64,000 nt of DNA, taken from the IMG/VR virus record IMGVR_UViG_3300042469_000981; one strand, given 5' to 3'. The translations under genes were made by a program, and so were the position numbers. A model generated the notes under the pieces. The model was not told where the DNA came from, made no database searches, and saw only the letters and a list, made by a program, of their open reading frames with translations. This document shows, piece by piece, positions 1 to 64,000 of the stretch. Each line of letters starts with the position of its first letter. Position 1 is the first letter of the stretch. This stretch comes from a virus.

Positions 1-22
1 TTTAATCTTATTTTTACTATTA

Positions 23-511
23 TTAGAAATTTAACACACAGTAATCAGGTTGAACAGTCATTGTAATGTTAACAGCAGTATCAACAGTATCCCAACTGTA
101 ATCACCGAAGTTAGCATCTGTGATTAAAGCACCTTTAATAATCCATTCTGATACGATATCGCCTACAGGTCCTAATACATCGAAAGTTAAGTCTTTCTTG
201 TAGAAATCACTATAACCATCACGACCAGTTACTGATTCGTGGTGTAAACGTACCCATTCCATTACAGCCTGAGCTCCTGAAGGAGTAATAGGATCGAATA
301 ATGTAAATTGGATAGTACCCCAAGTGGTTTTACCTTTTACAAAGCGTTGAACGTTTATATGGTTTAAAGGAACAGTACCTTGAGTTAATGTGACTGCACC
401 AACACCTTTAATCTCATACGCTGGTATACCGTCAATATACATAATGAATCGGTTTGCCTGTTTGGGTTCAAAGGCTGTGAAAAATATTTCGTTTGGATCT
501 AATACTGCCAT
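23..511 (-). CDS. gp19: Tail tube protein (T4 gp19-like)
   Basis: 162 aa; FEPKQANRFIMYIDGIP, TWGTIQFTLFDPITPSGAQAVMEW and WIIKGALITDANFGDY motifs; directly downstream of the sheath gene. Confidence 0.9.
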   Translation of the reverse strand: MAVLDPNEIFFTAFEPKQANRFIMYIDGIPAYEIKGVGAVTLTQGTVPLNHINVQRFVKGKTTWGTIQFTLFDPITPSGAQAVMEWVRLHHESVTGRDGYSDFYKKDLTFDVLGPVGDIVSEWIIKGALITDANFGDYSWDTVDTAVNITMTVQPDYCVLNF

Positions 512-532
512 TTTATTTATTTATTTGTTTTG

Positions 533-542
533 TTATAAATAT
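533..542 (-). promoter_or_regulatory. ATATTTATAA late-promoter-like motif (one of about 20 copies)
   Basis: Motif 21 nt upstream of the tube ATG; recurs before many structural genes (see findings). Confidence 0.6.
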
Positions 543-557
543 TCTGTTTTTAAAAAA

Positions 558-2315
558 TTACGCTGGGAAAGTTGCTCCAGTAGGTAAGATGTTGAAATCC
601 AAGTAAATGAATTCAGCTGTCTTAGTCGGCTGTAAGTAAATTTGACCAACCAATTGGTTTCTATCAATTACATCAGGAGTGTTATTGCTATCATCCATTA
701 CTACTTTAAAAGCATACAAACCTTGACGTTGTTGAACTGATTCCAAATATGGGTTAACTTGGTTCAAGAAACTAGTACGAGTAGCAATTGTGTTCTGTTC
801 AAATACCAAGTTTTGAGCAACTTGAGAAATGTAAGATTTAAGAGCAATTAACAAACGACGAACGTTTACACGATCCAAAGCGCTAGCTTTAGTTTGTAAT
901 GTTTTTTGTCCGTAAACTACAACTCCAGTTCCGGGGAAAGTAGCAATTGGGTTAACTTTATTTTGATATAAAGTGTCGCGTTGTGATTGAGTCAATTTCT
1001 TTTCAGCTCTTACCACTGTGCTTAAACCACCTCTGTTAATACCTGCAGGTGCAAACCAAGGCTCTGATACTGTATCATTGTAAGCATAAACACCACCAAC
1101 CATAGTTGAAGCTGGTACCCAAACCAATTGAGCAGAATCTGGATCAACTGTTTGAACCCAAGGCCAGTATGAAGCAGCGTATGAAGTATTTTTAGCGTTA
1201 GCAGCTGAGGTAGCATCATTAACACTTGAACTAAAAGGTACTAAATCAGTTACATAAATAGCATCTCCACGATTTTGAGTGTTACTAATGATTGATGTTA
1301 CTTGGGAAGCACCAATAGTAGCTGTATTAGCAAATAAACCAGGAGTTAACAATACATTGTATCTGTAGTCATCAGCATTAGCCATCAAACTAATCATATC
1401 ACTGTAATCGCTGCCTGTTAAACCTTGAGTGTTAGTTGAAGCAACATCAATGTTATTATAATAATCAGCGCCTGAACCGAATAAATCACCAACAGCACCT
1501 ATGAATGATCCACTTGCGTTAGCTGGAAGAGATCCGGTTAATGTTGATTTAGCTATACCGTTATTATCAAAATAGAATGGTGTAGGAGTTTTAACACTTT
1601 GTACATACACGTATCTTGAATTGTTAGGATAGTCTCCAGTGATTGAAATTTGGTTATCTACAGAATTGTAAGATTTTACTTGGTTACCAATTATTCTAGA
1701 TACGAAATTAGGAGCGGTTGGGTCCATTGATAAGTTAGTCCAACTTTCTAATACAGTAATGTTATTTGTAGTGTCATCACCTTGACGAATAAACAAACTA
1801 AAAGTACCGTTAGCGGTATCTTGGTTTGCAATTTGCCATCTGATATTATCAGCTGAACCTGAAGCTGTTAATGATCCACTAGCATCTAATGAGCAAGAAC
1901 TGTTCATTAATTTACCTTGTGAAATAGTATTTAATACTAAAGCTTCAGCTGCTGAGGCTGAGTTTAAAATAGATACTCCACCACCTGATCCACCAGTTAC
2001 TGAACCTGTAGCGGTTGTAGCTGAAGTGAATGAACCACTCACTACTCGTGATACCAACAATGTCTCTCCACCGTTATTAAAATAGTTGAAAGCAGCAATT
2101 GAGGTGAAATAAGTGTAAACTTGGCTAGCACTTAAAAAAGTAGTACCAAATTTATTCTGATAATCACTGTATGAAGTAACGATTGTAGGAATTTCTACAG
2201 GGCCTTTAACAGTAGGACCAATAAGAGCGGCTCCTACAGTTACTGGCTGTTGGGTGATAAATGACTGATCGTTTTCAAGTGCGAGTACGCCAGGGGATAT
2301 TAAAGTTTCTGCCAT
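558..2315 (-). CDS. gp18: Tail sheath protein (T4 gp18-like)
   Basis: 585 aa; N-terminal ISPGV, C-terminal PWFAPAGINRG, NKVNPIATFPGTGVVVYGQKTLQ and DRVNVRRLL sheath signatures. Confidence 0.95.
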   Translation of the reverse strand: MAETLISPGVLALENDQSFITQQPVTVGAALIGPTVKGPVEIPTIVTSYSDYQNKFGTTFLSASQVYTYFTSIAAFNYFNNGGETLLVSRVVSGSFTSATTATGSVTGGSGGGVSILNSASAAEALVLNTISQGKLMNSSCSLDASGSLTASGSADNIRWQIANQDTANGTFSLFIRQGDDTTNNITVLESWTNLSMDPTAPNFVSRIIGNQVKSYNSVDNQISITGDYPNNSRYVYVQSVKTPTPFYFDNNGIAKSTLTGSLPANASGSFIGAVGDLFGSGADYYNNIDVASTNTQGLTGSDYSDMISLMANADDYRYNVLLTPGLFANTATIGASQVTSIISNTQNRGDAIYVTDLVPFSSSVNDATSAANAKNTSYAASYWPWVQTVDPDSAQLVWVPASTMVGGVYAYNDTVSEPWFAPAGINRGGLSTVVRAEKKLTQSQRDTLYQNKVNPIATFPGTGVVVYGQKTLQTKASALDRVNVRRLLIALKSYISQVAQNLVFEQNTIATRTSFLNQVNPYLESVQQRQGLYAFKVVMDDSNNTPDVIDRNQLVGQIYLQPTKTAEFIYLDFNILPTGATFPA

Positions 2316-2370
2316 GTTTTAAAAATTAATGATTTTTATTCTATGATAAATATCATAGAAAAAATCAAAA

Positions 2371-2622
2371 TTAACCCACTACAGTAATTTCTCCCTTGTC
2401 CAAATCTATACTTCCGTTACCGTACTTAGATTGAAGAGTATTGTTTAATGTAGCTTCTGAGTTCATAACTTCTACTAAAAGATTAGTTAATGTTTCTTTT
2501 TGTAAAGTTAATTCTTGGATTCTTATTTCAATAAAACCAAAATCAGCCATTAACTGTTCTCTTTTCACTTTTAAATCCTTAATTGCTTGGATTTCTTCTT
2601 GTTCTAAAACTTTTGTTTCCAT
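2371..2622 (-). CDS. Small coiled-coil protein, paralogue of 23739..24017 (possible fibre-assembly chaperone)
   Basis: 83 aa; shares EI.A.K....L..(D/E)FG and L..KYG.G.I....GE(I/F) with 23739..24017. Confidence 0.6.
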   Translation of the reverse strand: METKVLEQEEIQAIKDLKVKREQLMADFGFIEIRIQELTLQKETLTNLLVEVMNSEATLNNTLQSKYGNGSIDLDKGEITVVG

Positions 2623-2632
2623 ATGTTATTTT

Positions 2633-3409
2633 TTAAATATAAGTTCCAATAAATGTAAAATCAACACCACCAGGAGCAGCACTTTCAAAAGTAATTGATG
2701 TATTATTACTTGTAAGAGCGGTCACCACTTGATTAGATTGAGATACTGCTAATCCTAAAAATAAATTTTGATTTAATGTTTTGCCAGTTAAATCAACTGG
2801 GCTTACAGTTACTACAGCCTGATATGGAGGGGTTGTTGATGTTTTACCAGCTCCAGCAAACATTTTTAATATACCAGCTACTGCTACTACTGAACCACTA
2901 GGTACATAATAACTTGTATTACCTAAAGTTGAAGTAGATGTATCTGAAGTAGCAGCTGATACAGCATTAGAGGCTGAAACAGCATAAGAAGCAGTTCCTG
3001 CTACACTACCAGATAATGAACCTGTAATAGAGGTAAATTTACCTACTGAGCCTGAAACTGTCATTCCGCCTAGTCCACCTAGCACATTAAGAGAAGGATT
3101 GTAGTAAGGACCGTTAGTACCATCCGCTGCTAATTGATAATAATCATCTAAAGCAGCTGTTGAGTTTTTAAATACTAATGTATATTCATTGTTTGTAGAA
3201 GCATTACTAGCTACAAATATTTTACTAGAAGAAACAGCATTAGTAAAAAAACCACTACCTGTAGTCGCTCCAGAGAATGCAAATGAACCAGATAATGTTA
3301 TGGCGTATCCCTCAGTACCAGTAAATGCGTCAACTGATTGAGTTACTTGTCCGGGTAATATAACATTACCGTTAGATATACCTGATGTAGAGAGGGTTTT
3401 TAATGCCAT
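2633..3409 (-). CDS. Ser/Thr/Gly-rich virion fibre-like protein
   Basis: 258 aa; beta-rich composition, six [ST]GS motifs, structural-gene context. Confidence 0.55.
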   Translation of the reverse strand: MALKTLSTSGISNGNVILPGQVTQSVDAFTGTEGYAITLSGSFAFSGATTGSGFFTNAVSSSKIFVASNASTNNEYTLVFKNSTAALDDYYQLAADGTNGPYYNPSLNVLGGLGGMTVSGSVGKFTSITGSLSGSVAGTASYAVSASNAVSAATSDTSTSTLGNTSYYVPSGSVVAVAGILKMFAGAGKTSTTPPYQAVVTVSPVDLTGKTLNQNLFLGLAVSQSNQVVTALTSNNTSITFESAAPGGVDFTFIGTYI

Positions 3410-3446
3410 ATGTTAATAAATATATGTTTTTTAGTTAAGTTTTAAA

Positions 3447-5816
3447 TTATAGTCCGAATCTTCCTTTGGTTGCATTATAGTTTTGAGCTATTTCGGTTGC
3501 AGATAATGCTCTGTTGTATATTCTAAAAGCAGCCATCTTATTAGGAGCTTTATCATAAGAGGGTGTTGTAACTGCAGAAAGCTGGTAAGCGTTTCCGGTC
3601 ATTAATTCAAATGTAGAAGCTATATTCATAGTACTTGCTTGTTGAACTCCGTTAACAAACATTTTTACAGTAGTGCCGTCATAAGTCATACTGTATAGTT
3701 TAAAAGTTGCTGAAGGATTTAGTAAGTCTGAAGTAATTTCTGAATAACCAGCTCCGGGATTAATAGCTATCCTAAATCTAGCAGAAGACGTGTTCCCTAC
3801 AAGGCCTATAAACGTGTTTCCACTCATTACCAAATGTGGATATCCTCCAGTTGAATTACCTGTTAATTTACAGTAGTATTCTAAAGTTACAGCACTGAGA
3901 ACTGGTTTATTACCAGTAACGGAGTCATCAATTCCATCAAAGTCGATACAACCACCGCTATCAATGTTAAAGCTAGGTCCATTAATTAAAGTACCGTTAT
4001 TAGCATTTCCGCTTAAATCAGTCCATGTTGTTCCTGTTCCGGGGTATGAATCTTTATTAGCTGAATCTAAATTAATTATTAATCCGTTTGTTACTATTTG
4101 TTGGCCTTGGAATTTGTCTTTAGTTGCTTGATAGTTTTGTTGGACTTCTGATGCTGTGAGTGCTTTACTATATATTCTAGTGTTTGCAATTTTTCCATTA
4201 AATTCATATCCTCCTGCTCCCGTAAATCTTGCAATATACAGAGGTACATTAGGTGTAGTGCCAGAAGATGTACCTGTTGTATTTTCCAGTACTCCATTTA
4301 CATAAACTTTAGCTTGGTAATTTACACTAGCATCTACTGTTACAATAACATGAAACCAGGTATTAGGAGCTATTTGAGTAGTTGAAGGTAAATTAGTGTA
4401 AATCCATCCACTTCCATCTCCAAAATGTGAGTTAAAAAAACCATTTGATATTTCAAATCTAATTCCTAAATTCACATCTAGGATTACTTTTTGAGCTGTA
4501 GTATAAACATTAGGATTTAACCACATTTCTGTACTCCAATTAGATAATGATGGGAAATTAGATGTTACAGCATAATCATCTACTCCATCAAAATTAATAA
4601 TACCACCGTTTATATTATTAAAAGTAGGTCCGTTAGTCAATGTAGCACTAGCTACACTACCTGTTAAGTTATACCATGCTGTTCCTGATTTAGGATATGA
4701 TACTAAATTATTAGCATCTACCATGAATACTAATCCATCTTGAACAATATTACTTTGGAAATAGTTTTGTTTAACTTCTGAAAGTGATAATGCTTTAGAA
4801 TATATTTTAGAATTATTTATATTACCCTGTCTATAAGAATTATAAATATCACTTCCTATATAAGCTTTGGTAGCATTAGATGCTGTATAAGTTGTAATAG
4901 CAGAATTTGATGAGGCGATAGAAGTTCCGTTAACATATAAAGTCCCTGTGTACGATGCACCATTTTTACTCCATGTACCCACAACATGGAAAAATTTTCC
5001 TGTAGCTATATTTGTTGAAGTATAAGTAGTAGAAGAATCAATTAAGTAACTTTGAACAGTGGTATCTATCTGCCAATAAAAACTACCATTTTGTAATCCG
5101 TTTCTCCATTGACCTAAAGTTATATGAGCATAATTGCCTGATGGATAGTTTATGTCATTTACAGACATTAATGTATGATAAGCATTATCATTAGTTGTTG
5201 TACTACATAACATTTCGAATGTAATATCCTGATTATTAAAGGTAGTAGGAGCTATATTAGTTATACTACACGTAACAAAATCATCAACACCATCTAAAAA
5301 AATAGTTCCTAAGGAAGAATTAAAAGTAGGACCGTTAATTAAAGAGCCGTTATTTCCAAAACCACTTGCGTCATACCAACTAGTTCCTGTTTGTGGATAT
5401 GATGTAGGTTGATTAGCATCAACATACAAAACTAACTCATCAGCATCAATCCTAGGAATAGGATTATCCGAGTTATTAATAAAGAAATTATTTGTTACAA
5501 CCCAGTTATAAGCACTACCTGTTGTAGTAAAGTTTCTAGGAGAACCCGGTAATGTATTAGCGGCATAAACAATATTTGCCGAACTGTTATTATAAGCCGG
5601 ATAAAATAAAGGTTTACCTGCCGGTCCTCTACCTAAACTAGTTGAATTACCTATAAAGATAACATTGTTTTCTGCCGGTACTTCACTCATCCAAGATAGT
5701 CCTCCAAAACCTCCTCTGTAGTTACGCTGTTGTCCATCAACAACATATGAGATACTGTTTTCTTGTATACTACCTGATACTGGTGTTCCGGGGTTATATG
5801 ATACTGGTTGTGGCAT
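3447..5816 (-). CDS. Multi-LamG (ConA-like lectin) receptor-binding/tail protein, 3 LamG domains
   Basis: 789 aa; three GL(V/I)xxxD(A/S)xxxxSYPxxGTxWxDxSG...NGPxF...YxxALSxxE(V/I)xQNY modules. Confidence 0.85.
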   Translation of the reverse strand: MPQPVSYNPGTPVSGSIQENSISYVVDGQQRNYRGGFGGLSWMSEVPAENNVIFIGNSTSLGRGPAGKPLFYPAYNNSSANIVYAANTLPGSPRNFTTTGSAYNWVVTNNFFINNSDNPIPRIDADELVLYVDANQPTSYPQTGTSWYDASGFGNNGSLINGPTFNSSLGTIFLDGVDDFVTCSITNIAPTTFNNQDITFEMLCSTTTNDNAYHTLMSVNDINYPSGNYAHITLGQWRNGLQNGSFYWQIDTTVQSYLIDSSTTYTSTNIATGKFFHVVGTWSKNGASYTGTLYVNGTSIASSNSAITTYTASNATKAYIGSDIYNSYRQGNINNSKIYSKALSLSEVKQNYFQSNIVQDGLVFMVDANNLVSYPKSGTAWYNLTGSVASATLTNGPTFNNINGGIINFDGVDDYAVTSNFPSLSNWSTEMWLNPNVYTTAQKVILDVNLGIRFEISNGFFNSHFGDGSGWIYTNLPSTTQIAPNTWFHVIVTVDASVNYQAKVYVNGVLENTTGTSSGTTPNVPLYIARFTGAGGYEFNGKIANTRIYSKALTASEVQQNYQATKDKFQGQQIVTNGLIINLDSANKDSYPGTGTTWTDLSGNANNGTLINGPSFNIDSGGCIDFDGIDDSVTGNKPVLSAVTLEYYCKLTGNSTGGYPHLVMSGNTFIGLVGNTSSARFRIAINPGAGYSEITSDLLNPSATFKLYSMTYDGTTVKMFVNGVQQASTMNIASTFELMTGNAYQLSAVTTPSYDKAPNKMAAFRIYNRALSATEIAQNYNATKGRFGL

Positions 5817-5822
5817 TTAGTT

Positions 5823-6074
5823 TTAGTAATATAAAGATCCAGTTATTATCCATTCTGGTTGAGAAAGAATAACTAAAGCTTCATTATAATTATAAGGACC
5901 TTGTTTGGTATTTAAAGCATTAACTGAAGAGGGTATCTCTCCAAGCCATCTGACTGTTGATAAGGATTCATTTTGAGTTTTTCTAGTAGTAGATGGTGAA
6001 ATTTCTTCTACTTGAGAATAATCAATAGTTCCTATTTCAGAAGTGTTAAATATTATATAAGTTGATTCTTCCAT
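5823..6074 (-). CDS. Small partner protein of LamG fibre gene (paralogue of 8490..8771)
   Basis: 83 aa; (Y/F)xIFNxxE...IDxxQVxE...RK...PSSVxALxTK...YxYxExLxILxxPEW shared with 8490..8771. Confidence 0.65.
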   Translation of the reverse strand: MEESTYIIFNTSEIGTIDYSQVEEISPSTTRKTQNESLSTVRWLGEIPSSVNALNTKQGPYNYNEALVILSQPEWIITGSLYY

Positions 6075-6076
6075 AA

Positions 6077-8485
6077 TTAAACTCCATATTGAGATTTAAT
6101 AGCATTATAATTTTGAGTTACTTCTGTTGATGATAAAGTTCGATTATATAACCGACATATTCCCATCTTTCCAGCCCAAGCTGGCCTATCATCTGTGATT
6201 ACTCCTCCTCCAATATCTAATCTTCCAGAACTGTATAATGTAATATTTGGAGTTGGAGAAACAGTAACATTAACTATTAAATTATTATTTAAATAACATC
6301 TTAAATTACTTGATGAAGGATTGTAAGTTTCAACATAATGAAAATTATTTCCAAATCCTACATTGCTTGAAAAATTAGGAACCATTACATAATCATTACC
6401 AAAATAATATTTATATAAACCATCAGCTCCAACATTATAATATATACCGTTAGATTGATTGGGATTTTGTTGGCCATAAGCAAATAAATGCCAGTTATTG
6501 CCATTGTTTAGCATATTAGCTACAATCTCAATACTATAATTAGGATTTCCTGTAGGTAAGCTTGTAGTAGTATCTGTTCTAAAGAAGTAGTCAGTATCAC
6601 TATTTGTAGGATTCCAATTAAACATACCTCCACCGGGTACTTGGTTCCAATTTATTTGTGAATTACCATTAGTTCCACCGACAGGATTTTGTAACCATGC
6701 TACATTATTTCCATTTCCTGAAATATCATACCATGTTGTTCCTGTTCCTGGGTATGAATCTAAATTGTCTGCTTCTAAATTAAGTACTAATCCGTTTGTT
6801 ACTGGGCCAGCTGGTGTTTCAAATCTGTATTGTTCAGCTTGATAGTTTTGGAGGATTTCGGATGCGGAGAGTGCTTTATTGTATATTTTAGTATTGGCTA
6901 CAGTACCATCAAAATATCTTCCTGAGATATTTATTCTTCCAATATCTAATTGGACTGTAGTGTTACTATTTGTATTTGCTCCAGCACCAGAGGATACTAA
7001 AACCCCATCAACATATATTTCAGCAGTTGTTGCTCCTGTTCTTTGACATGATATATGCCTCCAGGCTCCATTATTTACAGATGTTGTAGATATTAAAAAC
7101 GCACCTCCATCCCAGCCAAAACCAACATATCTATTTGTAGGACTTAATTGAATCCATAATCCTGTACCAGCTGCATCATCATATTTAGAAACAACTCCCA
7201 TATAGTCACTTGAACTTTGATTAGAAGTTTTTATCCAACAAGAAACATTAAAGTTTCCTGTTCCAAAATCTAAACCTGTAGAACCAAAATTAACATAGTC
7301 ATCTGTACCATCAAATACAATTGAACCACCATTGTTTATGTTAAAAGTAGGTCCATTAGTTAATGCACCATTACCTACACTACCTGTTAAATTATACCAC
7401 GCTGTTCCTGATTTAGGGTATGATACTATATTATTAGCATCTACAGCAAATACTAGACCGTCTGTGACTATTGGTGCTCCAAAATAGTTTTGTTTGACTT
7501 GAGCTTCTGTTAAAGCTCTAGGATAAACTTGAGTGTTTGCTATACTTCCATTAAAGTGATATCCTGTAGTTGAACCATTATACCAACTACCAATTCTTTC
7601 ACCGTTATTATTGACTTGGATTGTGGCATTATATGTTGTTGATAAAACATTAGTACCGTTGATATACATTTTTGCAACACTACCATCATAAGTAACAATA
7701 GTGTTATACCATCTATTTGCTATAAAATAAGTTGAACTACCAACTTGGAAATCTTGCATTCCAATCCCATTAAACATAAACCTTAATTTAAAAGTAGGAT
7801 TTTCAAAAAATAAAGCATATTGAGTATTCACATATCCTTTTTCAAATAAAAATCCATTTTGTGATGCTAATGCTGGAGAAAAAGTACTACTAACTGTAAT
7901 ACTGTCACTATTTAATGCTGTGTCATTAGGGAAGTTTACATAATCATCAGTACCGTCAAAAGCAAAATATCCATTTGAATTCCATGTAGGACTATTAGTT
8001 AAAGTTCCATTTGTGCCTTTCCCACTTAAATCTCTCCAGTTAGTCCCTGTTTGTGGATATGAAGACATTTTAGAAGCATCTACATCAAATGCTAAACTAT
8101 CAGCATCTACTCCCTCAAATGGATCATTTGACTCTAAAATAAAATAACCTCTAGCATTTATTAAATCGTTTAATGCAACATTGGCATCAGAATAATTACC
8201 CGGTGAACCAGGTATACGATTAGCCGTATATAAAATAGCTGCCGAACCTGTTCCATTACAAGAATAAAACAATGGTACTGCTAGACTAGGATTACCTTCA
8301 AACCCTTGAGTATAAGTGTCTGTTACAAAAACAATTGGGGCAGCACCGTCTGCCGAAGGTACCCATTTTTTAGAAGCAAAGGTAGTATAGTCCCTATTAC
8401 CACTGTCTACAGTGTAATTAACATTACCTCCCCTGATGCTTCCTGATAAAGGACCAGAAGCATTATATGCTATAGGTCTAGACAT
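6077..8485 (-). CDS. Multi-LamG receptor-binding/tail protein, 3 LamG domains
   Basis: 802 aa; same module architecture and N-terminal P(V/I)xYN...SGSI domain as 3447..5816. Confidence 0.85.
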   Translation of the reverse strand: MSRPIAYNASGPLSGSIRGGNVNYTVDSGNRDYTTFASKKWVPSADGAAPIVFVTDTYTQGFEGNPSLAVPLFYSCNGTGSAAILYTANRIPGSPGNYSDANVALNDLINARGYFILESNDPFEGVDADSLAFDVDASKMSSYPQTGTNWRDLSGKGTNGTLTNSPTWNSNGYFAFDGTDDYVNFPNDTALNSDSITVSSTFSPALASQNGFLFEKGYVNTQYALFFENPTFKLRFMFNGIGMQDFQVGSSTYFIANRWYNTIVTYDGSVAKMYINGTNVLSTTYNATIQVNNNGERIGSWYNGSTTGYHFNGSIANTQVYPRALTEAQVKQNYFGAPIVTDGLVFAVDANNIVSYPKSGTAWYNLTGSVGNGALTNGPTFNINNGGSIVFDGTDDYVNFGSTGLDFGTGNFNVSCWIKTSNQSSSDYMGVVSKYDDAAGTGLWIQLSPTNRYVGFGWDGGAFLISTTSVNNGAWRHISCQRTGATTAEIYVDGVLVSSGAGANTNSNTTVQLDIGRINISGRYFDGTVANTKIYNKALSASEILQNYQAEQYRFETPAGPVTNGLVLNLEADNLDSYPGTGTTWYDISGNGNNVAWLQNPVGGTNGNSQINWNQVPGGGMFNWNPTNSDTDYFFRTDTTTSLPTGNPNYSIEIVANMLNNGNNWHLFAYGQQNPNQSNGIYYNVGADGLYKYYFGNDYVMVPNFSSNVGFGNNFHYVETYNPSSSNLRCYLNNNLIVNVTVSPTPNITLYSSGRLDIGGGVITDDRPAWAGKMGICRLYNRTLSSTEVTQNYNAIKSQYGV

Positions 8486-8489
8486 TTAA

Positions 8490-8771
8490 TTAAGCTGCTG
8501 AACCTGAAGGGAATGGATTAGGATCTGTCCATTCTGGAGTTGCTAAAATAGTTAAAATCTCATCGTATGTGTATTCGATTGATTTTGTAGTTAAAGCAGC
8601 AACTGATGAAGGTTGAGGCATATCGTATTTAACGAATGTTTGAGTTTTATCAACTGATTTACGAACTGTATCAATTGAGGTTTCATAGACTTGATTAAAG
8701 TCGATTAAAGGAAGTTCTGTAACGTTAAAAATTACAAAGCGTCTGTTTGCGTATTCTTCTTGTGTTGTCAT
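8490..8771 (-). CDS. Small partner protein of LamG/Gly-rich fibre gene (paralogue of 5823..6074)
   Basis: 93 aa; alignment by eye to 5823..6074; own ATATTTATAA motif at 8784..8793. Confidence 0.65.
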   Translation of the reverse strand: MTTQEEYANRRFVIFNVTELPLIDFNQVYETSIDTVRKSVDKTQTFVKYDMPQPSSVAALTTKSIEYTYDEILTILATPEWTDPNPFPSGSAA

Positions 8772-8796
8772 TTTATTATTTTGTTATAAATATTAA

Positions 8797-10281
8797 TTAT
8801 AAACCAAATCTTGCTTTTTGTGCATTGTAGTTTTGAAGAACCTCAGCAGCTGATAGACCTCTACTATAGACTCTTAAAGTAGATAAATTCCCTGGAAAGG
8901 CATAAGATGAATTTGAGCTAAACCCAGGACCATCAAAACTTGAATTTGTAGATGTTGCTGATGTTGAAGTTATTAGTTGTCCATTAATATATAATGAAGC
9001 TGTGCCTCCGGTTAGATTACCGGTGTATGATAATAAAAGTTGCCTCCAGGTACTGTCCCCAAGATTAATTGTATGAGTTAAACTTACAAATGTTCTTGTC
9101 CCATTAATAAAGTTCAAACAACGTAGTGTGTTAGGTGTATAATAAACAGCGTGACATCCTGGGGTGTCAATAGTACCTGTTCCATATTTTAGTAATTCAA
9201 CTTGTTTATTGGTTGTTTGTTTGAACCACATTTCTAAAGTGCTTCCATTATTTAAAGTTCCCCCAGCTATTGTAACAAAATCATCACTACCATCAAATGT
9301 TAAAGTACCCCCATTTTGATAAGAATTAAACCCTATTCCATTAACTAACGTTCCATTATTACTATTCCCACTTACATCATTCCACAAATATGGTGTAAAC
9401 GTTCCACTAGTGGTAAATGTATGGATTGTGTATCCGTTTAGGTATGTAATTGTACCTCCGGTTGCTGCTGGGAGACCTGGGTAACGTACTATAACTATGC
9501 CTGAGCCACCGTTACCACCACTTCCACCACCACCACCAGAGTTTCCTCCTCCGCCACCACCAGTATTGGCAGTAGCAGCAAACCCATTTACATTAATTCC
9601 ACCAGCACCATTACCTCCACCACCAAGTCCTCCTGTGCCTCCTGGTGGGTTTGGGTATGTTCCACCACCTCCACCCCCTGCGTAATAAGTAGAGGTTCCT
9701 GAAATAGAATATGCATTTCCATTCCCACCATTACCAGCTGTACTCCCATTGGCATTTTGACCAGTTTGTCCAGCTCCACCACCACCACCAGCACCACCAC
9801 TAGTAGTATTTGGGTCTCCTATACCACCGTTAAATCCTTGCCCAGCCGTTCCTAAACCGAAGATTGTACGTTCACTACTAACCCAACCTCCAGCTCCTCC
9901 TCCTGAGCCACCATTCTTTACAGGACCATAAACATAAGCTCCGGATCCATTAGCTCCTCCTCCACCTCCAATAGCAGTGAGTGAACCAAATACAGAATTA
10001 TTTCCACTTGTACTTTGACCAGCAGGAGGTCCACCAGATCCACCAGCACCAACAGTTACAGTAATAGCAGCGGCATTAGTTAATTGATAAGCACTGTTAT
10101 ATATTAAACCACCAGCACCTCCGCCACCACCAAAGTCAAATCCACCTCCACCACCACCAGCAACAACTAATACCTCAACATATGGAGGTTGTGAGCGAGT
10201 GTATGAATCCGGATCGCCTGCATCTAGGTTTAATACTAAACCATTTGTTACTATACCTTGTGGACCTTCAAATCTACTCAT
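8797..10281 (-). CDS. LamG domain split by an inserted glycine-rich (polyglycine-II type) domain
   Basis: 494 aa; GLVLNLDAGDPDSY, then VEVLVVAGGGGGG...GGSGIVIVRY, then WNDVSGNSNNGTLVNG...ALSAAEVLQNY-like LamG remainder. Confidence 0.8.
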   Translation of the reverse strand: MSRFEGPQGIVTNGLVLNLDAGDPDSYTRSQPPYVEVLVVAGGGGGGFDFGGGGGAGGLIYNSAYQLTNAAAITVTVGAGGSGGPPAGQSTSGNNSVFGSLTAIGGGGGANGSGAYVYGPVKNGGSGGGAGGWVSSERTIFGLGTAGQGFNGGIGDPNTTSGGAGGGGGAGQTGQNANGSTAGNGGNGNAYSISGTSTYYAGGGGGGTYPNPPGGTGGLGGGGNGAGGINVNGFAATANTGGGGGGNSGGGGGSGGNGGSGIVIVRYPGLPAATGGTITYLNGYTIHTFTTSGTFTPYLWNDVSGNSNNGTLVNGIGFNSYQNGGTLTFDGSDDFVTIAGGTLNNGSTLEMWFKQTTNKQVELLKYGTGTIDTPGCHAVYYTPNTLRCLNFINGTRTFVSLTHTINLGDSTWRQLLLSYTGNLTGGTASLYINGQLITSTSATSTNSSFDGPGFSSNSSYAFPGNLSTLRVYSRGLSAAEVLQNYNAQKARFGL

Positions 10282-12017
10282 TATTTTGTTGCGTTATAGT
10301 TTTGTAAGACTTCGTCTGCTGTTAATCCTCTGTTATATAAGTTAACACTAGCTATGTTACCATTAAAAAATCCACCAACAGCTCCCCCAACATAAGCTCC
10401 TATTTGAACAGGAACTGTTGTTGATGTTACGGCTGTATTGAAGCTTGAATTAGTTTGTTTTAATACACCATTGATATATACCTTACCATTACCTGCACCA
10501 TCTGATGTGGCAACAACATGATTCCATTGGTTATATTGTATATTTGTAAGTGCAGGATTATTTACGTAAGTCCAATTTGAATTGAACACTCCAAACCAAA
10601 TATATGGAGTTCCTGTATCATTAGCAATGTACAATTCAAAACTTCTTTCATTAGCACCATAAGTTGCTCTAGTACATATAATTTCGTAGGTTCCATTAGG
10701 TACAATATTAGCATAAAACCATGCTTCTATTGAAAAATTAGCATTAGCAAAATCATATGCTGAATTGTATGTAGTATTTATATAATCATCAGTTCCATCA
10801 AATACAATAACACCTCCATCTTTAGGACTAAACGTAGGTCCATTAGTTAAAGTACCATTAACACTTCCTGTTAAATTGTACCATGCGGTTCCTGATTTAG
10901 GATATGATACTAAATTACCAGCATCTAAAGCAAATACTAATCCACTTGTTACTATTGGACCACCGTAGTAGTTTTGAGCTACTTCTGCTGCTGTGAGTGC
11001 TTTAGGATAAACTAAAGCTTGAGCTATATCCCCAGTTAATATTTCACTAGCTGCTGAAGGAGTATAGGAACTTAAAACATGTACTCCGTTAGTTCCTCCA
11101 TTACTTCCAATATTAACTCCCGTTTGAGTTGCTACTCCATTTAAATAAGCAGTTGCTGTTGAACCATTGTAAGTCATTGTTAAATGATAAAAACGTCCTG
11201 TAGCTATAGTGCCTCCGTTGGTGTAAAGTAATCCACCCCCACCTCCATTTCTACCATACATGAAAGCATTATTACTGTAAAATCCAATCTGAGAAAGTAA
11301 TCCTCCTGTACCTAATACTGTTTGGTAAGTACCACCACCACTAGTTCTAGCTACAGCAGTTAATGTAAAAGAAGAAGTAGTATTACTTGGTAAAGTTGTG
11401 TTAACAGCTACAGCATAATCATCTGATCCGTCAAAATTAATCCATCCGTTTGAGTTATAAGTAGGCCCGTTAATTAAATTAAATCTATTATTTTGACCAC
11501 TTATATCATACCAAGTAGATCCTGTTGTAGGGTATGAAATAATTTGATTACCATGAATATATAACCCTAAATTATCAGCATCAATTTGCTCATAATAATC
11601 AGGCCCAACAGCAAAATAATTACTAGAAGAGGCAATCCAATTCAACGCTTGTGAACCAGAGTTAAATGGAGTTTGACCTATTCTATCCGGTAAACCATTT
11701 ACAATTGTTATAACATCTAAAGAAGATGTACCTACTGTTACCCAAAACACAGGAGCTGAATATTCATCTACTGCAGGTAAACCGCCTTCAACATAAGCAC
11801 CTCCCGCGTTTGAGCGAGATACATAGTAGTTAGCTGTATAATTATCTGAAATAATTGTATAGAATTGTCCGTTATTTGGAATATCGGAATACCAATTAGT
11901 ACTGTTGTAGTTTTGCCCGTAATTTTTTCCGGCAGTTTCTACCCCGTAACTAACTCTGGATGTCTGTAAGCTTCCTGAAATTGGGGATAGGTCATTAACA
12001 GCTACTGGGTTTGGCAT
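10281..12017 (-). CDS. Multi-LamG receptor-binding/tail protein, 2 LamG domains
   Basis: 578 aa; two LamG modules, N-terminal domain related to 3447 and 6077. Confidence 0.85.
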   Translation of the reverse strand: MPNPVAVNDLSPISGSLQTSRVSYGVETAGKNYGQNYNSTNWYSDIPNNGQFYTIISDNYTANYYVSRSNAGGAYVEGGLPAVDEYSAPVFWVTVGTSSLDVITIVNGLPDRIGQTPFNSGSQALNWIASSSNYFAVGPDYYEQIDADNLGLYIHGNQIISYPTTGSTWYDISGQNNRFNLINGPTYNSNGWINFDGSDDYAVAVNTTLPSNTTSSFTLTAVARTSGGGTYQTVLGTGGLLSQIGFYSNNAFMYGRNGGGGGLLYTNGGTIATGRFYHLTMTYNGSTATAYLNGVATQTGVNIGSNGGTNGVHVLSSYTPSAASEILTGDIAQALVYPKALTAAEVAQNYYGGPIVTSGLVFALDAGNLVSYPKSGTAWYNLTGSVNGTLTNGPTFSPKDGGVIVFDGTDDYINTTYNSAYDFANANFSIEAWFYANIVPNGTYEIICTRATYGANERSFELYIANDTGTPYIWFGVFNSNWTYVNNPALTNIQYNQWNHVVATSDGAGNGKVYINGVLKQTNSSFNTAVTSTTVPVQIGAYVGGAVGGFFNGNIASVNLYNRGLTADEVLQNYNATK

Positions 12018-12026
12018 AGTGTATGA

Positions 12027-12410
12027 TTATAAATATGGAGAACCGGTAGGTGCTGAACCTGTAGGACATTCAAATCGTTCGCAATAATCTTTTTGGTAAA
12101 TAGGCATTGCATTACCAAATGTGGTTAACTCTGTACCAGGAAAAGGCCATACCTCACTTGAACTGAAATTAGGTAATGGTTCTTGATTCCATAAAATATC
12201 TACTGCTGATGCTGTAGACCAAAGTGAGCAAGACATAATAGGCATTCCCATAGGAGAGCTTGCGCTTACATACTGTTCACAAATTGGACCCATAACATAA
12301 ACTGTTTGGGTATATTGCCAAGTTGTTTCACCACCAGGTGTTGTAATGCTTTGTGTTATCTCATTTAATAGAGATAAATCATTCATTAAATATTTTCTGT
12401 ATTGATACAT
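12027..12410 (-). CDS. Hypothetical small virion-associated protein (Cys-containing)
   Basis: 127 aa ORF in tightly packed operon; ends PTGSAPTGSPYL. Confidence 0.55.
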   Translation of the reverse strand: MYQYRKYLMNDLSLLNEITQSITTPGGETTWQYTQTVYVMGPICEQYVSASSPMGMPIMSCSLWSTASAVDILWNQEPLPNFSSSEVWPFPGTELTTFGNAMPIYQKDYCERFECPTGSAPTGSPYL

Positions 12411-12411
12411 A

Positions 12412-12750
12412 TTAAATTGATCCAGTTGGCATACAAGGTACTTCTACCCAATTAATAATTGATTCATCCCAAACGTAACACTTACCATCATTTGGATAAG
12501 GCACAGGAGCTACCCAATCATAATTTGAGTCTAAAACCCAAGACGGGTAAGGTTGGGGACATATAAATACATTTGCTTCAGCATCGTAGGTATAACCTAT
12601 ACCCGCGTATTGTTTGCGGAATGAACCGTCTATTGATGTCTCTATCCAATTAGTAGGATCGCCTTCGGCGCCTGTATTGATAAATTCTTGAGTGGCTACT
12701 ATAACAGTAGTAACAACACTGTATTGGTTTATGTGTGCGAAGTATCCCAT
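12412..12750 (-). CDS. Conserved phage tail-associated small protein
   Basis: 112 aa; MGYFAHI...FRKQYAGIGYTYD...FICPQPYPSWVLD...W.APVPYP.DG..Y.WDE pattern typical of proteins adjacent to Gly-rich fibre genes. Confidence 0.65.
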   Translation of the reverse strand: MGYFAHINQYSVVTTVIVATQEFINTGAEGDPTNWIETSIDGSFRKQYAGIGYTYDAEANVFICPQPYPSWVLDSNYDWVAPVPYPNDGKCYVWDESIINWVEVPCMPTGSI

Positions 12751-12929
12751 TGTGTTTTATCTTTTTCTATTTGTTCGTTTATTTCTTCCCAAGTAGGAGG
12801 TTGTGTTCCTGTAGGATCATTCCACTTGGTAAATGTTGTATTATATAATTCAAATTGAGCATGTGGACGTAATTTTTTAACTGCTACATCTACACCCCAT
12901 AACCCTAAATATTGTTCAAAAATATCCAT
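12729..12929 (-). CDS. Small tail-associated protein (XkdW-like N-terminus)
   Basis: 66 aa; AVKKLRPHAQFEL...KWNDPTGTQPPTWEEI pattern. Confidence 0.5.
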   Translation of the reverse strand: MDIFEQYLGLWGVDVAVKKLRPHAQFELYNTTFTKWNDPTGTQPPTWEEINEQIEKDKTQWDTSHT

Positions 12930-12930
12930 A

Positions 12931-15507
12931 TTAAGTTAAATAACGTACTATTACTATACCTGAGCCACCATTTCCAGCTGTAGTAGCATTAGCACCACCA
13001 CCACCTCCTCCACCTGTATTTGAAACACCTGAAGTATTAGGGGTTAAAACTCCATTAATTAATCCAACACTATTACCTCCTCCTCCAAGTCCACCAAGAC
13101 CTGAATTAGGAATAGTTCCTGAGAAGTTATGACTACCTCCACCTCCACCTCCACCTGAGTAATAGGTAGAAAATCCAGTAATTGAATATGCTAAACCATC
13201 TCCACCGGCTGTTCCATCTAGAACACCTGAGGTATCTGTAGAGTTTTCACCAGCTTCACCAGCACCACCACCTCCACCTGCAGATCTTGAACTATTAAGA
13301 TCATCTCCTCCTTTATTACCTTGACCAGTAATACCTGCAGCACCTGCTACTCCTGAGTCACCACCAGCTCCACCACCAGATCCTCCTATACTAGGTACAT
13401 TTGGATTTTGATCAGCACCTCCTCTACCACCACCAATAGCAGTTAATCCGCCAAATACAGAATTTGACCCGTTAGTAGCATTGTTTTGATCAATAGTACC
13501 TCCACTACCACCGGCACCAATAGTTACAGTAATACCACTACCTGCGGAAACACCATAAGAAGATACATAAAGTAATCCTCCGGCACCTCCGCCTCCTCCT
13601 CCTCCACCATTAACATTAGATTCAGCTCCTCCACCTCCACCACCTCCAGCAACAACAAGTACTTCTACTTGACCTGTAAATGAAGGAGTAAAGGTTGCTG
13701 AACCTGTAAATGTATGAATAGTAAATGGTCCTGAATATGAAATTGTACCACCTGAACCTGAATTGAAATTAGTCCAAGCTTGAACTTGGGCTTGACTTAT
13801 TGAAGTATCAGGAATAGAAGCTAATGTATTTACAGCAAAATTATTACCAGGGACAGCATAAGTTTGCATATTTGTAAAATAAAGAGCATCAAAATATGTT
13901 CCTGTATATAGTAAAGATCCATTTACATACCAATATGAATTGGTATTGGTAAAATACCAAGCAGATCTATTTTTACCTTGTTTAGGAGTAAAACTCCCAG
14001 CATAAAAATATCCACCACTATTGTTTCCATCCCAATATATTTGTCCTGATCCTCCTAAATTAGCAAAATAAAAATAATCTGATCCTGCAGACGGGTTATT
14101 ATATAAAAATGTGTCGTAACGATTTCCACTTTCAAAATTATAAAAATCAAAATCATATAATATAACTCCAGGTTTAGAAGCAAATGCTTTTGTAGGACCA
14201 GGTGAATTGAAAACAACATCATTAGCAGCTCTAGTTACTGTTGCTGAAGTTGTTGGGATGTATGATGTTGCAAAATTTCCTTCTTCGCTTTGGGCTCCCC
14301 AAATATAAACATAATCCCCAACTGCGTAACCACCGGCAAAATAAGGATTAATAGATCGGTTAGCATCCATTTTAACTCCTATGCGATACCATCCATCTTT
14401 ATAAGGTTCAATTGTACCTGTTCCACTTATTATAGTTCCGTTATATAAATTAAATTCTGTACCAAAAGATGTATTTCCTCTATATAAACTTAATCTACCA
14501 ACATTTCCTGCTTTAGCGAATATAGTTGTATATCCGTCACTTACAGGAGCTGATGTTCCTATTTCTCCACTAGTAGCTGTTAATACTAGTTTAGATGCGT
14601 TCATAGTACCGTCAGGAGAGATAGCAGCACTTCCTGTTACAGTAACACTATATTTACCCCAAACAGCATTAGTAAAATCTTGACTATAAGTGTTTACATT
14701 TGTTCTTTGTGGTTCTTGTAATAATTTACCTTTACCATTTTTATAATCAATTCGAGGATAACCTAAACGGTCTGTTGTTGGTTGGTATGGTTTTACACCA
14801 CCTGTATTAAACATAGCACCCCACACAAATACACTTGTACCTGTGCCAACGTAACCGGCAGATGTAAATGTTGATTGGTTTAATAACATACATAAAAAGT
14901 ATAAGTTACCTCCAATCAATGAAGTTGCATATGTAAAAGTTCCAGTTACATAATACCAACCACCACCTACATTTGTTATTGTAGAAGTTAGAGTATCACC
15001 CCCTGTGTTTACAAAATTTTGAGTAATTGTACCATTTACTAAATCAACAACTACTTGACTTCTGTAGACACTATCATCTGTAAGACCAAAACTAAAATAT
15101 TGGTGATTATTGTATTTTACATAAAGAGAAAAAGACATTGTTTGTGGGCTTCCATACCCTGTAAATGCTCCTTGATATACTCTATGGGCGGCATTATTAC
15201 TATTATTAGCTATAGTATCTGCAGTTGTTGTTCCGTTAGGTGCTATAGTACTGTTTGCTGTTACAGATGTATCATTTAATATCCACGGACTAGATCCAAT
15301 TGCCTCACTTTGATTTATTAAATTAGCCGGTACTGTTTCAATATAACCTTGTTGGTTAACTCGAGTACCACCTCCACTATTTCCACCAACAGCACCATCA
15401 ACAGTACCATCATTAGGTAAAACAGAATATACCTTATCTTCTTGATAAGAAATTATACTACCCGCAGGATTAAAAATAAAAGAGGAATTATTGAGTATAC
15501 TCGCCAT
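12931..15507 (-). CDS. Fibre/spike protein: two carbohydrate-binding-like jelly-roll domains plus C-terminal glycine-rich domain
   Basis: 858 aa; two TN/NL...W...APxGT..A..L...GWY/R modules; TIHTFTGS...VEVLVVAGGGGGG...GGSGIVIVRY C-terminus. Confidence 0.75.
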   Translation of the reverse strand: MASILNNSSFIFNPAGSIISYQEDKVYSVLPNDGTVDGAVGGNSGGGTRVNQQGYIETVPANLINQSEAIGSSPWILNDTSVTANSTIAPNGTTTADTIANNSNNAAHRVYQGAFTGYGSPQTMSFSLYVKYNNHQYFSFGLTDDSVYRSQVVVDLVNGTITQNFVNTGGDTLTSTITNVGGGWYYVTGTFTYATSLIGGNLYFLCMLLNQSTFTSAGYVGTGTSVFVWGAMFNTGGVKPYQPTTDRLGYPRIDYKNGKGKLLQEPQRTNVNTYSQDFTNAVWGKYSVTVTGSAAISPDGTMNASKLVLTATSGEIGTSAPVSDGYTTIFAKAGNVGRLSLYRGNTSFGTEFNLYNGTIISGTGTIEPYKDGWYRIGVKMDANRSINPYFAGGYAVGDYVYIWGAQSEEGNFATSYIPTTSATVTRAANDVVFNSPGPTKAFASKPGVILYDFDFYNFESGNRYDTFLYNNPSAGSDYFYFANLGGSGQIYWDGNNSGGYFYAGSFTPKQGKNRSAWYFTNTNSYWYVNGSLLYTGTYFDALYFTNMQTYAVPGNNFAVNTLASIPDTSISQAQVQAWTNFNSGSGGTISYSGPFTIHTFTGSATFTPSFTGQVEVLVVAGGGGGGGAESNVNGGGGGGGGAGGLLYVSSYGVSAGSGITVTIGAGGSGGTIDQNNATNGSNSVFGGLTAIGGGRGGADQNPNVPSIGGSGGGAGGDSGVAGAAGITGQGNKGGDDLNSSRSAGGGGGAGEAGENSTDTSGVLDGTAGGDGLAYSITGFSTYYSGGGGGGGSHNFSGTIPNSGLGGLGGGGNSVGLINGVLTPNTSGVSNTGGGGGGGANATTAGNGGSGIVIVRYLT

Positions 15508-15524
15508 TTAGTAACAGTTATATG

Positions 15525-15534
15525 TTATAAATAT
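15525..15534 (-). promoter_or_regulatory. ATATTTATAA late-promoter-like motif
   Basis: 17 nt upstream of the 12931..15507 ATG. Confidence 0.6.
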
Positions 15535-15541
15535 TGTATCT

Positions 15542-16657
15542 TTATAAAGCAGTAATGAAGTAAGTTTCATATCCTCCATGACACCAACCGTAACCAAGTG
15601 GGAATTTCTCACTCATTAAATCATGAATAGAATTTTCCGGAATGTTACTACGTTCATCAAACTTTAGTTTAATGTGGATGCCTGGATTAGTTTGTTTTAG
15701 TTTATCTATAATGTTAGTTAGACTACTGAATGTTTGTTCGTTAAGGCAAACTATAACTTCGTCAAATTTCATATCTGAAGTACTATCAAAGTACAAATCA
15801 TGATCAAAGAATAATTCCTTTAGTAGCTGACGTTCATATACCTTAATATCTTCTTTTACATAAAGTATACTCTGTCTTGAAGATGCTGTATTAAAATCAC
15901 CCATAGCAAAATCTCTAGATTGATACTTGATAGGTAGGTAGTATAATGAGGTTGTTAGTTTGTCTGGATTGTTTAAGTAAGGGAACTTGCTTTCAATAAA
16001 TAATCTTTCTGCTTCAATCTCAGCATAAGTTTCACCTGATCTTCCTGGTTCTCTTGAAAATGTGTCTATTGAGTAGTTATACTCATATAAGGTTCTAGGA
16101 ATATACAACCATTTTCCTTTAGTTTCAACATATCTAACTATGTTAGTATCGTTTTGATACCACTTTAATTGACCCTCGTCAAAACTAGGTATAATATTTC
16201 TCCAAGCCCGTCCCATTGGGGTATAGTTAAAAGTAGATATTTCTTCATAATCATAGTGGCCTCCTCCTTGAATTTCTACAAATTCACCTTTTTCATTTAT
16301 ATTTTTTGAATAACAGCTTATACCCGCTACATCAGGATGTTTTAAAAATAAGTGATTGTAAACCTCTAAAATGCGAGGATAAGCATAATCATCACTATCA
16401 AACTGAATTACTATTTCTCCGGTTGTTCCAGATTGTGGATTATAAAAGCATTCTTTTTTTCTAGACTGCTGATAGTACTTTACTCTAGAATCTTTTTTAC
16501 AAATTTCCTTTAGTAATTCTTCAGCATTGTTATAGTCTGAAAAGTCATCAGTAACAATCCATTCCCAATCTTGATGGGTTTGGTCTAGAATTTGTTTGTA
16601 TAGTTTTTCAACTAAATGGCTTCTTCTATAGAATGATGTGCTTATACTAAATTTCAT
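15542..16657 (-). CDS. Glycosyltransferase family 2 (GT-A fold)
   Basis: MKFSISTSFY...QTHQDWEWIVTDDFS...IQFDSDD (DxD); start moved to 16657 for an ATGA overlap with the upstream stop. Confidence 0.85.
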   Translation of the reverse strand: MKFSISTSFYRRSHLVEKLYKQILDQTHQDWEWIVTDDFSDYNNAEELLKEICKKDSRVKYYQQSRKKECFYNPQSGTTGEIVIQFDSDDYAYPRILEVYNHLFLKHPDVAGISCYSKNINEKGEFVEIQGGGHYDYEEISTFNYTPMGRAWRNIIPSFDEGQLKWYQNDTNIVRYVETKGKWLYIPRTLYEYNYSIDTFSREPGRSGETYAEIEAERLFIESKFPYLNNPDKLTTSLYYLPIKYQSRDFAMGDFNTASSRQSILYVKEDIKVYERQLLKELFFDHDLYFDSTSDMKFDEVIVCLNEQTFSSLTNIIDKLKQTNPGIHIKLKFDERSNIPENSIHDLMSEKFPLGYGWCHGGYETYFITAL

Positions 16658-17268
16658 GGTTTCCAGATTCCTATCCCACCGAAGTGTTCTTTTTGTCCAA
16701 AACAAGTTGTTTTACCTGATGATTTTATAGTAACTATGTTAGTTTTAGAACCATAAGATAGGTCCTGCCAAAATTTATATACCTGTCCACCAGCACCATC
16801 TCTAAAGATATGGTCAGGATCAATATCATGAAACACAATATACCCTCTAGGTGACAATAATTCTTGATATAATTCAAAATCACGTCTTACACCTTCATAT
16901 GAATGATCTCCATCAATAAAAATTAGATCATATTCAGGGCAGAACTCTTTAACTTTATCTCTTGTTTCTTCAGTTTGTGAATCAGCTATAAATAACTTAA
17001 AGTCTTCTCCATACATCATATAGTGAGACCAAATTGTTCTACCTTTATCCTCATAATCAACAGCTGCTTTTTTACCTGTTGATAATTGAGACATAATATG
17101 AAATGAACTTCCTTTAAATCCAATTTCTAGGATATTGTTAGCTTGAAATCCTTTAAGCCAGTAACCAAATGTAGTTATCTCCTCATAAACCTGCTGGAAT
17201 AAAGTAGGTTCGATAAGGAAATCCTTAACATGATAGTCAATTAATTCCTGTATACTTATGTCTTTCAT
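16654..17268 (-). CDS. Class I SAM-dependent methyltransferase (Methyltransf_24-like, probable sugar O-methyltransferase)
   Basis: 204 aa; ILEIG motif I, YDLIFIDGDHSYEGVRRDF, GYIVFHD. Confidence 0.85.
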   Translation of the reverse strand: MKDISIQELIDYHVKDFLIEPTLFQQVYEEITTFGYWLKGFQANNILEIGFKGSSFHIMSQLSTGKKAAVDYEDKGRTIWSHYMMYGEDFKLFIADSQTEETRDKVKEFCPEYDLIFIDGDHSYEGVRRDFELYQELLSPRGYIVFHDIDPDHIFRDGAGGQVYKFWQDLSYGSKTNIVTIKSSGKTTCFGQKEHFGGIGIWKP

Positions 17269-18218
17269 TAGCTAAAAAAGAATACTGTTCCGTTTTCACT
17301 TTCAATATTACATCCATCTTCAAATTGGCATTTAAATCCTAATGAATTAAAACGTTCAACTATAGAATTTAAACGTCCTTGTGAATTGTGGTATTCTAAA
17401 AGAATTTTATCTGTTATTTCGAATATAGCATTTGATGTACTATCAATAACATTCCATTCTTCACCTTCAATATCTAATTTTAAAAGATTAATTTTATTCC
17501 AACCTAAAGTATTTACTACATTCTGCAGGGTTGTTGTTTGTACTATTTTAGTATTAGGATTATCGAAAGTAGAAAATTCACTGTGCTGAATATCTAAAGT
17601 TGAGATTAAAGGATTATCTTCCTTCCAGTATAAAGCGGTTTGTTCTTCTCGGTCAGATAGTGCTTCACCGATAATAGTTATATTAATATTATCTAAAAAA
17701 TTACTAATTAAAGCCTTGATGCTTCTATCATCACATTCTATAGCAGCTACAAGCTTGGCTCCTTTATTTAAAATGTATTGAGTAAATAAACCGACACTGG
17801 CCCCAGCGTCAATTACCTTCTCACAATTACTCAAATCAAAGTCTTTATATTTGTCATCAACAAAAAACTCTCGGTAATTAACAAATGATGGATGGTAGTA
17901 ATCGTTTATATTCTGTTTATGCTTGTATAGATTAGTGTATCTAAACCTCAAAATGATTCTGTCTAAGACTACACCTTCATCAATTAATTCTAAGGTAAAA
18001 CCTCCAAAATCCTCTCTACTAAAATCAAATCCGTGTTTAGGGGTTGGTTGGAAGAATACATAAAGACCGGGTTGTACGTCCCATATCTTCATTTTGTATA
18101 TAGTAGCATCTAAATCAATGTCTTTAGCTACTATGTAACCATTCTTAACAGGGTGATAAACACGAAGATCAATTCGCTGTTCATCAAAATTGTAATTTAT
18201 TAATTCAAAACTTTTCAT
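17268..18218 (-). CDS. FkbM-family methyltransferase with extra N-terminal domain
   Basis: 316 aa; VIDAGASVGLF, IECD, INLLKLDIEGEE, ILLEYH. Confidence 0.9.
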   Translation of the reverse strand: MKSFELINYNFDEQRIDLRVYHPVKNGYIVAKDIDLDATIYKMKIWDVQPGLYVFFQPTPKHGFDFSREDFGGFTLELIDEGVVLDRIILRFRYTNLYKHKQNINDYYHPSFVNYREFFVDDKYKDFDLSNCEKVIDAGASVGLFTQYILNKGAKLVAAIECDDRSIKALISNFLDNINITIIGEALSDREEQTALYWKEDNPLISTLDIQHSEFSTFDNPNTKIVQTTTLQNVVNTLGWNKINLLKLDIEGEEWNVIDSTSNAIFEITDKILLEYHNSQGRLNSIVERFNSLGFKCQFEDGCNIESENGTVFFFS

Positions 18219-18243
18219 TATTTATAAAACTTTTTATTTTCTT

Positions 18244-18990
18244 TTACCCTAGTAACGGGACTATCCCGGCGTAGAGTGGTTCTCCAGTTATGCTAAATGG
18301 AGTTGTGTCTCCTCCAAGTACAACTGCTCCTTTAACTAAGTTACCGGCACTCAAACCAAGTGTATTCTGTATTGTATAACTGTTTTCTGTGTAAGCTAAA
18401 ATATTTGCTACAATCCTAGCTTTGTCTCCAGGTGTAGCTAAGTTAAAGCTAAATGGTGGTTGTGTCCAAGAAATATTATTTATCAAACTTACCCAAGTTC
18501 CTTCTGATGCTAGTGGGTTAGATGAATTAGGTAATCCTCTTTGTGATTTCCATCCATTCTGAAATAAATCATCTTCGTCGGTGAAAGCGTACTGTACTAT
18601 GTGAGATCCAGCGGCGAATGTAGAATCATTCAACGAAGGTGTTACTATGTAGTAAGCATTACCTGCAGGTTCATTAAGTGAAGTAAAGGTTACTCCTGGT
18701 GCTGCTGTAGCAATAGAGGCAGAGTCTATAGTATAAGCCGATAATTGAACGAAGTATAATTTACCTCTAGTTGTTCCTACAGGATAGGGAGTATACATTT
18801 GAAAGTCTTTTAATGCATTATTTCCTCTACTTCCAGTAGGCCATGTAAATTTATTATTTGGAGTAGAGGGAGGTGTGATGCCTAAGTAAGCATAGTTGTA
18901 GTTACTAGAAGCCATTTGGCCATTCCAAAAAGTATCTAATGATCCTGTGTTATTAGCACCTACGCCGGTTGCCATCCAAATTCCTGCCAT
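18244..18990 (-). CDS. Hypothetical protein, probably structural, embedded in glycosylation cluster
   Basis: 248 aa, G/T/N/S-rich and low in charge; own ATATTTATTA motif at 18995..19004. Confidence 0.5.
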   Translation of the reverse strand: MAGIWMATGVGANNTGSLDTFWNGQMASSNYNYAYLGITPPSTPNNKFTWPTGSRGNNALKDFQMYTPYPVGTTRGKLYFVQLSAYTIDSASIATAAPGVTFTSLNEPAGNAYYIVTPSLNDSTFAAGSHIVQYAFTDEDDLFQNGWKSQRGLPNSSNPLASEGTWVSLINNISWTQPPFSFNLATPGDKARIVANILAYTENSYTIQNTLGLSAGNLVKGAVVLGGDTTPFSITGEPLYAGIVPLLG

Positions 18991-18993
18991 ATA

Positions 18994-20187
18994 TTAATAA
19001 ATATCCAAAAGTTTATTAACTGACATAATTACTTGATCTGGAGTAATAGTTTTAGTACATTCAAATTGGCGAGGGGTATCTTTATGGTCTGGACACCATT
19101 CCCAGTCGCCTGGATCTAACCATTTGCGGTTAAAACATCCTTTACATGTTTTAGGATCTTCAGGATAAACACGTTCACATTCCTGGAATTCAGTATATGG
19201 ATGGCTAAATCCTGAAATCATAATTGTAGGTGTGTTTAAAGACCAGGATAACCAACTTAATCCACTACCTACACCAATAAACATTTTAGCATCCCTAATA
19301 TCAACCATTCTGTCTTGTAATGGTAAATCTCCAGTTTTATTAATTACACCTGTTAAAGTACCTCCTAGTTTAGAGTCATGCCATTCATCACCTAAAGGCT
19401 CTTGAGTAAGCATTACTACTTTATAACCTTTATCATTTAAATAATCAATAACAGTTTGCCATCCTCCTTTATAATTCCAATACTTAGCATGGGCTGAAGC
19501 ATGAGGAGCAATAACAACATAATCACCTTTAATATCTGTTTTTGTTTTAGGTGAGTTTATAATAGGTTTAACTTCAGAGTATTTTAACCCTAAAATTTCA
19601 CTTGCTGTTTGTTGTAAAGGATATTTTTTAAAGTCAATTGGTATCTTATCAAATATAACTTTTTTATCATCATAAAACCAACCAAGATTATACATTGCAT
19701 AAAGGTTATCTACTTGAGAACCAGGTTTTACAAACTCAATATGTGGGTAATTTCCTTCAAACCATTCATTGTGGAATGTAGAACAAATTACATCACACAT
19801 AAATGTTTTTCTAAATTCTTCAATGTAAGGGAACCATGCTAAAGTATCACCCATAGCCCCAGAATCAATGTGTATATAAACGCGTTTATCTTTTACACAC
19901 CAATCATGATCAAATACTAAATTGTTGTTACTATAAACTTCTATACGCCAATTAACACAATATTTAATGTTGGTACGAGTCCACATATTGTTATTAATTG
20001 TACTTTCATGTAATACACGATTTGTTTTTTTATTAATAAATTTAACTTTATATTCTTGTTCTGATGGTCCTAAAACTTCTAAGAAAGCACCATTAACAAA
20101 ATTAACATTAAAAGTGTTTTGTGGTTTTTTGTTTTTAATATTTAATATTTTAGTATTACTATATTCTTTAACCAATATGTCTTTCAT
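18994..20187 (-). CDS. tibC: Aah/TibC-type (BAHT, autotransporter strand-loop-strand) protein O-heptosyltransferase homologue
   Basis: 397 aa; N-terminal beta domain ending KYCVNWRIEV; GAMGDTLAWFPY; FIGVGSGLSWLSWSLNTPTIMISGFSHPYTEF; CKGC-x13-C-x11-C in WCPDHKDTPRQFECTK, the Fe-binding Cys pattern of this family. Confidence 0.85.
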   Translation of the reverse strand: MKDILVKEYSNTKILNIKNKKPQNTFNVNFVNGAFLEVLGPSEQEYKVKFINKKTNRVLHESTINNNMWTRTNIKYCVNWRIEVYSNNNLVFDHDWCVKDKRVYIHIDSGAMGDTLAWFPYIEEFRKTFMCDVICSTFHNEWFEGNYPHIEFVKPGSQVDNLYAMYNLGWFYDDKKVIFDKIPIDFKKYPLQQTASEILGLKYSEVKPIINSPKTKTDIKGDYVVIAPHASAHAKYWNYKGGWQTVIDYLNDKGYKVVMLTQEPLGDEWHDSKLGGTLTGVINKTGDLPLQDRMVDIRDAKMFIGVGSGLSWLSWSLNTPTIMISGFSHPYTEFQECERVYPEDPKTCKGCFNRKWLDPGDWEWCPDHKDTPRQFECTKTITPDQVIMSVNKLLDIY

Positions 20188-21115
20188 ATAAATTTATTAA
20201 TTCAGCAGAACGATTTAACCAGGACAATTTTTCAGCGGTTTGTAAAGATAATTTCCTGTAGTCATTATATTCATTTATGATTGTATCTAACCCACGTAAC
20301 ATTTCTTGTAAATCACGAGGTGATCTCCATAACCCATGGAATGTAGTTTCTTCTTCAATCCATCCAAGTATAGGTAAACCACAAGCTGCTGCCTCTAATA
20401 TAGTTAAATTAGGATGACCTGCTTCTAATTCTGATGGGTGTAAAAAGATTGTATGTGAGTTATAAAGTTGTCTTAATTGTTCATTAGACGGCTCAGTTAA
20501 AATACTTAACTTAGGATAACCAAATATCCAAGGATTGTCATTAAACCAATTTTCATTATTTTTTGGACCAGCTATTGTGATAGGTAAATTAGAAGCCATA
20601 GCTACTTTAATACCTAATTCAAATCCTTTTCTATCATAAGAACCATATCCACCTAAACCATTATTTGCTAACATTAATAAACTATGATAAACAGGTGTTG
20701 TATCATTTGGTTTAAATGTATCTGTATTTACTCCATGAGAAAAATAATGCACATTAGGCAATTCAAAATAATCAACTAAATAACGAGCAGGTACTAAAGA
20801 AAAAATAGATTTTTCCATAGCCTTTCGATTTTGTTTATAAACATCTGAGTCTTTACCGTAATGGTAAGCATGGTGGTCATGATGCTGGAAGATATAAGGT
20901 ATGCCTTTGTCTGCTAATTCTAGGGCTAAGTTAGCAACATGAACCATTACTAAATCATAATCTCCTTTTTTAATTTCATTAGCCCATTTTATATCTACTT
21001 CATGACCTAATTCTTTTAAATTGCATGTAAATTCCCATACAATTTTTTCTATTGCTCCCCATGTGGGTGGAGGAATTGGTATTCCACATCCTGGATTTAC
21101 TTGGCAGATTTTCAT
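20168..21115 (-). CDS. Glycosyltransferase family 4 (GT-B fold)
   Basis: 315 aa; IPPPTWGAIEKIV, SHGVNTDTF, FLHPSELEAGHPNLTILEAAACGLP (E-x7-E type motif). Confidence 0.88.
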   Translation of the reverse strand: MKICQVNPGCGIPIPPPTWGAIEKIVWEFTCNLKELGHEVDIKWANEIKKGDYDLVMVHVANLALELADKGIPYIFQHHDHHAYHYGKDSDVYKQNRKAMEKSIFSLVPARYLVDYFELPNVHYFSHGVNTDTFKPNDTTPVYHSLLMLANNGLGGYGSYDRKGFELGIKVAMASNLPITIAGPKNNENWFNDNPWIFGYPKLSILTEPSNEQLRQLYNSHTIFLHPSELEAGHPNLTILEAAACGLPILGWIEEETTFHGLWRSPRDLQEMLRGLDTIINEYNDYRKLSLQTAEKLSWLNRSAELINLYERHIG

Positions 21116-21117
21116 TT

Positions 21118-21726
21118 TTAATTATGTACAAATAAACACTTATCTATAAAATATGGAATTAACTCATGTTTCATATTTTCTACTAATATTCCATCAGCTG
21201 CTGCTTCATGTTTATCTATTGAATATTTTTTTATAACTTCACTTTTTGTAGTAAATTGACCAAAATCAATATAACTATGTTGGATTTTAGGAATAAAATG
21301 TCCATAATCTTTTTTATTATGACTATGAATATTACTATATTTTCCTAAAATCATTTCCCAATATACAAAATTTACTTCAGGATTCCTAGTAATTGCTAGA
21401 TTAATTTCTTCAAGCAAAATAGGCATAAAGTAATTATCATCATTAGTATGGATAATCCAATCACCGGTTGCTAATTGGGTACCTACTTCTCTGCTATGAT
21501 GACCCCAATGGCCGTGTCTTATTTCTGTATTTGTATATTTAAATCTAGGATCTTTAAGATAATCTTCTAATTGATTTTTATGATTATTATTAAAACCATC
21601 ATGCACTAAAATAACTTCCCAATTACTATAAGTTTGACAAACAATACTTTGAAGATTACATTTAAGCAAGTGTGTTTGTTCCCAACATGGAATAATAAAA
21701 CTAAATTTTGTTTTTTCTATTTTCAT
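21118..21726 (-). CDS. Glycosyltransferase family 2 (GT-A fold)
   Basis: 202 aa; FSFIIPCW, CQTYSNWEVILVHDG, TGDWIIHTNDDNY. Confidence 0.88.
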   Translation of the reverse strand: MKIEKTKFSFIIPCWEQTHLLKCNLQSIVCQTYSNWEVILVHDGFNNNHKNQLEDYLKDPRFKYTNTEIRHGHWGHHSREVGTQLATGDWIIHTNDDNYFMPILLEEINLAITRNPEVNFVYWEMILGKYSNIHSHNKKDYGHFIPKIQHSYIDFGQFTTKSEVIKKYSIDKHEAAADGILVENMKHELIPYFIDKCLFVHN

Positions 21727-21728
21727 AG

Positions 21729-23720
21729 TTAATATAAAGTTAAGACTCCGTTTTTAGGTAATTGATTTTCAATATAATATTCATCAACTATTATTTTTTT
21801 ATTTTCTATTTGAGTTTGATCATGTATATCATAAGATGAATAAACTATAATGTATGTTTTTTTAGGATCAAACATAACTTGTCTAAACCAAGCTATTTTA
21901 TGTAAAACATTTACTGTTTCTTCAAAAAGCATATTCTCATCTTCGTAAACTGTAATGTTAATATTTCTACTATCAGTTGAATTAGCGATATTTAAAAACA
22001 CGGCAAATTGGTCTGGATGTTCTTTAATAGGTAGTACTGAAAAATATTCTACTCGGGAGTAATCTTTATGGGTAAAATTATCTTTTACTAATTTAGTAAA
22101 TTCAGATTCTTCTTCCCAATATATTTTATCAGCATCTTGATTAAAAGTATGGTATGTTAAATTTTCTAATCCGTTAGATTCACTACCCCATTTTACCATT
22201 AATGAATCATATTCTTTAGATGTTTTAATAGGTAAAAAATGATCTAAATAAAATTGAGGTTTAGTAGCTAAAAAATAAGTAATAACTGTATTGCCTTCTA
22301 GTTCTTTTCTTAAACCAACATATGCTTGTTTATTATTTAATATTAAAGATACATTGTCGATATAAGAAGCATTTTCTAAAATATAATCATAATTTAAAAA
22401 GAATATTTTTTTAATACCTAAACTATTAGCTAATGAAGCTGCATTGTAATAATTAGTATACACAGATGGTCCATGATAAACATCATTGTTTTCTCCAGAT
22501 AACATCAAATCTACTCTCCAACTACTATAATCAAACCAAGTATAACTATAGAATGTATGTTTAGTTAAAAGATTATTATTATCATAGATACAATAATCAA
22601 CTATTTCTTGCAGTTCTTTAGGAATTGGTAAGTGTGATGTTAATATAATTTTTCTACCTGTTTTCTTTAAAGACTCAATACATTCTTTAGTTGTTTCAAC
22701 TATAGAGTTTAAAATTGGGTAGGTTGAAACTACTATTGCTTCTTCTTCAGTTTTAGGTAAATTAGAATAATATAAAGTAGATTCAATTAAACTTAAATTA
22801 TAACTAAAATCAGTAAAGTCTAAGTAATTTACATTATAATCATCCCAATAATTAAGATATACAGGTAGGTTATATATTAAAACAGGTATTTGATATGAAA
22901 CTGCTTCTCTAATTACTAGAGGCATTGTTTCTTTATCATTGTTTGTGCCCCTGGATGTAAATAGGAATAGATCCATTGCTTGATAAAAAGCATCTACATC
23001 TGTTCTTTCATTCCACCAAGTTAAATTATTGGGTTTGTTTTTCATTAACGGTTCCCAATAATGTCTAAAGTTGTCGGCTTGATTACCTACACAATGGAAC
23101 TCATATTGAGGTAACGCTTTAGCATATTCAAAAAACTCAGCTTGGTTTTTACGGGGAGTAAATAATCCAATATGAAGAATATGTTTTTTATTAGGATCTA
23201 ATCCTAATTTTTGTAGTGCCCCTGTTCTATCCGGTCTTTCAATATATTCAATAGGATATTCAACTAATACTTTAGGAATGTCTATATCTTTATATTGATT
23301 AATCTGCCATTGTGATACAAACATAAACTTATCCGGGAAAAATTTCTTCTGAGTTGTGTCATAAGATGAGTCATGAGATGTTTCTACAATTTTATACTTT
23401 CTGTCTTGAGTATAAATTTGCTCAGCTATCTTACTATCCATAAAAAACTCAGGTATTTCCTCTAAATGAATAATATCGGGTTGGATATTATTAATAATAT
23501 TGATTAATTGCTGTTTATTATCGTCTAATGTGTAGAACTTTTCAGGGGCAACTAACTGCGTTATCTTATTGCGAGTCACTACTAATATACCACCAGTACA
23601 ATCAACCCATTCAACTAAATAAATATCATAACTATTTTTTAATAGTTCAATTTTTTTAGCTAAATATTGAGGTAATCCTCCTGTCGATAAATGAGGCGCT
23701 ACATATAGTAGTTTCTCCAT
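21729..23720 (-). CDS. GT4 glycosyltransferase fused to a second, probably GT-A-like, domain
   Basis: 663 aa; PHLSTGGLPQY, GLFTPRKNQ, FYQAMDLFLFTS...ETMPLVIREA; second half has AIVVSTYP...ILTSH...FFLNYDY. Confidence 0.8.
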   Translation of the reverse strand: MEKLLYVAPHLSTGGLPQYLAKKIELLKNSYDIYLVEWVDCTGGILVVTRNKITQLVAPEKFYTLDDNKQQLINIINNIQPDIIHLEEIPEFFMDSKIAEQIYTQDRKYKIVETSHDSSYDTTQKKFFPDKFMFVSQWQINQYKDIDIPKVLVEYPIEYIERPDRTGALQKLGLDPNKKHILHIGLFTPRKNQAEFFEYAKALPQYEFHCVGNQADNFRHYWEPLMKNKPNNLTWWNERTDVDAFYQAMDLFLFTSRGTNNDKETMPLVIREAVSYQIPVLIYNLPVYLNYWDDYNVNYLDFTDFSYNLSLIESTLYYSNLPKTEEEAIVVSTYPILNSIVETTKECIESLKKTGRKIILTSHLPIPKELQEIVDYCIYDNNNLLTKHTFYSYTWFDYSSWRVDLMLSGENNDVYHGPSVYTNYYNAASLANSLGIKKIFFLNYDYILENASYIDNVSLILNNKQAYVGLRKELEGNTVITYFLATKPQFYLDHFLPIKTSKEYDSLMVKWGSESNGLENLTYHTFNQDADKIYWEEESEFTKLVKDNFTHKDYSRVEYFSVLPIKEHPDQFAVFLNIANSTDSRNINITVYEDENMLFEETVNVLHKIAWFRQVMFDPKKTYIIVYSSYDIHDQTQIENKKIIVDEYYIENQLPKNGVLTLY

Positions 23721-23738
23721 AACCTTTGTTAAATAAAA

Positions 23739-24017
23739 TTAGAATGAAGCTACTTTGGTATTTTCAACTTCAGTAGGGATAAATTCACCACTTTCAATGT
23801 TGATAGTACCAGCACCATACTTGTCAGAAAGAGTTTTACCCATTTCAGATTCTTCTTCTTTTAAATCATTAAAGAATTTAACAAGTTCAGTTTCTCTAGC
23901 TTCAAGTTGCAATTTAGCAATTCTAAGATTACCAAATTCATTTACAAGAGCAGTGTTTTTTTGTTGGATTTCTTTAAGAGCGTCAATCTCTTTTTTAGTT
24001 AATTTTTTTGTAGCCAT
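23739..24017 (-). CDS. Small coiled-coil protein, paralogue of 2371..2622
   Basis: 92 aa; see 2371..2622. Confidence 0.6.
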   Translation of the reverse strand: MATKKLTKKEIDALKEIQQKNTALVNEFGNLRIAKLQLEARETELVKFFNDLKEEESEMGKTLSDKYGAGTINIESGEFIPTEVENTKVASF

Positions 24018-24046
24018 AAATTTATTTTAATAACAGTTTATATCAA

Positions 24047-24078
24047 TAAATATATGAAAAATAATTTAAATATCCAAA
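24047..24078 (-). promoter_or_regulatory. Bacteroidota-type promoter-like element TTTG-N20-TATATTTA
   Basis: Minus strand TTTG GATATTTAAATTATTTTTCA TATATTTA; resembles the TTTG(-33)/TAnnTTTG(-7) consensus. Confidence 0.45.
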
Positions 24079-24083
24079 CTATC

Positions 24084-27000
24084 TTAGAAAACACCAGTAA
24101 TTATTCCTCCTACAACATTTATGTTTTGAGTTCCTGGAGGGTTCATTGGGATGTTTATAACTCCAGTATATCCAGGAGCTGCTCCTATAGAATATCCAGT
24201 TGAAGCATTAATTTGACCAGAAACATCTAGAGGATATCCGGGAGATGCTGTACCAATTCCTAATCTACTATTTGTAACATCAGCATATAGGAAAGATACA
24301 CTTTGTATTTGAGTTGTACTTGTAGTTCTAACTAGATAATCAGGTTGATTAGTAAACGTACCACCACTAATACCAGAAGTACCATTAAATGATAAACCTG
24401 AAGTACCAGCTGAACCGCTTGTACCTGAAGTACCGCTTACTGCAGATAAACCAGCAGCCCCTGCTATACCTGAAGTACCAGAGCTACCGGATGTGCCTGA
24501 TGTGCCTGAAGTTTGAGACGCTCCTGAAGCTCCTGCCGCTCCAGAAGTACCATTTGATCCATTCGTACCTGAAGTTCCTGAAGTGTTAGAAGATCCTGAG
24601 GCTCCTGCTGTTCCGTTTGAACCTGCTGAACCTGAAGTGCCAGAAGTATTTGATAAACCACTTGCTCCTGCTAGTCCTGAAGTACCACTTGAGCCTGAAG
24701 AACCACTTGAGCCTGAAGTACCAGAAGTGTTTGAGGATCCAGAAGGACCGGCTGTACCATTTGATCCTGTTGAACCACTAGAACCAGCAGTACCTGATGT
24801 GTTTGAAGATCCTGAAGGGCCAGCGGTTCCATTAGAACCTGTTGAACCTGAAGAACCACTAGTTCCTGATGTACTTGATACACCTGAACCACCATCTACT
24901 CCTGATGTACCTGTACTTCCAGACGAACCACTTGAGCCAGATGTTCCTGAAGTATTAGATGAACCTGAAGGGCCTGCGGTTCCATTTGAACCTGTAGATC
25001 CGCTTGAACCTGAAGTGCCAGAAGTGTTAGATGAACCTGATGGACCTGCTGTACCATTTGATCCTGTTGATCCAGAAGAACCAGATGTTCCTGATGAACT
25101 TGAAGAACCAGAAGCGCCTGCTGTACCGTTAGATCCTGATGAACCTGAAGTACCAGAAGTGGCACTTACTGCTGAAAGACCAGCAGCACCTGCTATACCA
25201 GAAGTACCTGAAGAACCGGATGTACCACTTGTTCCTGAGGTTGTTGAACTTCCAGAGGCACCTGCTGTTCCATTAGAACCAGTTGAGCCAGAAGTTCCAG
25301 AAGTATTAGAAGAGCCTGAAGCTCCAGCCGTTCCATTAGAACCAGTAGAACCACTAGTACCTGATGTGTTAGATAAACCTGAGTTCCCTGCTGTACCACT
25401 TGAGCCTGTAGAACCACTAGTTCCAGAAGTGCCGGAAGTATTGGAGGATCCAGATGGACCTGCTGTACCATTAGAACCGGTTGATCCTGAAGTACCGCTT
25501 GTACCTGAAGTAGATGATGCTCCTGAATTACCTGCTGCACCTGATGATCCATTTGAACCAGCTGAACCTGAAGTTCCAGATGTATTAGATATACCACTAG
25601 CTCCTGCTAATCCGGATGTTCCGCTTGAACCAGATGATCCACTAGAACCTGAAGTGCCAGAAGTGTTAGATGAACCTGATGGACCTGCTGTACCATTTGA
25701 TCCTGTTGATCCAGAAGAACCAGATGTTCCTGATGTATTAGAAGATCCAGAAGGACCTGCAGTTCCATTAGAACCTGTTGATCCACTTGAACCTGAAGTA
25801 CCGGAAGTAAAGGATGTACCTGAAGGGCCTGCTGTTCCATTTGAACCTGTTGACCCTGATGATCCACTAGTACCAGAAGTACTTGAAACGCCTGAACCTC
25901 CATCAACACCAGAAGTACCTGTTGAACCAGAAGATCCAGAAGAACCAGATGAGCCGCTTGTTTGTGATGCTCCACTAGCTCCTGCACTACCATTTGATCC
26001 TGTAGAACCAGAAGTACCAGAAGTGCCTGAAGAATTTGATTGCCCTGAATTACCTGCTGTACCTGAACTCCCTGTTGAACCAGATGATCCGCTTGAACCT
26101 GAAGTAAAAGATTCTCCAGATGCTCCTGCGTTTCCTGAAGTACCATTTGATCCTGAAGAACCGCTTGATCCTGAAGTACCAGAAGTGCCTGAAGAAGAAG
26201 ATGATCCAGAAGCACCAGCAGTACCATTAGAACCTGAACTTCCTGAGGTACCAGAAGTAGCACTTACTGCTGAAAGACCAGCAGCGCCTGCTATACCTGA
26301 AGTACCAGATGAACCGCTTGTTCCTGAAGTACCTGAAGTATTGCTACTACCTGATACTCCTGCACTACCATTTGATCCTGTTGATCCTGAAGTTCCTGAG
26401 GTACCTGAAGTGTTGCCTGTGCCTGAAGCACCTGCTGAACCATTTGATCCAGCTGAACCAGATGTACCTGAAGTTCCACTAGTACCTGAAGAACCACTAT
26501 TTTGTGATAAACCTGAAGTACCTGTTGATCCAGAAGAACCAGAAGTACCTGAGGTTGAACTTTGTCCTGAATTACCTGCCACTCCAGAAGAACCATTTGA
26601 TCCACTTGAACCTGATGTTCCAGAACTAGCTGATTGTCCTGATGATCCATCAACACCTGATGAACCACTTGAACCTGATGAACCACTTGATCCAGAAGTA
26701 CTAGACACTCCTGAAGAACCATTTGATCCTGATGATCCAGATGAACCACTAGATCCACTTGTACCAGAAGTAGAAGAACTTCCTGAGGCACCGGCTGAAC
26801 CATTTGATCCAGCTGAACCACTAGTACCTGATGTATTTGATATACCACTAGCTCCTGCTAATCCTGATGTACCAGAAGAGCCAGAGCTACCTGACGATCC
26901 AGAAGATCCGCTTGAACCAGATGTCCCAGATGTGTTACTTTGTCCTGAAGAACCATTTGACCCTGATGAACCACTTGTTCCTGATGTACCACTAGAACTA

Positions 27001-29039
27001 CTTTCTCCTGAAGAACCATTTGACCCTGATGAACCAGAAGTACCACTAGTACCAGAAGTTCCAGCACTTCCACTTGCCTGAGAAAGACCTGAGGTACCTG
27101 TTGATCCAGAACTACCTGAAGTTCCAGAAGTTGAAGATTGTCCACTATTACCCGCTGCTCCAGAAGAACCATTTGATCCACTAGATCCAGATGTACCTGA
27201 AGTACCGCTTGTACCAGAAGAATTAGATTGTCCACTACTACCTGCTAATCCAGAAGAACCGTTTGATCCAGAGGAACCACTAGTGCCTGAAGTTGAAGAT
27301 TGACCTGATGATCCATCTAACCCGCTTGAACCAGATGAACCGCTTGAGCCAGAAGATCCGCTTGTTCCACTAGTACCTGATGATTGAGATAGACCAGAAG
27401 TACCAGTTGATCCACTTGAACCTGAAGTACCAGAAGTACTTGATTGACCACTATTGCCTGCTACTCCAGATGAACCATTTGATCCAGAACTACCTGAAGT
27501 ACCTGAAGTTGAGGATTGACCTGATGAACCATCTGCTCCTGTTGAACCTGAAGATCCAGAAGAGCCACTGGTTCCTGAAGTTGAAGATTGTCCTGATGAG
27601 CCATTAATACCTGAAGAACCATTTGATCCACTAGATCCAGATGAGCCGCTTGAACCTGATGTTCCACTTGTTGAAGATATTCCTGAGCCTCCATCAACAC
27701 CAGAAGTACCTGAGCTGCCTGAGCTGCCTGAACTACCGCTTGTACCTGATGTACCGCTTGTTTGAGATAAACCATCAGTTCCGGCTGAACCATTTGAACC
27801 TGAAGAACCACTAGTTCCACTAGTACCAGAAGATTGTGATAGACCAGAAGTACCTGTACTACCGCTTGATCCAGAAGTACCTGATGTGCTTGATTGGCCG
27901 CTATTTCCAGCTACACCTGAAGATCCATTTGAACCTGAACTGCCTGAGGTACCAGAGGTAGATGATTGTCCTGATGAGCCATCTAATCCACTTGAACCTG
28001 AAGATCCAGATGAACCACTGGTTCCACTTGAACCTGATATTCCTGATGATCCATCTACTCCGCTTGAACCAGATGAGCCATTTGAGCCTGAAGAACCACT
28101 AGTTCCACTAGTGCCTGATGATTGAGATAAACCTGAAGTGCCTGTTGATCCACTTGATCCAGAAGTACCAGAAGTAGAAGATTGACCTGAGTTACCTGCT
28201 AAACCTGAGGAACCGCTTGAACCTGAACTACCTGATGAACCTGACGTTCCAGAAGAACCATCTTGTCCACTAGAACCAGATGAACCACTTGAGCCAGAAG
28301 ATCCTGAACTACCTGATGATCCACTTGTACCACTACTGCCATCATTACCACTTGAACCAGCAGAACCACTAGATCCAGAAGATCCACTTGTACCACTGAT
28401 TCCTGAAGATTGTGATAGACCAGAAGTACCAGTTGATCCACTTGAACCTGAAGTTCCTGAAGTAGATGATTGTCCACTATTACCTCCTGCTCCTGAAGAA
28501 CCATTTGATCCTGATGAACCAGAAGTTCCACTAGTACCTGAACTTCCTGAAGAACCACTTGAGCCGGATGTACCACTAGTTCCTCCACTTGTTCCTGAAG
28601 AACCTTCTACACCACTAGTTCCTGATGAACCTGTTGAGCCTGATGATCCACTTGTGCCTGCTGTTCCACTTGTACCTGAAGAGCCAGATATTCCTGAGGT
28701 ACCAGATGAACCTCCTGAAGTACCTGAACTTCCGCTTACACCAGAAGTACCATTTGACCCTGATAAACCACTTGAACCTGCTAATCCAGAAGAACCATTT
28801 GATCCAGATGTACCTGAAGTACCTGAGGTGCCTGATGTGCCTGCTGTTCCACTTCCGCCTCCGCCTCCTTGAACTAAAGATACAACACCATCATCGTTTA
28901 TAGTTAAAACGTAACCTTCCCAACCTTCAGTTACAATAGGTAAATTAAATTTATTAAAAGCTAATGACCTATCAAAAAAACCTCTACCTTGGTTTGGGTT
29001 GTCTAAACGATTATTACCTCTGTATCTGTTTTCGGCCAT
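24084..29039 (-). CDS. Giant Gly-Xaa-Yaa (GSS/GTS/GSN) repeat fibre protein
   Basis: 1651 aa; about 1500 aa of triplet repeats; C-terminal RLGIGTASPGYPLDVSG fibre module; own ATATTTATAC motif at 29052..29061. Confidence 0.8.
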   Translation of the reverse strand: MAENRYRGNNRLDNPNQGRGFFDRSLAFNKFNLPIVTEGWEGYVLTINDDGVVSLVQGGGGGSGTAGTSGTSGTSGTSGSNGSSGLAGSSGLSGSNGTSGVSGSSGTSGGSSGTSGISGSSGTSGTAGTSGSSGSTGSSGTSGVEGSSGTSGGTSGTSGSSGSSGSSGTSGTSGSSGSNGSSGAGGNSGQSSTSGTSGSSGSTGTSGLSQSSGISGTSGSSGSSGSAGSSGNDGSSGTSGSSGSSGSSGSSGSSGSSGQDGSSGTSGSSGSSGSSGSSGLAGNSGQSSTSGTSGSSGSTGTSGLSQSSGTSGTSGSSGSNGSSGSSGVDGSSGISGSSGTSGSSGSSGSSGLDGSSGQSSTSGTSGSSGSNGSSGVAGNSGQSSTSGTSGSSGSTGTSGLSQSSGTSGTSGSSGSNGSAGTDGLSQTSGTSGTSGSSGSSGSSGTSGVDGGSGISSTSGTSGSSGSSGSSGSNGSSGINGSSGQSSTSGTSGSSGSSGSTGADGSSGQSSTSGTSGSSGSNGSSGVAGNSGQSSTSGTSGSSGSTGTSGLSQSSGTSGTSGSSGSSGSSGSSGLDGSSGQSSTSGTSGSSGSNGSSGLAGSSGQSNSSGTSGTSGTSGSSGSNGSSGAAGNSGQSSTSGTSGSSGSTGTSGLSQASGSAGTSGTSGTSGSSGSNGSSGESSSSGTSGTSGSSGSNGSSGQSNTSGTSGSSGSSGSSGSSGSSGTSGLAGASGISNTSGTSGSAGSNGSAGASGSSSTSGTSGSSGSSGSSGSNGSSGVSSTSGSSGSSGSSGSSGVDGSSGQSASSGTSGSSGSNGSSGVAGNSGQSSTSGTSGSSGSTGTSGLSQNSGSSGTSGTSGTSGSAGSNGSAGASGTGNTSGTSGTSGSTGSNGSAGVSGSSNTSGTSGTSGSSGTSGIAGAAGLSAVSATSGTSGSSGSNGTAGASGSSSSSGTSGTSGSSGSSGSNGTSGNAGASGESFTSGSSGSSGSTGSSGTAGNSGQSNSSGTSGTSGSTGSNGSAGASGASQTSGSSGSSGSSGSTGTSGVDGGSGVSSTSGTSGSSGSTGSNGTAGPSGTSFTSGTSGSSGSTGSNGTAGPSGSSNTSGTSGSSGSTGSNGTAGPSGSSNTSGTSGSSGSSGSSGTSGLAGASGISNTSGTSGSAGSNGSSGAAGNSGASSTSGTSGTSGSTGSNGTAGPSGSSNTSGTSGTSGSTGSSGTAGNSGLSNTSGTSGSTGSNGTAGASGSSNTSGTSGSTGSNGTAGASGSSTTSGTSGTSGSSGTSGIAGAAGLSAVSATSGTSGSSGSNGTAGASGSSSSSGTSGSSGSTGSNGTAGPSGSSNTSGTSGSSGSTGSNGTAGPSGSSNTSGTSGSSGSSGSTGTSGVDGGSGVSSTSGTSGSSGSTGSNGTAGPSGSSNTSGTAGSSGSTGSNGTAGPSGSSNTSGTSGSSGSSGSSGTSGLAGASGLSNTSGTSGSAGSNGTAGASGSSNTSGTSGTNGSNGTSGAAGASGASQTSGTSGTSGSSGTSGIAGAAGLSAVSGTSGTSGSAGTSGLSFNGTSGISGGTFTNQPDYLVRTTSTTQIQSVSFLYADVTNSRLGIGTASPGYPLDVSGQINASTGYSIGAAPGYTGVINIPMNPPGTQNINVVGGIITGVF
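24360..28860 (-). repeat. 9-bp/tripeptide low-complexity repeat with higher-order units (e.g. 24-aa GSTGSNGTAGPSGSSNTSGTSGSS)
   Basis: Direct reading of translation and DNA (cctgaagtac/cctgatgaac-type units). Confidence 0.95.
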
Positions 29040-29087
29040 TCCTGTGTTTACGTATAAATATTAAAACTCTAGAGTTAATTTTTAACT

Positions 29088-29960
29088 TTAGTTAGTACTT
29101 GGTAGGTTTGAAGGAGGAATAGTAGTTTCTGTAGAGATAAATATTTGAGTTTTATTTGAAAATTTCTGTAATGCAGTTATATCTTTTTGTAATAGTTCTG
29201 GGATTATATATCCATTAATTTTAATACTAAATGTACTTCTTACTATACGTTCATCATCTTGAGATAATTCGGTTTGGAAGCCAAACGAATCAATCATTGC
29301 TTTAAATTGATAACGTTGAGGATCACCCCAGTAAGCATCTGAGGCATATTCCATTGATTCAACTATTTTATTTAGTTGTTCCACATAATAAGTAAATACA
29401 GCACATTCATATGTTACTGTTAAATAATCAGGCATTACAACAGCATAATATTCTTTTTGAGGAACACGATTGTTTAATACCTTAAAATTATCATAAGCAT
29501 TTTGTTGACTGTAACGTTTAGTAAACACACCAAAGTTATTTGGATTGTTAGCATCTAACTTATTAGCAATAGCTCTATTTTTAGTTATGTCTGTTCTTTT
29601 AAACATAATCAAAGGAGCCATAATTTTACCTTTTTGATCCCTGTAGTAACCATCTTTTTGATATGATTTCCACTTTTCAGGTGAACCATAGATTACAGGA
29701 ACAGGCAAACGAGAACCATTTTGTGTTACTGATGGTTGGATTACATTTTCAAAGTAATAGAATATAGCCTCATCAATATCTTGAATTCCAACACTAAATG
29801 GTTTAGTTGTATCACCTTTAAAAGTTGTATTTAAAGCTCTATTGTTAGTAGGGGTTGGGTTAAAATCATTAGGATTACCTGACTGTGAATAGGTAGGCAC
29901 ATGCTGCTCTTTTGAAAGCTGCTTTTGAGTTTTTGGTATGGGTTTTCTAACTTGAGCCAT
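29088..29960 (-). CDS. gp15: Tail terminator / sheath stabiliser (T4 gp15-like)
   Basis: 290 aa; VPVIYGSPEKW, PLIMFKRT, MPDYLTVTYECAVFTYYVEQLNKIVE; follows gp13/gp14. Confidence 0.7.
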   Translation of the reverse strand: MAQVRKPIPKTQKQLSKEQHVPTYSQSGNPNDFNPTPTNNRALNTTFKGDTTKPFSVGIQDIDEAIFYYFENVIQPSVTQNGSRLPVPVIYGSPEKWKSYQKDGYYRDQKGKIMAPLIMFKRTDITKNRAIANKLDANNPNNFGVFTKRYSQQNAYDNFKVLNNRVPQKEYYAVVMPDYLTVTYECAVFTYYVEQLNKIVESMEYASDAYWGDPQRYQFKAMIDSFGFQTELSQDDERIVRSTFSIKINGYIIPELLQKDITALQKFSNKTQIFISTETTIPPSNLPSTN

Positions 29961-30481
29961 TATAATCTTGATAATTCAATGTTAACTTTATCAGACGGAG
30001 TGTAGTGGGCGTTACATATAACAGAAACACTATAACCAAATTCGTTTAAGTCTGTTTCATATGGATTATTTCCATTACCATCTGTATAAGGATATTCAGG
30101 GTCTTTACCTACAAAGAATTGAGCTGTACTAACATTATCTATTTCCCAATATCCATTTTGGAACATAATAATATCTCCTATGTCTGGATAAACATTAGCG
30201 TCAACTAAATCATCTCGTAAAAATTTATAAGTAACATTCCATTTAAAATCAGCTCCAAAATCACTTACAGGATATTCAAACTGACTTGTAGCGATTAAAG
30301 CATATAATAAAACAGGGTCAGCGAAATTTCTTCCAGTAGATGCTTCACCATACATGTTTACTTTAGTAGTAGTACTATTGTATTTATAGAATACACACTG
30401 TTGTGAAATAATGTTCTGCATCAACTCTCGGTTGATGTATCTAAACATTGAAATATCTCTAGCCTGTCCAAATAATGCCAT
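29960..30481 (-). CDS. gp14: Neck/head-completion protein (T4 gp14-like)
   Basis: 173 aa; NMYGEA, YPDIGDIIMFQNGYWEIDNV; position between gp13-like and gp15-like genes. Confidence 0.65.
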   Translation of the reverse strand: MALFGQARDISMFRYINRELMQNIISQQCVFYKYNSTTTKVNMYGEASTGRNFADPVLLYALIATSQFEYPVSDFGADFKWNVTYKFLRDDLVDANVYPDIGDIIMFQNGYWEIDNVSTAQFFVGKDPEYPYTDGNGNNPYETDLNEFGYSVSVICNAHYTPSDKVNIELSRL

Positions 30482-31671
30482 TATCCTATAAAAATTGTCA
30501 TTGGTACATTACTAATTTCAGCTACTCGAGCTACTGATTCTGCTTGCCTTCTTTCAAGCAATGCTTGACGAGATGTTGAATCAAAGTATTCTCTTAACCG
30601 TGTTACTAAATTATCTTTTTCTGAAGTAGCAGCTGCTACTAAGGTATCACCATTTAATGTTACTTCAGCTCCTGGAATAGGGATTTGTGAGTATTTGTTA
30701 CGAGTATAGCCTAACATTTCTTTAGATAATGCTAAAGTATATTCAAATATCCAACTTCTACCTACAGAGTTAATATCATTATAGTTAGGGTTAGTATATG
30801 GTACATTTGAGGAATTAGAAATTTTACCAATACCATTTGTTACCGCTGAATCTAGCCTATCTTTTAACTTAATAAACTTAAATACTAAGTATTGACCATA
30901 GTATAAATCATCTTCACCACTAAATTCTCCACTAAAACCAGTACCAGGTACTGGGAATACCGAGATAATATTGTTTACAATATTAAAGCTATAGTTAGAT
31001 AAAGTTACAGTGTTTTGCATTTCAATTGCTTGAATGTTCTGTATAGTGTAACTTGTAGGCATCATTAAGTAGTTAGCATATCCATATCCAAACCCATAAA
31101 CACCAGCTGCTGGTACACCACCTAAACCTGCTCCACCCTGTCCAGACATGTATGGAGAGTACAATTGACTAATTGCTGGAGGTGATTCATAAAATACTTC
31201 TTTAATTTCAATACCACCTGTGATACTTTGAGATATAGCCCAATCTGCTAAATCATAAGATTGAACTCCTGGAATTAAGTCTAATCGGCCTTTAAACCAA
31301 GTTACATTACCGCCAGCTCCTGCTTCTTCACCATATTGTTGAGACAATCTAACAATATTAGCCATTGAAGGAGTAATAATACTATCGTTAATATCAATAG
31401 CTTGTGTCACACCTTCTAAAGATAAATAGTTATCTCTTAATTGGTATGCATATAATTCGTTACCATAAACTGTAGTTGCTTCTTCAAAAGCAGTGTAAAA
31501 GTTTATAGCTTGTAATTCTACGTTTTCGATAGGATAACCTAAACGAATAGCGCAAAACTTAGCTACTTTATCAGCATCAACTTGGAAATCATATTGATTA
31601 TCGTAAAAGCCAAAAGGTGTATCTCCAGGGAAAAATGATGATGAACCAGGCCAAATAGGAACGTTTGCCAT
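30481..31671 (-). CDS. gp13: Neck/head-tail adaptor (T4 gp13-like)
   Basis: 396 aa; RLGYPIENVEL, WIFEYTLALSKEMLGYTRNKYSQIPIPGAEVTLNGD, PMTIFIG end. Confidence 0.8.
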   Translation of the reverse strand: MANVPIWPGSSSFFPGDTPFGFYDNQYDFQVDADKVAKFCAIRLGYPIENVELQAINFYTAFEEATTVYGNELYAYQLRDNYLSLEGVTQAIDINDSIITPSMANIVRLSQQYGEEAGAGGNVTWFKGRLDLIPGVQSYDLADWAISQSITGGIEIKEVFYESPPAISQLYSPYMSGQGGAGLGGVPAAGVYGFGYGYANYLMMPTSYTIQNIQAIEMQNTVTLSNYSFNIVNNIISVFPVPGTGFSGEFSGEDDLYYGQYLVFKFIKLKDRLDSAVTNGIGKISNSSNVPYTNPNYNDINSVGRSWIFEYTLALSKEMLGYTRNKYSQIPIPGAEVTLNGDTLVAAATSEKDNLVTRLREYFDSTSRQALLERRQAESVARVAEISNVPMTIFIG

Positions 31672-31710
31672 ATTTTTTATTTATAAATATTAAAAAAGAA
31701 AGCAATAATT

Positions 31711-31890
31711 CTATCCTATCTGTTCTACTTTGTATTGTCTTCCTGTTGGGTCGTTTAATTGTAATTCAGCGGCTTTTAATTCTGCTTCTTTTAGATTATC
31801 ATAATCATAAATTGGATCGTCTGATTCTAGTTGGGCAACCCAGATATCATCTAGTCCAGGGATAAATTGCATAAATATTCTATAGATCAT
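31711..31890 (-). CDS. Small hypothetical protein absent from the ORF track (59 aa)
   Basis: MIYRIFMQFIPGLDDIWVAQLESDDPIYDYDNLKEAELKAAELQLNDPTGRQYKVEQIG*; fills the gap, starts 2 nt after the upstream stop. Confidence 0.75.
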   Translation of the reverse strand: MIYRIFMQFIPGLDDIWVAQLESDDPIYDYDNLKEAELKAAELQLNDPTGRQYKVEQIG

Positions 31891-31892
31891 AA

Positions 31893-32447
31893 TTAAACTT
31901 GATATGTTATATATCCTGAGAGTATACCACCTGTTGTGTTATTGTATAAAGATCTACCATTTAACCCAAAACCATTAGCACCTGAATTATAGTAATCTAA
32001 AGTAATTCTATCTTCACTACTAGCTACATACCCTTTAACTTGGGTACCTGCCGCACCTACACCTAATAAACTTCCTTCAGTAATTACTAAAGAAGAAAAT
32101 ACAGCAATACCGTTACTTGATGTATAAGGTAAATCATCAACAGTTCCTGTACCTGTGTTTGCTCCTGGAGTGTAGCCGGTTATTTCAATATCAAACCAAG
32201 CATGAATTACATTACCAACTCGAGTATAAACTCCTGTTTGAGTGATGTAGTTTACAGAGCCTAAATCATTGTTAGTAGTATCAAGGGTAGGAGTCCATGT
32301 ACCTTCTTCATAAAAATTTAAAGTAGTTTGTCCAAAATTAATTGATGAACCGGAAATTGCTCCGGATACATGAAGTTTAGTTCCGGGAGTTGCTGTACCA
32401 ACCCCTAAATTTCCTTTTCTGATTATAAAATCGTAATCTGTTGCCAT
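31893..32447 (-). CDS. Short tail-fibre-like protein
   Basis: 184 aa; GNLGVGTATPGTKLHVSG module plus FYEEGTWTPTL...GVYTRVGNVIHAWF fibre tip domain. Confidence 0.7.
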   Translation of the reverse strand: MATDYDFIIRKGNLGVGTATPGTKLHVSGAISGSSINFGQTTLNFYEEGTWTPTLDTTNNDLGSVNYITQTGVYTRVGNVIHAWFDIEITGYTPGANTGTGTVDDLPYTSSNGIAVFSSLVITEGSLLGVGAAGTQVKGYVASSEDRITLDYYNSGANGFGLNGRSLYNNTTGGILSGYITYQV

Positions 32448-32459
32448 AACTGTGTTTTA

Positions 32460-35400
32460 TTATAATGCTCTATATGCTGTTTTAATTTCCCAAGTTCCAC
32501 TTGCGATGTTTGCTGTTAATACTAAATTACCCCCTACAACAGAAGTTGAAAAATCTACGGGGGCTGTATTACCGATGTCAGCTGTGCTGGTGTCTGTATA
32601 TCGTGAGGTTGAATTATTTTGAACCGCCATTATTGTTCCCGCTCTCATACTTATTGACCCTGAGGCTACATAGTAATCAAAGAATGCTGCCTTAAATGAA
32701 CCTGTAGGTACAAAAGCAATGTTTGTATTTCCAGTAAGTGAACCTGAGAATGTTGTTGATTCAATGGTTGTTGTACCTTGGTTCTCTATTGCAATTGATC
32801 CTGAAACTTGAAGGTTATAGGATGGTGATGTAGTACCAATACCTATGTTACCTGCTGAGGTAATACGCATTCTTTCGGTCATTGCTCCTCCATTAGGTCT
32901 GGTATCTAAGGCCAAATAACTTGCAAAGTTCCCTGAGGTATTATTTTCTTTACCGCTTCTAACTCTTGCACCTGTAGCTGTTGTAGTACCACTATATGCT
33001 TGACCAAGAACTAATGCTGCTCCTGTATCTTGAGCAAAAGATGAATTTCCATATAAAGACAAAGTACCACCATCTCCATCAGTATTAGATACAGATGTTT
33101 GCACCACTTCTAGTTTTGGAACTACTCCTCCGTACCCTGCTTGAGATGTTGTATTTATTAATAATGACCCACCACTAGTAATACGCATTCTTTCGGTATT
33201 AGAAGTTTCAAATGACATATTTCCAGCAGCTGTATTAACTACAGATATGGAATTAGCAAGCGTTGTATTTCTGTTTAATAATATTTTGAAATCAGCTAAA
33301 GCACCATCTGTAGCTCTAAATATTTCAGCAATATTACTAGCCGCTGATGGTATATCTAAATGTAGTTTAGCAGCTGGAGTATTAGTACCAATACCTACAT
33401 TACCTCCATTGATAATATACATTGATCCGGTAAAATTACCTCCAGAATTAGATGAGAAACTATCACCAACTCCAAAAGCTAAGGTTCTGTTACCTGATGT
33501 AATAACGTTAGGACCCGCTATTCCTGCGCTATCATTATTTCCCATAATGATATATGAAGGACAACCACCACCAGCTGCTGGTGCTGCTAAAGATAAAGCT
33601 CCACTACTTCCAGGACCACAAACTCCATTAATATGAAGATTTGTTACAGGAGAAGCAATACCAATACCTACTCTACCTGATCCAGAAACAACTAAGTGGG
33701 CTGCTCCTTCAGAAGCACCGTTTGCTAAAATTTCAACTCCAACACCACTAGATCCCCTAACAATTAAATTATTACCGCTAGTGTCTGTAAATATATCAGA
33801 AACAATTGTTCCACTTTGTCTAAATCTAAGATATGGGTCTGAAGGATTATTAATGGCAATTCCACCACCTTCTACTTCTAATTTATCATCTGGACTAGTA
33901 GTACCAATACCTACGTTTCCTGAGTTAGTAACATAAAATAAACTACTAAAATTTTTATATACTGCAAAGGGAACACCTGTTGAACTTGCTCCGATATTAA
34001 CATACATACCATTTGCATTGGTAGTACCTAAATTATCTACACTAACTGCCCAATCTGAATTTAATGTGCCGCCTAAAATAGAAGCCCCATTGACTTGTAA
34101 TTTAGCACTAGGATTAGTAGTACCAATACCTACGTTACCTACATCGGTAATGCGCATACGTTCGGTAGCAGTTGAATTATTGTAAAACCGTAAAGCACCG
34201 CTTTCCCATAAAATAGTTGGATTAGCACTCCATAATTGAATATCATCCGTTAAACGAATTTTGCCTGCAACTTCAAGTTTTTGTGTTGGACTAGTAGTTC
34301 CAATACCTACGTTACCATTAGATCTAGCTACATATAATGAAGCTGAATTAGCTGTGTCAAAGTTAGGAGCAACTACAAAACCGGATTGTGTAGATGATGT
34401 AACGTGACCAAACCACATTAAATCATTAAAGCTTGGATCCTGTGCTCTAAAGCCCCAATACCCGTTGCTTCCGTCTCCAGCAGCTGGGGCTACTAAATTT
34501 ACAATAGCATAGTCACTACCTTTAAAGGTAGACATACCTTGTCCTGATACGTGAGAACCAGAAACAACTAATTTAGTAGATGGGGTAGTAGTACCAATAC
34601 CTACGTTACCGTTACCTAAAACTATAAATCTGGTTGTTCCACTATCTGTTGCAAATCCAGAGGATAAAGTTACTTCTGATCTAACTTGGAATGCTGTACC
34701 ATCGCCTCTAGTAGTTCCTACGGTAACACCAGAATTTGCACTTGAACCCCAACCATTAATAATACTAGTATAACTTGCATCTTGTTGGTCTGTAACTATT
34801 CTTAAACTTGGATTACCATTAATATCAGGCATCCATATACCAGGACTAGTTCCTGGATCAGAGTCAATTAAAAGAGTACCATTTCTTAAATGTAATTTTT
34901 CAGTTGGACTATCTGTTCCTATACCAACTCTTTGACTATTATCAATAGTCATAGCTGTTGTAGCACCATTGGTTTTAACTTGGAATTTTAAACCTCCAAT
35001 TGTAGGCCCTACACCACTTTGGTTCCAAAAATATGCGGCAGAAGCGTCTGCTGTAACTGAAGGATTTGAAGTTAATTTTAAAGCTCCGTCTACTTCAAGT
35101 TTTTGAGATGGACTAGTAGTACCAATACCTACACTACCGTTAGCATTGACTACAAATGCAGGGGTTGAATATGTTGTTCCTCCTATTGTTGTTGAAGGAG
35201 TAATTTCAAAAGTATTTGCTACATTGTACTGAGCTCCTAAAAGCCAGTTATAGAAAGTACCAGTACTAACATAGTATTCTAATCCAGCGTTTGAATTAGA
35301 ACTGTTATCCATTCTAATTCCTATATTAGATGATTTTACAGTTAGTGGTCTTGTTGGGCTAGTAGTACCAATACCTACGTTCCCACTAGCACTAATATAT

Positions 35401-38400
35401 AATGGATATGAAGAAGCTACATCGCTGTATAATCCAAAATCACCAGAAACATATCCAATGTATCTGTACTTATTAGTACCATTTAAATTAAATGATTGAT
35501 ATGTATAGTTTCCAACAGAAGCAGCGAAATCTAATATTAACTGTTCATTTGTTGAACCTGATACTCTTAAGTTACCGTTCCATACATCTAGTTTGGTAGA
35601 TGGACTAGTAGTCCCAATCCCGACATTCCCTAACAAATAATGTGAACTACCAGTTGCCTGAATTGAACCAGTAAATGTCTGTGTATTAGCTAAACTATTA
35701 CCAAATATATTTGAACCTGAAGAATAAATAACAGATGAGGTAATTTGTTGTACGTTTAGCTTTTGTGCTGTGATTGTACCTGCTACTGTTAAGCTGCCGG
35801 AAATGTATCCGCTGCCTGAAACCTCGAGGTTGTAGGTTGGGTTAGATACACCAATACCTACGTTACCTCCAGAGGTAATACGCATACGTTCAGTAAATCC
35901 GGCTTGTGTACCTGGATTTGTTGATGTACCAATTACTAATGGTGAATTAGAATCATAACTAATTGAAGTTTGTGAATCTGATTCAACATTTATATTAAAT
36001 TGTTTAGAGTTTGAAGCGTTAGTTCTAGTTATTGTAAATTGGGTATTTCCGTCACTAGCTATATTTAATGATGCTGATGGACTAGTAGTACCTATACCAA
36101 CTCTACTTAAAAAATAACTAGGTGTTCCTGAATATCCGGATAGTTTTGAAATAATATCATTATTACCTGTTCTAACTTCTAAATACCCGTCTGCACCCGA
36201 CTCGTATATTCTAACTAGTTTAGCTGAGTTTGCGTTTCGTTCTAATACAAATCCATCACCGTAACTACTAACCTCACCCGGAGATTTTACTGTTAATTTA
36301 CCTGCAGGACTTGTAGTACCAATACCTACATTACCACCTCCGGTAATACGCATGCGTTCAGTAGGTGTAAAAGCATCTCCTGCGGTTTTAGAAGCAGCAT
36401 CATCAGCAAAGAATTTAAGTACTCCATTTAATCCACCACCAGTACCACTAACAGAGATACCAGCTGCACCATAAGTAGCTGTTATAGATGTTTTATATCC
36501 ACTTGAACCGGAAACACCATAAAAATTAGACGATAACCATAAATCACCACTGCTATATTCACTAAATATATTACTGTAATCTTCCCATGTTATTCTTTGT
36601 CCTTGTGAAGCTGCACCTAAACTTAATCTAGCAGATGGACTAGTAGTACCAATACCTACGTTACCGGAAGTATTAATATACATTCTATTTGTATTATTAG
36701 TATAAAATCCTAAAGGCGTAGCGTTGGTTGATCCTATGTAACCTTCGTTAGAAACAAGACCTGCATACATTAAATATGTACCTGAGTTCTCAATCTTTAT
36801 AATTTGGTCACCGGTACCGTATATGTGAAGATTATTAGCAGGACTAGTAGTACCAATACCAACCCTACTTCCACTATACACCAATCCACTATCGGCTGCT
36901 AATGCACCACCGCTATTGTATACAATTTGTGTTGTTGAACCTGGAGCTGATACTGAACCTGAGAATGAACCTGTGAATGAGGTTGCTGTTACACCACCTG
37001 CTACTTGAAGTGTGTTAGATGGGGTGGTAGTCCCTATTCCGACATTGCCGTTAGCAGCCAATCTCATTGTTGTCAACAAAGTAGCTGCAGTACCTGCAGC
37101 GCCCGTTGCAACCCTATTGAAATCTATTGTCCCATCCTGCATATACATTTGCGTAGCAAATCCAGTATTCCTTAGTCGCCAGGTTGCTCCGTTAAAGTAT
37201 AAGTTCTCTGCATACCAGCCATTATTGACCGCGTAAGATTGCATCTCTAGTCCACCTGTCCTAATTGATGAATTACTTGGAGATGATTCTACTTCTAATT
37301 TAGTAGATGGACTAGTTATGCCAATACCTACGTTACCTGCGTAGGTAACGGTTAATCGGTCTGCATTTGCTGTGCCAAGTTTTAGTGAACCCGTTGGGTT
37401 AGATGCATCACCATATATGTAGGTAGTTCCATCACCATAACCCCATTGAAGGAGCGTAGTGTTATCAATAAGAATATTTCCACCACGCACGTTCAGTTTT
37501 GCTCCTGGACTGCTAGTCCCGATACCTACACTACCTCCAGCAGCGATTCTAACTCTTTCGCTTGCTCCTTCGTGGAATTCAAAAGATGAATTGTTTGTAT
37601 AAACAATTTGGTTTCTTGTTGTACTATTATAATAAGTGTGGACGGTTGTTGCTCCAGAAACTCCTACACTAATATCACCTTGAACGTCTAGTTTTTGTGA
37701 TGGCGTAGTAGTACCAATACCTATGTTACCTGAAGATGATATAAATAATCTAGTAGTACTAGCACCAGTTAAAAACGATAAATTCTCATTAGTTTGAGAA
37801 ATAGCTGCTATAGTACCGTTAGTTGTATCACCTAATGTTAATTGGTTTGTATTAGCAACTGTAGCAAAATAACCTTGTCCTCTTACATCAAATTTGTAGA
37901 CAGGACTTGTAGTACCAATACCTACATTACTCCCGCTAAATACAAAATTAGAAGCGGCTGCTAATGCACCGCCACTATTAAAGAGTACCTGAGTAGTAGA
38001 ACCAGGTGCTGCAATACTACCGGAAAATGAACCTGTGAATGAGGTTGCAGTTATATTTCCTTTTACCTGGAAGGTAGCTCCGTCATCATTAGATCCTCCA
38101 ACAATAACATTACCTCCCTGTAAGTAAGAAACTCCGTTTGTATTTAATACTATATTTACAGTACCAGAGGCATTTGCCCCATATATAGATGGGTGGTTAT
38201 TAGAATCTTGATAAATACTAATAGCACCTGAACCGGCACTTGGAGTAAATGATGTAAAGAATGAGTTACTTGCTCCCGATTTTACTTCTAGTCTATAGCC
38301 TGGTGTAGTGGTCCCGATCCCCACGTTACCTGAACCGGAAATATAAATTCTTGATAAGCCGGCGCTTCCATCGTAAATATTTAACGCGTCTGATGTACCT

Positions 38401-39215
38401 ATTAATTCAAATAATCTACCGTTAGAAATTTGAAGTTTAGTTCTTGTAAGGATATAGCTGTCTACATCTAAACCACTAGCAAATCTACCAGTGCCGTTAA
38501 CATCTAATTTATAAGCAGGTGTAGTAGTACCAATACCAACCAACCCACCAAACGAGGCCGTTGAAGCATTTTGTGTAATTGAACCTGTAAATACTGCAGG
38601 TCCGATGTTTGTGAATGTCGAAGAACCGGAAACAGTAAGTGAACCTGAGATAAGAACGCTACCGCTGACGTCAAGTTTAGCGTTAGGAGAGGTTGTACCA
38701 ATACCTACATTATCAGAACTATTTATAGTTAAAGTTGCAGCTGAACTTGCTCCTAAGTGTAAATAGTTAGCTGCTCTTAAAGCAGTACTATCGGTTTGAG
38801 CATTTTGAAATATATTTCCAGCGTTACCATACCCTAAGATAGTTCTGAATGTAGTATTTTCATTAATAACTAAACCACCATATTGAGTTGTAGAATCTAT
38901 TCTAATGTTAGCAGCATCAGAACTAGCAGCTCCTGATATATGTAGATTGTTTTGAGGACTAGCAGTACCAATACCTACGTTACTTCCGCTAAATACAAAA
39001 TTGGATGCTGCACCGAATGCACCTCCGTTATTATAAATGATTTGAGTATCTGAACCCGGTACTGTGACAGTAACCGAGGAGGTGGACATGTAGTATACCT
39101 GTTTAGTACTGTCGTCAAATGAAAGAATATATCCTTTTGAAGCTGATGTAGCTGAAGGTAAATATGTACTTCCTGAAACTATTAAACCTGTTCTTGTTAC
39201 AAACTCGTTAGCCAT
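32460..39215 (-). CDS. Long tail fibre with about 25 GNVGIGTTxP modules
   Basis: 2251 aa; 25 (V/I)GIG-containing repeats counted by eye, each followed by KLxV and a variable spacer. Confidence 0.85.
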   Translation of the reverse strand: MANEFVTRTGLIVSGSTYLPSATSASKGYILSFDDSTKQVYYMSTSSVTVTVPGSDTQIIYNNGGAFGAASNFVFSGSNVGIGTASPQNNLHISGAASSDAANIRIDSTTQYGGLVINENTTFRTILGYGNAGNIFQNAQTDSTALRAANYLHLGASSAATLTINSSDNVGIGTTSPNAKLDVSGSVLISGSLTVSGSSTFTNIGPAVFTGSITQNASTASFGGLVGIGTTTPAYKLDVNGTGRFASGLDVDSYILTRTKLQISNGRLFELIGTSDALNIYDGSAGLSRIYISGSGNVGIGTTTPGYRLEVKSGASNSFFTSFTPSAGSGAISIYQDSNNHPSIYGANASGTVNIVLNTNGVSYLQGGNVIVGGSNDDGATFQVKGNITATSFTGSFSGSIAAPGSTTQVLFNSGGALAAASNFVFSGSNVGIGTTSPVYKFDVRGQGYFATVANTNQLTLGDTTNGTIAAISQTNENLSFLTGASTTRLFISSSGNIGIGTTTPSQKLDVQGDISVGVSGATTVHTYYNSTTRNQIVYTNNSSFEFHEGASERVRIAAGGSVGIGTSSPGAKLNVRGGNILIDNTTLLQWGYGDGTTYIYGDASNPTGSLKLGTANADRLTVTYAGNVGIGITSPSTKLEVESSPSNSSIRTGGLEMQSYAVNNGWYAENLYFNGATWRLRNTGFATQMYMQDGTIDFNRVATGAAGTAATLLTTMRLAANGNVGIGTTTPSNTLQVAGGVTATSFTGSFSGSVSAPGSTTQIVYNSGGALAADSGLVYSGSRVGIGTTSPANNLHIYGTGDQIIKIENSGTYLMYAGLVSNEGYIGSTNATPLGFYTNNTNRMYINTSGNVGIGTTSPSARLSLGAASQGQRITWEDYSNIFSEYSSGDLWLSSNFYGVSGSSGYKTSITATYGAAGISVSGTGGGLNGVLKFFADDAASKTAGDAFTPTERMRITGGGNVGIGTTSPAGKLTVKSPGEVSSYGDGFVLERNANSAKLVRIYESGADGYLEVRTGNNDIISKLSGYSGTPSYFLSRVGIGTTSPSASLNIASDGNTQFTITRTNASNSKQFNINVESDSQTSISYDSNSPLVIGTSTNPGTQAGFTERMRITSGGNVGIGVSNPTYNLEVSGSGYISGSLTVAGTITAQKLNVQQITSSVIYSSGSNIFGNSLANTQTFTGSIQATGSSHYLLGNVGIGTTSPSTKLDVWNGNLRVSGSTNEQLILDFAASVGNYTYQSFNLNGTNKYRYIGYVSGDFGLYSDVASSYPLYISASGNVGIGTTSPTRPLTVKSSNIGIRMDNSSNSNAGLEYYVSTGTFYNWLLGAQYNVANTFEITPSTTIGGTTYSTPAFVVNANGSVGIGTTSPSQKLEVDGALKLTSNPSVTADASAAYFWNQSGVGPTIGGLKFQVKTNGATTAMTIDNSQRVGIGTDSPTEKLHLRNGTLLIDSDPGTSPGIWMPDINGNPSLRIVTDQQDASYTSIINGWGSSANSGVTVGTTRGDGTAFQVRSEVTLSSGFATDSGTTRFIVLGNGNVGIGTTTPSTKLVVSGSHVSGQGMSTFKGSDYAIVNLVAPAAGDGSNGYWGFRAQDPSFNDLMWFGHVTSSTQSGFVVAPNFDTANSASLYVARSNGNVGIGTTSPTQKLEVAGKIRLTDDIQLWSANPTILWESGALRFYNNSTATERMRITDVGNVGIGTTNPSAKLQVNGASILGGTLNSDWAVSVDNLGTTNANGMYVNIGASSTGVPFAVYKNFSSLFYVTNSGNVGIGTTSPDDKLEVEGGGIAINNPSDPYLRFRQSGTIVSDIFTDTSGNNLIVRGSSGVGVEILANGASEGAAHLVVSGSGRVGIGIASPVTNLHINGVCGPGSSGALSLAAPAAGGGCPSYIIMGNNDSAGIAGPNVITSGNRTLAFGVGDSFSSNSGGNFTGSMYIINGGNVGIGTNTPAAKLHLDIPSAASNIAEIFRATDGALADFKILLNRNTTLANSISVVNTAAGNMSFETSNTERMRITSGGSLLINTTSQAGYGGVVPKLEVVQTSVSNTDGDGGTLSLYGNSSFAQDTGAALVLGQAYSGTTTATGARVRSGKENNTSGNFASYLALDTRPNGGAMTERMRITSAGNIGIGTTSPSYNLQVSGSIAIENQGTTTIESTTFSGSLTGNTNIAFVPTGSFKAAFFDYYVASGSISMRAGTIMAVQNNSTSRYTDTSTADIGNTAPVDFSTSVVGGNLVLTANIASGTWEIKTAYRAL

Positions 39216-39237
39216 TCTTTATTATTTGTTATAAATA

Positions 39238-42129
39238 TTAAAATATTTTAAGTAGTGCTTTTAATTGCCATCCTGAAGTTGGTGTCTCTAATACAATCAC
39301 AGTATTGCTACCACTATAGTTTGCTGTGAAGTATACATTGTTAGTGTTTCCAATATCGACTGTACTAACATCATAATGGACTGGCGTAATTGAACCGTCC
39401 CACGCAACATAGAAATCTCCTGTACGTACATTAGAGTTAGATCTTACCATATATTCCATATGGGCTGTATAAGCATATCCAAAAGGAATTGTTACAATTA
39501 AATTACTACCTGAACCTATTAAATCATTTTCTACTACATCAAACGTTACTGTGTTAAGTACAAAGTTTGATGAGTACATACCATTTACTAAACTTGAAGT
39601 GATCATAAAATCACTACCAGTTAATTGTAATAATGTGTTGTCGTATGTAAATCCTACACTAGTTACTACTCCATTTGCTGTTCCGTCTGAAACTAAAACA
39701 GCGTATTGTGATGGGTTAGATACAGATAAACTAGTACCTGAAGATCCAGCTGTGCCTGAAGAGCCTGAAGTACCAGCGGTACCCGCTGCTCCTGAACTGC
39801 CTGAGCTACCTGAGGTGCCTGATAAACCAGAGGTACCACTTGTACCTGAGGATCCTGATTCGCCTGAACTACCTGAACTACCTGAACTACCTGCAACTCC
39901 AGAAGTACCACTTGAACCACTAGCTCCGGCTGCGCCTGATGTACCTGAAGTACCTGAACTACCTGAAGATCCAGAACTACCACTAGTTCCTGATGAACCA
40001 GAAGAACCACTTGAACCAGATGAACCAGCTGTACCACTTTCTCCTGAAGTACCTGATGAGCCTGAAGTTCCTGATTGTCCTGAGGAGCCAGCACTGCCTG
40101 AGGTACCTGAGGTACCTGAAGAGCCAGCACTGCCTGATGAACCGCTTAAACCACTTGATCCACTTTCGCCTGAAGTTCCAGATGAGCCTGAAGTTCCAGA
40201 TTCACCAGAACTACCACTTGAACCTGAACTACCGCTTAAACCAGATGAACCTGAGCTACCGCTTAAACCACTAGATCCTGCTGTCCCACTTAAACCAGAA
40301 GAACCACTTGTACCACTTTCGCCTGAAGTACCACTTGAACCGCTTGTACCACTTTCACCTGATGTTCCACTTGAACCTGAAGTACCTGATTGTCCTGAAG
40401 TACCGCTTGAACCTGAAGTACCTGATTCGCCTGATGACCCTGAAGTGCCTGATGAACCAGCAACACCTGAAGTGCCTGAGCTACCAGAAGATCCTGAGCT
40501 ACCGGCTGTACCTGAACTACCGTCTCCACCAGATGCTCCATCTAGGTTTGTAGTCCAAGAAGAATATGTTGCTGTACCCTCAACACTAGATATTTTTATT
40601 GTTAATGATCCTGTGCCTGAATTGTATGAAACTACATCCCCGTGAATTTCTTCACCAACAGCATGAGCTACAATTACGTGTTGAGATACTGTATATGATA
40701 ATCCTGTACTTGTAGTTATGGTTAAATTATTTCCAACTACAAGTGTACTTAAATTAATTGAATCAGTTGATGTACCAATATAGGAAGCACTTTGACCTGA
40801 TGAGCCTGAAGTTCCATTAGCCCCTGAAGTACCGCTTGAGCCTGTCGCACCTGAAGAACCACTAGATCCTGAAGTGCCTGCTTCTCCTGAGGTTCCACTT
40901 GAACCACTTGTTCCTGATAAACCTGAGCTACCTGAAGTGCCAGATTCACCTGAGGTGCCTGAACTGCCTGATGTACCACTTAAACCTGAGCTTCCACTAG
41001 TTCCTGAAGAACCAGAAGAACCACTAGTACCTGTTGTACCAGAAGTACCAGATAAACCTGAACTGCCTGAACTACCACTTGTTCCTGAAGTACCACTTGC
41101 ACCAGAAGTACCTGATGAGCCTGAAGTTCCTGATTGTCCAGAAGATCCAGAAGAACCATCAGCGCCTGAGCTGCCTGAAGTACCATCAACTCCTGAGCTG
41201 CCGCTTGAACCACCAGATCCTGAAGTACCAGATAAGCCTGAAGTACCTGAAGAACCAGAAGTACCTGATTGTCCTGAAGAACCAGAAGAACCATCTATAC
41301 CTGAACTACCAGAACTACCATTTTGTCCTGATGTGCCTGAGCTTCCTGTTAATCCTGAAGAACCTGAAGTGCCTGAAGTGCCTGTTGTACCTGAAGAACC
41401 AGAACTGCCTGAAGTACCAGCGCTACCTGAAGTACCTGCTGACCCTGAAGTACCATTTGAACCAGAAGTACCAGATGAACCATCTATACCGCTTGATCCA
41501 GATGAACCTGAAGTACCATCTATACCTGAAGTACCTGAAGTTCCACTTGAACCAGAAGAACCTGAAGAACCTGAAGTACCACTTGTACCAGAAGATCCAG
41601 ATGTACCAGGAGCACCTGGTAAACCAGATACGCCTGAAGAACCTGAAGTACCATCAGTACCTGATGTACCACTTGTACCTGCTGTACCTGGAGAGCCAGT
41701 ACCTGAAGTACCGGCTGTACCAGCAGTACCTGAAGTACCGGTTGTACCAGAACTACCTGATGAACCTGCTGAACCTGAGCTACCAGATGAACCTGAAGTA
41801 CCAGTTGTACCTGAGGTACCTGAAGCTCCAGATGTACCAGATGAACCTCTAGGTCCTACTTGTCCAACTTCAATTACAGCGGATATAGGTTGAGCTACTT
41901 CTACAACATTATCAGGAAGTTGAGTATTTACTACCGTAACAGTGTTAGGTAGATTATCTAAATTTAATGTTAAAGTTGTTTGTACTACTGTTGTAGGACT
42001 AAAAACAGTACTTTGAGTTGTTACTGAACTGGAGTCAGGGTTTTGAACAACTGTAATAGTATTACCTGTCGGTTCTACAACGACTATAGTATTTTGGCTT
42101 TGTATTACATTAATTGAGTTTGACTCCAT
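39238..42129 (-). CDS. Second Gly-X-Y (GSS/GTS) repeat fibre protein with internal globular domain
   Basis: 963 aa; two repeat blocks (about 41855-40790 and 40545-39735) separated by YIGTSTDSI...SSWTTNLDG; C-terminal domain shared with 32460..39215. Confidence 0.8.
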   Translation of the reverse strand: MESNSINVIQSQNTIVVVEPTGNTITVVQNPDSSSVTTQSTVFSPTTVVQTTLTLNLDNLPNTVTVVNTQLPDNVVEVAQPISAVIEVGQVGPRGSSGTSGASGTSGTTGTSGSSGSSGSAGSSGSSGTTGTSGTAGTAGTSGTGSPGTAGTSGTSGTDGTSGSSGVSGLPGAPGTSGSSGTSGTSGSSGSSGSSGTSGTSGIDGTSGSSGSSGIDGSSGTSGSNGTSGSAGTSGSAGTSGSSGSSGTTGTSGTSGSSGLTGSSGTSGQNGSSGSSGIDGSSGSSGQSGTSGSSGTSGLSGTSGSGGSSGSSGVDGTSGSSGADGSSGSSGQSGTSGSSGTSGASGTSGTSGSSGSSGLSGTSGTTGTSGSSGSSGTSGSSGLSGTSGSSGTSGESGTSGSSGLSGTSGSSGTSGEAGTSGSSGSSGATGSSGTSGANGTSGSSGQSASYIGTSTDSINLSTLVVGNNLTITTSTGLSYTVSQHVIVAHAVGEEIHGDVVSYNSGTGSLTIKISSVEGTATYSSWTTNLDGASGGDGSSGTAGSSGSSGSSGTSGVAGSSGTSGSSGESGTSGSSGTSGQSGTSGSSGTSGESGTSGSSGTSGESGTSGSSGLSGTAGSSGLSGSSGSSGLSGSSGSSGSSGESGTSGSSGTSGESGSSGLSGSSGSAGSSGTSGTSGSAGSSGQSGTSGSSGTSGESGTAGSSGSSGSSGSSGTSGSSGSSGSSGTSGTSGAAGASGSSGTSGVAGSSGSSGSSGESGSSGTSGTSGLSGTSGSSGSSGAAGTAGTSGSSGTAGSSGTSLSVSNPSQYAVLVSDGTANGVVTSVGFTYDNTLLQLTGSDFMITSSLVNGMYSSNFVLNTVTFDVVENDLIGSGSNLIVTIPFGYAYTAHMEYMVRSNSNVRTGDFYVAWDGSITPVHYDVSTVDIGNTNNVYFTANYSGSNTVIVLETPTSGWQLKALLKIF

Positions 42130-42140
42130 TACAAACTCGT

Positions 42141-42557
42141 TTAGGCAGGATTAACTTCAGTAACTTGTTTGCTTAATTGTACTTGACCTTCGAGCAATCT
42201 AATTTTTTCACTTCCAGAAGTTAGTTCAATATCATAATAAGCGTTACCTGTAAAGACTAAATCTTGTGTTGTTGCCCATCCGGCGTATATTCCTATACTG
42301 CCTGATGTTACAGATGTAGTACCATTACTACCTGAAAAACTTAAAAAAGCACTACTGCTATTAAAATTATAAGTGTCTCCTAAACTAGAAGTTAAAGTTA
42401 AATAGGTTTGACCACTACCGCTATAAGCTGAACGAATTTGCATAGCACCTTCATAACCAGCCAAACTTATAGGTTCACCAACCGAGTCTTTATATTGTAA
42501 TTCTAAATTTAGAGTAGCACCTTGTTCAATGATAAAAGAATATTTTCCAGCAGCCAT
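42141..42557 (-). CDS. Beta-sandwich virion adaptor (BppU-N/baseplate-upper-like)
   Basis: 138 aa; IEQGATLNLELQYKDSVGEPISLAGYEGAMQIR...YYDIELTSG..KIRLLEGQV. Confidence 0.6.
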   Translation of the reverse strand: MAAGKYSFIIEQGATLNLELQYKDSVGEPISLAGYEGAMQIRSAYSGSGQTYLTLTSSLGDTYNFNSSSAFLSFSGSNGTTSVTSGSIGIYAGWATTQDLVFTGNAYYDIELTSGSEKIRLLEGQVQLSKQVTEVNPA

Positions 42558-42598
42558 ATTTTTTATATATAAATATTAAGAAATAATGGAAATATTTA

Positions 42599-43336
42599 TT
42601 ATCTTTTAGAGTTCCCGTTACTTCCTGAGGTGCCTAATGTAATTCCTTTTTCATACGCGTCATTATATAGATTAATTAAATCTTCTACAATAGGATCTCT
42701 ATGGTTTTGTTTTAAAGATATAGCGCAAAGATTTTTTATCTTTTTAGCAGCTGAGTATAAGAATTTAAATCCTGAATCGCGTTTTTGTTTTAAGTCTACT
42801 TGGGCATCATCTCCACAAACAATCATTTTAGATCCTTTACCAATGCGGGTAACGATCATTTCCATTTGTTCATGAGTAACGTTTTGGGCTTCATCTACAA
42901 TTACTACAGAGTTTACAAATGTTCTACCTCTCATAAATGAAACAGGTACAATTTCTATTTTATCTTCCTTAATAAGTTCTTCAATTTTAGTTTTATCATA
43001 AAGTAAGAACATGTTTTGGTAGATTGGTTGTACCCAAGGATCCATTTTTTCTCTTAAATCGCCTGGTAAGAATCCAATTTCTTCTTTAGATACTGTTGGT
43101 CGAGTAATGATTACTTTTTCAACATCTCTCATAAATAATTTTTCTAAACCAATTTGGCAAGCAAGTAATGTTTTGCCTGAACCAGCCGCTCCAGCTAATA
43201 AAGTAATAGTACTTTCTAATATTTTAGCTTTAGCTGACTTTTGTTCCTCGTTTAATTGTAACTTAAACTTAATAGGGTTTTTAGGCTTACGCTTTTCTTT
43301 GAAGATATCATCTTCATGGGTGGGGTGATTATTCAT
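42599..43336 (-). CDS. phoH: PhoH-like ATPase
   Basis: 245 aa; GAAGSGKT Walker A, IGFLPGDLREKM, MRGRTF, IVDEAQN, GDDAQVDL. Confidence 0.95.
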   Translation of the reverse strand: MNNHPTHEDDIFKEKRKPKNPIKFKLQLNEEQKSAKAKILESTITLLAGAAGSGKTLLACQIGLEKLFMRDVEKVIITRPTVSKEEIGFLPGDLREKMDPWVQPIYQNMFLLYDKTKIEELIKEDKIEIVPVSFMRGRTFVNSVVIVDEAQNVTHEQMEMIVTRIGKGSKMIVCGDDAQVDLKQKRDSGFKFLYSAAKKIKNLCAISLKQNHRDPIVEDLINLYNDAYEKGITLGTSGSNGNSKR

Positions 43337-43869
43337 TTTTTGTTAGGGCTTATTCTTCCTTTTAAAGCTTGACTAATAGCTTTTTTATGTTCTTCACTTA
43401 TTGATTTTCCTTTACGATTAGAAGATTTTCCTATTTTGGCTAATCTCATTTTTTCTAGAGTTTCGGGAGAATATTTTCTATTTTTTAATTTTTCAGCAAA
43501 TCCCTCTGGTTTAGGTTTTCCTTTAGTTGATTCGCTTCTTTTATTACATGTTTCTTGGGTTTGTTTAGATCCAGTTTGTCTTTTAATTTGATTATCTATA
43601 AATTCTTTAGTTCTATAAGCAGGACCACCACCTCCTGTATTTTTATTTAGTACAAAAAATCCCCAAACTTTAAATTGTTCTATCCAATAAGATTCTATAG
43701 GAGTCCAATCGTTTTTATTATTACTATTTATTTCATCAATTATAGTATAAGTAATTTGTTTTCCAAATTTTTGCTTGTGGTCATTTTTTCTGCAGTTTTT
43801 GGTTTTACCTATATAAACCCAATTAGGATTATCATAACAATTTTCAACTAAATATATTTTAGTAAACAT
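43333..43869 (-). mobile_element. Free-standing homing endonuclease (GIY-YIG-like N-terminus plus NUMOD3-type repeats)
   Basis: 178 aa; KIYLVE...VYIGKT, ESYWI, VLNKNTGGGG, SPETLEKMRLAKIGK and SEEHKKAISQALKG repeats. Confidence 0.8.
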
Positions 43870-43872
43870 TTA

Positions 43873-44601
43873 TTATAAATATTCATTAAAGTTAATCTTT
43901 ACCAATGCATCTATACCAGCATTCACATGCATGGCATCATCTAAACATAACTCGAAATCATATCTATCATCTAATGGTAACACTAAATCAACTTGTGAAC
44001 CCCATCTTATTAAAGAAAATCTCTCATTTTGAGCAAAAATATCATTTTGATCCATAGTAAATGGAGCAATTACATTCACATCCTCATCAGCTATCTGGAT
44101 TAGATAGTAAGTATAGTTAAGAGAAGGTGAATAGATTTTATTCCACATACGCTCATTATACTTTAAATATTCCATGTTAGCAGGATTAATCTTTTTATTA
44201 AGAATATCCTTTTCTACGGCTAACATAGGCTTATTAGTTGACTGTATCGCGTCTAGTGGTTTATATTGCAACGTACCTCCGTAAGGTATACGATTGATGT
44301 GAACATCATAGAACGACATGAATATACCAATAACTAAAGACGGTCTATTGTACTCATCATCACCTACTACATCTTGTAAGGTGTAATTCATACCCTTAAT
44401 CTCAACTATAGGTTCAGAAGGATCTTTAATAAACTTTTGATATAAAATAGTTCCATCAGCAGGACTATAAAAATGTTCATAGTCTATAAAATTAGGACGG
44501 ATTGGATCTCTAAAGAAAAAAGTATTAGATAATTCACCTACAGGTAATTTTTGTAACTGTTTTACCTCACCATTCAACCACTCTGTTAACGTTTGTGCCA
44601 T
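43873..44601 (-). CDS. psd: Phosphatidylserine decarboxylase-family (pyruvoyl-dependent) protein
   Basis: FFFRDPIR, SPADG, IGIFMSFYDVHINRIP, and IRWGSQVDL autocleavage-type site; start moved to 44601 (TAATG overlap). Confidence 0.8.
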   Translation of the reverse strand: MAQTLTEWLNGEVKQLQKLPVGELSNTFFFRDPIRPNFIDYEHFYSPADGTILYQKFIKDPSEPIVEIKGMNYTLQDVVGDDEYNRPSLVIGIFMSFYDVHINRIPYGGTLQYKPLDAIQSTNKPMLAVEKDILNKKINPANMEYLKYNERMWNKIYSPSLNYTYYLIQIADEDVNVIAPFTMDQNDIFAQNERFSLIRWGSQVDLVLPLDDRYDFELCLDDAMHVNAGIDALVKINFNEYL

Positions 44602-45515
44602 TATAGTAACGTTTTTAAATGATCTACTCGGTTTAAATGCATAACCATGCAAGACAACATAGCACCCGATTTCATATACTCAGACAAGTTAAAGATAACA
44701 GGTTCCATACCAGCATCACCACAAATCTTTTCTAATGTTTTAAGTTTATGAACCTCACCTTCATAGTATTCATGTGACTTTTTCATTTCTGAGATATTAG
44801 AGGCACATAAAATCATATTACCATACTTAACTGAATTAGTTAATCCACCTAAAGCATCATCAACATCAATATTAATAATATCAGTATGTTTTTCTAGTTC
44901 AGCAATTTCTTCAGGGTCAAATAGTTCAGTACAAATCAAAGTTTGGTCTTGATTTAAAGCAAAGATAGAACAGTCTAAGTGATACAAGTACTCATCAACC
45001 ATAGCTACTTTAATAATATCCATGTTGTATTGTTCCTCCATCCACTCATAGGCTTTAATGTTTGAACGGATACCATAACCACCAATGTATTTGTTACCAT
45101 AAAGATATTTCAAATCAGCCTCACCTTCCCACTTGTAAGGAGAAATAGCTGTCTTATAACCCATCATGTTAAAGAACTTTTCACCAACTAACTCTTCACC
45201 TTTACGAGGGTCAGAAGTAAAGTTAGATAAAATAATATGGTTCTCATTTTTAATATGAGGTAAAGAAATACCCAAATTAGCTACATAAACTTGGTCCTGG
45301 AATTTGCCTTCTGAAGGCAATAAATGAACTAAAGATCCACCAGCCATAAACTGATATAGATCCATAAATTGTTTATAAGCTTTAGGCTTGTTAACTGTTA
45401 ATTCCTCATCTGTTAATTCTTGCATCCAAATATTATTTGGATCAGATGTTGATAAGGTAAAAGGGAAGTTCATTACATAACTTTGAAATGGCAACTGACT
45501 TGGGGTTTCTTTCAT
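44601..45515 (-). CDS. Amidinotransferase / DDAH-like (guanidino-modifying enzyme superfamily) protein
   Basis: 304 aa; DQVYVAN, WEGEAD, YLYHLDC, SEYMKSGAMLSCMV (catalytic Cys position). Confidence 0.85.
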   Translation of the reverse strand: MKETPSQLPFQSYVMNFPFTLSTSDPNNIWMQELTDEELTVNKPKAYKQFMDLYQFMAGGSLVHLLPSEGKFQDQVYVANLGISLPHIKNENHIILSNFTSDPRKGEELVGEKFFNMMGYKTAISPYKWEGEADLKYLYGNKYIGGYGIRSNIKAYEWMEEQYNMDIIKVAMVDEYLYHLDCSIFALNQDQTLICTELFDPEEIAELEKHTDIINIDVDDALGGLTNSVKYGNMILCASNISEMKKSHEYYEGEVHKLKTLEKICGDAGMEPVIFNLSEYMKSGAMLSCMVMHLNRVDHLKTLL

Positions 45516-45565
45516 AAAATATACTTTATAACTGTTACGTATAAATATTAGCTAGGTGCCTATAA

Positions 45566-45594
45566 GTAAAAAAGGCCTAGAAAACTCTAGGCCT
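45566..45594 (-). terminator. Rho-independent terminator
   Basis: Minus strand AGGCCTAGA-GTTT-TCTAGGCCT followed by T-run. Confidence 0.8.
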
Positions 45595-45614
45595 CTCTTT
45601 AAAGTATTTTATTT

Positions 45615-46394
45615 TTATGCTATTCTTCCTACTGTTAATATAACTGAAGGGACATTTGGTCCTATGACAGCTGATGTATTGTAATGGATTCGGAAATTAG
45701 TTTGAGTAGCTCCATATCTTAATTCATAATAATCCCCAGCAGAGGCAGACACATAAAAATTCCAAGCTGCTACTTGAGCATCGTTTGCTCCTCCTGCTAA
45801 AGTAATTTGTGTATTAGAATCAGGAACATCTTCTCCATTTTTTGCTAACCATATATAACTACTTACTGTAGTACCACTTGTTTTATCTATTTGAGCTGAA
45901 AATTGAATATCATAAACACCAGCATTAGCTATCTGAATTTGATTTCTAATAGGTCCTCCTATAGTTATCCCATTAGAAAAATCGGTTGTGCTAAAAGACA
46001 TTGAATACGGAGTATTCTGAACAGAAGCTGTTAACGATGCTGTATGATAAGCAGATAAGTAATAGGATTGGATTGAACTAGTATAAGTGTTAAAACTAGA
46101 AGTTGTTACAAATGAACTAGTTTGAGAGTTTGTTATAAAAGATCCTGTTTGAGAATTTGTTACAAAAGATCCTGTTTGAGAATTTGTTACAAACGAACTA
46201 GTTTGAGAATTTGTTACAAAAGATCCTGTTTGAGAATTTGTTACAAACGAACTAGTTTGAGAATTTGTTACAAAGTTACTTGTTAAATTGCTATAAGTAA
46301 TTTGACTAGTAATACCTCCTTGTACAATAGGTAATACATCTACTCCTGTAGGAACAGATGCTGAAGGTAATCCGGATATTGGTAAATTAGGCAT
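45615..46394 (-). CDS. Virion protein with 9-aa tandem repeats and C-terminal C1q/TNF-like (BclA-CTD-like) domain
   Basis: 259 aa; ISGLPSA...LPIVQGG N-terminus; (FVTNSQT[SG]S) repeats; ANAGVYDIQFSAQI...YELRY...VILTV. Confidence 0.65.
   Translation of the reverse strand: MPNLPISGLPSASVPTGVDVLPIVQGGITSQITYSNLTSNFVTNSQTSSFVTNSQTGSFVTNSQTSSFVTNSQTGSFVTNSQTGSFITNSQTSSFVTTSSFNTYTSSIQSYYLSAYHTASLTASVQNTPYSMSFSTTDFSNGITIGGPIRNQIQIANAGVYDIQFSAQIDKTSGTTVSSYIWLAKNGEDVPDSNTQITLAGGANDAQVAAWNFYVSASAGDYYELRYGATQTNFRIHYNTSAVIGPNVPSVILTVGRIA
46105..46275 (-). repeat. 27-bp coding tandem repeat, 6 full plus 1 partial copy
   Basis: gtttgagaatttgttacaaa(a/c)ga units encoding F(V/I)TNSQT(S/G)S. Confidence 0.95.
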
Positions 46395-46396
46395 AG

Positions 46397-46660
46397 TTAA
46401 GGTAGTGTAGTGATTATAATATTACTTCCATCTTCTTGTAATAAATCAAATAAATCTTCTTGTAATAAAAATCCTGATTCAATAGGTGTAGGTGGAGGAA
46501 TTGGTCCTTTATTTTGATATGATAACCAATTTGTTCGTGCTTCAGATAGTTCAAATAAATATTGATTATAGTATTGAACTTGTTCGTTTAGAGGTAACCT
46601 TGCTACATTAGGTAATTGAACAAATTGTGGCCAAGATATCTCTTCAAAAATATTGAACAT
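46397..46660 (-). CDS. Small hypothetical virion-associated protein
   Basis: 87 aa; C-terminal FLLQEDLFDLLQEDGSNIII motif; ATATTTATCA motif upstream. Confidence 0.55.
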   Translation of the reverse strand: MFNIFEEISWPQFVQLPNVARLPLNEQVQYYNQYLFELSEARTNWLSYQNKGPIPPPTPIESGFLLQEDLFDLLQEDGSNIIITTLP

Positions 46661-46685
46661 ATAATGATAAATATTGATAATAAAA

Positions 46686-46711
46686 TAAAAAGCCCCACTT
46701 TCGTGGGGCTC
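46686..46711 (-). terminator. Rho-independent terminator after major capsid gene
   Basis: Minus strand AGCCCCAC-GAAA-GTGGGGCT followed by TTTTATTT. Confidence 0.9.
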
Positions 46712-46742
46712 TTTAATTAATGTTTATCCTATTGGGTAAATA

Positions 46743-48524
46743 TTAGATGGTGTTCAAACCATTAATATAGATCTTACCGTAGAATTCAGGACGCAACATC
46801 TTCTTAGCGTAGCGAGTCAAAAGACCTTTACGTGGAGTGAAGGTATCAGGATCGTACACCAAAGGAGTCATGATCAAAGGAATGTATGGAGAGAATACAG
46901 CACCTGTTTCCAAGAACTGAGAACCTCTGTAACCCATCAAGATCAAGTTTTCAGTCATGTAAGGGTTTTTGTAAACCTTGTAACGACCGTTAACTGAACC
47001 TACCTTTTGTACACCGAAAGCGTACTCCATTTGATCAGCTTCACCGTTTGAAGTAGAAGCAAATCCTGGGATTGATTCCAAGATAGTAGCTACTGTTGGA
47101 GAAGTAACCAAGAAGTTAGCACCTCCACGTAAAGTCAACTGGTGGATCTTGTTAGATACTTTTTGGATTTTAGTACCTAAAGTTTGGAACCACTGACCTT
47201 GAGTGTTGTAGTAACCTGAAGATAAAGTAGATAAAGTTGGAGTTGAACCTGTGATAACAGTGTTATTAATAGCTGACCAGTACTCAGTAGCAGCAGCAGC
47301 ATCTTCGATCAACATATCCAAGATTTCCAAATCAATTTCCATTGAAATGTACTCACTCATAATGTTAGTCAATTCAGCTTCAGCATCAATGTTCTGGTAA
47401 GCAGCCAAATCTTGAGCAAATTCAGGAGTCCATACTGCTTTCAATTTCTTGGTTTTAGCAGTGATAGGCTGTGATTGCATCTTAACGTTAATTTCAGGGA
47501 TAACGATCTGAGCAGCGTTAGCAGCGTTAGGAACTGAGAAAGAACCTGAAGCTTCGAAATCACCACGACCTGAGTAGTTACCTGAAGTTACGTTGTCACC
47601 TGAAGTACCAGCACCAGTGAAACCAGCGTTAATACCATCTTGAGAACCTACTTTTTCATAGTAAACTGTGAAAATAGATCCTGATTGAGGAGTAGAAGCA
47701 AAGTTTGCAGAAGCAGTAAAGAAGAAAGCAATAGTACCAGCAGTGTAGTTAAAGTTAGTGAACGCAGGCAACAAAGTAGTAGCTGTGAAGTTTGAACCTG
47801 AAGTAGGAACGAAACCACGAACGGCATTCATATCGAAGCTTGGTAAAGCAGCGTTAGAAGCAGTCATAGTTACTTTGTAGATACGACCAGCAGCTACAGA
47901 AGCTGAGTAGTCAGAATCGAAATTCAATTCAGCCCATGAAGCAGAAACGATAGAACCAGTACCAGCACCAACTGTAGTTAAAGCGTTAGCTATAGAAGCA
48001 GTAGCTTGGAAAGAAGCTGAGAATTGGTTAGTAGCGTAAGTGAAACGACCTTCAGGACCACCATACAAACCACCTTCAGCGGCAGGAGTAGAGAATGGGA
48101 ACTGAGAAGCAGTGTTACGGTTACCGTACAAAGACTGACCAGTAGTGTAAGGATTCTTAGTGTTACCATATTGGAAATCCAAGAAGAACACAAGACCAGA
48201 AGGCATGTTCATAGGTTGAACTGAAACGAATTCTTTAGCAACGATAGTTCCGAATACTTTACGAACTAAAGGCAAAGCAATACCAGCCCAGTTTTCACCT
48301 TGACCACCTGATGTGAAATAAGAGTTAGAAGCGATTTGGTTAGATTCAGTTACCAATTGCTTGGCCTGGTTTTCTAACAAGATTGACATATTATTTTTGT
48401 CAACTTCTACTAATCCTTCCAACAATCCAGTTTTTGACCATTTGCCGGCCAATTTAGCAGCGTCACTTTGGAAATTCTTCCAAGAACCAGCTGCGCTTTC
48501 GAGTAATTGTTGTACGTTTGACAT
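46743..48524 (-). CDS. gp23: Major capsid protein (T4 gp23-like) with Ser/Thr/Ala-rich insertion
   Basis: 593 aa; VSVQPMNMPSGLVFFLD, AKTKKLKAVWTPEFAQDL, YIPL...DPDTFTPRKGLLTRY. Confidence 0.95.
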   Translation of the reverse strand: MSNVQQLLESAAGSWKNFQSDAAKLAGKWSKTGLLEGLVEVDKNNMSILLENQAKQLVTESNQIASNSYFTSGGQGENWAGIALPLVRKVFGTIVAKEFVSVQPMNMPSGLVFFLDFQYGNTKNPYTTGQSLYGNRNTASQFPFSTPAAEGGLYGGPEGRFTYATNQFSASFQATASIANALTTVGAGTGSIVSASWAELNFDSDYSASVAAGRIYKVTMTASNAALPSFDMNAVRGFVPTSGSNFTATTLLPAFTNFNYTAGTIAFFFTASANFASTPQSGSIFTVYYEKVGSQDGINAGFTGAGTSGDNVTSGNYSGRGDFEASGSFSVPNAANAAQIVIPEINVKMQSQPITAKTKKLKAVWTPEFAQDLAAYQNIDAEAELTNIMSEYISMEIDLEILDMLIEDAAAATEYWSAINNTVITGSTPTLSTLSSGYYNTQGQWFQTLGTKIQKVSNKIHQLTLRGGANFLVTSPTVATILESIPGFASTSNGEADQMEYAFGVQKVGSVNGRYKVYKNPYMTENLILMGYRGSQFLETGAVFSPYIPLIMTPLVYDPDTFTPRKGLLTRYAKKMLRPEFYGKIYINGLNTI

Positions 48525-48564
48525 TTTTTTAAATTGTTTTTTTTTTTGTTTTTTGTTTTGTTTT

Positions 48565-49800
48565 TTACTTAATACCTGCTAATTTTTGCCAGCGGGTAAA
48601 TTGATCATTTACTTCCATGATTGGTTTCTTTTCAACAACACCAGTTACTTTAGAAGCAGATCCTCTTAACATTGATTCGTTAACAGAAGATTTCTTTTCT
48701 TTAAATCCTTCAGATAAGGTTTCAAATACTAATTTAGCTTCATTTACACTAGCAGCTTTGTCAAAAGCAGCCAATACTTTTACTTTTTGACTTTCAGTCA
48801 AGTTTTTAGCTTTGAAGATTTTATTGGTGTAAAGTAATTTAGCGTTGAACAAGTTAACTTCTTGAAGCTCAGTTTTAATGGTTTTGATAGTGCTATAAGC
48901 TTCTTCAAGTTCACCTTTCATTTCTTCCATTTCAGATTCAGCAAAAGCAGATCCAGCATTGCCAGCAGCTTTAGTGCCAGTACCATATGCTTTACTACCT
49001 TTTTCCTTAACGGAAGCAATAGCCATTGTAGCAGCATCCTCAGCAGTTTTTCCAGTTTTAACTAATCTTTCAGCTTCAGCTTCAATGTCTTTCTTTTCAT
49101 CAGAAGATGCTTTAACAAGTCCCATAGAAAAAACAGCGGCAATAATACCACTAGTTATAGCCATAGCAGAAACCATATCAACTTCATTTATTGGTTTTTT
49201 TTCCATTTTGTAGTTTTCTTCCATTTTCTTGTAGTCTTCAACTTCTTCTTCATCTTCTTCACCTTCTTCTTCATCGCCTTCTTCACCGTCAATTTCACCT
49301 TCTAGTTCCCCAGCGGCTACCATATCAGCGATTACACTTTCAATGAATTTTTTAAGGTCATCCTCACTCATGTTTTCAAGGTCGATTTCTTCTTCTTCCT
49401 CTTCAAGGAAACCTAAAGGTTCACCTTCAGGAACTTGGGCACCAATGTTACCATGGGGCTCTGAAGTTTCTTCTGTGATTGATTCTTCCATTTCTAATTC
49501 ATCTAATTCACGAAGGAGTTCTTCAAGATCTACTTCATCACTTTTTTCAGCTTCTTCCATGTTGTCCATGTCCATAGCTTCTTCAGTAGTGTCGTACATT
49601 TCTTCAAGACCTTCTTCCATTTTTTCTTCGGCTTCTTCTAAATCTTCTTCTTTGTCCATTTCTGAAATTCTGCGTGATAACAGGTCTTTCATACGGGAGT
49701 CAAAAGCTTCTTCAAGAGCAGCCTTTGCATTGGCGATGGCAGTTTCCTTAACTGCTTTAGCATCGGCAATGGCTTCTTTTAATAAGTCTCTGTTTGCCAT
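48565..49800 (-). CDS. gp22: Prohead core/scaffold protein (T4 gp22-like)
   Basis: 411 aa acidic coiled coil; DLLKEAIADAKAVKETAIANAK and EVNLFNAKLLYTNK...FDKA motifs; lies between gp21 and gp23. Confidence 0.8.
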   Translation of the reverse strand: MANRDLLKEAIADAKAVKETAIANAKAALEEAFDSRMKDLLSRRISEMDKEEDLEEAEEKMEEGLEEMYDTTEEAMDMDNMEEAEKSDEVDLEELLRELDELEMEESITEETSEPHGNIGAQVPEGEPLGFLEEEEEEIDLENMSEDDLKKFIESVIADMVAAGELEGEIDGEEGDEEEGEEDEEEVEDYKKMEENYKMEKKPINEVDMVSAMAITSGIIAAVFSMGLVKASSDEKKDIEAEAERLVKTGKTAEDAATMAIASVKEKGSKAYGTGTKAAGNAGSAFAESEMEEMKGELEEAYSTIKTIKTELQEVNLFNAKLLYTNKIFKAKNLTESQKVKVLAAFDKAASVNEAKLVFETLSEGFKEKKSSVNESMLRGSASKVTGVVEKKPIMEVNDQFTRWQKLAGIK

Positions 49801-49945
49801 TTGTTTTTTGTCCTCAAATAATTTTTTTTTGTTGGAAATACGCTTATTGTTGATTGCTCGAAGCGTAATAGATATTAAAAATCTAGATGCTATATAGAAA
49901 TAGCATATTTGTCGGGTATACGTATATCAAAATATTTTAAAATGT

Positions 49946-49976
49946 AAAAAGAAACCCTCCTTTTTTAAGGGAGGGT
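49946..49976 (-). terminator. Rho-independent terminator after prohead protease
   Basis: Minus strand ACCCTCC(C)TT-AAAA-AAGGAGGGT followed by TTCTTTTT. Confidence 0.75.
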
Positions 49977-50004
49977 CAATCAAGGGATACTATCCCAAGA
50001 GGGG

Positions 50005-50610
50005 TTAAAATATAGGGCAAGATCCGTTAGCGCATAGTATTTCTGTTAATAAAGAATTCACTTTACCATATGAATATGTTTTATGTTCTTTACCTTCTTT
50101 TACTAACTGCATATATGATCCTGGATTTGAAGGTGTTGATACAAAGTCCCAACATAGTAATTCAAAATCATCTTGAACTTCTAATGTACCTTCATTAATT
50201 TCTTTTAATGATCCCATTCCACGAGATGATACACCTACCATAACATTATTTTCAATAAGTGCTTTTAGGATGTTACCAGACACTGTGGGTAGGATTTCTA
50301 TTTTTCCTATTACTTTATCTCCTTCCCAGTAAGTTTCTCTAATAATATGGGATACATTTTTTAATGATATGATTGAAGAATCAGGGTGATCTAACTCACC
50401 TGTGGCTCTATTTTCTCTAATCATTTCATTGTACTTATCAATTTCACGTTCCCACAATTCTTTAGGATAATATCTACCATTACCATTTTTTACTTCAGCA
50501 GTTGCTAAAATACCAACAACCATAGGATTACCAGAAGGTGCTTTTAAACCTTCAGTAAGTTGTATAGGGGCAACTTTAAATGGTATAGTTTCAATTAATA
50601 CCTGTTTCAT
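50005..50610 (-). CDS. gp21: Prohead maturation protease (T4 gp21-like)
   Basis: 201 aa; NGNGRYYP, GELDHP, VSHII, VGVSSRGMGS, WDFVSTPS. Confidence 0.95.
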   Translation of the reverse strand: MKQVLIETIPFKVAPIQLTEGLKAPSGNPMVVGILATAEVKNGNGRYYPKELWEREIDKYNEMIRENRATGELDHPDSSIISLKNVSHIIRETYWEGDKVIGKIEILPTVSGNILKALIENNVMVGVSSRGMGSLKEINEGTLEVQDDFELLCWDFVSTPSNPGSYMQLVKEGKEHKTYSYGKVNSLLTEILCANGSCPIF

Positions 50611-51227
50611 TATTTTTTCTTAGGTAAATCTCCGTATCCGCTAGCTTTCCATTTGCCTTTAGGCGCTACTGGTTCACCACCGCCGATTACGTCAGTCTTA
50701 TAACCAATACCTTTAACACCAAATGAAGCTTCTTTATGATAGTAACTGATGTCTTTAGCCATGTTTTTAGCAACAATAGCTTTTAACTCATCAACTGTTT
50801 TATCTTTATTTTTAGGATCTTTCATTTCCGTGTAGTAACCCATTAAGAATGACTGACCGTAAAGGTTATCAATGTTTTTAGGATCTTTATTATCAAATTG
50901 GTTGTCTAAATCTTTTTGAACATCAGTATCAATTTTTTCAAATTCATTTTGATCACCATATTCTTTTTTATCTTTAACACCTACTGCCTCAGCAATATTA
51001 TCATTAAAGATTTTAAACCAATCTTGTTGAAAAGGTTTTAATGTAACTACACCACCGACTGCTTCAGATAAAATACTTTTACCTTTTAAGATATTAACAG
51101 CGGTTTTATAATCAGTTAAAGGGGCAATAAACTCAGGAAATACACGACGAGCACTTTTTAAAAAGTCGTCTTTACTTCCTTTACCTTCTTTAATAAGGTT
51201 GTATTGTTGTTGTAAGGTCTTTTCCAT
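50610..51227 (-). CDS. Hypothetical head-associated protein
   Basis: 205 aa; LIKE, LSEA and IAEA putative processing sites. Confidence 0.55.
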   Translation of the reverse strand: MEKTLQQQYNLIKEGKGSKDDFLKSARRVFPEFIAPLTDYKTAVNILKGKSILSEAVGGVVTLKPFQQDWFKIFNDNIAEAVGVKDKKEYGDQNEFEKIDTDVQKDLDNQFDNKDPKNIDNLYGQSFLMGYYTEMKDPKNKDKTVDELKAIVAKNMAKDISYYHKEASFGVKGIGYKTDVIGGGEPVAPKGKWKASGYGDLPKKK

Positions 51228-51239
51228 TTGTTATAAATA

Positions 51240-51467
51240 TTATGGGTAAAGTAATATTGCTCCTGATGATAAAGAAGCGCTTGTTACATAGATAGGAATA
51301 GTAAATCCAGCTGGGATAATCCAGTCTGTTGTAGTTAATTCAGATCCATTAGCGTCTTTTAAACCGGTGATAGTAGCTGAACCAGATACTACGGTAAATC
51401 CGGCAAAACTTCCTGTTGCTGTTGTTGTGGTTACTATTCCGGTGGGGTTTACTGGTATTGTTGCCAT
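51240..51467 (-). CDS. Small beta-rich hypothetical protein (candidate capsid decoration)
   Basis: 75 aa; T/S/G-rich, two [ST]GS motifs. Confidence 0.5.
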   Translation of the reverse strand: MATIPVNPTGIVTTTTATGSFAGFTVVSGSATITGLKDANGSELTTTDWIIPAGFTIPIYVTSASLSSGAILLYP

Positions 51468-51470
51468 GTT

Positions 51471-51989
51471 TTAGTTTTTAAATAGTTCTATTATATCGTT
51501 TAAGTAATCTTGGGCTAAATCAGTACCATACAATACACTATATGAATCTGGTTTGCTTCTATAATAATCAATTGTTTTACTTTTAGCTTGTTGCAATAAA
51601 GGAACTAATTGATTTAATTGGTCTTCTATACTATCAAAAGCCCTTAATCGACTTCCAATAAATTCTCTTCTAGATGGATCATTAATTTGCATATCATCTA
51701 AAAAAGTATCAACATCTTCAGCTTCTTTGATTGGTGTTTTTACTAATTTGTATTTAAACTTAGTAACATACATATTATCCTTAACACCAGTTGGACCTGC
51801 CTTAGGACCAGGTCCTAAAGTAGCTCCAGGACCTTCATTCACTTTTTTAAATCCTGCTTGTGTATAGGCACCGTAAGTAGACTTACGAGGTGAAGGACCA
51901 GTATGGTTTTCACCCTCGCCGAATGAAGTGAAACCTGAATCAGAGGCTATTGTTGAATCTTCTTTTATTTTGTATTTAAAGTTAGCCAT
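51471..51989 (-). CDS. Hypothetical head-associated protein
   Basis: 172 aa; IKED, VNEG and IKEA putative processing sites. Confidence 0.55.
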   Translation of the reverse strand: MANFKYKIKEDSTIASDSGFTSFGEGENHTGPSPRKSTYGAYTQAGFKKVNEGPGATLGPGPKAGPTGVKDNMYVTKFKYKLVKTPIKEAEDVDTFLDDMQINDPSRREFIGSRLRAFDSIEDQLNQLVPLLQQAKSKTIDYYRSKPDSYSVLYGTDLAQDYLNDIIELFKN

Positions 51990-52839
51990 TAGCAGTTACA
52001 AGTTCATCTAAAAGTTCATAGTATTGTAATAAATTAACTAAGTCATCATTACCCACACCAGCATTTTTACTTAGTGGAGACAACATATTAGTTACTTCAT
52101 TTAATTTAATTTGAATTGCTTTATCTGTAACTTTTTTAGAAACACTCTTTAATTCTTCTTTAATTTCTCCAACTTTAGTGTTGTAAAATTCTTTTAATTT
52201 TGGAGCTGAATCAACTGAATTAATGAATTCTTTTAATACTGTTTTTTGGTTATCATTTAAATTAGCATACTTGCCATTAAATTTTTCTAACATTACTCGG
52301 TAAGTTAAAATACGTAAGTCTTTATCATACGATTTAAATTCCTCAAGTAAATTATCTTCTACTTTCTGTTTAGTAACAGATGATGAAGATAAATGTTCTA
52401 ATAATGTTAATTTATTTGAAATGATTTGGTCAGGGTTAGACAAATTCTCGCTATTATATATCTCTATTAACGTATATAATGATGCGAATGCTTTATAATT
52501 AGGCAATTTAGTTTTAAAAAATTCCTCTAAGTTATAATGCTTTTGAACTTCATTAATTAGATTATATTTTTGTCTTTTTAACGCTCCTCTGTTTAAATCT
52601 TTAGATGATTCAATTAAAGTATTAACAATAGTTTCAGCTTTAGCTTCAGTTGTACTTTTGTATTTTGAAAGAGTTTCATACAATTTGTATTCTCTACCCA
52701 ATTCAGTCTTTACAAAATATTTATTAAGTATACCTATAGCTTTAGAGTTTTTTCCAGATAAGGTATCCGCCGTTATTTGTCTAACTAAAAGTTCAAACAA
52801 AAGGCCCGTATTCTTATACTTAGAATGTTTAATGTTCAT
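51982..52839 (-). CDS. Helical head-assembly-region protein (possible prohead core initiation protein)
   Basis: 285 aa; IKHSKYKNTGLLFELLVRQIT; directly after portal; ATATTTATAA upstream. Confidence 0.55.
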   Translation of the reverse strand: MNIKHSKYKNTGLLFELLVRQITADTLSGKNSKAIGILNKYFVKTELGREYKLYETLSKYKSTTEAKAETIVNTLIESSKDLNRGALKRQKYNLINEVQKHYNLEEFFKTKLPNYKAFASLYTLIEIYNSENLSNPDQIISNKLTLLEHLSSSSVTKQKVEDNLLEEFKSYDKDLRILTYRVMLEKFNGKYANLNDNQKTVLKEFINSVDSAPKLKEFYNTKVGEIKEELKSVSKKVTDKAIQIKLNEVTNMLSPLSKNAGVGNDDLVNLLQYYELLDELVTANG

Positions 52840-52872
52840 TCTTGAGATTTTGTTATAAATATATAAGGATTT

Positions 52873-54765
52873 TTATTTCTTTAATTTAGATTCATCAAGT
52901 AGTGATTCTTCAACAACAGATTTATTTTTAAATAAATTCTCAATTAAAGATTTGTTTTTTAAATATACTTGTTTAGCTTCTAAAGCTAAAGGTGAACCAC
53001 CTTTATAATTAGCTCTAATACCTCCAGATTCATTTTCATTGTCTGGATCCTTCATACCAGCAGCACCTAATCTGTCTTTACCAAAAGGACTGTCTTGTGT
53101 GTTTCTGTTTGTTGGATTTTCTTCAGGACGACCTAATTTAACATCATCACCATATCCTACAGGTACATTTTCAGGATTAGAATACATTCTTCCTTTACCA
53201 TATAATGAAGCTAAGTCATGTGGTGTACCATATGATTTGCCTGATACTTTAGGATCATTTCCTTCTTCTGAGATTTGTTTTTGTCTGAATGAACGTTTTT
53301 GGTCTTCAACAATCAAATCTCTATACTCATCATATTGGTCTTCGCTAAAGTGGAAAATGTTATCATAGATCCAATCAGAAGGTAATATTTTAAGATCCAT
53401 AATCTTTTGAGCTAAGTCTACCTTTTGAGTTAACAAGGCAATCTTTTCTTGATCATAGATAATAGAAGGTGTAGTTAAATCTAACTCAAAGTTAGTTAAT
53501 TGTTCACCTGTATAACCTTGAGAATATAAGTGTACTAAAGCAATCTTATATAATTCAGATAATGCAATACGTTGAATACGATTAATAGTACGAGCGAAAC
53601 GAATATCTTCTGCTGCTAATGTTGCTTTACCTGTTAAATCTTTTTCATAACCCATAAATGCTTTAGGCACTTTAAGGGCAGCAAACAATTTATCTCTTAA
53701 GTAAGTAACATCTTGAATACCATCATATTGTAAACCAGGTGTAGTTTCAATCTTAGTTGTTGTATCATTTCCACGAATTGGAATATAAAAATCTTCCAAT
53801 AAGTTTTGCTGGTTGTATTTTAAGTTATATTCACCTGTTTGATTATCCATTAATGGAGTACGCTTCATAGTAGAAATAGTTTTCTGCATAAAGTTTTCTA
53901 CTTCATTTGGAGGAATAGAACCAACATTAATATAAAATATACGACGATCTGGACTACGTGAGATTCTATGAATCAACATAGCATCTTCCATCAACACATA
54001 TTGTTTAAAAATACGACGAGCTGGTTCCAAATATGAACGACCATAAGGCAAATAGTTAACGTCTGTTAACAACCTAAAGTGAGCCATTTCATAATTATCA
54101 AAATGGATACCTGGTTGGTTATCAAACGTTCCTAGATTGGGTGTACCGTAATAACCAGAACCACCAGCGAAAATACCTTCAGGTGAGTATTTAAATCTTA
54201 CAGCATTTGGGTGATCTTTGTCATAATTTTCTTGACGTTCAATATGGTAAGCAGTATAAGGAATAACATTATACACACCATATTTTTCAGCAATTTCTAA
54301 CTTTAAGAAAAAGTCACCATACTTACACATTTGACGAATCCAACTCCATAAGTTAAATTCAATATTCAATACATCATAAAACAAGTTATAAAGAATTTGC
54401 TGAATATCATCATCACTTGATTTAATATGAAGCACTTCTCCCATATCATTTTTTAAAGTACTTTCATCTGAAATAATATCTAAGGCAGAAGCAACAATGG
54501 CATCATAATCCATATTATCATAGTCAGAGTAGACCATGGTTCTAAGGTATTGCCAGTTAATATTAATCTGTGATCCTAAAAGTGATGTTGATGATGGAGA
54601 GTATAAACGATTATATCTATCTATTAATGAATTAGTAGCTATATCTCCGGATTGTTGAATGGAATCAACATCCATTACTTTTAATGTGTTGCCACCCGTA
54701 TTTCTTATAATAACATCTGTTGAAAACAGTCGTTGGAGTCGGGTGAATAAACTTTTATCTGCCAT
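52873..54765 (-). CDS. gp20: Portal protein (T4 gp20-like)
   Basis: 630 aa; PYGRSYLEPARR, LMEDAMLIHRISRSPDRRIFYINVG, EDFYIP, LFAALKVPKAF. Confidence 0.95.
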   Translation of the reverse strand: MADKSLFTRLQRLFSTDVIIRNTGGNTLKVMDVDSIQQSGDIATNSLIDRYNRLYSPSSTSLLGSQININWQYLRTMVYSDYDNMDYDAIVASALDIISDESTLKNDMGEVLHIKSSDDDIQQILYNLFYDVLNIEFNLWSWIRQMCKYGDFFLKLEIAEKYGVYNVIPYTAYHIERQENYDKDHPNAVRFKYSPEGIFAGGSGYYGTPNLGTFDNQPGIHFDNYEMAHFRLLTDVNYLPYGRSYLEPARRIFKQYVLMEDAMLIHRISRSPDRRIFYINVGSIPPNEVENFMQKTISTMKRTPLMDNQTGEYNLKYNQQNLLEDFYIPIRGNDTTTKIETTPGLQYDGIQDVTYLRDKLFAALKVPKAFMGYEKDLTGKATLAAEDIRFARTINRIQRIALSELYKIALVHLYSQGYTGEQLTNFELDLTTPSIIYDQEKIALLTQKVDLAQKIMDLKILPSDWIYDNIFHFSEDQYDEYRDLIVEDQKRSFRQKQISEEGNDPKVSGKSYGTPHDLASLYGKGRMYSNPENVPVGYGDDVKLGRPEENPTNRNTQDSPFGKDRLGAAGMKDPDNENESGGIRANYKGGSPLALEAKQVYLKNKSLIENLFKNKSVVEESLLDESKLKK

Positions 54766-54793
54766 TTTTATATTTTATTATATCTTATAAATA

Positions 54794-56359
54794 TTACAAT
54801 AACCATTTAATGTCCTCTTGTCCGTGATCTGTTTGAATAGAATATGGATTTTGGACTTGATTACTATTATATCCACCAATATAATTAGTCTTACTCATAC
54901 TGCCAAGTGTAGCACGAGTCATGTCATGAGACATTTGTTGAAATTTTAAAGAAGTATCTCTTAAAAACATAGCTATACCAAAAGCCATCACCAAATCATC
55001 ATTATAACCTGATTGTGCTTCTGGTCTACCGTTTTTCCATACAAATACTTTCATTTCCTCTAATAATCGTTTTGAACGAATATTAACAGAACGATCACCA
55101 ACATACTCTCTAAATTTATTTACAACTAAAGGTCTAGTTCTTAATGACATGGTAAATCCAGGTGTCATATCTGAGCTGCCTTCAAATACTCGTAAGTATG
55201 AATCAGCGGTTAATTGGTCTGATTTGGGAGAATGATAAAGATTACGATAACCTCTTTCAATGATAGCGTCTAATGTTGCCCAACCAATTGAGGCATTTTC
55301 TACTACTAACATCGCATTATTATATTCAGAAGCTAAACCAACTAAAAAATAACCATATTCTTTAGGTGGAAGCTGTCCTCGATACTCAGCAACTTGTGTA
55401 TTAGTTGCAATATCAATTACATGACAAGCGGAAGAGTCTTTACCATCACCTCTAGCTACGTCTGCTACTACTATATACTCACGTGTATAGTCTGCAGGTT
55501 CCCATATCCATAAATTTTGGTCAGCACCTCTTCGCTCTACAGGGTCTTTAACTGTTGTTTCTTTTAAAAATTCTACCCATTCAGGATAAAATACCACATC
55601 ACCTGATGTACTAAAATCACAGTCACATTCTTGGGCGGCTAATCTAGGATCACCTAGTAATTCATCTTGTCTTTTTCTCCAATCCTCATTTCGTTCTGGG
55701 TGGACATACCAAGGTAATTTAATTGGCAAGAAGTCATTTTCAGCATTTTCAGCTGATACCCATGTTTTATGAAACCAGTTTCCAGTACCATAAGGAGTAG
55801 ACAACACAATAGCACCACCACCAGTTGCTAACGTTTGTTGAGCAGAAGCCCAAATCTCACCGATTTGTTCAATAAACGCTGCCTCATCGACAATTAGCAA
55901 AGATACTGCTTCTGATCGACCAGCATCACTACTTGCTGAAGTGGCTTTAATTTGAGATCCATTACTTAATCGTAATGTTAGTTTGTTATTTTCTTCAGCT
56001 TCAATTTTTAACCATGAAGGTAAGTTATCAAACATAAACTTAACCTTGGTTACCATGTTTTTAGCTGTTTCTTGCTTAGTTGCAATACACAACACGTTTT
56101 TATCTTTATGGAATAACATTAACCATAAAGAATAACCAGCAGCTAAAGTTGATATACCTAACTGACGAGACTTAAGTACAATTGAATATGGATTATCTCT
56201 CCATAAGTGTAATACCTTATCTTGGAAAGGATACAAATTGAATATCACTCGACCTCTTTGTGGGTGCTGGATATTACAATATTTTTTCATAAAGTGGGCT
56301 GGATCTTGGGCACACTTTAAGTATTCTTCTCTGATTATTTGTCTTAAATCCTGACTCAT
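54794..56359 (-). CDS. gp17: Terminase large subunit (T4 gp17-like)
   Basis: 521 aa; LKSRQLGIST Walker A-type, LLIVDEAAF Walker B, LSTPYG, VADVARGDG, GYNDDLVMA. Confidence 0.95.
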   Translation of the reverse strand: MSQDLRQIIREEYLKCAQDPAHFMKKYCNIQHPQRGRVIFNLYPFQDKVLHLWRDNPYSIVLKSRQLGISTLAAGYSLWLMLFHKDKNVLCIATKQETAKNMVTKVKFMFDNLPSWLKIEAEENNKLTLRLSNGSQIKATSASSDAGRSEAVSLLIVDEAAFIEQIGEIWASAQQTLATGGGAIVLSTPYGTGNWFHKTWVSAENAENDFLPIKLPWYVHPERNEDWRKRQDELLGDPRLAAQECDCDFSTSGDVVFYPEWVEFLKETTVKDPVERRGADQNLWIWEPADYTREYIVVADVARGDGKDSSACHVIDIATNTQVAEYRGQLPPKEYGYFLVGLASEYNNAMLVVENASIGWATLDAIIERGYRNLYHSPKSDQLTADSYLRVFEGSSDMTPGFTMSLRTRPLVVNKFREYVGDRSVNIRSKRLLEEMKVFVWKNGRPEAQSGYNDDLVMAFGIAMFLRDTSLKFQQMSHDMTRATLGSMSKTNYIGGYNSNQVQNPYSIQTDHGQEDIKWLL

Positions 56360-56763
56360 AAAAGAGCTACTAGAAAACCAATTGTTGTTATAAAGAAAGC
56401 ACCTACAATACCTCTAAATTTAGATTCAAGGTCAGTTATCTTTTTATTTCTTTCTTCAATCTGTCCGTCTTTAGCTTTAATAATGCCCTTTTGATCTTCT
56501 ATTTTACCTTCTAAAACTATTCTTGTAGTATCACAAATAAATAAGGCACTATCTTGTCTAAGGATAATTGTACTCATAGTAGAGATAGAGTCACGAGAAA
56601 TTACTAATTCTTTTTTAAGATTATCTCTATCAGCTTTAACTAATAAAGCATTTTTTAAGGATTTAATGGGAACTATTACCGTTGAATCACTTAAACGCTG
56701 TTGTGAACTGGCTGATGATATCATCATCAGACATACTATTAAGGCGATCGCGTTCTTTTTCAT
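56356..56763 (-). CDS. Secreted/membrane coiled-coil protein (signal peptide plus C-terminal TM)
   Basis: MKKNAIALIVCLMMISSASSQ signal-like start at 56763; coiled coil; GIVGAFFITTIGFLVALL end. Confidence 0.55.
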   Translation of the reverse strand: MKKNAIALIVCLMMISSASSQQRLSDSTVIVPIKSLKNALLVKADRDNLKKELVISRDSISTMSTIILRQDSALFICDTTRIVLEGKIEDQKGIIKAKDGQIEERNKKITDLESKFRGIVGAFFITTIGFLVALL

Positions 56764-57028
56764 ATTGGTCTTTGTATTGTTGAGCTTTTTTAGCAATACC
56801 AGCTAATTTAGCTTTGTCTATTTCAATTAATGAGTCTAAAATTTTCCTAGTAGAATCTAAAGATGAAATAATTGTGTCTTTTTTACTAATTTCAAGCGCT
56901 AAAGAATCTATAGTTTTTTGGTATTGTTTGTCTTTGTCTGAGGAATAACCTTGTTTATAAGTAAATAACCCATAGATTATTACACCTAATAAACAAACTA
57001 AAACCAATTGTAAAACAAATTTTTTCAT
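56687..57028 (-). CDS. N-terminally anchored coiled-coil membrane protein (i-spanin-like topology)
   Basis: 113 aa; MKKFVLQLVLVCLLGVIIYGLF TM then coiled coil. Confidence 0.55.
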   Translation of the reverse strand: MKKFVLQLVLVCLLGVIIYGLFTYKQGYSSDKDKQYQKTIDSLALEISKKDTIISSLDSTRKILDSLIEIDKAKLAGIAKKAQQYKDQYEKERDRLNSMSDDDIISQFTTAFK

Positions 57029-57029
57029 A

Positions 57030-57470
57030 TTAATCTTCTTCAGAAGAAGGAAGAATAATTTTTTCTAATGCTTTTTTATCAGCAGTTAATTTTTTTAATT
57101 CATCCTTAATTTTTTCTTTTTTATCACCTTTAGCTTCAGTGTATTCTTTAGCTAATTCTTTCATTTTAGTTACAAGTTTTTGTAATTTATTTGAAGCAGT
57201 AGTGATTGAATCTTTTTTTTCTAATTCTGCTTTTGATGGTTCTTGGTCTTCATCATCTGATTCAAATACAGGAAAACCAAATAAAACAGCAGCTATTGTT
57301 TGCTCATCTGTTCCTAATTTTTTAGCTACATCATTAAAGGTAGTAGATGGATTTTTACCAAACATTTCATTATATGTTTTTTTAATTACATCAGATGTTG
57401 GTTTAGTATCTTCAGATAAAAGTTCGTATATGTTATCTTTAATTTGCTTCTTTAATTCAGACAATTTCAT
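57030..57470 (-). CDS. Putative internal head protein
   Basis: MKLSELKKQIKDNIYELLSE N-terminus; start at 57470 supported by ATATTTATTA at 57473..57482. Confidence 0.55.
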   Translation of the reverse strand: MKLSELKKQIKDNIYELLSEDTKPTSDVIKKTYNEMFGKNPSTTFNDVAKKLGTDEQTIAAVLFGFPVFESDDEDQEPSKAELEKKDSITTASNKLQKLVTKMKELAKEYTEAKGDKKEKIKDELKKLTADKKALEKIILPSSEED

Positions 57471-57481
57471 GATAATAAATA

Positions 57482-58012
57482 TCAACCAAAGATTGTTTCT
57501 TTAATTTTTGCAATACGTTCTTCAGTAGTACCTGAAAGTTCAACTAGTTTTTTAATTTTATGACTACTTCTATATAAAATCAAATGAATAATACTGTCAA
57601 TAGTTTCTCTATATTTCAAATCAGTAGTTCTAACTCCATTATCTTCCATTTCAACACCAACAGGAGATACATAAAAAATATAATCATATTCTTCAACTAA
57701 TTTATAAGCAGCATCACAAAACGCTTCAGCCTCATAATAATCAATTGATTTAGCTGCTTTAGTAAACGCCATAACATCAATTACAGTACGATCTGTAATA
57801 ATATTTTCATACATTAACTCAGCACAACGTTCAGCTAAAAATATAAATTGACCTTTTAATGTTGAATCAGTATTCAATGGAATACCTAAATCACGCAAGT
57901 ACTTAGAACGTTCAGTAGCAAAATTATAATCTGCAAATTCAGGTAATTCTTTCAAAGCATTTACCAATGTAGTTTTACCTACACTCATTGTTCCACACAA
58001 TCCTATCTTCAT
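57482..58012 (-). CDS. NadR/AAA_28-like P-loop nucleoside/nucleotide kinase-ATPase
   Basis: MKIGLCGTMSVGKTT, IITDRTVID, YDYIFYV, EDNGVR; start moved to 58012. Confidence 0.75.
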   Translation of the reverse strand: MKIGLCGTMSVGKTTLVNALKELPEFADYNFATERSKYLRDLGIPLNTDSTLKGQFIFLAERCAELMYENIITDRTVIDVMAFTKAAKSIDYYEAEAFCDAAYKLVEEYDYIFYVSPVGVEMEDNGVRTTDLKYRETIDSIIHLILYRSSHKIKKLVELSGTTEERIAKIKETIFG

Positions 58013-58013
58013 A

Positions 58014-58262
58014 TTAGTTTCTATTTTGACCTGCCTGACCCATTGCTGTTTTGTACCAAGGTAAACCTTCACGATTGCGTCTTCTTTCTTTCCAATCATC
58101 ATGACTATATTGAATACCATGAATATGATATTCTTTTTTACCATTTGGATGGATTAAAGCTGCTTCTTCCATATTGTGCAATTTCCCTTCCCAAACCCAA
58201 GCAATAGTACCATCAGCTTTTACTAATTTTTTACTTGGTTGAAATTTATTTTTATCACTCAT
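58014..58262 (-). CDS. Small protein with one LH(R/N)xxxPA...G.KEY...G type beta-repeat
   Basis: 82 aa; WEGKLHNMEEAALIHPNGKKEYHIHG. Confidence 0.55.
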   Translation of the reverse strand: MSDKNKFQPSKKLVKADGTIAWVWEGKLHNMEEAALIHPNGKKEYHIHGIQYSHDDWKERRRNREGLPWYKTAMGQAGQNRN

Positions 58263-58266
58263 AATA

Positions 58267-58298
58267 TTAATATAACATATTTTTTACAAAAAGCCAAA
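58267..58298 (-). promoter_or_regulatory. Bacteroidota-type promoter-like element
   Basis: Minus strand TTTGGCTTTTTGTAAAAAATATGTTATATTAA; aligns without gaps to 59663..59694. Confidence 0.6.
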
Positions 58299-58300
58299 CA

Positions 58301-59659
58301 TTATTTCCAGCTAATAATATCACCATGCAAATTATCCCACTCGCATCCTTTATTAATTAATTTAGATACAGCTAAAATACCTTGAGCACCTGATACTGTA
58401 ATACCACGAGCTGATAAAGCATCTCCTACAAAGTGAACATTCTGGTATTCAACTAAAGCTAAATCACTATGATAAACAAGTGGTTCAGGTGAAAGATATT
58501 TTACTTCAGGAACATAAACACCCCAATCATCTTGTAATGTTGGAAATACTTTTTTCATATCTTCAATAAAGTCTTCAATATAATCCCAATACTCACCCAT
58601 TCCCTGTCTTACAATACTTAAATTATCAATTTGAACAGAACTAACTCTTTCACCTTCTGATGTTGTTGATGGTTTACGAGATGGACTATAATATAAACCT
58701 GTTCCAGCAAACTGTAATTCATTTACTACTTTACGAGACCAAGCAAATGGATCTTCAATGTTATTAATTTCCATAATAATACCAAAGTTAGTCATGTTGT
58801 TTCTATAACGTTCATCTTTTTTAGCATGACCATTATATGAATGATTACCGTAAGTGTCTTCTACAGCAACATAAGCGGCATTATTATTAGTACAAAACGA
58901 ACGTAATGAAACACCTTTATCTTCAAACTTACGATACAATTTAAAATCATAACTAATGTCAATTAGTTTCTGAAAGTGTTTTTGTGGTGCTTCAAATCGA
59001 ACTCCAATTTGTACTGATTTAGGTTCAGTTTCTAGTTGATATTCGTCTTGAATACTTTGAGCAAAGTCAATACCTGATTTACCTACTCCAAAAATCAATT
59101 CATTATATTCAATAGCATATTGTCCTTCTTTGCCTTTAACAGTTACATAAACTAAATTAGATTCAAAGTCAACTTTAAACACACGTTCATTCCAAACAAA
59201 CTTAACACCTTTAGACACTAAATAATCATACCAATTCTTACCAATTTCATGAAGATAATCTGTACCAACATGCCATACAGGAAATAAACGAAGACCAAAA
59301 TATGGTTTAATAAAGTCTGGTTCTTCTACTGGATTTGAACATTGTACTTCTTCAGGTTTAGGGTGAAATCGTTTAAAGTTATTAATAACTTCATCCATTA
59401 ATTCCATTGCTTTCTTTTCACCAACATACTTTGAAAGTTGACCTCCAATTGCTGTATGGTAAGTCAATTTACCATCAGACCAACCTCCAGCACCTAGAAA
59501 ACCTGTCATTACTTCTTCTGGTTTTCGGTTGTAAGGATCATTACCCATGTCAATGATAGTAATGTTTTTGCCTGGATAACCATTGTCAACTAATTTAGTA
59601 GCGGCATTAACACCTGCTACACCTGCTCCTACAATTACAATTTTCTTATTCATGTTCAT
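58301..59659 (-). CDS. FAD/NAD(P)-dependent oxidoreductase
   Basis: 452 aa; IVIVGAGVAG Rossmann motif, GAGGWSDGKL, RSFCTNN, HFVGDA...GITVSGAQG. Confidence 0.85.
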   Translation of the reverse strand: MNMNKKIVIVGAGVAGVNAATKLVDNGYPGKNITIIDMGNDPYNRKPEEVMTGFLGAGGWSDGKLTYHTAIGGQLSKYVGEKKAMELMDEVINNFKRFHPKPEEVQCSNPVEEPDFIKPYFGLRLFPVWHVGTDYLHEIGKNWYDYLVSKGVKFVWNERVFKVDFESNLVYVTVKGKEGQYAIEYNELIFGVGKSGIDFAQSIQDEYQLETEPKSVQIGVRFEAPQKHFQKLIDISYDFKLYRKFEDKGVSLRSFCTNNNAAYVAVEDTYGNHSYNGHAKKDERYRNNMTNFGIIMEINNIEDPFAWSRKVVNELQFAGTGLYYSPSRKPSTTSEGERVSSVQIDNLSIVRQGMGEYWDYIEDFIEDMKKVFPTLQDDWGVYVPEVKYLSPEPLVYHSDLALVEYQNVHFVGDALSARGITVSGAQGILAVSKLINKGCEWDNLHGDIISWK

Positions 59660-59662
59660 TTG

Positions 59663-59694
59663 TTAATATATCATACTTTACACTAAAAGCCAAA
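59663..59694 (-). promoter_or_regulatory. Bacteroidota-type promoter-like element
   Basis: Minus strand TTTGGCTTTTAGTGTAAAGTATGATATATTAA. Confidence 0.6.
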
Positions 59695-59765
59695 TTAAAG
59701 ATGGCACCTTTTTAGGGGCGCCACAGCTGCCATATATTAGACTCTTGCGAGCGACTGGCTATGAA

Positions 59766-60053
59766 TCAGTCTTTATTTATTTTAATTACAAGTTTTCCTT
59801 CGCCTTTTATAACTCGGTGCCACTCATGTCTTAATATACATATCAAAAGGTTAGGTTCCAAATTCCAAGGTAATTCATTTTCAAACTGGAATTTCCATCC
59901 TTTACCTGGTTCAATAATTTCAATTGTTCTATCTTCATCATCACGATGCCACATTAGCTCTATAGGGTCAATGTTTTCATCAAATTCCCTAATAATGTAT
60001 TTGTCTGTAACCTCTAAATCTTTATACGGCTTTGTCATTTGTGATAGGACCAC
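59766..60053 (-). CDS. Small cupin-fold protein
   Basis: 95 aa; LMWHRDDEDRTI...ILRHEWHRVIKG. Confidence 0.7.
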   Translation of the reverse strand: MVLSQMTKPYKDLEVTDKYIIREFDENIDPIELMWHRDDEDRTIEIIEPGKGWKFQFENELPWNLEPNLLICILRHEWHRVIKGEGKLVIKINKD

Positions 60054-60447
60054 CTACAACCCAAGCATCACAAGTTCGAGCCGCAGCACATTTAAATTTT
60101 AAAAACCTGCAGTATCCTAATTGGCCTGCTTCAATAACATCAAATGGATCTTCAGTACCTTCATCATCACCAATCCCTTTAGCTATACAATCTAATGTTT
60201 TAGTTGTAACATCAAAAGCAGCGCAATTACCACAACGAGATGTTTTAGCTTCTTTTACAGAATCAAGCTTCCACATATCTGCTTTAGCCTGCCAGAATTT
60301 ATTATTTGGTTGATTAGGATTTAAGGGACCATATCCATACTCATTAATTGCCTTCTGTCTATTCTGGAGATTAAGTTCAATATTTTGAGTTGGTGCAGGG
60401 CATTTTGCTACCTCTGCCTCACTTAGTATATCTAATAAATTGATCAT
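60022..60447 (-). CDS. Cys-rich hypothetical protein with N-terminal LLDILSE motif
   Basis: 141 aa; CGNCAAF...GYCRFLKFKCAAARTCDAW. Confidence 0.6.
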   Translation of the reverse strand: MINLLDILSEAEVAKCPAPTQNIELNLQNRQKAINEYGYGPLNPNQPNNKFWQAKADMWKLDSVKEAKTSRCGNCAAFDVTTKTLDCIAKGIGDDEGTEDPFDVIEAGQLGYCRFLKFKCAAARTCDAWVVGGPITNDKAV

Positions 60448-60773
60448 TTTTTATTTCTAATTAAAAGTTCACCTAAAACCTCTAAACGACCAACTTCTCT
60501 TTGAAAATCTACAGGAGACATATTAAGAGATATTTTTCCTAAGGTTTGATTAAATTCTTGTTTAGCCTTTTTTTCATCAAATTTACCTTTTGATGCTTTA
60601 TCATAGTAAGGAGCTTTAACTTTAAAATGATTATAAGTTAACATAGCTAAACCACCTTTTGATTGAGCTGTATCTGCTATTTTAGATGCACCTTCACCTC
60701 TAGTTTTAGCAAACTCTTCAAAAGTTTCTTTAACTTTTTTTGCTTCGTTTAATATATCTTGAAATTTAATCAT
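60444..60773 (-). CDS. Putative internal head protein
   Basis: 109 aa; MIKFQDILNEA N-terminus. Confidence 0.55.
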   Translation of the reverse strand: MIKFQDILNEAKKVKETFEEFAKTRGEGASKIADTAQSKGGLAMLTYNHFKVKAPYYDKASKGKFDEKKAKQEFNQTLGKISLNMSPVDFQREVGRLEVLGELLIRNKK

Positions 60774-60778
60774 TTGGC

Positions 60779-61216
60779 TTATTGTGCTTTTTTAGTATTT
60801 TTCACAAATTGTTTTCCTTTTTTACCCCCAGCTATCTTTTTAGCAACTGTTGATCTTCTTTCAGATTGGGATAAAGATTGAGCTTTTGCTTGGGGTAAAC
60901 AACGAGTTGTAGCTTTACCTTTTTTCATAGTACCACAATCACCAGTTATATTACCTTGTGTATCTATACGAACCCATTTTTCCTTAAACCAATCACGAAG
61001 ACTTTCTTGAATTATTTTTTTTAATTGTTCTTCATCAATTTGTCCCTTACATACTTTAGCGGCTCTACCTGAAAGATAAGCTGAATGTTTTTCACCTCCG
61101 CCTCCTTTAGATTTAGGTTTCATTCTTCTTTGACGATATGCTTCGCCTTTTTTACAAAGTTTTTTTTCAGTAATTATTTCTTTAATAAGTTTTTTTAATT
61201 TATCTTCCATTACCAA
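60779..61216 (-). CDS. Basic conserved phage protein (DUF5872-like, tentative)
   Basis: 145 aa; SAYLSGRAAKVCKG and SLRDWFKEKWVRI motifs; IITE and IQES sites. Confidence 0.5.
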   Translation of the reverse strand: MVMEDKLKKLIKEIITEKKLCKKGEAYRQRRMKPKSKGGGGEKHSAYLSGRAAKVCKGQIDEEQLKKIIQESLRDWFKEKWVRIDTQGNITGDCGTMKKGKATTRCLPQAKAQSLSQSERRSTVAKKIAGGKKGKQFVKNTKKAQ

Positions 61217-61842
61217 AATCCTGAAAAGTTTGACTTTAATCCTAATAATTTAGCGTAGCGAGGTAAACGACAAGACCAATAAGATGCTTTAGTTCTATCT
61301 TTTTTGTTAGGACAATCATGTCTTTTAGAAAAAGCAGCTCTTGCTTTTGAATTATTTATTTTAGCTGATAAGCCTGAAGTATCACCAAAGGATACTTTTT
61401 TAATTTTACCTTTATCTTTTACATAAACATAAAACTTTTTAGCTCCACCACGTTTTGGTTTACCAATTGGTGGGTCTTTTTTTTCTTCTTCTAGTTCCAT
61501 ATCTTCCATTATGAAATCTAATGGAACTTTTTTATCTTCATAAATACCAAATTCACCTAAATGTGTTTCGGTTAATATAGCTAAATCATCACCTGAAAAA
61601 TCTAAAATACCACGAGTGTATAATGTTCTCGCTTCAGCCCATAAATTAAAATAATTTGATGAACCAGCGCGGTATACATGCTCAGTAAGCGGTTTTTTAT
61701 TGTCTATATGGTACTTTAATCCCTCAGACAATATCTCTCGCGGAGCAACACTTTCGTTTAATATAGGCGCTTTAGTTGGCTTTGTCGCTGTACAACAATC
61801 CTTATTTTCTAAAGTTTCCCTAATTAACTGTTTTAAATTCAT
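61210..61842 (-). CDS. Putative internal head protein with basic C-terminal domain
   Basis: 210 aa; MNLKQLIRE, PILNES, KKVSFGD...FSKRHDC...SYWSC. Confidence 0.55.
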   Translation of the reverse strand: MNLKQLIRETLENKDCCTATKPTKAPILNESVAPREILSEGLKYHIDNKKPLTEHVYRAGSSNYFNLWAEARTLYTRGILDFSGDDLAILTETHLGEFGIYEDKKVPLDFIMEDMELEEEKKDPPIGKPKRGGAKKFYVYVKDKGKIKKVSFGDTSGLSAKINNSKARAAFSKRHDCPNKKDRTKASYWSCRLPRYAKLLGLKSNFSGFW

Positions 61843-61853
61843 AGTTATAAATA

Positions 61854-62828
61854 TTACTTAAATAATTTAGGAAAATTCATTCCTAACTCTGATGAAGAAA
61901 CATAAACACCATTTAATATTCTTTCATCATCTATAGCATCCACTATAGCATCATTTATAGTATAAAATTTACCTTGTCCTGTTTCACTTACGTTTAATAT
62001 AAATCCTATTTCTTTACCCATTCTTGGTTTTTTAAGAAGTTTAGTTTTTAGTATTCTTTTTAAAAGTTTAGCAGCACCTTCTTCAGCAGTAGCATCAGAT
62101 GATAAACCTAATTTAGCATATAATGAATCAATACGAGAATATAAAGGTTTAAACATTTCTACATCTCTTAATGCTTTATTTTTTTCAAGACTAGCCATAA
62201 TAGAAAAAGCAGGAACAATATCTCTAGCTTTAAAGTTACCTGGATTGATTGTGATTTGTTTTGTTTCATCAAACTCACTAAATAATGTTAAAATACCAAA
62301 TACTTTATTTAGTAAAGCTACATTTTCTTTATCATTAGCAAATTTACCTAAAGTAATATTTGATGTATCATATGATTTAATTTCACATCCATACCCATCA
62401 ATAGTTAAATCCGGGTCTTCACCTTTTCTTGAGTCAGTTACAGTGTGTGGTTTAGCATTATATTCAAAAGCCCAATAAGTAGCTATTTCTCCTTTACCAG
62501 CTCCCGCTGTTGGAACATCACTGTCTTTTTTTAATGGTAAAATAGGATATAATTTAGACCAAATACCTTCATCTTCACCTTCTAAATTAAAATCAGTACC
62601 TAAAGTTAAAGAAGTTTTACAAGTTGGAATTGATTCATTTTCTTGTAAACCTAAAGCTTTACGTATCCTTTGATCATAATCAGATTGAGCTTCATTAATA
62701 TTTTTATCACCAGTAATATTTCCTATTAATTCAAACAATAATCTTTTGTCCTTAGGATTACTGATATCAGGATATCCCTTATCAAATTTGTAACTGTATT
62801 TTTTAAAAAACAGATCTAGGGCATCCAT
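61854..62828 (-). CDS. Hypothetical protein with PD-(D/E)xK-like motif
   Basis: 324 aa; GAGKGE...EDPDLTIDGYGCEIKS. Confidence 0.5.
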   Translation of the reverse strand: MDALDLFFKKYSYKFDKGYPDISNPKDKRLLFELIGNITGDKNINEAQSDYDQRIRKALGLQENESIPTCKTSLTLGTDFNLEGEDEGIWSKLYPILPLKKDSDVPTAGAGKGEIATYWAFEYNAKPHTVTDSRKGEDPDLTIDGYGCEIKSYDTSNITLGKFANDKENVALLNKVFGILTLFSEFDETKQITINPGNFKARDIVPAFSIMASLEKNKALRDVEMFKPLYSRIDSLYAKLGLSSDATAEEGAAKLLKRILKTKLLKKPRMGKEIGFILNVSETGQGKFYTINDAIVDAIDDERILNGVYVSSSELGMNFPKLFK

Positions 62829-62829
62829 T

Positions 62830-63756
62830 TTATTTGAATTTTGTTTTAAGTTTATTTAAAAGTGGAGTTAATTTAGAACTAGATTTTAAAGTAGTATTCA
62901 TACCATCAAAAATCATGTTTAAAACAGATTCTAATTCATTGATATCATTTATACTACTTAAAGCAGTTTTACCAGCTGTGGCTAAATATTTACTTAAAGT
63001 AACTACTTCAGGTTTCCCAGTTTCTAACTCGTTTAATATTTGTTCTTTAATTAATTTTTTTAAGTCTGATTTTTTCATTTTGTTTTCTTTTATTAATTTT
63101 GTTGCTAATTTCCCTCCAGATTTAAGAGCGACAGCAAATGCTTCTATTAATGGTTTTAAAAAATTAAATATAATTTCAACTCCTTTTACAATAGGTTGTA
63201 AAAATCCTAAATACGATTGAAAATCTGTTAATTTCCCTAAAACGTCTGTTACGAATGTAGGTGAAAAGTATTTTGTTAAAAAATCTTTAACAGCATCAGG
63301 AGCTAAAGATTTTAATTTTTCTATAATAAAAGTTATTATACTTCCTGCTGTAACTAAGGCCATAAATTTTTTCCAACCTTGTAAGGATTTAATTTTATCT
63401 ATAAATTGTTTAATTTTTTCAATAAAAGAATCTAATTTAATTTTTTTAAGAAAATCTGTAAGTGGTTGAATTAATTTTTCTACTCTTCTTTCTAATGGTT
63501 TTAAAAAATCATTTAGTAAATCTCCATTAGACAATACCTTACCCATAACAACAGCTGCGTCTTTCCAATCTTTAATAGTTGTTATTACTTGATTAAATTT
63601 TTCTTTAGCAAAGGTTTTAATTGAATCTAAAAATGATTCATATATTAATTGTTCGTGAATAATACGTAATCTTAAAGATTCATTTACATTAACTGATTCA
63701 TTAAGAGGAATAGGAATACCTAAAGTAAAAGCAATATGTTCTCTAGATATATTCAT
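62830..63756 (-). CDS. Helical, partly hydrophobic putative internal/ejection protein
   Basis: 308 aa; PLNES, VNES and ILNE sites; FMALVTAGSIITFII hydrophobic stretch. Confidence 0.5.
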   Translation of the reverse strand: MNISREHIAFTLGIPIPLNESVNVNESLRLRIIHEQLIYESFLDSIKTFAKEKFNQVITTIKDWKDAAVVMGKVLSNGDLLNDFLKPLERRVEKLIQPLTDFLKKIKLDSFIEKIKQFIDKIKSLQGWKKFMALVTAGSIITFIIEKLKSLAPDAVKDFLTKYFSPTFVTDVLGKLTDFQSYLGFLQPIVKGVEIIFNFLKPLIEAFAVALKSGGKLATKLIKENKMKKSDLKKLIKEQILNELETGKPEVVTLSKYLATAGKTALSSINDINELESVLNMIFDGMNTTLKSSSKLTPLLNKLKTKFK

Positions 63757-63758
63757 AA

Positions 63759-64000
63759 TTAAGCTTCAGCTGTTGTATCTTCTTCTGCTGCTGGTTCTTC
63801 GGTAGGTGTTTCTGCTGTTTCACCTTCAGCTCCTGGTTCTGTTTTTTCTTCAGTCATACCATAAGCTAAAACACGAGCAATAGCTTCTGTAGCTGATTCT
63901 TCTTCACTTAAATTTAATAAGTAATATTTTTTACCTTCAATTTGTGCTACCCAACTTCTTGGAGAATAAGTTAACATAAAAGGTTCTCCATTTCCAAGTA
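63759..64000 (-). CDS. Partial hypothetical protein (frame open to window edge)
   Basis: Frame upstream of the 63977 ATG reads LGNGEPF without a stop up to 64000; acidic C-terminal tail. Confidence 0.55.
   Translation of the reverse strand, partial: LGNGEPFMLTYSPRSWVAQIEGKKYYLLNLSEEESATEAIARVLAYGMTEEKTEPGAEGETAETPTEEPAAEEDTTAEA

Follow-up and report, generated by a model that had tools for sequence, protein, structure and literature searches.

A Ser/Thr-rich collagen-like phage fibre linked to a TibC/Aah-type O-heptosyltransferase module

Described collagen-like fibres and their stabilisation

BclA of the Bacillus anthracis exosporium combines an N-terminal anchor, a collagen-like region of variable length and a C-terminal domain, and enzymes from neighbouring genes O-glycosylate its Thr-rich triplets (work cited in PMC11923368). 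The phage protein P0001 described here shares the three-part build, its anchor being presumed. However, GPT predominates among the triplets of BclA, Pro makes up about one third, and the helices are short and uninterrupted, whereas the P0001 shaft contains about 1% Pro, carries Ser in 75% of its Y positions, is interspersed with 55 periodic Gly-less triplets and would extend over ∼400 nm. The sugars of BclA are rhamnose and anthrose and no enzyme of the BAHT family (TibC/Aah-type protein O-heptosyltransferases) is involved, while P0001 adjoins a BAHT-containing module. In the pairs TibC-TibA and Aah-AIDA-I, a family enzyme likewise lies beside a long repetitive Ser-rich protein, rod formation being a prediction in the case of P0001. 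TibC and Aah are known to modify beta-helix repeats of 19 residues in secreted autotransporters, whereas the presumed acceptor P0001 belongs to a collagen-like phage fibre that is assembled in the cytoplasm. In the literature we found no paper tying the BAHT family to phages or to collagen.

Proline or hydroxyproline and Lys-Glu/Asp salt bridges are regarded as the general stabilisers of collagen in all domains of life and in viruses (PMC11923368). The fibres of E. coli O157:H7 prophages (EPclA and relatives) and Scl1/Scl2 of Streptococcus form trimeric collagen-like stalks with non-collagen ends and without hydroxyproline (PMC3368898; PMC11923368), as is proposed for P0001. Their stability comes from Pro in X and from ∼22-30% charged residues, whereas the P0001 shaft lacks Lys and Arg and contains 1% Asp plus Glu. 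According to PMC11923368, hydroxyproline gives way to a glycosylated hydroxy amino acid as triple-helix stabiliser in Riftia cuticle collagen and in galactosyl-Thr peptides, and (Gly-Pro-Thr)10 stays a random coil if its Thr carries no galactose. We propose a parallel for P0001, although Riftia collagen is a Pro-containing animal collagen with Thr in Y, whereas P0001 is a phage protein with Ser in Y, Thr in X and practically no Pro.

Freeman et al. are said to have described in 2023 the glycosylation of mycobacteriophage virions by virus-encoded transferases. Mimivirus, with its glycosylated collagen and fibrils, also has viral transferases that modify the virus's own structural proteins (PMC9546862; PMC9614988), as we propose for P0001. 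The enzymes of both viruses are, however, not of the BAHT family, and their acceptors are C-terminal tails of capsid and tail-tube proteins or the hydroxylysine of a Pro- and Lys-containing collagen.

Anatomy and conservation of the fibre protein

The window analysed here is a stretch of 64,000 nucleotides from IMG/VR record IMGVR_UViG_3300042469_000981. The genome carrying P0001 is a 136-kb Flavobacteriales-type myophage, and the phage record is 83% complete. P0001 lies in the structural module, with neck-like genes on one side and the tail sheath on the other. The gene and its parts are as follows.

24084..29039, minus strand: fibre gene P0001, Ser/Thr-rich, Pro- and charge-poor collagen-like protein of 1651 aa (open reading frame and Pfam match)
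28869..29039, minus strand: N-terminal non-repeat domain of 57 aa, conserved, presumed virion anchor
28584..28868, minus strand: a pair of short collagen-like stretches (aa 58-109 and 110-152), both of which close with a register shift of one residue (GTSG|G)
24390..28583, minus strand: main shaft (aa 153-1550), 466 triplets in a single register
24084..24389, minus strand: C-terminal non-collagen module with one fibre repeat (LGIGTasPgypLDVsG) and a terminal tip ending in GGIITGVF

The preliminary description of this DNA had read the gene as a Gly-X-Y-type protein dominated by Ser and Thr, with Pro confined to a few GPS triplets and charges to rare Asp and Glu, and this reading was confirmed, apart from two corrections to the repeat given below. 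The reading frame is open, and Pfam Collagen (PF01391) matches it in 12 stretches with 492.3 bits (E 2e-151; cut-off 27.2). P0001 is composed of 618 Ser (37.4%), 474 Gly (28.7%), 207 Thr (12.5%), 5.3% Ala and 5.0% Asn, with 17 Pro (1.0%), 24 Asp plus Glu and 8 Lys plus Arg in the whole protein. Its repeat region (aa 58-1550) contains 11 Asp, 3 Glu and 8 Pro but neither Lys nor Arg, and KGE and KGD are absent. The triplets named as dominant are indeed the commonest (GSS 126, GTS 95, GSN 32, GST 23, GTA 16). X is mostly Ser or Thr and Y is Ser in three quarters of the shaft triplets; Pro occupies X in 8 of 466 triplets, every time within GPS, and never Y. The stabilisers known from other collagens, Pro/Hyp and Lys-Gly-Glu/Asp pairs, do not characterise the X and Y positions of this shaft.

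Gly, Ser and Thr codons are used as in other phage genes, including all six Ser codons. Among the 24-aa units, identity amounts to 74% in protein but 65% in DNA, and their codon differences are synonymous in 3016 and non-synonymous in 1882 cases. The repeat is kept at the protein level and not at that of DNA, this frame is the coding one, and P0001 is a real gene. An open reading frame of 832 aa on the plus strand (24583-27081) was rejected as a gene, being the shadow of this repeat. Megablast of the P0001 region returned nothing beyond short repeat matches in two huge-phage records.

The Gly-X-Y repeat as first described stood only in part. It keeps one register over the 466 triplets of the main shaft, where 411 Gly fall in phase and 5 do not, but it is not uniform: 55 triplets (12%) lack Gly, which is replaced by S, N, Q, A, F or T, and perfect Gly-X-Y runs typically comprise 7 triplets (longest 25). 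The modal spacing of the Gly-less triplets is 8 triplets (72 nt); gaps of exactly 8 triplets were observed 25 times against 2.7 +/- 1.6 expected, a number reached in 0 of 20,000 permutations. The context of a Gly-less triplet is conserved (G-x-S / X-T-S / G-T-S), and lattice and flanking motif recur in relatives from many lineages, with R, Q, N, A or S as the replacing residue. A triple helix does not easily accommodate residues such as Arg, Gln or Asn in place of Gly in all three chains. The two GTSG|G-type shifts are also present in three other loci (L002, L042, L044). All 55 breaks of the main shaft are whole-triplet substitutions without register shift, and this, together with the strict register, fits a continuing helix better than loops. 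As a triple helix the main shaft would measure about 400 nm, with a node about every 6.9 nm.

The N-terminal 57 aa are 82-100% identical in 22 IMG/VR loci found by a DNA-pattern scan, and the C-termini of these loci differ. The same scan with the N-terminus also gave two distant relatives (52%) and one further weak match that tblastn did not confirm; a word-based search with the N-terminal 60 aa returned zero homologues. At the other end, the LGIGTasPgypLDVsG repeat is widespread (5385 phmmer hits), and the extreme C-terminus is common to P0001 and to P0080, P0102 and P0075, whose shafts are non-collagen. The C-terminal domain had no tblastn match among 50,697 deposited phage genomes, nor did the C-terminal module match Pfam. 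Many orthologues with a P0001-type N-terminus end in a Peptidase_S74 chaperone (E 1e-15 to 1e-17), and others run on into beta-roll-like repeats plus S74. The conserved N-terminus, the swapped C-termini and the S74 ends thus point to a modular fibre that is probably trimeric. AlphaFold2 gave no fold for aa 1330-1651 as a monomer (pLDDT 32), a result that is uninformative for an obligate oligomer and argues at most weakly against a compact monomeric fold.

The shaft could instead adopt a periodic fold other than collagen, either a polyglycine-II bundle as in snow-flea antifreeze protein and the phage S16 gp38 tip or a 24-residue solenoid, perhaps binding ice or surfaces. The 24-residue super-repeat suits such a fold, and Gly-less triplets could serve as turns. 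Polyglycine-II bundles, however, are compact and consist of short PPII segments and turns, their Gly pointing inward, whereas P0001 keeps one register over 1398 residues, with neither register shift nor turn-like length variation across 55 units. In addition, hydrophobic core residues are almost absent from the shaft, known repeats of trimeric fibres can take its place, the S74 chaperones of orthologues are specific to trimers, and AlphaFold2 produced no compact fold. The bundle, which the preliminary description had offered as its alternative, thus gained no support, and we regard any fold of this kind as extremely improbable.

The adjoining glycosylation module and its linkage to the fibre

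Downstream of P0001 and on the same strand lies a glycosylation module with the following genes.

23739..24017, minus strand: P0154, 92-aa module partner, modelled as one long helix and a beta hairpin (AlphaFold2 pLDDT 87.7)
21729..23720, minus strand: GT1, 663 aa, with Glycos_transf_1 at aa 169-295, conserved module member
21118..21726, minus strand: GT2, 202 aa, absent from the other loci compared
20168..21115, minus strand: GT4-type glycosyltransferase, 315 aa, conserved module member
18994..20187, minus strand: TibC/Aah-type protein O-heptosyltransferase (BAHT family), 397 aa
15542..18990, minus strand: accessory genes private to this genome (a 248-aa protein, an FkbM methyltransferase, Methyltransf_24 and a 387-aa GT2)

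The conserved core set comprises the fibre, the 92-aa protein (orf92), GT1, GT4 and the TibC-like enzyme. A P0154-type protein is present in most related loci, at times as two paralogues, and its clusters are virus-only; Foldseek with the P0154 model found no fold match in the PDB.

The 397-aa enzyme aligns over aa 22-393 with residues 21-386 of PDB 4rap_A (E 9e-57) and scores 319.8 bits against the NCBIfam equivalog TIGR04414 (cut-off 200). In the 4rap_A alignment D110, K230, R286, W305 and the four iron-finger Cys are kept; in TibC, D110 is the catalytic base and the other three named residues bind the sugar (PMC4358343). TibC T226 is replaced by Ser, and TibC P300, which sets heptose stereoselectivity (PMC4358343), by Gly. 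On these comparisons the enzyme is a genuine member of the TibC/Aah-type O-heptosyltransferase family. The window encodes no autotransporter whose beta-helix passenger could serve as its acceptor; its neighbour is the collagen-like fibre.

Linkage was counted in the 18 non-redundant viral loci that have a TibC-like gene and extend at least 8 kb upstream of it. In 16 of them a Ser/Thr collagen-like reading frame with no Pro and hardly any charge lies upstream on the same strand; in the remaining two the collagen part is found further upstream, in a 3175-aa chimeric fibre, so that the count is effectively 18/18. L040 and L043 were accordingly rejected as exceptions, the collagen part of their chimeric fibre lying beyond the locus edge. 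L107 and L108 were rejected as Pro- or charge-rich controls, since these residues belong to the globular C-terminal domain and not to the repeat. A TibC homologue of a huge phage (38% identity) has no collagen-like neighbour within 12 kb. The preliminary description had tied a very long fibre to the adjacent cluster, and of this the very long fibre protein and its linkage to a glycosylation module stood, while its further suggestion that folding or solubility depends on the sugars is taken up below as a proposal. Glycosylation of the P0001 fibre is well supported by comparison, and the downstream enzymes probably coat it with sugars.

The cluster might nevertheless act on host lipopolysaccharide, on other virion proteins or on DNA, leaving the fibre unmodified, with adjacency reflecting a shared variable region. 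Glycosyltransferases in the tail-fibre hypervariable region of marine myophages have been read as modifiers of host O-antigen (PMC7029224), and the donor-sugar genes for ADP-heptose synthesis (gmhA, PfkB-type) were not found in the 83%-complete phage record. In one Flavobacteriales MAG with a related locus rfaE domain II scores above its cut-off. We consider these other targets very improbable, since the family of the key enzyme is known only for protein O-heptosyltransferases, and since fibre and module keep their order and strand down to 63% enzyme identity and across a change of shaft type.

In a further reading the fibre is modified but unfolded and forms an extended bottle-brush with dense O-glycosylation, as in mucins or in the serine-rich repeat adhesins that Gram-positive bacteria carry. 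The 750 Ser/Thr of the 1398-residue shaft, the adjoining soluble GT4-type and other transferases and the missing AlphaFold2 structure would agree with this. The serine-rich repeat glycoproteins (GspB/Fap1) are, however, built of Ser-X dipeptides and use a GtfA/GtfB pair and accessory Sec export, whereas P0001 is a Gly-periodic tripeptide protein and falls outside this group; searches of NCBIfam and of PDB sequences with GT1 and GT4 gave nothing specific to the GtfA type. A bottle-brush would leave unexplained why Gly stands at every third position in one register over 1400 residues (411 vs 5), why interruptions comprise exactly one triplet and why the 8-triplet lattice is conserved. We judge it quite improbable.

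Proposed folding and glycosylation of the fibre

We propose, with modest confidence in the whole, that P0001 forms a long modular virion fibre that is triple-helical, O-glycosylated by the downstream module and stabilised by its sugars. P0001 would be the subunit of this very long fibre, anchored to the particle by its 57-aa N-terminus, and the swappable C-terminal module would form the far end and probably start trimer formation. From there three chains may zip into a triple helix along a shaft of ∼495 triplets, built of units of ∼8 triplets (about seven Gly-X-Y, then one in-register Gly-less triplet) and locally loosened at the Gly-less nodes. Glycosylation would take place in the cytoplasm, where the TibC-type heptosyltransferase may start the glycan on Ser or Thr; GT1, GT4 and GT2 enzymes may lengthen this first sugar and methyltransferases may cap it. 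The sugar coat would then supply the stability, solubility and stiffness that proline or salt bridges provide in other collagens. Repeat anatomy and its conservation, gene linkage and enzyme family are observed; trimer, triple helix and glycosylation we infer from them, and this holds most of all for the idea that folding depends on the sugars.

The helix may, however, be an ordinary, marginally stable one that requires no sugars for folding. A C-terminal trimer nucleus, the great length, hydration of Ser/Thr hydroxyls and a cool aquatic habitat would then suffice, and the module would decorate the folded fibre to some other end, for example shielding from protease or immunity, adhesion or solubility. 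One piece of evidence comes from a second gene of the window:

39238..42129, minus strand: P0002, second collagen-like gene, 963 aa, with P0001-like Ser/Thr composition

P0002 has 207 triplets, none of them Gly-less, and does not adjoin the glycosylation module. Three viral contig fragments of 27-36 kb, one locus found through an N-terminal piece and two distant relatives, encode uninterrupted Ser/Thr collagen-like fibres but no GT1, GT2 or TibC-like gene, although these records are only 12-19% complete. Such fragments indicate that the Ser/Thr composition is not always accompanied by these enzymes and, together with P0002, that helices of this type may be able to fold without sugars. Ser/Thr-rich Pro-free collagen-like domains are moreover common in metagenomic phage proteins (77 proteins; median 76% Ser plus Thr and 0% Pro in X/Y), and known BAHT enzymes modify substrates that are already rod-shaped (PMC4358343). 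Against a sugar-free helix, the substitution of 12% of the Gly positions should cut stability further. Ser and Thr are also among the less favourable X and Y residues in host-guest peptide data. Unglycosylated (GPT)10 does not fold (PMC11923368). Folding without sugars is a less probable reading, which we hold only tentatively.

A more specific form of the sugar-stabilised fibre would be a new glyco-collagen, a Pro- and charge-free helix that becomes stable only after TibC-type O-heptosylation. Its Gly-less nodes would loop out and present Ser/Thr to the ring-shaped enzyme, and the slightly irregular node spacing would lock the three identical chains in register. Aligned chains have all 55 nodes coinciding, while a slip of any size leaves at most 27. 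We regard this combination as rather unlikely.

The locus represents an abundant and conserved family of collagen-like fibres of ∼400 nm, without Pro and charge pairs, in which 12% of Gly is replaced on a regular lattice and which is tied to an O-heptosyltransferase. If these fibres are triple-helical, collagen would have a third way of stabilisation, by sugars or by hydroxyl hydration alone. If they are glycosylated, virion glycosylation, so far shown for mycobacteriophages, would extend to phages of aquatic Bacteroidota, and the BAHT family would extend beyond autotransporters. An unglycosylated or disordered stalk would be a curiosity of composition. E. coli makes ADP-heptose, and a recombinant test system would be simple. 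In the cultured Microcystis phage Mel-JY01, a Ser-rich structural protein is likewise followed by a fused TibC-like domain.

Composition and setting of the fibre gene

The fibre is encoded by 1651 open codons on the minus strand (24084-29039) and consists mainly of Ser (37.4%), Gly (28.7%) and Thr (12.5%), with 1.0% Pro; the Pfam Collagen model matches it with 492 bits. In agreement with the preliminary description, GSS (126), GTS (95), GSN (32), GST (23) and GTA (16) are the commonest triplets, and all shaft prolines lie in GPS. Residues 58-1550 contain 11 Asp, 3 Glu and 8 Pro, but neither Lys nor Arg and no KGE or KGD triplet. The reading frame is correct: codons for Gly, Ser and Thr are chosen as in the sheath, capsid, portal, terminase and large fibre genes, none of the six Ser codons is missing, and the 24-residue units are 74% alike in protein versus 65% in DNA, with 3016 synonymous versus 1882 non-synonymous codon differences. 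Since TRF detected only a diverged 72-nt periodicity (66-77% matches), the repeat is not a recent duplication or assembly artefact. An 832-aa plus-strand ORF was rejected as a gene, being a shadow of the repeat.

The window belongs to a single virus record of 135,792 bp, estimated to be 83% complete, whose nearest PhoH relatives are those of Flavobacterium phage vB_FspM_immuto (57.6%) and Microcystis phage Mel-JY01.

Gene order around the fibre gene, all genes on the minus strand
(-) head block: terminase, portal, protease, major capsid protein; then PhoH
39238-42129 (-) P0002, a second collagen-like protein, 963 aa; then a 2251-aa tail fibre
(-) head-completion-like gene and two small genes
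24084-29039 (-) fibre
23739-24017 (-) 92-aa protein
(-) GT1 (663 aa), GT2 (202 aa), GT4 (315 aa), GT9/TibC-like enzyme (397 aa)
(-) 248-aa unknown, two methyltransferases, GT2 (387 aa)
12931-15507 (-) 858-aa Gly_rich_2 tail protein
3447-12017 (-) four paralogous structural proteins; then the tail sheath

The fibre and P0002 genes are the only collagen-like genes of the genome. P0002 resembles the fibre in composition, and none of its 207 triplets is Gly-less. Its Ser/Thr collagen-like part falls into three segments, with a non-collagen insert of 85 residues (about aa 446-530), and the protein closes with a globular domain; loci L046 and L053 and protein P0158 have related C-termini. A homing-endonuclease-like gene (43333-43869, minus strand; phrog_314, E 3e-13) adjoins phoH between head and fibre genes. 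The 858-aa protein directly after the glycosyltransferase cluster carries a C-terminal Gly_rich_2 domain (Pfam, E 2.5e-22) and matches tail-protein PHROGs. The four successive genes at 3447-12017 (789, 802, 494 and 578 aa) share PHROG families 24074, 8510 and 17347 and are paralogous virion structural genes between the fibre region and the sheath.

Architecture of the shaft and its ends

Two short segments (aa 58-109 and 110-152), each closed by a one-residue slip, precede the main shaft, which comprises residues 153-1550; its 466 triplets keep one register, Gly being in phase 411 times and out of phase 5 times. The preliminary description had not noted that 55 triplets (12%) lack Gly. At these nodes Gly is replaced by Ser (19), Asn (18), Gln (9), Ala (6), Phe (2) or Thr (1). 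Because each break is exactly one triplet long, the register carries on across it. The modal spacing is 8 triplets, found exactly in 25 of the 54 gaps (2.7 expected), while 37 gaps measure 7-9 triplets (8.0 expected); 20,000 permutations never yielded as many in either case. A typical perfect Gly-X-Y run thus spans just 7 triplets. The breaks sit in a fixed context (G-x-A, G-x-S, G-(Q/S/L)-S, X-T-S, G-T-S, G-S-S), X is the main position of Thr (154), and Ser occupies Y in 350 of 466 triplets. If triple-helical, the main shaft would be ∼400 nm long, calculated with the usual rise per residue, with a node every ∼6.9 nm.

The two register slips (GTSG/G; aa 109/110 and 152/153, window 28584-28868, minus strand) lie near the anchor, are kept at the same positions in loci L002, L042 and L044, and may act as hinges beside the attachment point.

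A further 22 loci share the N-terminal 57 residues at 82-100% identity, and all of them run into Pro-free Ser/Thr triplets except two cut off inside the N-terminal domain. Complete genes of this family encode 1481 to 3175 aa and differ in their C-termini, which comprise a Peptidase_S74 intramolecular chaperone (E 1e-15 to 1e-17), an EPDxW...YAxPxY end and a weakly matching cement-protein-like end. The fibre itself ends in one copy of a very widespread fibre repeat and a tip terminating in GGIITGVF, an ending also present on 1823- and 1965-aa proteins with non-collagen shafts. N-terminally anchored phage fibres are usually built in this way, with a constant N-terminus and C-termini that are swapped. 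S74 chaperones help to fold trimeric fibres and spikes, and the S74 ends of the relatives are the best evidence available here for a trimeric shaft. To the picture of this family the present analysis adds the conserved Gly-less lattice of 8 triplets and its motif, as well as the modular ends, with S74 as a trimer indicator.

In loci L086 (IMGVR_UViG_3300017917_003541) and L090, fibres of 3175 and 3078 aa with the same N-terminal anchor have a collagen-like part followed by GGGxxNTASG repeats, which show a weak, below-cut-off match to a grass antifreeze beta-roll model, and by a Peptidase_S74 end, so that a single chain, encoded upstream of the same enzyme module, combines two shaft types. The fibre C-termini of L069, L024, L077 and L081 show weak, below-cut-off similarity to phage cement/minor capsid proteins (E 0.0015-0.0034), a hint of possible head fibres within the family.

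Linkage of the fibre to a TibC-like enzyme

The 397-aa enzyme aligns end to end with TibC (PDB 4rap, E 9e-57) and scores 319.8 bits against the NCBIfam equivalog TIGR04414 (cut-off 200), versus <40 bits for LPS heptosyltransferase models. Residue roles were read from the TibC alignment (PMC4358343): the catalytic base D110, the donor-binding K230, R286 and W305 and the four iron-finger cysteines are kept, while T226 is replaced by Ser and the stereoselectivity residue P300 by Gly. Judged by alignment, score and conserved residues, the enzyme is a true member of the TibC/Aah-type protein O-heptosyltransferase family (BAHT). No heptose-activation gene (gmhA or PfkB-type) was found in the 135,792-bp, 83%-complete record; rfaE domain II is present in one Flavobacteriales MAG bearing a related locus. 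A literature search found no papers linking BAHT enzymes to phages or collagen.

A relative of the enzyme is encoded on 322 IMG/VR contigs, from which 80 loci (63-90% enzyme identity) were fetched. Of the non-redundant loci, 18 have 8 kb or more of sequence upstream, and in 16 of these a collagen-like ORF (Pro 0-1%, charged residues 0-4%) lies upstream on the same strand, ending 3.0-6.3 kb before the enzyme gene. L040 and L043 were rejected as exceptions to this linkage, since they encode a 3175-aa chimeric fibre with the same N-terminus (collagen-like part, GGGxxNTASG repeats, Peptidase_S74 end) whose collagen part lies beyond the locus edge. The arrangement also occurs on two Flavobacteriales MAG contigs. 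Its conserved core comprises the fibre, the 92-aa protein, GT1, GT4 and the TibC-like enzyme, whereas the GT2s, methyltransferases and 248-aa gene are private to the present genome.

Across module lineages the 8-triplet lattice recurs with its X-T/V-S, G-T-S context, while the replacing residue varies (R, Q, N, A, S) and in some lineages each unit holds two nodes in a 2+6 arrangement. Ten or more Gly-less triplets occur in 25 of the 30 distinct collagen ORFs linked to the module, and in 17 of the 30 the majority of spacings are 7-9. The lattice was found in just 1 of 77 Ser/Thr-rich collagen-like proteins retrieved by shared words from 5.8 billion proteins (medians at X/Y positions: S+T 76%, Pro 0%, charged 4.5%), a contrast that is indicative only, as the sets are phylogenetically non-independent.

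In the cultured cyanophage Mel-JY01 (L111, PP395634.1, 3065-8430), a TibC-like domain (43% identity) forms the C-terminal part of a 1226-aa multi-domain protein annotated as 'methyltransferase FkbM', directly after a 508-aa 'structural protein' with 18% Ser; this locus is a possible experimental entry point. A 735-kb phage record encodes a fused TibC homologue and, at a distance of ∼5 kb, a 699-aa protein of which 120 residues are Gly-X-Y; a second huge-phage record with a TibC homologue has nothing collagen-like within 12 kb of it.

The 92-aa protein immediately downstream of the fibre gene is a member of a virus-only family whose clusters reach 2,500 members; it has an invariant KYG...GE motif and recurs in the module, sometimes in two copies, after the fibre gene and after the TibC-like gene. 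Its AF2 model (pLDDT 87.7) consists of one 60-residue helix and a beta hairpin and had no PDB fold match; the protein could be a fibre assembly factor or an enzyme partner.

Folding of the shaft and a possible role of sugars

In bacterial collagen-like regions Pro takes up on average 19% of X positions and Thr 32% of Y positions (PMC8968730), and KGE/KGD salt bridges are described as the general folding code in all domains and viruses (PMC11923368). The fibre shaft has neither stabiliser and bears 55 Gly substitutions, so that the question how it can fold, raised in the preliminary description, was well posed. Our functional statements on fibre and module are all drawn from sequence. A triple helix with periodically loosened nodes is favoured by the strict Gly periodicity, by interruptions that are always whole triplets and by the trimeric context. 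A compact polyglycine-II bundle, the alternative put forward earlier, or a solenoid is weakly disfavoured by an AlphaFold2 monomer run that gave no structure (pLDDT 32) and is uninformative on a trimer.

(Gly-Pro-Thr)10 folds only with galactosylated Thr and is otherwise a random coil (PMC11923368). For the fibre, the gene linkage makes O-glycosylation by the neighbouring module the most economical reading. However, folding may not require sugars: P0002, of the same composition, is not adjacent to the module, and three contig fragments (27-36 kb, 12-19% complete) encode uninterrupted Ser/Thr collagen-like fibres but no GT1, GT2 or TibC-like gene. Ser/Thr composition alone is widespread, and transferases are not always alongside; among the data gathered, the Gly-less lattice follows the module more tightly than composition does. 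One speculative idea prompted by this is that the nodes could be where the enzyme engages the rod; TibC reportedly extracts a loop from its rod-shaped substrate (PMC4358343). The nodes could also fix the chain register: all 55 coincide between chains in register, and at most 27 do so after any slip.
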